A stretch of 28,386 nt of DNA from Polyangia bacterium (lineage in GTDB: Bacteria; Myxococcota_A; Polyangia; Polyangiales; Polyangiaceae), in NCBI GenBank assembly GCA_030430975.1, contig JAUIKB010000001.1, positions 1 to 28,386 of the forward strand, written 5' to 3'. The notes under the pieces were generated by a model. It searched no databases and was not told where the DNA came from. It saw only the letters and a list, made by a program, of their open reading frames with translations. The first letter of the stretch is position 1, and each line of letters opens with the position of its first letter. The translations under genes were made by a program, and so were the position numbers. Below, piece after piece: positions 1 to 28,386 of the stretch.

Positions 1-180
1 CTCGGCAGCGGCACCGCAACGGTTGCCGGCAAGCCAGCGGCCGTAGCGTCAGGCCAGATCATGGCGATCCCCAAAGACGCGACGGCCTCGTTCCAGCCAA
101 AAGGCGATCAGCCGCTCTTAGCGCTCCAGTGGTTCGCCCCGGCGGGACCCGAGGCCAAATACGCCAAATCCGCGCCATAG
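1..180 (+). CDS. 3' end of a probable cupin-domain protein (partial, runs off the left edge)
   Basis: Frame 1 is open from base 1 to TAG at 178-180: LGSGTATVAGKPAAVASGQIMAIPKDATASFQPKGDQPLLALQWFAPAGPEAKYAKSAP. The pattern G-x-TV-x-G...G-x-x-x-x-IP...L-x-x-F-APAGPE resembles the second cupin motif. Not in the supplied ORF track because no start codon is in the window. Confidence 0.5.
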   Translation, partial: LGSGTATVAGKPAAVASGQIMAIPKDATASFQPKGDQPLLALQWFAPAGPEAKYAKSAP

Positions 181-213
181 CGTCAGAAACCGGGCAGTTT
201 GCCGCCGTTTGAG

Positions 214-219
214 TACAGT
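214..219 (+). promoter_or_regulatory. Putative sigma70-type -10 box (TACAGT), 8 nt before GTG 228
   Basis: TANNNT-N8-GTG with no Shine-Dalgarno; the same arrangement recurs at several other genes in the window. Confidence 0.4.
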
Positions 220-227
220 TGCCCACC

Positions 228-2564
228 GTGAACACGCGCCTGACCAGCACGTGGCTGCCCCTAGGCGTCCTCATCTATACCTCGTTCGCGGCGCTCGGCG
301 CCGCGCCCGGGAGCGTCCTGCCGTGGATGACGCTGATCCTCGTGCCCACCACCGTTTGGGCCGCGTGGCGCCGCTTACGCGCCCCACGCGGTGAGGACCA
401 AACCGACGAAACGGCCCGCCAGGCACTCGCAGCCGCGCTGTTCGGAGCGGGTCTGTTTCTGGCCGCGAGGAGCGCGCCAGCCGGCCGCCCCGGGTTCGAC
501 GCCGCGGCGAACCTCGGCACCGGCATCGTCGGAGTCTCAGCGCTGATCGGCTTGGCGCGGATCGCGCCGCTGGGTGGCTTGTTACGTCCGCCGAAGACCG
601 CGCGGTCCTTGGACGCCGCCGCCTTCGCCGGGCTGTTGTGGGGTATCGCCGTCGCCCTGCCCGCTACCCGAGCTGTGCTGCCGCCGACGACGGTGTTGCT
701 CGACCCGCTCGCGGTCGACTACGCCACCACCACCGCTGGTGTCGGCAACCTGCTCGTCATGATCGCCGCTACATGGCGCTTGCGAGCGACGCGGCGGTTC
801 GAGCTCGGGGTCGGAGATCGCGCCGCGGGCTCGATGGCTCTGGCGGTCACGGCCTTCGCGGTTGCCGTGCCGGCTGCAGCCGCGGACGTTGCCGCTCCCG
901 ATCGCATCCTTCCCACCGCGGTGATCATCGCTGGGCTCGCGATCGGCTGGGCGACGACGACCGCAGAACCGACGCGCGTGTCGACGGTGCTGCGGGGCAC
1001 GATCGCGGTCCTGGTACTGGGAGTACCGACGACGCTATTTGCCGGCGTCGTCGCAAAACTCGCACCGGCGTACGCCAGCACCGTCGCTCTCGGCGCTTCC
1101 ATCGTAGCGATCGGCGTCGGCCTGGTTGCGCGCGCTGTTGCGAAGCCTCTCGGCCCTGAGCAGTCACGTTGGCTCGACGCGATTCACGCCGCTAGCCAGA
1201 GCGCCCTGCAACCGGAACCCGATGCGGCTCTGCGCGCCGCGCTAGAGGCACTTGCAGAGACATCTGACAAAGGCGGTGCACGCCCCGAGCTTTGGAGAGT
1301 GTCACCACCGCAAGTGCTGAGCGTCGATATCGCATCGTATCTTCACATCAAAGATGCCGAAGCACCGCCCCGGCTTTACGAGCTCGCAAGCGGCGAACCG
1401 GAGCGAACATTGCGCGCGGACACGCTGAAGGCTCTGGAAGTGCGGCGACCGGACTTAAGGCCGCTGCTGGCATGGTTTGAGAACAAACAGGCATTTTCGG
1501 CGACCATCGTTCAAGACGACGACGGGCCTCTTGGATTTCTATCATTACCTCGCGGTAATCGCGATTCTGCCATGAGTCTCGAGGAGGCGCGTGCAGCTCG
1601 CATGCTCACCGACCGCATCAGCGCGCTGTTGTCCGTGTCGTCAGCGCTAGCGCGGTCAAGAGAACGAGAGATCGAGGCGCTCGCCAAGGCCGCCGCAGTC
1701 GATGACGAGCGGCTCCGCCTTGAGCATCTAGTGCTAGCGGAGAGCGGTAACAACCGCGCCTATGCTGAACTCGTCGCGCGTCCGGTCTCCGTGAGCTGCT
1801 ACAGCCCCGCCGCACGACTTTGCCGCGAGAGCATCGAGCGCATGGGCCGCATGGGAGGCGCGCTCACGTTGGTGGCGCCGTATGGGGTCAACCCCGCGCC
1901 ATGGGGGGCTCTGCATCATCTGGCAGGGCCTCGCGACGGCGGCCGTCTGGTCCTAGTCGACTGCGCGAATATGGCCGAGCACGATGTCGAGCGCTGGGCT
2001 GATCCGGGGCGATCTCCGCTGACAATGGCGGACGGCGGCACACTATTGCTACTTGAAACCATCGGGCTACCGCTTGAGGTGCAGGAACAAATCGTCCGTT
2101 CGCTCGGTCGACAGGCCGTCGACGAGCCAACCGGAACGCGCGGCCCAGCACTCGTTGCGAATCTTCCCGAAGCGCCCGAGCACGTCAGCGGCCTCCACCC
2201 ACGACTCGCTGCGTGGCTCGGCACAGAGTGCGTACGCCTACCCGCCCTCGCCCAGCGCGCTGAGGATCTGCGCGCACTAGCGATCGACGTCTTGGCACGG
2301 CTGGGAGTCCGACATCGCGGCGCCGCGCTCGGACTGGACGCCCACGCGCTGCATCTACTCCAGGAGCACCATTGGCCAGGCAACGACGCCGAACTGAAAG
2401 ACGTGTTAACGCGGGCTGCACAACAGGAAGCGGGCCAGGTCATCACGGCCGCCAGCCTCGCGTCGATCGGCTTTCGCCCCGTGCTCGAGGACGGGTCTAC
2501 GGCAACGCCAGCGCCCCCCAGCGTGGGACAGCGGCGGCCCCGTCGCAGACCGCGGCGACGATAA
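228..2564 (+). CDS. Polytopic membrane protein with a GAF-like middle region and a degenerate sigma54-activator (bEBP)-type AAA+ domain, no HTH
   Basis: The ORF track starts at TTG 219; GTG 228 is preferred because of the -10 spacing. About 10 hydrophobic segments lie in the first ~305 aa. The C-terminus keeps bEBP landmarks LVLVDCA, ADGGTLLL, LPLEVQEQIVRSL, VRLPALAQRAEDL and HHWPGNDAELKDVLTRAA, but Walker A (APYGVNPA), the GAFTGA loop and Walker B (LLLLE) are degenerate or missing. Confidence 0.75.
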   Translation: MNTRLTSTWLPLGVLIYTSFAALGAAPGSVLPWMTLILVPTTVWAAWRRLRAPRGEDQTDETARQALAAALFGAGLFLAARSAPAGRPGFDAAANLGTGIVGVSALIGLARIAPLGGLLRPPKTARSLDAAAFAGLLWGIAVALPATRAVLPPTTVLLDPLAVDYATTTAGVGNLLVMIAATWRLRATRRFELGVGDRAAGSMALAVTAFAVAVPAAAADVAAPDRILPTAVIIAGLAIGWATTTAEPTRVSTVLRGTIAVLVLGVPTTLFAGVVAKLAPAYASTVALGASIVAIGVGLVARAVAKPLGPEQSRWLDAIHAASQSALQPEPDAALRAALEALAETSDKGGARPELWRVSPPQVLSVDIASYLHIKDAEAPPRLYELASGEPERTLRADTLKALEVRRPDLRPLLAWFENKQAFSATIVQDDDGPLGFLSLPRGNRDSAMSLEEARAARMLTDRISALLSVSSALARSREREIEALAKAAAVDDERLRLEHLVLAESGNNRAYAELVARPVSVSCYSPAARLCRESIERMGRMGGALTLVAPYGVNPAPWGALHHLAGPRDGGRLVLVDCANMAEHDVERWADPGRSPLTMADGGTLLLLETIGLPLEVQEQIVRSLGRQAVDEPTGTRGPALVANLPEAPEHVSGLHPRLAAWLGTECVRLPALAQRAEDLRALAIDVLARLGVRHRGAALGLDAHALHLLQEHHWPGNDAELKDVLTRAAQQEAGQVITAASLASIGFRPVLEDGSTATPAPPSVGQRRPRRRPRRR

Positions 2565-2576
2565 CGCAAGAGCGCG

Positions 2577-2598
2577 ACTTCAGACGCGAATCTGAAGT
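2577..2598. repeat. Perfect 8-bp inverted repeat ACTTCAGA-N6-TCTGAAGT
   Basis: Read directly in the 48-bp intergenic gap. An outer pair GCAAG (2566-2570) / CTTGC (2602-2606) could extend the stem. No U-tract follows. Confidence 0.85.
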
Positions 2599-2603
2599 AG
2601 GCT
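2598..2603 (+). promoter_or_regulatory. Putative -10 box (TAGGCT), 9 nt before GTG 2613
   Basis: TANNNT-N9-GTG; no obvious SD. Confidence 0.35.
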
Positions 2604-2612
2604 TGCCGGCGC

Positions 2613-5600
2613 GTGGGGTCACAAGACGAACATCTGCTAGGCGGGAGATTTCGCATCGAGCGCGAGGTCGGTCGCGGCGCAGTTGGCGTGATCTATCGAG
2701 CCTTTGACGTTCAGACGCAGTGCAACGTCGCGCTCAAGGTCATCGCGGCCGACGTAGGCGTCGCTCCGGCAGAAGAAGCGCGTCTGAAGCGCGAAGGGCA
2801 GGTACTCACAGGGCTGGACCACCCGGGGATCGTGCGCATCGTCGCCCACGGCGTTTCCGAACATACCGGGCAGCCGTGGGTCGCGATGGAGTGGCTCGAT
2901 GGCGAGGACCTGGAGGCACGCCAGCGCCGCAGCCCGCTGACCTTGACCGAAGCCATTCACCTGACGCAGTTGGTCGCTGAAGCGCTCGCATGCGCACACC
3001 GACACGGGGTCGTGCATCGCGACATCAAGCCCGGCAACATCTATCTATGCGGCAGCCTCGACGCGCCACCCGGTGAGCCGTGTATGCCAAAGCTGGTGGA
3101 TTTCGGCGTCGCTCGCGCCGACCAGTCACAAGCGTCCTTCGCGAACGTCGCCAAAGTGACTCGCGTAGGCGACGTCGTGGGAACGCCCGCGTATATGGCG
3201 CCCGAACAAGCGCGCACGGACGGAACGATCGACTCACGCAGCGACATCTACGCACTGGGTGCGCTGCTGTTCGAGTTGGTGGCGGGGAGGCCACCGCACG
3301 TCGGCACCAGCGCGATCGCAACGCTAGCCCGACTCGTCACCACTCCCCCGCCCCAGTTGCGCGATCTCAAACCCGAAATCCCAAACGCTTTGAGCGAGCT
3401 GGTCAGCGACATGCTCGAGACCGACGCCGACCGCCGACCTCAGTCCGCGGACGAGGTCGCGACTGCGCTGCGAGCCGTCCTCAGCGACGCCGACCGCTTG
3501 TCGGTTGCGCCCGCGTCGCTCGACGCGCCGATGTCAGCGCGCCTGGGCTCCAGCGCGTCACGTCTCGTGACGACGATCGTGGCCATCGGCTTCACAAAAA
3601 ACTCGCTTCGCCAGCGCGCTTTGAAACACCTTTCCGACCGGGGCGCCGTCGCCGTTCCCCTCGGCAAAGACACGTTGGTCGCCCACCTCGGCGCGCGGCG
3701 CGCTTCGGGGACGGAGGCGAGCGCTGCCTTGGATCTAGGGCGTCGTCTGGCGCGCGCAGCAGCGCAGGTGGGCGTTGCCAGCGGCCGGGCTCAAGTCGCG
3801 CAGGTCAAAGATGGTGAGCTGCGTCCGGTCGGCGAGGTCGTAGACCGCGCGTCGTCGCTCGCTCGCGAAGCGTCGCCGGGCATGGTGCTTGCCGACACGA
3901 CCACCGCAGAGCTAGGCCGCGGCCGCTACGAATTCCTAAGCCGAGATGACGGCTCCGCCGTGGTCGGCGAAGCGACCCGAGCGGGACGCGAACGAGTCGG
4001 TGGGGCACCCTTTGTTGGCCGCGACGCCGAGCTGCGCCAGATGTTATCGGCCTTCGAACGCTGCAGGCGAGACGACCGGCCGGCCATTGTGACCGTCACC
4101 GGATCGCCGGGTATCGGTAAGTCGCGGTTGCGACGGGAGTTCCTCGCCCGGATCACGAGCGGAGCTGAAATCGAAGTCATCCTTCAGCGCAGCGAGGCGT
4201 ACGGTCGCGCGCAGGCCCTCGGCGCGGCTGCCGGATTGCTCCGAGCCGTGGTCGGACTGTCGAAGGGCGTTAGCCTGGAAGAGGCTGACGCTGCCATCAG
4301 CGCGCACCTGGGTGACCGCCAGGTCGATGCTGCCCATCGTCCCGCGCTCGCGGCGCTCCTCGCCAACCAACCGCTGCCCGAGGGCGTCGACCCACGCAGC
4401 GTGCGTGACGCGCTGTGGCTGTCGATGACCGAGCTGGTCAAGCTGAGCGTCGGAGCCTCGCCAACCGTGATCGTCGCCGACGACATGCAGTGGGCGGACC
4501 CCGAGAGCATCGGCTGGCTCGAACACATGCTCGGTCGGCTCGACGGCACGGCTCTGTTCGTGCTCGCGCTGATGCGGCCGAGCTTCTGGACCGAACACGA
4601 TCAGACGTTCGCCGGAAAAGACCACACCCGCCTTGAGCTACGACCGATCAGTGCGCGCGCAACGCTCGCGATCGCACGCGCCATGCTCGGCGAAGACGTG
4701 TCCGATGCCGTGCTGGAACGCATCGCCACGCAGTCGGGCGGACTCCCGCTGTTCGCAGAGGAGCTCGCACGCCTCACGGGCGCCGGCGGCGACGCTTCGA
4801 GCGCGCCGACGATCGAGGCGGCGATCCAGGCGAGCCTCGACTCCCTGGACGAGGAAACCCGGGACGCTATCGGCCGGCTGAGCGTGCTTGGCCTGACGGT
4901 CTGGGACGACGCGCTCGACGCCCTCGGAATCTCGCCGGCCGAACCGGTCATGAAGGAGCTCGCGGCCGCCGAAATCCTCGTCGAGCAACAGACGTCGCGC
5001 TTTGGCGCCACCCGCGAGTGGGTCTTCAAGCATGCGCTGTTTCGCGACGTCACCTATGCGTCGCTTGGAACATCACAGCGGGAGCAACTGCATAGACTAG
5101 CCGGTGACTGGCTAGCCCAGGCCGGGGAGGACGCTGCGACGGTCGCCGGACACTTCGAACTCGCGGACCGCGCCGACCTAGCCGCCGCGCACTGGGAAAC
5201 CGCAGCGTGGCGCGCGTTGTCGACGAACGCGCTCATGGACGCACTGAATCTTGCCGAAAAGTCGCTAGCGTTCGCGGAAGACAAACCATCCGGGTTCCGA
5301 AGGGCCCAGTGCCTCGACGAAGCGTGGAGTCGCCTCGACCCCCGAGCCAGCGACCGTGAGTCGGCCATCGCCGCGCTCGAGGAGAACGTCTTCGACGATG
5401 TCAGCGCGCTTCGGGCGCGGGGCGCACGGGCGCGATATGCCGCCGAGCGCGGTGGCACCTACGACACCATCGACGAGCTCACCGCAATCCGGGACGCAGC
5501 CGCAACGTTGGACATCCGCGACGAAGAGGCGCAGACCGGCGCCGTGCTGGCCACACGTCTGGCGTTCGCCGGCAAGTTCGACGAAGCCGAAGCCGTCGCC

Positions 5601-6521
5601 GAACGGTTGCTGGAATTGTCGAAGCAGCACGGTGTCGAGGCTGCCGCGGTCGACGGATGGCAGACGCTCGCGATCGTGCGGCAAACTCACGGCGCGCTCA
5701 ACTCAGCGCTCGACGCGCGACGCAGTGCCGCCGAAGCGGCTCGGCTCGCCGGACTCAAGGAGCGAGAAGCCATGCTGCGCGCGAATCTCGGGTTCGCGTT
5801 GACGACGATCGGCGCCCGGGACGAAGCCCGCGCGTCGCTCGATGCCGGCATCGAACTCGCTCAGGCGATCGGCAGCGACGGTGCGATCCGCCACGTGAAG
5901 ATGAATCTGCTGGGATGGGCGTCCAGCTTCGGGTCTGACGCGCGCTTGGACGCCGTACTCAGCGATGTTCGATCCAAAGCGGACGCCGAGGCGAGCGGCT
6001 ACTGGACATCACAGGACCGGTCGAACCTCGGTGCGCTGTTCTACCGAGGCTGGGAACTGCTCCGCGGCGGCTCCGCCGACCGCGCCGACGCTGCGCTCGC
6101 GCTGCTCAAGCTCGCCTCGGACGGCTACAGGAACAGCGGCAACCGAGACGTGCTTCCGGTTGCCCTGGGCGTCTACGCTGAAGCCCAACGCCGTGCCGGT
6201 GATCTGGATGCGGCCACCGCCCTCGCCAAAGAGGCGGCTGATTTGCTGACAGACGTTGATAGCAGCCTGCTCAACGAAACGACCGTATACATCGCCCTCT
6301 ACCGGACCTGTCGCGATGCAGGTGACGCGGCGGGTGCGGCGTCTGCTATCGAGCGTGGGATGCCGCGTCTGCTGCGTCGACTCAAAGGCCTGGCCAGAAC
6401 GCCTTACGCGCGGCAGTTCCTCACCGAGCTCGCGGATAACTCAGCTTTTGTAGCCGCCGCCGACGGGCTCGGTCTACTGCCCAGCTCGGTGTCGGAACTG
6501 CTCGGCACAGGTGTTGGGTAG
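2613..6521 (+). CDS. Hanks-type Ser/Thr kinase fused to a degenerate class III nucleotide-cyclase-like domain, a STAND/AAA_16-type P-loop ATPase and a TPR-like helical C-terminus
   Basis: Kinase motifs: GRGAVG, VALKVI, HRDIKPGN, DFG, GTPAYMAPE, SDIYALG. ATPase: PFVGRDAEL, Walker A GSPGIGKS, Walker B VIVADDMQWAD, and WVFKHALFRDVTYASL. The C-terminus is Ala-rich helical repeats. This architecture is common in myxobacteria. Confidence 0.92.
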   Translation: MGSQDEHLLGGRFRIEREVGRGAVGVIYRAFDVQTQCNVALKVIAADVGVAPAEEARLKREGQVLTGLDHPGIVRIVAHGVSEHTGQPWVAMEWLDGEDLEARQRRSPLTLTEAIHLTQLVAEALACAHRHGVVHRDIKPGNIYLCGSLDAPPGEPCMPKLVDFGVARADQSQASFANVAKVTRVGDVVGTPAYMAPEQARTDGTIDSRSDIYALGALLFELVAGRPPHVGTSAIATLARLVTTPPPQLRDLKPEIPNALSELVSDMLETDADRRPQSADEVATALRAVLSDADRLSVAPASLDAPMSARLGSSASRLVTTIVAIGFTKNSLRQRALKHLSDRGAVAVPLGKDTLVAHLGARRASGTEASAALDLGRRLARAAAQVGVASGRAQVAQVKDGELRPVGEVVDRASSLAREASPGMVLADTTTAELGRGRYEFLSRDDGSAVVGEATRAGRERVGGAPFVGRDAELRQMLSAFERCRRDDRPAIVTVTGSPGIGKSRLRREFLARITSGAEIEVILQRSEAYGRAQALGAAAGLLRAVVGLSKGVSLEEADAAISAHLGDRQVDAAHRPALAALLANQPLPEGVDPRSVRDALWLSMTELVKLSVGASPTVIVADDMQWADPESIGWLEHMLGRLDGTALFVLALMRPSFWTEHDQTFAGKDHTRLELRPISARATLAIARAMLGEDVSDAVLERIATQSGGLPLFAEELARLTGAGGDASSAPTIEAAIQASLDSLDEETRDAIGRLSVLGLTVWDDALDALGISPAEPVMKELAAAEILVEQQTSRFGATREWVFKHALFRDVTYASLGTSQREQLHRLAGDWLAQAGEDAATVAGHFELADRADLAAAHWETAAWRALSTNALMDALNLAEKSLAFAEDKPSGFRRAQCLDEAWSRLDPRASDRESAIAALEENVFDDVSALRARGARARYAAERGGTYDTIDELTAIRDAAATLDIRDEEAQTGAVLATRLAFAGKFDEAEAVAERLLELSKQHGVEAAAVDGWQTLAIVRQTHGALNSALDARRSAAEAARLAGLKEREAMLRANLGFALTTIGARDEARASLDAGIELAQAIGSDGAIRHVKMNLLGWASSFGSDARLDAVLSDVRSKADAEASGYWTSQDRSNLGALFYRGWELLRGGSADRADAALALLKLASDGYRNSGNRDVLPVALGVYAEAQRRAGDLDAATALAKEAADLLTDVDSSLLNETTVYIALYRTCRDAGDAAGAASAIERGMPRLLRRLKGLARTPYARQFLTELADNSAFVAAADGLGLLPSSVSELLGTGVG

Positions 6522-6536
6522 CGTCGCCAAGGGCGC

Positions 6537-6542
6537 TATGGT
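6537..6542 (+). promoter_or_regulatory. Putative -10 box (TATGGT), 7 nt before ATG 6550 (leaderless)
   Basis: TANNNT-N7-ATG within a 28-bp intergenic gap; no SD. Confidence 0.5.
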
Positions 6543-6549
6543 CTGACGG

Positions 6550-8022
6550 ATGCTCGAACGCGTCGCAGTGCACCAAACCCGGCTTCGGGTCCCCGGCATC
6601 GGCTTAGATGCCCGGGGTGTCGCGTTGGGCGCACGCGGGCTTGTGCTCGTGCCATCGATCGACCGACTCGTCGCGTTCCTCGCGCTCTACACCGAAACGA
6701 ACGCACTGGGCCCGCTGATCGCATCACTGCGCATCGACGTGCTGAAGTCGAAGCTCGGAACCAGCGAGCTATCTCTTAGCTTCGATGCGGGTTCGAGCGA
6801 CCGAATGGATCGCATTGCCGAGGTCGCGCGTCTGGCCGGCGGGTTCGCGCTCACGGGCTCGTCCCGGCACTTCGTCCAGTACCGCGACGCGGCGGCTCCG
6901 TTCGGCTACGACGCACCGGAGATCACCGCAACAGATGCGGCGCTAGCGCTGTACCACAACACGTTCTCTCAGGTTTACGAGATCGAGCGCGAGATCAAGC
7001 TCAGCTCGCTGCTGCTCAGGATGATGCCGTACGCCGACCCATCTCGCGCGTCGGAGACCGGACCACGCTTCTTGCTCGCCGAAGAAGGCATCGGAGGCTC
7101 GATCTTGTCGTACCTAGTGCGATCTCATGTCCAGGCGAAAGTCGCGCTTTGTGAGTGGCCCCCGGAGAGCAGTTTCGACGACGCTCCGATCAAACGTTAT
7201 CTCTTTGAGGTACCCGAGCTGCCGAACAGGATGCTTGCACTCTTTCGGGACACGCCCGGCGTCCGAACTTTCCTTCCTGAAACGCCGGGCGCCGCCGTCG
7301 AGGTCGGCTTCAGGCATCCGATCGCGCTGAAGGCTTGCCCGGTATTCGATAGCAAGAAGCTCGTGCTGTTCTGCGGCGCTGGCGGCGAGCCTCTCGTAAT
7401 CGATCCGCTACCAGCACTAGGAGACGTGAGGGCGCTCACCAAAGTCAGTCTGGGCGCCGACACGACCGAGCCGCGCCCAGCCAAGCCCATTCAACCGAAA
7501 CCTATCCAGATCGCGGTGCGTCTGGCGCCCACGCTGGCGGCCTCCAGCGCCGTCGAGGCGACGCTCGTCGCCAACGAAGACCTCGAACTGTTTCGGCGGC
7601 TCGCCTACGCTCTGGGTCCGAGTGCGATCGCCACCACCAAGGTCGCCGTCACTCCGATGGGCGCCTTCGTGTTGCGCGAGGGCGGCATCGATGCCGTACC
7701 GGTCGGGCGATTCTTTCAGCGCATTCACAGCTCGATCTTCATTCCGAGCGGCACGACGCTCCTGCCCGCTGTCAACAGTGATGTGCTCTACCGCGCGCTG
7801 GGACAGCCGCAGGGCCAACTGGTGTTCTTCATGCCGGACGCGAGCGCAGTCGCGGTCGAGGAAAGCTGCTTTGCCCCGCTAGAGGACGTGTTGTTGGCCG
7901 GCGAACAGTGGGCACCGGTGTCGGGCAGCGATCTAGCTGAGGCGTTAGCCACGTCGACGCCCGTGGTGTGGTTGGACCCGCTCGGCCTACGACCGATGCG
8001 GCGCGCGGAACCGGTCGAATGA
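6550..8022 (+). CDS. Conserved hypothetical cytoplasmic protein (490 aa), tentatively FtsH-ternary-system domain X7-like
   Basis: Long ORF with GC-biased third positions, no signal peptide or TM. Motifs such as FVQYRDAAAPFGYD and VEVGFRHPIAL recall myxobacterial fvmX7-annotated proteins (from memory, unverified). The CDS is solid; the family label is tentative. Confidence 0.5.
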   Translation: MLERVAVHQTRLRVPGIGLDARGVALGARGLVLVPSIDRLVAFLALYTETNALGPLIASLRIDVLKSKLGTSELSLSFDAGSSDRMDRIAEVARLAGGFALTGSSRHFVQYRDAAAPFGYDAPEITATDAALALYHNTFSQVYEIEREIKLSSLLLRMMPYADPSRASETGPRFLLAEEGIGGSILSYLVRSHVQAKVALCEWPPESSFDDAPIKRYLFEVPELPNRMLALFRDTPGVRTFLPETPGAAVEVGFRHPIALKACPVFDSKKLVLFCGAGGEPLVIDPLPALGDVRALTKVSLGADTTEPRPAKPIQPKPIQIAVRLAPTLAASSAVEATLVANEDLELFRRLAYALGPSAIATTKVAVTPMGAFVLREGGIDAVPVGRFFQRIHSSIFIPSGTTLLPAVNSDVLYRALGQPQGQLVFFMPDASAVAVEESCFAPLEDVLLAGEQWAPVSGSDLAEALATSTPVVWLDPLGLRPMRRAEPVE

Positions 8023-8891
8023 CCGAGGCCGCTGGCCTGCTCGACGAGCTGCTCGACAACGTTGTGCGGCCGCTGCTGATTGGCGGTGAGGTGCGGCCTC
8101 TTGAACCCGTTGGCGAAGCGCTGGCTGTGGAGGCGGTGTCCGGCACGGTTTCGTCTTCCGTAGCTTGGGTCGACGTGCAGATAGCGCGCGAGACCGAGGC
8201 GCGAAAGCTGTGCGCGATCGATACGCTGCCTGCGCTGTCGCGGGACGAGTGGCTGCTGCTGTTCGCGTTCAACGACTTGCTACAAGCTACGAACGCAACG
8301 CTGACCGGCACGTTCGGCAGCAGCCGACCGGACACCTTGCTCTCCATGGCGCGCGCGCTGATCGCTCGCGCTTCGGCGCCAGCGACGATCGGTGAAGCGC
8401 TGGCGCGACACGCGACCTTCGCCCGGCTGATGGCCCCCGAACGCATCGACACCCGCGTCGCTTGGTGGACAGGAAGCGAGACATTTCGAGGCTGCGAGCC
8501 ACCAAAACGGCTACTCTACTGGCGCGGGTTACGCCGAGTCACGACGAACGAAGAGCGTGTTCGCCTGCAGCACATGGCGGCCGACACCGATTTCAACGAC
8601 GCTTGGCTGCGCACTCTGAACTTGTTGTTACGAGCAACGCCGTTGACGGACCTCGCGAGCGCGGACCGAGCTGAACCCGCGTTTGGCTGGACCGGCGCCG
8701 CGCTCAGCTTGATCCGCCTGGACGCTGGGCACACGTTGGCTCTGAGAACACTCGAGCGCACGGGCCGCGCGCCCGCCATCGCCGCGGCCTTGGGACAAGC
8801 GGCGCAGGACATCGCCGTCCCCGAAGCCGTCCCGGTAGCAGAAGCGCTCGTGCACTCTTTGAACGCGCTGCCAACCGTCCGCACCGCGTAG
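8019..8891 (+). CDS. Conserved hypothetical protein (290 aa), tentatively FtsH-ternary-system domain X6-like
   Basis: ATG 8019 overlaps the upstream TGA (ATGA coupling), so it is preferred over the track start at 7968. Motifs NDLLQATN, RHATFARL and VAWWTGSETFRGCEPPKRLLYWRGLRRV recall fvmX6-annotated proteins (from memory, unverified). Confidence 0.5.
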   Translation: MTEAAGLLDELLDNVVRPLLIGGEVRPLEPVGEALAVEAVSGTVSSSVAWVDVQIARETEARKLCAIDTLPALSRDEWLLLFAFNDLLQATNATLTGTFGSSRPDTLLSMARALIARASAPATIGEALARHATFARLMAPERIDTRVAWWTGSETFRGCEPPKRLLYWRGLRRVTTNEERVRLQHMAADTDFNDAWLRTLNLLLRATPLTDLASADRAEPAFGWTGAALSLIRLDAGHTLALRTLERTGRAPAIAAALGQAAQDIAVPEAVPVAEALVHSLNALPTVRTA

Positions 8892-8942
8892 CTTCGCTCG
8901 TTTCCACGTGCAGGCCGCCACGATCGTGGCATGCTCGCCACC

Positions 8943-10052
8943 ATGTCTCGTATCGCGCATACGCTTGGCGCCGCTACGCTCGCTGCGACGCTACTCGGCA
9001 CGACGGGTTCAGCGGCCAAGGGAACCAAGAAGCAGGCTCGGAGCTTCCTAAAACAGTTCGCCAAGGGCGCCGACAATGCCGGCCTCAAACTCACCAAGAA
9101 AGCCGCTGCTAAGTCACCCCACAGCTACCGGGTCTTCGTCGAGGCAACTCCGTTTCAGAACGCCTTCTACACGGATGAGGGCTCCCTGTACGCGCCCGCG
9201 AGCACGACCTCCACTTGGAAAACAGGCGCCTCGACCGTATCGATCGTGGAACCGTTCATCGGTGTCTCCTTACGAACCAAACGCTGGGGCAAAGTCAAAC
9301 CAACGGCCAGTCAACAGGACTACTTCGACCGACTCGCAAAACTGAGCGACAAGCAAGTCAACAAGCTCGCAAGGCACCTGACGCGGAAGACCGAACTGGT
9401 TCGCTACACTCTCGATAGCGACGGCAGCGGCACCGTCGACGCCACGGATCGGAAGTCGACTGCGTCGGCGGCATCCAAAGCGACCGACGACTTCGCGATG
9501 CTCAGGTTCGTGTACGGGACTGAATTGGTTGACGGCGTCCCCAAGGCCAAGACTCAGTCGTCCACCCTGGCGACCGGCATTGCGTTACCCCTGGACGAAA
9601 CCGACGACGACGCGGCCAAGGCCGTGCCGGTGTTTAGCTACCGGCTGTCCGAGCGGTTTTTGCAGTTCGACCTCAACAATGACGGCGACACCGAAGACGT
9701 GCTCTTGTTCGGCGATAGCGATTCCAGCGGGTCGCTCAACGCAACCGAAGCGACCGCTGTTTTTAAGACCGGACTCAGCAAAACGCCCGACCTGACGGAC
9801 AACTTGGATGTCGACGGGCGCTTCAAGGCCGGCGACGGAACGTCGTCGCTGCTGGAACGCGTCAAGGCTGCTAACGACAAGTTCGACACCAACGCAGCGA
9901 AGCTCTTCATCCGCAGTGGCATCGTGCGGGTAAGCGTGAGCGTGACGATCGAATACAAGTCAAAGAAGCGAAAGGCCTGGGTTCGTCAGACACTTCAGGG
10001 TTCGGCGGACTTCCGCAACTCGCTGCTGCGGCTGCTCGGGATGCAGAAGTAG
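8943..10052 (+). CDS. Secreted hypothetical protein with several EF-hand/DxDxDG-like calcium-binding loops
   Basis: Signal-peptide-like N-terminus MSRIAHTLGAATLAATLLGTTGSAA. Loops DSDGSGTVDATD, DLNNDGDTED, DSDSSGSLNATE. ATG 8943 is preferred over 8931 because TG-g-CATGCT-N7-ATG fits an extended -10. Confidence 0.6.
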   Translation: MSRIAHTLGAATLAATLLGTTGSAAKGTKKQARSFLKQFAKGADNAGLKLTKKAAAKSPHSYRVFVEATPFQNAFYTDEGSLYAPASTTSTWKTGASTVSIVEPFIGVSLRTKRWGKVKPTASQQDYFDRLAKLSDKQVNKLARHLTRKTELVRYTLDSDGSGTVDATDRKSTASAASKATDDFAMLRFVYGTELVDGVPKAKTQSSTLATGIALPLDETDDDAAKAVPVFSYRLSERFLQFDLNNDGDTEDVLLFGDSDSSGSLNATEATAVFKTGLSKTPDLTDNLDVDGRFKAGDGTSSLLERVKAANDKFDTNAAKLFIRSGIVRVSVSVTIEYKSKKRKAWVRQTLQGSADFRNSLLRLLGMQK

Positions 10053-10101
10053 CGGGCTGTCTCGCGCGGTCTTGTCGCGGCGCGGAGCGGGACGCCTGGC
10101 G

Positions 10102-10155
10102 GCAACGACTGTCGGCTGTGGCTACCGACTGTAGACGGCAGCTACGACTGTAGAC
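10102..10155. repeat. Three degenerate direct repeats (core CGACTGT, period 19-20 nt) at a convergent gene junction
   Basis: GCAACGACTGTCGGC (10102), GCTACCGACTGTAGAC (10121), GCTACGACTGTAGAC (10141). The last copy encodes the final codons and stop of the vWA gene. Confidence 0.75.
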
Positions 10156-11422
10156 ACCCGAGTTCCAGCTCAAGCTTGCCGGCCTGATCCGCCTGCACGG
10201 TGCTGCAGCTGTTGGGGCACAACAGCACGCGCGTCGGCGCCGCGGGATTGTCGTAGTAGTAACCGTCGCCGCCAGCGCATGCGGCCTGGTTGGCTACTTG
10301 GTTATAGAACACTGGCGTTCCTGTGCCCATCGGCGTGTACTTGACCTTAACCGCGTTGTAGTCGATCACGCCGCCCATGACAGTCGGGATAATCAGCTCG
10401 CACGCAACCGCCTGAATCACGTTGTTCGCGATGTTTGTGAAGACGGTTGAGTAGTTGCTGTCGCACACCGGATGCCGCAAGCCTCCGCTCGCGATGCTCA
10501 GCTCCTGATACTGTGGTCCCGTATTCACGGCGCTTGAACACTTCGAATTGGTCACGGCAGCGGTGGGGGGCAGCGGCGTGTTGACTCCGACGATCGAGTG
10601 GAAGATGTAGTTTGGCTGCGCCTGGGTCCCAAGCAGGCCGCTCGCCGTGGCGGACGTGAGCCACGTCTGGAAGGCAGACGAACTCACCTGCGACCTGTCG
10701 TCGGTCACTTCGACGAAGACCTTCAGCGCGGCTTGTCGAAGATGCGGCAGTACTTGAGCCGTGTACCTGCTCTGAAACAGAGATAGCGAATCCCGACGCT
10801 CGACGTGCTGGTTCACGTGAAAGAACCTGGGCGGGTTGTCAGCCCCGCAACTGCTGCCTCCGAGGGGCGCGTTGACGCACACCGGATACTGGCCGGTCGA
10901 GCCCGCAAACATGATCACTCGGTAGTCGAGGCCGCTGCCGCCGATGATCGTAGCGAAATTGTTGTTGATGTTGCTGCGGACCTGAGTGATCTCGGCGTTC
11001 ATCGAACAGGACTGATCGATGATCCAAATGATATCGACCGGCGGAGAAATCGCCTCTGCCGTAACCGACGCGCAGGCGTCCGGCTCGGGCACGTCACCGT
11101 CGTAAGTGAACTCGACGTCCGGCAGGCCGGAGTCTTGCACGGTGCCGCCGGTACTCGTCGTGCCCGCGGTGGACGTCCCCGCTTGGCCGCCCTTGCCGCC
11201 CGTGGTCGTGCCCCCGGTGCCGGCTCCGCCGATCGAGCTGGTCCCGGCCGTGGCTCCCACGCCGGCCTTGCCGCCATCACCGCCGGTCGCACCGCCTGCT
11301 CCGGACCCGCCGCCGACGGGACCACCGCCCGAGCCCGCGTTGCCGCCGCCGCCCGTCGAACAAGCGAACGCGAAGGCCGCGCCCAGTGAGAAAAGCCCAG
11401 CGTACTTAATCGAGTTCGCCAC
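10142..11422 (-). CDS. Myxobacterial vWA-domain lipoprotein with Gly/Thr-rich linker and Cys-rich C-terminal domain
   Basis: GTG 11422 gives the lipoprotein signal VANSIKYAGLFSLGAAFAFA-C. A Gly-rich linker follows, then the MIDAS motif DIIWIIDQSCSM, later VFVEVTDD, and the C-terminal YYYDNPAAPTRVLLCPNSC...LELGC. The track start at 11542 would overlap the upstream gene. Confidence 0.85.
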   Translation of the reverse strand: MANSIKYAGLFSLGAAFAFACSTGGGGNAGSGGGPVGGGSGAGGATGGDGGKAGVGATAGTSSIGGAGTGGTTTGGKGGQAGTSTAGTTSTGGTVQDSGLPDVEFTYDGDVPEPDACASVTAEAISPPVDIIWIIDQSCSMNAEITQVRSNINNNFATIIGGSGLDYRVIMFAGSTGQYPVCVNAPLGGSSCGADNPPRFFHVNQHVERRDSLSLFQSRYTAQVLPHLRQAALKVFVEVTDDRSQVSSSAFQTWLTSATASGLLGTQAQPNYIFHSIVGVNTPLPPTAAVTNSKCSSAVNTGPQYQELSIASGGLRHPVCDSNYSTVFTNIANNVIQAVACELIIPTVMGGVIDYNAVKVKYTPMGTGTPVFYNQVANQAACAGGDGYYYDNPAAPTRVLLCPNSCSTVQADQAGKLELELGCLQS

Positions 11423-11428
11423 GAGCCT

Positions 11429-11434
11429 AGGATA
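11429..11434 (-). promoter_or_regulatory. Putative -10 box (TATCCT), 6 nt before GTG 11422
   Basis: TANNNT-N6-GTG on the minus strand. A GGAG lies just upstream of the box, so a leadered start cannot be excluded. Confidence 0.45.
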
Positions 11435-11475
11435 CTCCGGTCCATCCCCGCCGCTAGCAGATTCAACGCTGCAGA

Positions 11476-13602
11476 CTACCGTAGAACGTGGACATGTACG
11501 GGAGAGCGCTCTAATCGACACCGCGCATCGCGCTTTTGACACGCCAGACGAATCGACGACGCCGCGTCTGGAGCGCGGTGGCGCAAGTACGCCGAGAGTG
11601 CGGTTTGGGCTTCTGGCGCACCCAGCGCGGCCAGCGACGTCGCTTGCGCGCGCAACAGGGCTTCGGATCGCGGGTTAACTCGGAGCCCGGCGATCGCAGC
11701 GTTCAGCGCGCCGCCCGGTCGGCCCGCGCTGCCCAGCGCCGTAGCAAGCTCACCGAGCAGCCGATGATCCGAGGTCCCGGTTCCGACAGCGCGCCGCAGC
11801 CAACTTGACGCTTCCGGCCACCGCCACACCCGCGCCATCGCACGCCCGACAACCCGCAGCAGCGCTGGATGACCCGGCAAGAGCGCTAGCCCAGCCTCCG
11901 CGAGCTGTTTCGCCTCATACGGGCGCCCGTGATCGGCTGCGAGTTTAGCTAGCCCCCACAGAGCCATCGCTTCGCCGCGTGCATCGCCTCGCTTGCGCAT
12001 CGCCTGCCGAGCGGCTGTCAGGCTTGGCCGAGCCTGTTCAAGCGTTTCCTGAAGCCCGTGCAGCAGGCCGACTCCGTGCTCCAGCAGCACACGCGGATCA
12101 GGCGCCCCATCGTCGGCTCCCCCGATTGTCGTGCGCACGTCGGCAATCGTCGTTTCGGGCTGGGGCGGACACGGGTCCAACGCCGCTTTCGCTGCGCGGC
12201 GCTTTCTCGCGTCGCGGCACGCCGCCCGCTGCATGGCCGGGCTTCGAGACCGATGAACGATGCGAGCTCGAATCGTGATGGGGGCGACCGGTTCACGTTG
12301 GTCCGGGACGATAAAACGGTAGCGAATCACGCGGCTATCCCGCGCAGGAATCGCCGTGTTGTAGACGATGGCCGCCGCGTCTGCCGTCTCGTGCTCGTGC
12401 AGGATCACGCCATCCTTATCCGCAAGCCCCGCTTCAAACCGGTGGGCGACACGCCCCACGGATCCTGCCAGGCGCTTACCTTGCGCGTCCACGAGTTCGA
12501 CCTCTAGGCGGGTATCTTGAATATCTAGGACGCCACCTGGGAAGCGATGACCGACACGGCGATTGTGCACGACGACGTCGATCGTAGCCTCGTCCCCGGG
12601 AGTAAGCCCGACGCGCGTCGGCAGCCACCTGGATTGCCCGTCCACCTCGACGCGGACGATATGCAGGTCGACGACACCTTTGAGCGCGCGGGCAATCCGC
12701 GCCTGCCGGTCGGCGTCGCCGCGCATCTGCGCAAGCCACGTGTGGCCTGCGAGAAACTCGTGGGATTTGACCTTCCCGTCAGTTGCAGCCGAGTCCGCCA
12801 ACTCGGCGGCAATCGTCGGCATGTGACAATCGACGCAAGAACGCTTCTCGACTGGCCAATCCACTCGACTCGACAAGGCCCCGGCGTACGCTGACACCTG
12901 CCACTGATCGACGTCACCGACCCCGGTGAGTTGCCGCTCCGGTTTCGGAAGAAACCCTCGATGGCAACCTAGACACAGCGATTGCGTCTTGATCGGCGCA
13001 GGCCGCACTGCACGCTTGTGAGCGGCCGTTGAATTCGGCTTGCTCGCCACCGGCAGCACCAGCGGTTCAGACCCGATTGTGTAACTTCCATTCCCGTCAG
13101 CGGTGGCGTCCACGGCGCCATGGCAGATTCGACAGCTCACCCCTGCATCGCGACGCGGGTCTTCAGCACGGATGGCCGTGTCCATGGCGCCATCGAGTTG
13201 AAGCGCCGGGTCGTGACAGCCTCCGCAGTGGCGGCTTTGTTTCGCGCCGACCGAGGCTCGCAAATGATCGACGTTCGTCCGATAGACCGGGTTGTTGAAC
13301 GTCGCAAACGCATGACTGCTCGCTCGCCACTGCTCGGCCGTCGCAGCGTGACATCGCGCGCAATCATCCACTCGGGCGAGGTCGTGACCCGTCACAGACC
13401 CTTCGCTCAACCGAGACTGCGACGGCGGCCGGTCGCCGCGCTCGCGCGGAACCAGCGCTGATGGCAGCGCTGCACCTGTCGATGGCCGGCTCGATGCGGA
13501 CGCCGCGGGCGGATGCGGCTTTGGACGCGGCGGATCGCACGCGATGAAGGCCCCTATCCCGACTGGGATGAACCAGAGGATGTCACGCGCCGCTACGATC
13601 AC
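11476..13602 (-). CDS. Multiheme (5 x CxxCH) c-type cytochrome lipoprotein with C-terminal TPR repeats
   Basis: CARCH, CGGCH, CRICH, CLGCH, CVDCH(MP). c554-like pattern C-x-x-CH-x5-QW-x-x-SSHA and a VGHRFPGG motif. N-terminal hydrophobic stretch ending GAFIA-C followed by a Pro/Ser linker. Helical TPR-like repeats occupy the last ~200 aa. Confidence 0.88.
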   Translation of the reverse strand: MIVAARDILWFIPVGIGAFIACDPPRPKPHPPAASASSRPSTGAALPSALVPRERGDRPPSQSRLSEGSVTGHDLARVDDCARCHAATAEQWRASSHAFATFNNPVYRTNVDHLRASVGAKQSRHCGGCHDPALQLDGAMDTAIRAEDPRRDAGVSCRICHGAVDATADGNGSYTIGSEPLVLPVASKPNSTAAHKRAVRPAPIKTQSLCLGCHRGFLPKPERQLTGVGDVDQWQVSAYAGALSSRVDWPVEKRSCVDCHMPTIAAELADSAATDGKVKSHEFLAGHTWLAQMRGDADRQARIARALKGVVDLHIVRVEVDGQSRWLPTRVGLTPGDEATIDVVVHNRRVGHRFPGGVLDIQDTRLEVELVDAQGKRLAGSVGRVAHRFEAGLADKDGVILHEHETADAAAIVYNTAIPARDSRVIRYRFIVPDQREPVAPITIRARIVHRSRSPAMQRAACRDARKRRAAKAALDPCPPQPETTIADVRTTIGGADDGAPDPRVLLEHGVGLLHGLQETLEQARPSLTAARQAMRKRGDARGEAMALWGLAKLAADHGRPYEAKQLAEAGLALLPGHPALLRVVGRAMARVWRWPEASSWLRRAVGTGTSDHRLLGELATALGSAGRPGGALNAAIAGLRVNPRSEALLRAQATSLAALGAPEAQTALSAYLRHRAPDAASSIRLACQKRDARCRLERSPVHVHVLR

Positions 13603-15235
13603 GCCGTCGATACAATGCAGCCAACCCTAGGAGCCCCGCCCAACCGCCGAACGCGAGGTGGCGCCCTGGCGCTCCGACCGCGCACGCGCCGCACCCCGAC
13701 TGCTCGGTCTGACCGGAGCTGCCGGAAGTCTGTTCGTTCACAGCGGGTACCTTCGGCACTTCCGAGGGCACTGCCGGCTTTGACACCTGGATTCCCAGTT
13801 CCGGTACGGACTGATTCACATGCTTGGCGAGCTGAATCGCACCCCGCGGCGCAAACGCGAGATCGGTGGCCGCGGCTGGGCGACTCGTCGAGCCGCTGGG
13901 TGGTCCGCCCCAGACGCCGCGACGCGGGTTGTCGCAAGCGATGGGTCCTTTCCAAGGATGCCTAATGATATACCTCGCCTGGAAGTTGTTGCGCGATGCT
14001 GGCTGGGCACCTTCTTCGAGCTGCCCGCCCGCAGACTTGCGATGCTCCCGACCGCCGCTGATGGCCGGCGCTTCGCGAAATACCAGGTCCTCTTTGAGGG
14101 ACGCCTTGTCGTAGCGAACGTGTAGACGAGTCAGGACGAAGCCGCCCCCCGGTCGGCGCCGGCCACTGGGACTCGGCCTCCTGACGCGATCGGAGAGCGG
14201 CACGGCCGCCCCGGTCTTTGCCGGCGGCGGCGTACCATCGAGGATGTCCTTTCCGAGCGTCGCTAGCTCTTTGGGGCGCAGCGCCGGCACCGGGCAAGGA
14301 TCACACGTACTGGCGTCCCAAGCGTACTCCGTCACAACCGAGCCTGGATTCCGTTCCAACGTTTGGTCGAACAACGCCGCGTACAGTTCCCCGAACCTTC
14401 CTTTTGACGATTCCTTTAGATCGATGTTGGTGGGTATCGTTACGTTCTTGTAGTTGGCGACCTCATACCTTTTCCCACGCGCTAAAATATGAACGATCAG
14501 GTCTTGCTTGTTCTTCGCATTCAACAGCCCGAGCCGCACGGGTAGCGCAAACTTGTCCGAATCATAGTAGAACCGCAGCGGAGACAGTTCAGCCTGCCCC
14601 GCCTTGAACGTCACTTTCTCAGGATTGACCTTGGCCACGAAGAACTTCATGCCCTGCTTTACATACGGCTGGAGCACAGGTTCCGCGCCGTCCGGAATCG
14701 CGTAGTCGTTCTGTTTCAGCCAGGTGTCCAAGCCGCTTGAGTCCTTAGCGCTTAGGATGACGATGTCGTACTCGCCGACCTCGAACTGGGCTTCGATCTT
14801 CACCCCTAAATCCGCGCCGCTGCCGCCGCCCGGCGTCGCCGCCATGGGCGCCGGACGCGGCATCGAGCCGCTCCGCTTGAAGCGCATCCGAGGCCGACAC
14901 GGGTCTTGCTCCCAGTACTCGACCATTCTCGGTGCAGCTAGCTTGTCCAGGCGATCAAACACGGCGTTGTTGAGCGTCTTGACGTTTTCCTTCTGCAGGA
15001 CGACGGGGACGGGAACGACCATCGCGAACTTGGCCGCGGGACCCTGATAGTTGTTTTGCATCGACAGCACGGTGCGCGTGCCGTCTCGCATCATCGCCAC
15101 CATCGTCGCATTGTTGAACAGCTTGGCGTCGGCACCGCCGACGTAGAAGCCACAAAAGGCGCTTGCTTCTGCCGGCGCGAGCATACAGAGCGCGGCGCCC
15201 GCGGCTAGGACGTGGTGGGCGAAGAGTCGTTTCAT
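13583..15235 (-). CDS. DUF2330-family surface protein with MYXO-CTERM sorting signal (paralog 1)
   Basis: Signal peptide ending ASA-FCGFYV. Motifs SMQNNYQGP, FAMVVPVP, APRMVEYWEQDPC, MKFFVAKV, LPVRLGLLNA, VVTEYAW. C-terminal GCGAC + hydrophobic helix + RRR. Confidence 0.85.
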   Translation of the reverse strand: MKRLFAHHVLAAGAALCMLAPAEASAFCGFYVGGADAKLFNNATMVAMMRDGTRTVLSMQNNYQGPAAKFAMVVPVPVVLQKENVKTLNNAVFDRLDKLAAPRMVEYWEQDPCRPRMRFKRSGSMPRPAPMAATPGGGSGADLGVKIEAQFEVGEYDIVILSAKDSSGLDTWLKQNDYAIPDGAEPVLQPYVKQGMKFFVAKVNPEKVTFKAGQAELSPLRFYYDSDKFALPVRLGLLNAKNKQDLIVHILARGKRYEVANYKNVTIPTNIDLKESSKGRFGELYAALFDQTLERNPGSVVTEYAWDASTCDPCPVPALRPKELATLGKDILDGTPPPAKTGAAVPLSDRVRRPSPSGRRRPGGGFVLTRLHVRYDKASLKEDLVFREAPAISGGREHRKSAGGQLEEGAQPASRNNFQARYIIRHPWKGPIACDNPRRGVWGGPPSGSTSRPAAATDLAFAPRGAIQLAKHVNQSVPELGIQVSKPAVPSEVPKVPAVNEQTSGSSGQTEQSGCGACAVGAPGRHLAFGGWAGLLGLAALYRRRDRSGA

Positions 15236-15237
15236 GG

Positions 15238-16974
15238 CTAGGTCAGACGCTCGGGCGCACGATTCGATCTACGAACTCGCCGACGAAGTCGGCGCCCTAT
15301 CAGTAAACTGAGGCCAAACATTCCCCAAGGAACCGACTTGCTCGGCTCGCTGGGCGAACCTATCCGACACGCGCCACAACCCGACCCATCCGACCTGGTG
15401 CTCGGCGCAGCGGTTTTGGCTACCTGTTTGGGTTCTGGCTTCGGCGTCACCTGAATTCCGAGTTCGGGCACGCTGGTGTTCACGTGCTTCGCCAGCTGAA
15501 GCGCGCCACGCTTGGCAAACGCCAAGTCGGTTGCGGCCTTGGGGTTGGATCTCTGTCCGCTGGGAGGGCCACCCCACACACCCCGCACCGGATTCTTGCA
15601 CTCGATCGGGCCCTTCCATGGGTGCCGAATGATGTACCGCGCTTGAAAGTTATTCCGCGAGGCTGGTGTGGAGCCCTCTTCGAGACGACCGTTTCGCTTC
15701 ACTTCACGGCCGCCCGTGATCGGCTTCGCTTCGCGGAACACCAGGTCCTCTTTGAGCGACGTCTTGTCATAGCGGGCGTGGATACGCGTGAGCACAAACG
15801 ACCGGAACCGGCGGCGCAGAGCGGGCACGCGGCGCGGCTTGGCGACGCTGATCTTGTCCGCCATTCCTGCGGGCGGCGGCACCCTGGACTTGCCCAGCTT
15901 CAGTCTATCGGACAGCTTGAGCGCCGAGGCGGCGGGAGCAGGCGTGCTGCCGGGGGTCAGCGATTGGCCAGCGGGCAAATCCAAGATGTCTTGCCCGAGC
16001 GACATGAGCTCTCCTCGGTTGAGCGCCGGCACCGGACAGGGGTCACAAGTGCCAGCATCCCAAGAGTACTCGGTCACCACCGACCCGGGGTTCTTCTCAA
16101 GCGTCTGGTCGAACAGAGCGGCGTAGAGTTCGCCAAAGCGTGGCTTCGATTCCTCCTTGACCTCGATATTCGTCGGGATCGTCACGTTCTTATAGTTCGC
16201 GACTTCGTAGCGCTTCGAGGGAGCGAGGATATGCACGATCAGGTCCTGCTTGTCCTTTGCATTGAGCAAGCCGAGCCGAACGGGCAGCGTGAATTTTTCT
16301 GAATCGTAATGAAAACGGAGCGGTGACAACTTGGCTTGCCCGTTCTTGAACACGACCTTTTCGGGATTGATCTTAGCGACAAAAAACTTCATCCCGTCCT
16401 TGACGTAGGGTCGCAGCACTTCCTCAGCACCTGATGGGATCGCGTATTCGTTTTGCTTCAGCCACGTCTCGAGCCCCGACGAATCCTTCGCGCTCAGGAT
16501 AACGATCTCGTACTCGCCGACGTCGAACTGCGCCTCGATCTTCACTCCCAACCCCCCACCCTTGGACTTGCGAGCCCCACCTGGGGCCGCCGCCATAGCC
16601 GCACTTTCGCCTTCGTCTTCGGGAGCCTCGAGCTGCCTGCACGGATCCTGCTCCCAGTACTCGACCAGACGTGGTGCGGCCAGCTGGTCAAGGCGCGAAA
16701 AAACCTCGTCCTTCAGCGTCTTCACGTTGTCTTTTTGCAGCACGACCGGCACCGGAATGACCATGGCAAACTTCGAAGCCGGCCCTTGGTAGTTGTTCTG
16801 CATCGACAACACCGTGCGGGTGCCGTCGCGCATCATCGCAACCATGGTGGCGTTGTTGAACAACTTGGCGTCGTCTCCTCCAACGTAGAAACCGCAGAAC
16901 GCCTCCGCGTCACGTTCCACGGATGTAACGGCCAGTGCGCAGAGCAATGCTGCTGAGAATAAATGACGCTTCAT
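15238..16974 (-). CDS. DUF2330-family surface protein with MYXO-CTERM sorting signal (paralog 2)
   Basis: Signal peptide ending AEA-FCGFYV. Same core motifs as paralog 1. C-terminal GCGAC...WGMFGLSLLIGRRLRRR. Its stop lies 2 nt from the start of paralog 1. Confidence 0.85.
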   Translation of the reverse strand: MKRHLFSAALLCALAVTSVERDAEAFCGFYVGGDDAKLFNNATMVAMMRDGTRTVLSMQNNYQGPASKFAMVIPVPVVLQKDNVKTLKDEVFSRLDQLAAPRLVEYWEQDPCRQLEAPEDEGESAAMAAAPGGARKSKGGGLGVKIEAQFDVGEYEIVILSAKDSSGLETWLKQNEYAIPSGAEEVLRPYVKDGMKFFVAKINPEKVVFKNGQAKLSPLRFHYDSEKFTLPVRLGLLNAKDKQDLIVHILAPSKRYEVANYKNVTIPTNIEVKEESKPRFGELYAALFDQTLEKNPGSVVTEYSWDAGTCDPCPVPALNRGELMSLGQDILDLPAGQSLTPGSTPAPAASALKLSDRLKLGKSRVPPPAGMADKISVAKPRRVPALRRRFRSFVLTRIHARYDKTSLKEDLVFREAKPITGGREVKRNGRLEEGSTPASRNNFQARYIIRHPWKGPIECKNPVRGVWGGPPSGQRSNPKAATDLAFAKRGALQLAKHVNTSVPELGIQVTPKPEPKQVAKTAAPSTRSDGSGCGACRIGSPSEPSKSVPWGMFGLSLLIGRRLRRRVRRSNRAPERLT

Positions 16975-17420
16975 CGTGAGGCCTTCTTGGTGGATCGACC
17001 CGAACTCGCCGTGCGACGCTTTCGAGGCAGCGGGGGTGGCTTCGCCTTCCGTCGCTTCGGAGGCGACGCTGGTCGGGGCGGCTTAGCAGCCGCTGTCGTC
17101 GTGGACCTTGCTGCTGCGGTCGCGCGAATACGCTTGTTAGCCGGTGCCGCCTTTGCCTTGGCGGCAGCAGACTTCGGGCCGGAGCGAGCGCGAGGTTTCG
17201 CGGCTTTCGCTGATGTGCGTCGACGCGGCTTGCTGACCGGCACAAAGGATATGCCCGCGCCCACTTTGAGTCCGGCGATGTCTCGCTCGTAAGCCTCGTG
17301 AATCAGCGCCTTGAGCAGCTGGGTCTTGGTTACGCCTTTGGCCACGGCCAGCTGCTTGAGCATCGCAACTTCGTGCTTGCTCAGCGTGACCCGCGGACGA
17401 CTTGCTCCCTTCGTCGGCAT
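16971..17420 (-). CDS. Ribbon-helix-helix (CopG/MetJ/Arc-like) DNA-binding protein with a Lys/Arg/Ala/Pro-rich histone-H1-like tail
   Basis: ATG 17420 (149 aa). RPRVTLSKHEVAMLKQLAVAKGVTKTQLLKALIHEAY fits the RHH pattern. The last ~100 aa contain no Asp or Glu. The stop overlaps the next ATG (ATGA), and third codon positions are GC-biased. Confidence 0.7.
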   Translation of the reverse strand: MPTKGASRPRVTLSKHEVAMLKQLAVAKGVTKTQLLKALIHEAYERDIAGLKVGAGISFVPVSKPRRRTSAKAAKPRARSGPKSAAAKAKAAPANKRIRATAAARSTTTAAAKPPRPASPPKRRKAKPPPLPRKRRTASSGRSTKKASR

Positions 17421-17426
17421 GCGGCG

Positions 17427-17432
17427 AGTGTA
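17427..17432 (-). promoter_or_regulatory. Putative -10 box (TACACT), 6 nt before ATG 17420 (leaderless)
   Basis: TANNNT-N6-ATG on the minus strand; no SD. Confidence 0.5.
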
Positions 17433-17483
17433 CAGCACAACGCGGGGACGCCCCACAGCAGTGCAACCACCGCCCGACGGGCG

Positions 17484-18332
17484 CTACCAGCGCTTGGAAC
17501 GGCCGCTGCGCGCCTCGGAAACCACCGCGGCATCCTGCTCTTTCTTCAGCAGCACTCCGGAAAAGGGCAACTCGCTCTTGATGCGCTCGGCGCCGACACC
17601 AGCGCGCGCTAGAACCGCGATCCAGTCGATCAGCTCGCTGGTCGACGGGCGTTTTCGAACCCTCGGTACCGAACGGAGATCGTAAAACGCCTTGATCGAC
17701 TGGTCGACCAGCGCGTCATCCAGCTCCGGGTGGTGAACCGCCACGATGCGCTTCATCAGCTCGGGTTCGGGAAAGTCGATGAAGTGGAACACGCAGCGCC
17801 GCAAGAACGCATCCGGCAGTTCCTTCTCGTTGTTGCTGGTGATGACGACGATCGGTCGGTGCTTGGCTACGATTTCGTCCTTCGTTTCGGAAACCGTGAA
17901 TCGCATGCGGTCGAGTTCGTGCAGCAAGTCGTTGGGGAACTCTAAGTCCGCCTTGTCCACCTCATCGATCAACAGCACCACGCGGTCGTCACTCGCGAGC
18001 GCCTCCCCGAGCGGTCCATGCTTGATATACCGGCGTATGTCCTTGACGGCCTCCGCGCCACCGTCGCCGAATCGAGCGTCGTAGAGGCGCTGAACCGTGT
18101 CGTAGATGTAGAGGCCGTCCTGCGCGCGAGTGGTCGATTTAACAGCCCAGTGAATCAACCGGTAGCTCATCGCATCGGCGATGGCGTGTGCGAGCAGCGT
18201 CTTGCCTGTACCCGGTTCGCCCTTAACCAAGAGCGGGCGCTCGAGCGCTACGGCGGCGTTGACGGCCGCTTCCAGAGCTGGGTCGGTTAGGTAGCTTGAG
18301 GTTCCGGTGAACTGGGAAAAGGAGTCAGACAC
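17484..18332 (-). CDS. MoxR-family AAA+ ATPase
   Basis: RPLLVKGEPGTGKT (Walker A), VLLIDEVDKAD (Walker B), FPNDLLHELD, ITSNNEKELPDAFLRRC, RKRPSTSELIDW. Confidence 0.93.
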   Translation of the reverse strand: MSDSFSQFTGTSSYLTDPALEAAVNAAVALERPLLVKGEPGTGKTLLAHAIADAMSYRLIHWAVKSTTRAQDGLYIYDTVQRLYDARFGDGGAEAVKDIRRYIKHGPLGEALASDDRVVLLIDEVDKADLEFPNDLLHELDRMRFTVSETKDEIVAKHRPIVVITSNNEKELPDAFLRRCVFHFIDFPEPELMKRIVAVHHPELDDALVDQSIKAFYDLRSVPRVRKRPSTSELIDWIAVLARAGVGAERIKSELPFSGVLLKKEQDAAVVSEARSGRSKRW

Positions 18333-18489
18333 GGTGTGTAGGTAGTGCTGCGGGATCCAATTTACAAGGGGCCGCCGATGATGAAGCGGCCGATCGCTAG
18401 CGACTGAGCATCACGCCGGCGAGAACGACGAGCGAACACGCACGAATTGCCAGCGCGACTGGTATGGTCGGAGCCTGGTTGCATCCCCC

Positions 18490-19515
18490 ATGTCCCGCTA
18501 CGAAATCCTAGGTGCCTGCCGTGATGACGAAGACGACCTGCTCAAGCTGGCGCGCTTCCTCAACACGGTGAATCTGCCCGACGACCGCGCGTCGGTACGC
18601 TCGCTGCTCAGCCATGCCGAGCAGAGTTTTCGCGGGGACATCCCACCAGCACAGCGCAAGTTTGTGTTCGTACTTTGGGACCGGGTCGAGAAAGCAGCTG
18701 TGGGTACCTCGATGATCGTGGCACAGCACGGGCGACCTGACGCGCCGTACATCTATCTCGACGTGATACCCGAGGAGAAATACTCGAAGGCGGTGGACAA
18801 GCACTTCCGCCACCTGCTGTTGCGCCTAGGTTTCTCGTACGACGGGCCCACCGAAATCGGGGGTCTAGTCGTCCATCCGGAATACCGCCGCGTGCCACAG
18901 CGGCTGGGCCTGATGATCTCCTATGTGAGGTTCTTGTACATCGCTGTTCATCGCGAGCTGTTCCAGAACTACGTGCTCGCCGAGCTGCTGCCCCCGTTGG
19001 AGGCTGATGGCACCAGCCATCTTTGGGAGGCGCTCGGGCGTCACTTTACGGACATGAGCTACGCCGAGGCCGACTTTCTTTCGAGCCGCGACAAGACGTT
19101 CATCAAAGACTTGTTCCCAAGCGGCGCTGTCAACGCCAGTTTGCTGGCACCCGAGGCGCGCGCGGTGATCGGCCAGGTCGGCCAGCAAACCAAAGGCGTG
19201 GAAAAAATGCTCAGGAGGGTGGGCTTTCGCTACGTGGACCGCGTCGACCCGTTCGATGGCGGGCCACATTTCGCGGCGCAAATCGACGACGTTACGTTGG
19301 TGCGGGCCACGTCGAAGAAAACCGTCACGGACCAGGCCATCCCGGGCGATCCGTTCGTCGCGCTGGTGGCGCGCGACGAAACCAGAGCGCCCTACTTCCG
19401 CGCGATACGTGCGACCATTTCGTCCGACGACACGTCCGCGCAGCTGTCACCCGACGACCGCGCTGCGCTAAAGTGCGACGTGAGCGACACGGTGATCGTG
19501 TTGCCGCTGCGCTAG
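18490..19515 (+). CDS. astA: Arginine N-succinyltransferase (AstA family, GNAT fold)
   Basis: TEIGGLVVHPEYR, VLAELL, GTSHLWEALGRHFTDMSYAEAD, FIKDLFP, ARAVIGQVG, GFRYVDRVDPFDGGPHF match the AstA family pattern. Confidence 0.88.
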   Translation: MSRYEILGACRDDEDDLLKLARFLNTVNLPDDRASVRSLLSHAEQSFRGDIPPAQRKFVFVLWDRVEKAAVGTSMIVAQHGRPDAPYIYLDVIPEEKYSKAVDKHFRHLLLRLGFSYDGPTEIGGLVVHPEYRRVPQRLGLMISYVRFLYIAVHRELFQNYVLAELLPPLEADGTSHLWEALGRHFTDMSYAEADFLSSRDKTFIKDLFPSGAVNASLLAPEARAVIGQVGQQTKGVEKMLRRVGFRYVDRVDPFDGGPHFAAQIDDVTLVRATSKKTVTDQAIPGDPFVALVARDETRAPYFRAIRATISSDDTSAQLSPDDRAALKCDVSDTVIVLPLR

Positions 19516-19586
19516 CCGGTTCGCCCAGGTGCGTGGCCCCGTTGGGCGTGGTCACCACCTCGGTCGGCCTCGGCCTCCGCCACGCG

Positions 19587-21347
19587 CTATTTCGGCACGA
19601 CGGTGACAGTCTCAAGATTGAGTCCGCCCGGATACATGTAGCTGGTGTACGAACCATAGCCGTACACGGTGATCCCGAAGTTGTCGGTGCCGGTGCTGGC
19701 GTGGGCGCGTCCGGTCCCCTGACGCCGCGCGACCATGTAGCCGGTGTTACCGATCGGGAGGAACTCGCTCGCCTCGATGTCCTTGCCGTCGAGGGTGATC
19801 AACGCGCCGGCCTTGGCGACGATGTTGATGAAGTTTTGCGTGTAGCTCTTCGGCGCATAGAAGCTGTACGACAAGCGGTACTGCTCGACGGGTATCGCGA
19901 CCGACTGCGCCGGGTCACCGATCGCGATCGATGCGCCGCTCACGGTCTGCCCCAATAGATACTGCGACACGGCAAGCTTGTCCGTGCCCGACACCCGAAA
20001 GTCCTGACTGACCGGACCCACCTCGATCCACTCCCCGGCATTCAACGTGACGGGTGGATTCACCGGGGGATCAAACGTGATCTGGTTTGCAGCACCAGCA
20101 GACAAGATCCTCACCATCATGCCGTCAGCCGCACCGGGGTTGACGCCGATCTCGCCAACGGCTTGCGGAGCCGTAACGATCAGGTCCTGCCCAAGCGCAT
20201 CGACGGGAAACAAACTCTCCTCGACGTGGTCGCACGCGTAATTCCCGTACGGTATCATCGTACAATCGTGGCCACCGATCACGCTGACCGGCTTGTCCGC
20301 CTCGATCAGGCTTCCCGTCAGATCGAACGCTTGCCCACCCGGACACAATGTAACGTCCGTCATGCCCTGCTTCTCTGTAACGCAAGGCTTACCGGCAACC
20401 GACGTGGGACCGTCCGGCGGACTCGCGCTCTGCAACATCAGCACGTCCCCAGCATCGAGCGTATATGTCGCGCTCATGCCCTGCGCCAGAGCAGCAACGC
20501 CGCTGCCTGCGCGGACGTTGCCGCGCGCAGTGAACTTGACGGTCGTGCCGTCTTCGGTCCCAGTGATGGTGACGAACCCCGGCGGACTGGTCCAAGTCAG
20601 CGGCTGGTCCTTGGGTTCGGTGCCGATGTGGTGCGTTGGGTAGTTCATGACCCAGTAGTTCCCGCGTAGGGCTGACTTGGGCAGCAGTATCGAGGCATCG
20701 TTAGAGAACGAGAAACAGCCGCCCTGGTTGGCGAGTTCGGGACAGTCCGCCGGGTCGGTGTCGAGGCGAAATTCGAGCGGGTTGAACTGGTACACGGTCA
20801 CCGGTACCGAACTCTCAAGTTTGAACGCCCCGCCCGCCGCCAGCACCGAGCCGTCGCCTGCACCACGCAACTCCTCGACCCATGGCAGCTTGATGATCTC
20901 GACCTTGCCTGGTTTCAGGGTGGCTGACGCGAGCTGCGAACCGCCCCGCGTAACGGTTACGTCCGCATCGCTCCCGGTCGGATTCACGACGACCACCGCG
21001 TACTCGAAACCGTTGTACAAGCGAGCATTCGCCGTCACCGTCGGCCAATACTCGCAGCCGATGTAGCTCTGAGCTTGGAGCGCAGCCGCGCACGTTTGCG
21101 GCACCCCGGCTAGCGGAATACCGCCGTCGATCAGGGCCCCGCCAAAGCCACTCAGCCCGCCACCGGCACCGCTGCTTGCGCCCTGGCCTCCGCCTCCAGA
21201 CGTCCCGCCCTGGCCGGCGTTCCCCCCGACGTTACCGCCCGGTGGATTTTCTTCGTTGTTTTGTGTTGCGCACGCACCCGCAAGCAACAAGCCGCTCGTG
21301 CTCAGCACGAACAGGCTCACCACGGTTATCGATCTTGAAGACTTCAC
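19587..21347 (-). CDS. IgGFc-binding-domain (FCGBP N-terminal-like) lipoprotein with Gly-rich linker
   Basis: Lipobox LLLAGA-C and Gly-rich linker. SYIGCEYW, VTVYQFNPL, SNDASILLP, DHVEESLFP, GDPAQSVAIPVEQY, and terminal FGITVYGYGSYTSYMYPGGLNL. Confidence 0.85.
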   Translation of the reverse strand: MKSSRSITVVSLFVLSTSGLLLAGACATQNNEENPPGGNVGGNAGQGGTSGGGGQGASSGAGGGLSGFGGALIDGGIPLAGVPQTCAAALQAQSYIGCEYWPTVTANARLYNGFEYAVVVVNPTGSDADVTVTRGGSQLASATLKPGKVEIIKLPWVEELRGAGDGSVLAAGGAFKLESSVPVTVYQFNPLEFRLDTDPADCPELANQGGCFSFSNDASILLPKSALRGNYWVMNYPTHHIGTEPKDQPLTWTSPPGFVTITGTEDGTTVKFTARGNVRAGSGVAALAQGMSATYTLDAGDVLMLQSASPPDGPTSVAGKPCVTEKQGMTDVTLCPGGQAFDLTGSLIEADKPVSVIGGHDCTMIPYGNYACDHVEESLFPVDALGQDLIVTAPQAVGEIGVNPGAADGMMVRILSAGAANQITFDPPVNPPVTLNAGEWIEVGPVSQDFRVSGTDKLAVSQYLLGQTVSGASIAIGDPAQSVAIPVEQYRLSYSFYAPKSYTQNFINIVAKAGALITLDGKDIEASEFLPIGNTGYMVARRQGTGRAHASTGTDNFGITVYGYGSYTSYMYPGGLNLETVTVVPK

Positions 21348-21356
21348 TTGGCGCCA

Positions 21357-21365
21357 AGCTTAGCA
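21357..21365 (-). promoter_or_regulatory. Putative extended -10 (TG-c-TAAGCT), 9 nt before GTG 21347; overlaps a sigma54-like GG-N10-GC motif
   Basis: The minus strand reads CTGGCACGTGCTAAGCT (21373-21357), which fits both TGn-TANNNT and the sigma54 -24 element CTGGCACG with an imperfect -12 (AAGC rather than TTGC). Confidence 0.45.
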
Positions 21366-21388
21366 CGTGCCAGCGCCGCGGATCCGCA

Positions 21389-21405
21389 AGGCTGCGAGGC
21401 AGCCT
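21389..21405 (-). terminator. Hairpin AGGCTGC-N3-GCAGCCT just downstream of lolD (possible terminator, no U-tract)
   Basis: Perfect 7-bp GC-rich stem 8 nt after the lolD stop; lacks a poly-U tail. Confidence 0.35.
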
Positions 21406-21413
21406 CTACCCCG

Positions 21414-22262
21414 CTATTGCTCAGCGTCGAGGGCGTCTGCGGCCGAATCAGGCGAGCTATCGGACTCCGATTCCGCGCCGACGGGACCCGCGGGTTCGTC
21501 CTGCTCCGCAGCGGCGGCCGCAGCGCTCTTGGCGTTCGCGGAGGCAACGCTCTTGGCATTGGCGGCGAACGTTGGGTCCTTGATATCGTCCTGCTCGACC
21601 TTGCCGTCTCGCATGCGCACGACTCGCGGCATGCTTTCCGCGAAAGCGGGGTTGTGGGTTACGACTACGATCGTCGTGCCGTGCTTCTTGTTGATGTCGA
21701 AGAACAGCTCGTGGATCGAATCCCCGGTGCTGGTGTCGAGATTCCCCGTCGGCTCGTCGGCGAGGATTAGCTTAGGTGAAAGGACCAGGGCGCGGGCAAC
21801 GGCGACGCGCTGTTGCTCGCCCCCCGACAGCTCCCCGGGACGATGCGTCGCGCGATCCGCCAACCCTACTTCTGCCAGGAGCGACAGGGCGCGCTCTTTC
21901 ATCTCCTTGCGCGCCCGCCCCTGAATGAGCCCGGGCATCATGATGTTTTCGACCGCGGTAAATTCCGGCAGTAGATGATGAAACTGGAACACAAACCCGA
22001 TGGCGCGGTTGCGCACCGCGGCGAGCTTGCTCTCGTTCAGCGTGGTGAGTTCAGAGCCGTCCAAATTGATGCGGCCTTTGGTCGGCAGATCCAACGTGCC
22101 GATGCAGTGCAGCAGCGTGCTCTTACCCGCGCCGGATGGGCCGACAATGCTGAGCACCTGCCCTTCGTGGATTTCTAAATCGATGCCTTTGAGCACGTGC
22201 AGCTCATGGCCCATGTGCATGAAGGTCTTGTGTAGACCCTTGATTTCAACCAGCGCGCTCAT
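21414..22262 (-). CDS. lolD: Lipoprotein-releasing ABC transporter ATP-binding subunit LolD
   Basis: GPSGAGKST, IGFVFQFHHLLPEFTAVEN, LSGGEQQRVAVARAL, ILADEPTGNLD, VVVTHN. Directly follows a lolC/E gene with an SD-like AAGGTG. Carries an extra acidic low-complexity C-terminal tail. Confidence 0.92.
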   Translation of the reverse strand: MSALVEIKGLHKTFMHMGHELHVLKGIDLEIHEGQVLSIVGPSGAGKSTLLHCIGTLDLPTKGRINLDGSELTTLNESKLAAVRNRAIGFVFQFHHLLPEFTAVENIMMPGLIQGRARKEMKERALSLLAEVGLADRATHRPGELSGGEQQRVAVARALVLSPKLILADEPTGNLDTSTGDSIHELFFDINKKHGTTIVVVTHNPAFAESMPRVVRMRDGKVEQDDIKDPTFAANAKSVASANAKSAAAAAAEQDEPAGPVGAESESDSSPDSAADALDAEQ

Positions 22263-22270
22263 CGTTCACC

Positions 22271-24013
22271 TTATTCATACCGGATGCCGTCGACCGGCCT
22301 CAATCGACTCGCCGCCATCGCCGGGTAGACCGTCGCCAGCGTCGTGATCACCAGTGCCGCTATCGCGATCAGCGTATAGTCCACCGGGTCGACGTTAATC
22401 GGGAGTCGGTCAACGTAGTACACCTTGGGGTCCAGACGTACGCCGAACCACTGCAGTCCCAGGCACAAAGCAAGCCCAGTGACGACCCCGAAGACCGTTC
22501 CGATGCTGCCGATGATCATGCCTTCGGTCATGAAGATCCGTCGAATAGCGCCGTCGGAGGAGCCCAGCGCTTTCAGAATCGCTATTTCTTTGCTCTTTTC
22601 CGTGACCATCAAAAGCAGCGTGCAAATGATGCAAAAGCTAGCAACCAGAATCGCGATCGAGAGAATGATAAACGTCGCGATCTTCTCCAATTTCAGCGCT
22701 GAAAAAAGATTCTTGTTGAGTTCTTTCCAGTCACGCACCCGCAGATCACCCCGCCCCAGTGCGGCTTCGATCTTCGGGCGGGCCAACTCGACCTTCTCGG
22801 CGTTCTTGGTGCGGACCTCGATCCCCGTGATCTTGTGCTCCAAGTCGAGAAACCGCTGCGACACGTCCAGCTTCATGTACACGTGGCTGGCGTCGTACTC
22901 GTACATGCCCGAATAGAAGATCGCTGCGACCCGGAACTTTCGAGTCCGCGGCATCACGCCCATGGGTCCCAGATCGCCGAGCGGCGCGACCAGCGTTATC
23001 TCGTCACCGACGTACACGTGCAGCGTCTTAGCCAACTCCCGCCCCAGAATCACGGCGGGGAAAGCGTCATCTGGCTCGACCGACTCCGCTACGTCTTTGT
23101 CTAGCCCCGTACCGAAGTACGGCTTCAGATTCGGTCCTTTTAAGTAGAGTTCCCCGCCCGGACCGAGTCCGATCGGTTCATCCGGCGGCAGGCGGGAGAG
23201 CTTGACCTCATCTGTGAGGTACTCGAACTTTCCCACCTCAATGTTGTTCTCGAGGTCGATCACGGTGCCGATCGACTCGGGGTCGACGCCCTTGACGATC
23301 ACACCGGCGGTGTTCGTCGAGCTCGACGCCATCGCCTCGCCCTTGGCAACAGGTGTCGCTGCGGCCACATCGGGCAGAACCCGAACGTCGTCCAACGAGT
23401 CCTTCCAGTTGTCGAAACCGTCGTAGTTCGTCGTATCGATCTTGATATGAGCGTTGTTACCGAGGATCTTGCGCTTCAGGTCAGCGCCGAATCCCCCCAT
23501 TACGCTGATCACCACGCACAGCGCCAGCGAGCTGACGCCAACCCCAGCAATCGACAGCACGCTGATGACGGTTAGAAATCCGCTTTTGGACGAACGGACG
23601 TGGCGCGCCGCGACGTACGAGATAAAACCGCGGCCCTCGATGCGATCCAACAGCCACGGCATGGCGAGCGCCATGAAGCCGACGACGAACATCGTACCGC
23701 CCACCGCCGCGCCGATGCGGACCAGCTGGTGCCACAACACGAAATAGGACCCCCGCGGTTCGGGGAGCCTCGTTACCCACGTGCCAAAGCCGACCAGCGA
23801 CAACAGGCCGATGCCAGTAACGAAGAACAGCAGCGTTCGGCGACCAGACTTGCCGAGGCGCTTTAGACCTCGGACGATCAGATAGCCGACGACAACAACT
23901 GCGACGCTGATGATCGCGATACGTCCGCCGACACCAATACGGCTCCACAGCTCGGCGATGGCACTTGGTTCAGCCAGCGGCTTCTTCGGCCCAAGCGCCG
24001 CTAGCCACATCAC
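22271..24013 (-). CDS. lolC: Lipoprotein-releasing ABC transporter permease (LolC/E, possibly single-subunit LolF type) with extra N-terminal TM segments
   Basis: GFLTVISVLSIAGVGV, VISVMGGFGADLKRKILG, FYSGMYEYD, DWKELNKNLFSALKLEK, EIAILKALG, YYVDRLP, YPAMAASRLRPVDGIRYE. The start overlaps the lysS stop (GTGA). Confidence 0.9.
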   Translation of the reverse strand: MMWLAALGPKKPLAEPSAIAELWSRIGVGGRIAIISVAVVVVGYLIVRGLKRLGKSGRRTLLFFVTGIGLLSLVGFGTWVTRLPEPRGSYFVLWHQLVRIGAAVGGTMFVVGFMALAMPWLLDRIEGRGFISYVAARHVRSSKSGFLTVISVLSIAGVGVSSLALCVVISVMGGFGADLKRKILGNNAHIKIDTTNYDGFDNWKDSLDDVRVLPDVAAATPVAKGEAMASSSTNTAGVIVKGVDPESIGTVIDLENNIEVGKFEYLTDEVKLSRLPPDEPIGLGPGGELYLKGPNLKPYFGTGLDKDVAESVEPDDAFPAVILGRELAKTLHVYVGDEITLVAPLGDLGPMGVMPRTRKFRVAAIFYSGMYEYDASHVYMKLDVSQRFLDLEHKITGIEVRTKNAEKVELARPKIEAALGRGDLRVRDWKELNKNLFSALKLEKIATFIILSIAILVASFCIICTLLLMVTEKSKEIAILKALGSSDGAIRRIFMTEGMIIGSIGTVFGVVTGLALCLGLQWFGVRLDPKVYYVDRLPINVDPVDYTLIAIAALVITTLATVYPAMAASRLRPVDGIRYE

Positions 24014-25716
24014 GTCTTGTTCTCCGGTCGCATGAGAGGAAAGGCGATCACGTCGCGAATCGATGCCTGACCCGCTAGCATCATCGTCAGTCTGTCGACG
24101 CCGAGACCGAACCCCGCCGCTGGCGGCATGCCGTGCTCAAGAGCGCGGATGTAGTCCTCATCGTAGTCCATCGTTTCCTCGGCGCCGCGACCCTTGCGTT
24201 CGACTTGATCTCGAAACCGAGCAGCCTGGTCTTCGGGATCGTTGAGTTCGCTGAACGCGTTGCATATCTCGCGACCGTCGATGAACAGCTCGAACCGGTC
24301 GGTCAGCGTCGGATCGTCGTCTTTGCGACGCGCTAACGGGCTGACCTCGATCGGGTAGTCGATGATAAACACCGGGACACTCTTGGTACCGTCTCCGCTG
24401 CGGTAATCCTCGGTCAAGAATGGCTCTGAGAGGTATTCGTAGGCGCAAAATAGCCGGTCGCCCGCGGTATCACACCCGGCCAGGCCTTTGCGGAAGTTGC
24501 CCCAATCGATCGCCCTGGCGCGCTCGCTGCCCTTACAGAATCCCTTGATCCGCTCGCTGCTGGCAGCCTCTTGGGGCGCTCCGGCCGCCAAGCTCGCCAG
24601 ATCGTCCACGATCGCCTTTGGCACGTCGGCGCTATCGCACGCCCGCTCGACCGCGGTACGCATCGGCACGCGAGCGAACCGATCCCCAAGCGTATAGCGA
24701 CGTCCCTCCACCCACTGATCGTACGTTTCACCCATGCCTGCTGCCCTCATCTTGTCGGACAGGAAGCGGTCGACGTGGCGAAACAATTCCTCGGTCATCG
24801 TCATGAGCGTCGAGTACGTCGCGTAGGCTTGGTAGAATTCCAGCATCGTGAACTCGGGATTGTGGCGAGTGCTAATGCCCTCGTTCCGGTAGCAACGACC
24901 GATTTCGTAGACGCGCTCAAAGCCTCCGACGAGCATCCGTTTGAGATACAGCTCGGGCGCGATGCGCAGGAACAGCTCCATGTCGAGCGTGTTGTGATGT
25001 GTCTTAAACGGTCGTGCAGACGCGCCGCCCACGAGCGTGTGTAGCGTGGGTGTCTCCACCTCGACGAACTGATGCGCGTCCAAAAAGTCGCGCAAGCCCT
25101 GAACGATGAACGAGCGCGCGCGCAACGCGGCAGCGACCGACGGGTTCGCGACCATGTCCACGTACCGCCGTCGATAGCGCAGATCGACGTCGCTCAGGCC
25201 ATGCCACTTGTCCGGTAGCGGTCGGTAAGCCTTAGTCACGAGCCGCAGACTCTGGGCCTCGATGCTCAGCTCGCCGGTCTTGGTGACCATCATCGGGCCG
25301 CTGACCGCGATGTGGTCGGCGATGTCGATGTCCTCGAGCGCGACAAAGAACTCGCCGAGGATGTCCTTTTTGGCGAACACTTGAATCTCTCCGGTCGCAT
25401 CTCGCAACCGCAGGAAGCTCACCTTGCCGAAGCCGCGCCGGGCGACCATTCGTCCCACACAATTCACGACGTCTCCGCCGGATAGTTTCGCAACTCGCTC
25501 TGGATCGTAGCGAAGCTCCGCCTCGTCGATCAGGGCCGACTCATAGCGTCGGCGCTGGTCTCCGATGAATGACCGCGCAGAAGCGTCGACATCGTTGGCA
25601 AAAGGATCGGCTCCGCGCTCCCTGACGCGCGTGGCCTTGGCCTGGCGTTGTACGACGAGCGCGTCCTCACCACCGGGAGCCGCTCCGCCGTCTTTCGTGT
25701 CAGCTGACTTACTCAT
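24010..25716 (-). CDS. lysS: Lysine--tRNA ligase, class II
   Basis: OB-fold [35 protein letters not shown], motif 1 [25 protein letters not shown], motif 2 [25 protein letters not shown], motif 3 GFGLGVDRL. Confidence 0.97.
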
Positions 25717-25758
25717 CGAACCGAGCGGGCTTAGCGCGGCGCTCCGTTCCCTGAAACC

Positions 25759-25786
25759 CGATTCTGAAGGAAATCACCCAGAATCG
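25759..25786. repeat. Perfect 8-bp inverted repeat CGATTCTG-N12-CAGAATCG upstream of lysS
   Basis: Read directly, 43-70 nt upstream of the lysS ATG in the divergent lysS/GT intergenic region. Confidence 0.8.
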
Positions 25787-25936
25787 CTGAAATCCTCGGA
25801 CCGCGGCCAATACCACGGCCCTCCGGGTACGCGCTGGCCGTTTCGAAACCTCGACCATCGCGAGATTCATCTGGTCAGGCGCTCCTGACGCAGAGTCGCA
25901 GGGCCGCCGCATCGGCCCGCAGTCGGCCGCATACGG

Positions 25937-25942
25937 TACGCT
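25937..25942 (+). promoter_or_regulatory. Putative -10 box (TACGCT), 7 nt before ATG 25950 (leaderless)
   Basis: TANNNT-N7-ATG; no SD. Confidence 0.5.
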
Positions 25943-25949
25943 GCCGGCG

Positions 25950-27623
25950 ATGAGCGACCGAGCACCTCCCGCAGCTCGCGCCGCGGTAGCCGGCGGGATC
26001 GTGCTGTTTCTGATCTTGAAGGCGTATGCACTCAACCCCTCGGTCAGCGACGAGAACATTTATTTCTATATGGCCCTCCGCGCATCCGAAGGTGCCGTTC
26101 CGTATCGCGACTTTTTCTTCGCCCATCCGCCGCTGCATCTGGTCCCGGCGATCATGCTCGCCAAGCTGGCCGGGTTTCACCTCACCGCGTTCAAAGCGCT
26201 CCCCGCACTTGCCACCGCGGCCAGCGGCTGGTTGGTCTGGCGAATAGGCCGTCTCACGTTGGGCGCGCTCGAGGCTGCAACTGCCGCACTCTTGTTCCTG
26301 TTCTCCTACGACGTGCTGCGTGCATCGAGTCACTTCACCGGCGCGAACTTCGCCGTGCTGCTTTTGCTCGGCGGCTACTTTTGCGCTCTGACCAAACGAC
26401 ACGTGGCCGCCGGCGTGTGCATGGCCTGCGCCACCATGACAGCCCTCTACACCGTTCCCGCTTGCCTGACGCTGCTAGCGCTGCAGTGTCGCCGGGATCG
26501 CATAGCTGGACAACGAATGGCGCTTTCGGCAGCGGCTTGTTTGACCGCCATCGTCACGGCGTGCGCGATAGTCGCCGGCAGTGGATTTTTCGAGCAGGTA
26601 TTTTCCTATCATCTGCACAAACCTGAGAAACCGGGCTCGTTTCTCCGCACAGCCACGGCCATCTGCGTCCCCAACTCACTGTTGGTTTGGGGCGCGCCTC
26701 TGGCTGGCGTGATCATGGCCCTACGGGCGCGCCGGAAGTTGGCGCACCCACCGCCGCACCACGCATCAGCCGGCACGTTGACTGCCGCCAGCGCTGTCGG
26801 ACTAGCCACGCTCCTGCTCTTGGCATCCGGCGCGCGCTCCTTCCCCTACTACTTCACCGTAACATTCCCGTTCCTCGCTTTGCTGGGTGGCTTCAGCTAC
26901 GGCACCGTGCTGCGGACGAGCCGGCACGCATGGCTAGGGGGCAGCACCGACGCCAAGCTCAAACGGCCAAAGAGCCGACGCCGCTCGACCGCTCGACGCC
27001 CCAGCACTCGCGCCACCCGCTGCGTCGCTTTGGGGCTGGTCGTCGCGTGCTTTGGCGCCGAAGCGACGCGCCGATTGGCGCTTGAGCGAGTGTCCTGGCA
27101 CGCGCAAATCGGAGAACAGCGCCTCTACCGTTGGCGCGACGCGGCGGGCTTACCGGACTGGATAAACGACGCCGTGAGGGCGGTTCTGTGGGCGGACACC
27201 CGCGAAGCCGGAGCCTGGAGCCCGAGCGTTACCCGCTACCTTTGGCACGAAACGCGGCGTCTGACGGCCGCGGACCGGCTGCGTCGCGAAGCGGTTCGTC
27301 TCTCGTTACCCAACGAGACGCTCTTCGGCGATAGCAACGTCGCTCCGCTCGTCGCATTGCTGGCCAACCGACACATCGCGCTCGACGAGGCGGATACCAA
27401 CACGATGCGGTTCCGCTCGGGCACAACGTCACTGCCAGAGCTATTGGCTCGTCTCGAGCAACAGCCGCCGGAGGTGGTGATACTCAACCCGCGGCGGGGC
27501 ATCGCGACCATGCCGGAGCTGCGAGTCTGGGTGAAGCGGCACTACGCGCGTTTCGCGAAGGTCACGGACCCCACGAGCGGCGCATACATGATCTATGAAC
27601 GCCGCGGACGCTCACGCCCGTGA
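25950..27623 (+). CDS. Polytopic GT-C-fold glycosyltransferase (ArnT/PMT-like, family 39/83-like)
   Basis: First-loop DE motif SDENIYFYMA...GAVPYRDFFFAHPPL. About 10-11 hydrophobic segments, a YHLHK loop, FPYYF, and a C-terminal soluble domain (ETLFGD...PPEVVILN). Confidence 0.8.
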   Translation: MSDRAPPAARAAVAGGIVLFLILKAYALNPSVSDENIYFYMALRASEGAVPYRDFFFAHPPLHLVPAIMLAKLAGFHLTAFKALPALATAASGWLVWRIGRLTLGALEAATAALLFLFSYDVLRASSHFTGANFAVLLLLGGYFCALTKRHVAAGVCMACATMTALYTVPACLTLLALQCRRDRIAGQRMALSAAACLTAIVTACAIVAGSGFFEQVFSYHLHKPEKPGSFLRTATAICVPNSLLVWGAPLAGVIMALRARRKLAHPPPHHASAGTLTAASAVGLATLLLLASGARSFPYYFTVTFPFLALLGGFSYGTVLRTSRHAWLGGSTDAKLKRPKSRRRSTARRPSTRATRCVALGLVVACFGAEATRRLALERVSWHAQIGEQRLYRWRDAAGLPDWINDAVRAVLWADTREAGAWSPSVTRYLWHETRRLTAADRLRREAVRLSLPNETLFGDSNVAPLVALLANRHIALDEADTNTMRFRSGTTSLPELLARLEQQPPEVVILNPRRGIATMPELRVWVKRHYARFAKVTDPTSGAYMIYERRGRSRP

Positions 27624-27646
27624 GTGAGTCCGCGCGGCGCTCACTC
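27622..27646. terminator. Inverted repeat GAGTGAG-N11-CTCACTC spanning the stops of two convergent genes (possible bidirectional hairpin)
   Basis: 7-bp perfect stem overlapping both stop codons; no U-tract. Confidence 0.3.
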
Positions 27647-28384
27647 CTCCTCGGACGCTGCGTCGGCCGGTGGCGGCGCAGCGGAAGGGCGAGCTTTCTG
27701 GATTCCGATTCGCTTGCGTGCTGAGGGGCTGAGCGTCACAGCGATGAAGTCGTGGACGTCGATCCAGTCCTCAGGCGGGCACCCGAGCGTCGTCAGCTCT
27801 TCTTCGATGGCCTGAACCATGGTGATGAGGCGCTCGTAGGCCAAACCGGTTGGCTTCTTTCCGAGCTCCAGATTAGGCGCCATCCAGCGCGCTTGCGTCG
27901 CAAAGGTCGTTGCGCTCGCACATACGTGTTGCTTGGGGTGAACCAGCGCGGGGACCGCCGTGGCTAACGTCCAAGACACGGTCTGCCGAGACGCGTTCAG
28001 AGCGCCGATCCATGCCTGCATGGCTTTGGCCGCTTTCAGCTCTCCGTACAACAACTCCAGAAGCGTTTCGGCGGCGCGATCGGTGGCGGCCTCGTCGAGG
28101 CACAAGAGCGGTTTGAACTGGCTTTTGGTGACCAGAGACGTCGCGCTCAGCACCGTGCGCACGCGCTCCATCACCTCCGCGTGCTGACCCTTGGCGATCA
28201 AGTCGGTTAGGATTTCCTTGCTGAGTTGCTCTTGCGCGTCGGCGATCGCAGCGTTGCGGTGGCGTTTGACACGCTTGCCCTGACTTCCGCGGTACTTCTT
28301 TTGCCACGTCTCGCCAGCAAACGCGCCGGGGAACTGTTGATTGAGAAAATCGACTTGCTCTTGAAAGGTGACGACCGGCTCTGA
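27641..28384 (-). CDS. Conserved hypothetical protein (partial, runs off the right edge)
   Basis: The frame of the 27641..28201 ORF stays open for 61 more codons to the window end (SEPVVTFQEQVDFLNQQFPGAFAGETWQKKYRG...). Motifs VSWTLATAVPALVHP and DWIDVHDFI resemble the helical C-terminal region of some DUF3553-containing proteins (from memory, low confidence). Confidence 0.6.
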   Translation of the reverse strand, partial: SEPVVTFQEQVDFLNQQFPGAFAGETWQKKYRGSQGKRVKRHRNAAIADAQEQLSKEILTDLIAKGQHAEVMERVRTVLSATSLVTKSQFKPLLCLDEAATDRAAETLLELLYGELKAAKAMQAWIGALNASRQTVSWTLATAVPALVHPKQHVCASATTFATQARWMAPNLELGKKPTGLAYERLITMVQAIEEELTTLGCPPEDWIDVHDFIAVTLSPSARKRIGIQKARPSAAPPPADAASEEE

Positions 28385-28386
28385 AG

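Follow-up and report, generated by a model that had tools for sequence, protein, structure and literature searches.

A conserved DUF2330-pentaheme cytochrome gene pair in a Polyangia bacterium and its possible role as an envelope redox module

In the genome of a Polyangia bacterium (GCA_030430975.1), two DUF2330 genes precede a gene for a multiheme cytochrome. Which genes of this locus belong together, and what would a cytochrome do for DUF2330 proteins? A sequence-only reading had described DUF2330 as a family without known function, in agreement with the searched literature, in which no paper mentions it. The stretch analysed comprised positions 1-28,386 of contig JAUIKB010000001.1 (the window), and all coordinates are window positions.

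Architecture of the cluster and its products

Four coupled genes on the minus strand had been proposed, and both the genes and their three junctions were confirmed on the sequence. The cluster and its flanks contain the following features:

17427-17432, minus strand: TACACT hexamer, putative -10 element, 6 nt upstream of ATG 17420
16971-17420, minus strand: small RHH-like orphan gene, 149 aa from ATG 17420
15238-16974, minus strand: DUF2330 protein A, upstream copy, 578 aa (PF10092, E 2e-62)
13583-15235, minus strand: DUF2330 protein B, cytochrome-proximal copy, 550 aa (PF10092, E 6e-69)
11476-13602, minus strand: pentaheme c-type cytochrome lipoprotein, 708 aa, five CXXCH
10142-~11422, minus strand: Gly-rich vWA-like lipoprotein gene, downstream of the cytochrome, with a vWA-like DxSxS motif

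The RHH-like gene and DUF2330-A overlap in ATGA, DUF2330-A and DUF2330-B are separated by a 2-nt gap (TAG-CC-ATG), and the GTG start of the cytochrome lies 20 nt inside the DUF2330-B gene, giving a 20-nt overlap.

The RHH assignment of the 149-aa protein did not hold: PF01402 gave 14 bits (E 0.049), under the cut-off of 20.5, and did so from the first 60 residues alone, the full protein having no match. Its N-terminal ~50 aa are RHH-like, with a coding GC pattern of 0.66/0.42/0.76 in this part, and its tail is rich in Ala, Arg, Pro and Lys, with zero acidic residues. Homologs were absent from ~110 related loci, from the same genome and from a search of 5.8 billion proteins. As judged from these searches, the gene appears to be a lineage-specific local add-on outside the conserved module. 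The letters of the proposed leaderless promoter (TACACT-N6-ATG 17420) are present. The promoter itself found no backing: there is no -35 element upstream of TACACT, which is -10-like only, and a consensus scan of 10000-18600 returned no promoter. The pattern TANNNT-N5-7-ATG occurs seven times within the window.

At the other end, the vWA-like lipoprotein gene starts ~53 nt past the cytochrome stop on the same strand, with no terminator predicted between them on the minus strand, and it may be co-transcribed with the cytochrome. Its product has no Pfam match and twelve paralogous matches in the same genome. Of 80 cytochrome loci, just one has this gene beside the cytochrome, so the arrangement is not conserved. 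We read the RHH-like and vWA-like genes as local acquisitions of the presumed transcription unit.

Both middle genes are DUF2330 paralogs, as had been read from the sequence, with PF10092 scores of 211.3 and 232.7 bits (gathering cut-off 24.7). The genome has seven PF10092 matches, and the family comprises 9,285 representative clusters at E<=1e-3. DUF2330-B has a signal peptide, and its mature N-terminus starts F-C-G-F-Y-V; DUF2330-A carries the same FCGFYV. The segment AFCGFYV was invariant in 40 DUF2330 homologs and present in 74 of 96 cytochrome-linked copies. The Cys motifs claimed for the pair (FCG, DPC, CDPC and I-x-C) occur in both proteins. Five Cys of DUF2330-B (28, 113, 311, 314 and 434) were invariant among the 40 homologs, and C113 also across nine diverse members. 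The CDPC motif is probably structural, since it is replaced by C-x3-C in relatives, and, going by Cys parity, the Cys that forms the second residue of the mature protein probably has a free thiol. No cofactor site was recognisable in DUF2330. The invariant DPC is followed by a variable, disordered loop of ~31 residues (residues ~114-143 in DUF2330-B, window 14807-14896). In the AF2 model of DUF2330-B (pLDDT 76), loops 120-142, 335-361 and 499-529 were disordered. Foldseek matches ranked below the viral protein P35, which is discussed further on, were weak and included inter-alpha-inhibitor-like proteins.

DUF2330-A and DUF2330-B share 66-69% identity and were sisters in the tree (SH-aLRT 100%), with branch lengths of 0.59 for A and 0.18 for B. 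By these measures the two arose by a recent, lineage-specific duplication, A being the faster-evolving copy. Tandem DUF2330 copies diversify repeatedly, and a locus may hold from 1 to 6 of them. The idea of two paralogs as a fixed pair was not supported.

Both DUF2330 proteins end in a tripartite tail of GCGAC, a hydrophobic stretch and RR(R). In DUF2330-B this tail reads GCGAC, TM helix and RRR (window 13601-13699), and the Cys/TM/Arg-rich tail of DUF2330-A lies at window 15271-15387. The claim that both carry MYXO-CTERM was not substantiated by the TIGR03901 scores, which stay just below the curated cut-off of 20 (19.3 bits for A, 17.6 for B), although all three elements of such a tail can be seen. 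The same model matched 20 of 40 DUF2330 homologs at E<=0.01, and the JGI annotation calls many homologs MYXO-CTERM proteins. Among the cytochrome-linked copies, an R-x-R end is seen in 91 of 96 and a Cys within the last 60 residues in 82 of 96. A candidate for the cognate myxosortase (MrtX, NF040593) is a CPBP protease on contig C200; its 130.8 bits fall short of the cut-off of 180 and come from the C-terminal half of the model only, in a genome that is 77% complete.

The last gene was correctly described as encoding a pentaheme cytochrome c-TPR lipoprotein. It has exactly five CXXCH motifs, at residues 81, 126, 157, 210 and 256, all invariant among 43 homologs, from which heme attachment is predicted. 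The Cys of the predicted lipobox (F-I-A-C22) is nearly invariant in the same homologs and is followed by a Pro-rich tether of ~50 aa. Three domains follow: a helical five-heme domain (residues ~72-307, window 12682-13389), an Ig-like beta-sandwich with a GHRFPGG loop, invariant in the 43 homologs (residues ~311-493, window 12124-12672), and a TPR domain with eleven helices in the AF2 model (residues ~503-698, window 11509-12096). The model was of high confidence (pLDDT 88, pTM 0.88), and AF2 predicted long disordered tethers for both the cytochrome and DUF2330. PF13435 matched with E 2.6e-11. The TPR part gave profile matches to consensus TPR structures down to E 1.8e-43 and Foldseek matches to MamA, PilF and CTPR. 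Invariant His outside the heme motifs are 97, 195, 281, 287 and 352, plus 387, 450 and 703, and every Cys within residues 23-461 belongs to a CXXCH motif. The NrfB pentaheme subunit was rejected as an identity (TIGR03146 and NF008659, 26 and 25 bits against cut-offs of 166.6 and 184).

Conservation of the pair and its alternative partner

The conserved unit is a single cytochrome gene preceded by one to six tandem DUF2330 genes. Adjacency in other genomes had been named beforehand as the refuting test. It was kept in 58 of the 71 informative loci, which come from named genomes of Polyangiaceae, Kofleriaceae, Nannocystaceae and Haliangiales, with 1-6 DUF2330 copies <1 kb upstream of the cytochrome on the same strand. 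It was found in 11 of 14 loci of relatives and in other classes of the phylum, and in Haliangium ochraceum the two genes overlap by 1 nt. Beyond family-level synteny, the pair had no other conserved neighbours. Fusions of DUF2330 and cytochrome were absent among the 120 + 120 homologs listed and 150 representatives.

The two genes also occur together across genomes. Of 60 relatives, 17 encoded the cytochrome, and exactly these 17 had the close DUF2330 subfamily. In 200 genomes sampled from the phylum, 29 had both, one the cytochrome only, two the DUF2330 subfamily only and 168 neither, statistics that overstate the signal, since relatedness makes the genomes non-independent. The genes are unlinked in one genus (11 species) and in Polyangium species, and genomes of this kind still retain both. 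About half of the subfamily's DUF2330 copies are dispersed and the cytochrome is usually present once per genome, which fits one shared partner for several DUF2330 proteins. Cultured hosts of the cytochrome version include Haliangium ochraceum, Plesiocystis pacifica, Enhygromyxa salina and Nannocystis.

In cytochrome-less genomes, another DUF2330 subfamily adjoins or is fused to a trimmed RnfD/NqrB-like membrane protein. FCGFYV-type DUF2330 genes were overlapped by PF03116 genes in 4 of 4 cases tested (E 2e-11 to 4e-20), and two proteins were DUF2330-PF03116 fusions. The RnfD-like partner was present in 11 of the 200 sampled genomes, adjacent or fused to DUF2330 in 10 of the 11, and none of the 11 was among the 30 cytochrome-bearing genomes. 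Neither PF03116 nor an FFMxxDPxT motif was found in the window's genome or at any cytochrome locus. Pairs of this kind were not found in the searched literature, and the sequence-only reading did not include this alternative partner. Two unrelated electron-transfer partners provide a first testable handle on the role of DUF2330.

Possible roles of the cytochrome

Because of the adjacency, the co-occurrence, the fold and the mutually exclusive RnfD-like partner, we read the cytochrome as the electron-transfer partner of DUF2330. With slightly better than even confidence, we propose a two-part envelope redox module of one or more membrane-tethered DUF2330 proteins and a lipid-tethered pentaheme cytochrome. 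The cytochrome would be dedicated to this DUF2330 subfamily, its place being taken in other subfamilies by the trimmed RnfD/NqrB-like protein. Flexible tethers on both proteins would let them come together in the periplasm, where DUF2330 would dock onto the TPR domain. Electrons would pass between the heme chain and a DUF2330 site, for which the best candidate is the conserved Cys that forms the second residue of the mature protein. The MYXO-CTERM-like tail, if surface-sorting, would separate mature DUF2330 from a lipoprotein that stays in the periplasm. No electron donor genes are encoded near the pair. A broader version, which we advance only tentatively, makes DUF2330 the exported working part of a widespread and so far undescribed class of extracytoplasmic redox modules with an interchangeable electron-feeding partner. 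This partner would be a flavin-type RnfD/NqrB-like protein in most lineages and the TPR-bearing pentaheme lipoprotein in this myxobacterial clade; chemistry would occur at the conserved N-terminal thiol, and each tandem copy would owe its target specificity to its hypervariable loop. Thiol-based or sulfur/metal redox at the envelope, if true, would be a new piece of physiology for aerobic predatory myxobacteria.

MauG modifies methylamine dehydrogenase and MbnH modifies MbnP, and by this model the cytochrome could be a one-time maturation enzyme, not a working partner, that modifies exported DUF2330 before sorting. Its TPR domain would recognise new DUF2330, in which a residue, for example the N-terminal Cys or one in the YWEQDPC segment, would be oxidatively modified or cross-linked. 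A single cytochrome gene serving several DUF2330 genes, dispersed copies included, would suit such an enzyme, binding of substrate proteins is common for TPR domains, and the compartment problem would be solved if DUF2330 ends on the surface. The invariant, His-bearing GHRFPGG loop sits in the Ig-like domain, and in the polysulfide reductase MccSep the catalytic Sec also extends from the Ig-like domain, towards heme 2; the two loops may be equivalent. We nevertheless regard maturation as rather unlikely: the invariant non-motif His suffice for five bis-His hemes, which points to a wire and not to an open catalytic heme, the RnfD-like partner elsewhere, sometimes fused, resembles a standing membrane complex, and no modified residue is known. 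Whether DUF2330 proteins could instead be protease traps or decoys like baculovirus P35, with an exposed, fast-evolving bait loop and a Cys beside the mature N-terminus, is raised by Foldseek, whose best match was P35 both in the PDB (1P35, E 2.8e-4, probability 1.0) and in BFVD (granulovirus P35, E 1e-3). The variable loop after DPC and the repeated diversification of tandem copies agree with a trap. The superposition on P35 reached a TM of only 0.31-0.37 (rmsd 9-11 Å), and a cytochrome linked merely by shared regulation or location would leave its near-perfect co-occurrence with DUF2330 and the RnfD-like adjacency and fusions unexplained, which makes this reading improbable.

The original proposal of a self-regulated four-gene operon, in which an RHH/histone-like protein represses a leaderless promoter and two surface DUF2330 subunits dock the TPR tail, is quite unlikely as well. 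Translational coupling would fit the tight junctions and the first 50 aa of the small protein are weakly RHH-like, but its gene is an orphan, the scan found no promoter, and the DUF2330 genes are recent duplicates instead of distinct conserved subunits. Inherited synteny without functional coupling, for which one could cite that every locus comes from one phylum and that some lineages have the genes apart, appears highly improbable: the remaining neighbourhood changes between families, DUF2330 and the cytochrome are gained and lost together, and genomes with unlinked genes keep both nonetheless.

Comparison with known systems

The closest structural relative of the cytochrome was Thermochromatium tepidum cytochrome c552 (PDB 5ZE8), the top Foldseek match (E 3.9e-11, TM 0.64 over 474 columns) and a weak profile match (1.6e-6). 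Both have a five-heme helical domain followed by an Ig-like beta-sandwich. Sequence identity is only ~18%, and c552 has neither lipobox tether nor TPR, and no known link to DUF2330.

In SoxAX-SoxYZ, the adjacently encoded partner of a c-type cytochrome presents a conserved Cys at its flexible end, and the cytochrome acts on this Cys. This is a works-like analogy only, with no sequence or fold relation to the pair described here; the Cys of SoxY is C-terminal, whereas the candidate Cys of DUF2330 is N-terminal, and no sign of sulfur chemistry was found for DUF2330 and its cytochrome. Cytochromes of the MtrC/OmcA type are lipid-anchored or envelope multiheme lipoproteins, and PF22113 (MtrC/MtrF domain II/IV) scored 30.7 on our cytochrome (cut-off 30). 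MtrC differs in heme count and fold, and the present locus lacks genes for a porin or a periplasmic decaheme partner. PtdA, a pentaheme envelope protein with a beta-sandwich, as in the present cytochrome, belongs to a porin-cytochrome cluster without DUF2330 (bioRxiv 10.1101/2023.11.21.568154).

MccSep / ExtKL of Geobacter sulfurreducens, a polysulfide reductase, combines a pentaheme cap with an Ig-like stem that sends a loop to heme 2; its hallmarks are a His/Cys-ligated heme (C239) and Sec/Cys325, and it is a soluble homotetramer without TPR (bioRxiv 10.1101/2025.11.18.688581). The cap and stem are shared by the cytochrome studied here. MccSep / ExtKL identity was rejected: the distal Cys ligand and the Sec/Cys are missing, residues 23-461 having no Cys outside CXXCH, and NF040886 matched only weakly (residues 289-381, 18.7 bits against a cut-off of 250). 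The sole characterised member of this recently recognised pentaheme/Ig-like fold is a sulfur-respiration enzyme, and the lipid tether together with the TPR domain represents a new architecture within it.

The RnfD-like/DUF2330 pairs share with the present pair a DUF2330 protein with N-terminal FCGFYV, sometimes in tandem copies, and a dedicated partner, adjacent or fused, that belongs to an electron-transfer family. Their partner is a polytopic inner-membrane protein (the C-terminal half of PF03116) and not a heme protein, and their DUF2330 proteins end in PWWxRLW, whereas the cytochrome-linked ones end in the Cys/TM/Arg tail. The RnfD-like partner offers the best clue to the role that the cytochrome may play here.

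Gene arrangement and the small upstream gene

ORF reading of the window gave four minus-strand genes, arranged head to tail between positions 11476 and 17420.

Genes of the four-gene arrangement, in 5' to 3' order on the minus strand
16971-17420, minus strand: small RHH-like protein, 149 aa from ATG 17420 (longest ORF from GTG 17456)
15238-16974, minus strand: DUF2330-A, the upstream DUF2330 copy, 578 aa
13583-15235, minus strand: DUF2330-B, the cytochrome-proximal copy, 550 aa
11476-13602, minus strand: pentaheme c-type cytochrome, a TPR lipoprotein, 708 aa

The junctions described in the sequence-only reading were confirmed: an ATGA overlap (ACG-ATG-A), a 2-nt gap (TAG-CC-ATG) and a 20-nt overlap, the cytochrome gene starting with GTG. 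The leaderless promoter it proposed was not substantiated. TACACT does lie 6 nt upstream of ATG 17420, but there is no -35 element, and a consensus scan of positions 10000-18600 detected no promoter. TACACT-like patterns before an ATG occur seven times in the window. A stand-alone AAA ATPase gene (17484-18332, minus strand, 282 aa), for which no counterpart was found in related loci, lies upstream, its end 63 nt from the small gene. At the other end, no minus-strand terminator was predicted after the cytochrome gene, and a fifth same-strand gene (10142-11422, minus strand) starts ~53 nt past it. The product of this fifth gene is a Gly-rich lipoprotein that has a Cys-rich C-terminal domain and a vWA-like DxSxS motif (DQSCS) and matched no Pfam family. 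In tblastn, ~12 paralogous matches were found elsewhere in the genome, on further contigs.

The head of the small protein has a GC pattern normal for coding sequence and resembled RHH proteins weakly (E 0.049, under the cut-off), with no match among 5.8 billion proteins. The tail of the protein consists of A, R, P, K, S and T and has no acidic residue. No homologs were detected by tblastn in ~110 related loci or in its own genome. Judged by these searches, the small gene is a lineage-specific addition, and the self-regulated module proposed earlier is thus not a property of the system.

Conservation of the DUF2330 and cytochrome genes

Full-length cytochrome orthologs exist in relatives, with DUF2330 genes directly upstream in 11 of 14 fetched loci. 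A scan with one genome per species gave 80 loci from named Polyangiaceae, Kofleriaceae, Nannocystaceae, Haliangiales and Sandaracinaceae, and 71 had enough upstream sequence. DUF2330 genes were found <1 kb upstream and on the same strand in 58 of these 71 loci, in runs of 1-6 copies, showing that the adjacency is conserved. The pair is present in other classes of the phylum, with a 1-base gene overlap in Haliangium ochraceum. No conserved regulators, porins or maturation genes were found around the pair across the 80 loci.

Both genes also occurred together at the genome level. Among 60 relatives, the cytochrome was present in 17 genomes, and the identical 17 carry the close DUF2330 subfamily. 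Across 200 genomes of the phylum, 29 had both, one the cytochrome only, two DUF2330 only and 168 neither, counts which represent a pattern and not a probability, because related genomes are not independent. The cytochrome is usually found once per genome, and about half of the DUF2330 copies of the subfamily are dispersed. Other DUF2330 copies in the genome of the window adjoin unrelated genes, e.g. those for penicillin amidase and CinA.

The two copies of the window were sisters with 100% support in a phylogeny of 42 DUF2330 proteins linked to the cytochrome, the upstream copy having the longer branch. Array position was not conserved overall (18 label changes, compared with 19.8 in shuffles); positional orthologs were kept in Nannocystaceae. 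Sister copies and non-conserved positions indicate that copy number reflects repeated local amplification.

One relative (G025) has two DUF2330-cytochrome loci (C6:7831-9898 and C29:583502-585557) whose cytochrome matches are split in three, with TGA stops, and which may represent assembly errors or else decaying or frameshifted copies. A convergent gene for a STAND-type Ser/Thr kinase directly follows the cytochrome gene at loci L092, L102, L078, L066 and L072, from Polyangium and other Polyangiaceae. In the window, a kinase of this type (2613-6521, plus strand, 1302 aa) is encoded 5 kb from the cytochrome gene. The neighborhood may represent old synteny or a regulatory link.

DUF2330 proteins and their two proposed electron-transfer partners

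DUF2330 (PF10092) is a large family, with 9,285 representative clusters at E≤1e-3, and it was not named in any paper of the searched literature. Profile searches matched DUF2330-A with E 2e-62 and DUF2330-B with E 6e-69. Both have a signal peptide, after which the mature chain starts with FCGFYV, and both end with GCGAC, a hydrophobic helix and an Arg cluster. The MYXO-CTERM model scored 19.3 (A) and 17.6 (B) bits, with a cut-off of 20, and matched half of 40 DUF2330 homologs at E≤0.01. A CPBP protease of the same genome scored 130.8 bits, with a cut-off of 180, against the C-terminal half of MrtX, a myxosortase (PMC11980579). On these sequence matches, surface sorting of the DUF2330 pair is plausible.

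Five cysteines (Cys28, 113, 311, 314 and 434) were invariant in an alignment of 40 homologs. The CDPC motif was discounted as a redox CxxC, because relatives carry C-x3-C. A variable, disordered loop of ~31 residues follows the invariant DPC. Mature cytochrome-linked DUF2330 proteins have five cysteines and their Pro-type relatives four, which suggests that the N-terminal Cys is unpaired. This Cys was ruled out as a marker of the cytochrome alone, being also kept in RnfD-linked and some partner-less subfamilies; it was lost solely in FPG-type homologs, in which Pro replaces it. FPG-type proteins (L156 4007-5719, L158 4058-5791, L169 3875-5716 and L175 3680-5743) came from genomes with neither partner, and kept the other four cysteines and the Cys/TM/Arg tail. 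DUF2330 representatives P0291, P0311, P0322, P0330 and P0338 are ~1,090 aa long, without CXXCH. Their family match is in two parts, implying an insertion of ~500 residues within the domain.

In cytochrome-less genomes, an RnfD/NqrB-like membrane protein (PF03116, E 2e-11 to 4e-20, over the cut-off) preceded and overlapped the FCGFYV-type DUF2330 gene in all four cases tested, and two proteins were PF03116-PF10092 fusions. The DUF2330 proteins linked to this trimmed RnfD-like partner end with PWWxRLW, not with the Cys/TM/Arg tail. The partner was found in 11 of the 200 phylum genomes, 10 of which have it beside DUF2330 or in fusion with it, and in none of the 30 cytochrome-bearing genomes. Neither a PF03116 match nor an FFMxxDPxT motif was found in the genome of the window (77% complete). 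Seventeen further genomes have more distant DUF2330 homologs and neither partner, some with Pro for the N-terminal Cys. At locus L174, a FCGTYVG-type DUF2330 gene has a divergent neighbor (5084-8860, plus strand). The product of this neighbor, 1258 aa long, contains 12 putative metal-binding repeats of the MopE type (PF11617, E 6e-88), and in L177 and L178 its position is taken by large ORFs.

DUF2330 has two unrelated partners, both from electron-transfer classes, each tied to its own DUF2330 subfamily and never found in one genome. The most economical reading makes DUF2330 the exported part of a redox module, with the pentaheme lipoprotein as its electron-transfer partner here. No fusion of DUF2330 with the cytochrome was found among the 120+120 listed homologs or the 150 representatives. 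Within this module, the TPR domain of the cytochrome would be a docking surface, and the N-terminal Cys of DUF2330 would also have a role.

That the adjacency is neutral synteny is unlikely: the neighbors shared around the pair are family-level housekeeping synteny only (glycine-cleavage genes, HtrA, a permease), and both genes are retained even where they are unlinked, in Polyangium species and in a genus of 11 species. Alternatively, the cytochrome may act in DUF2330 maturation. DUF2330 may also be a P35-like protease trap. Baculovirus P35 was the best fold match both in the PDB and in a viral library, with a low TM of 0.31-0.37 and from a moderate AF2 model (pLDDT 76). Profile searches found no sequence relatives of DUF2330 in the PDB.

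Cytochrome fold and comparison with known multiheme proteins

The cytochrome begins with a lipobox (FIAC, with Cys22) and ~50 residues of Pro-rich tether; five invariant CXXCH motifs come next, then a beta-sandwich whose GHRFPGG loop is invariant, and last the TPR domain. Eight non-motif histidines are invariant or nearly so, for five distal positions, so all five hemes may be bis-His. Two multiheme paralogs of the same general type are found in the same genome, at L137 (C357, 43-1350) and L138 (C895, 1908-3923), with 25-29% identity to the window cytochrome. Both have a gene for a Ser/Thr protein kinase as neighbor. On C895, the kinase ORF overlaps that of the cytochrome, and the two may be one unit.

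The AF2 model was confident (pLDDT 88, pTM 0.88). In Foldseek searches, the tail matched TPR proteins, and residues 1 to ~490 superposed on 5ZE8 (E 3.9e-11, TM 0.64), the Thermochromatium tepidum pentaheme cytochrome c552, with which the window cytochrome has a two-domain fold in common. NrfB membership was rejected, with a score far under the cut-off. The same two-domain fold is known from Geobacter's selenocysteine polysulfide reductase, MccSep/ExtKL, in which a loop of the Ig-like domain brings Sec325 to heme 2, ligated by His and Cys (bioRxiv 10.1101/2025.11.18.688581). Membership in MccSep was also rejected: the score was 18.7 bits, far under the cut-off of 250, and the catalytic Cys/Sec is missing, the heme and loop regions of the window protein having no Cys except in CXXCH motifs. 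The window cytochrome therefore shares its fold with MccSep, but not the catalytic site.
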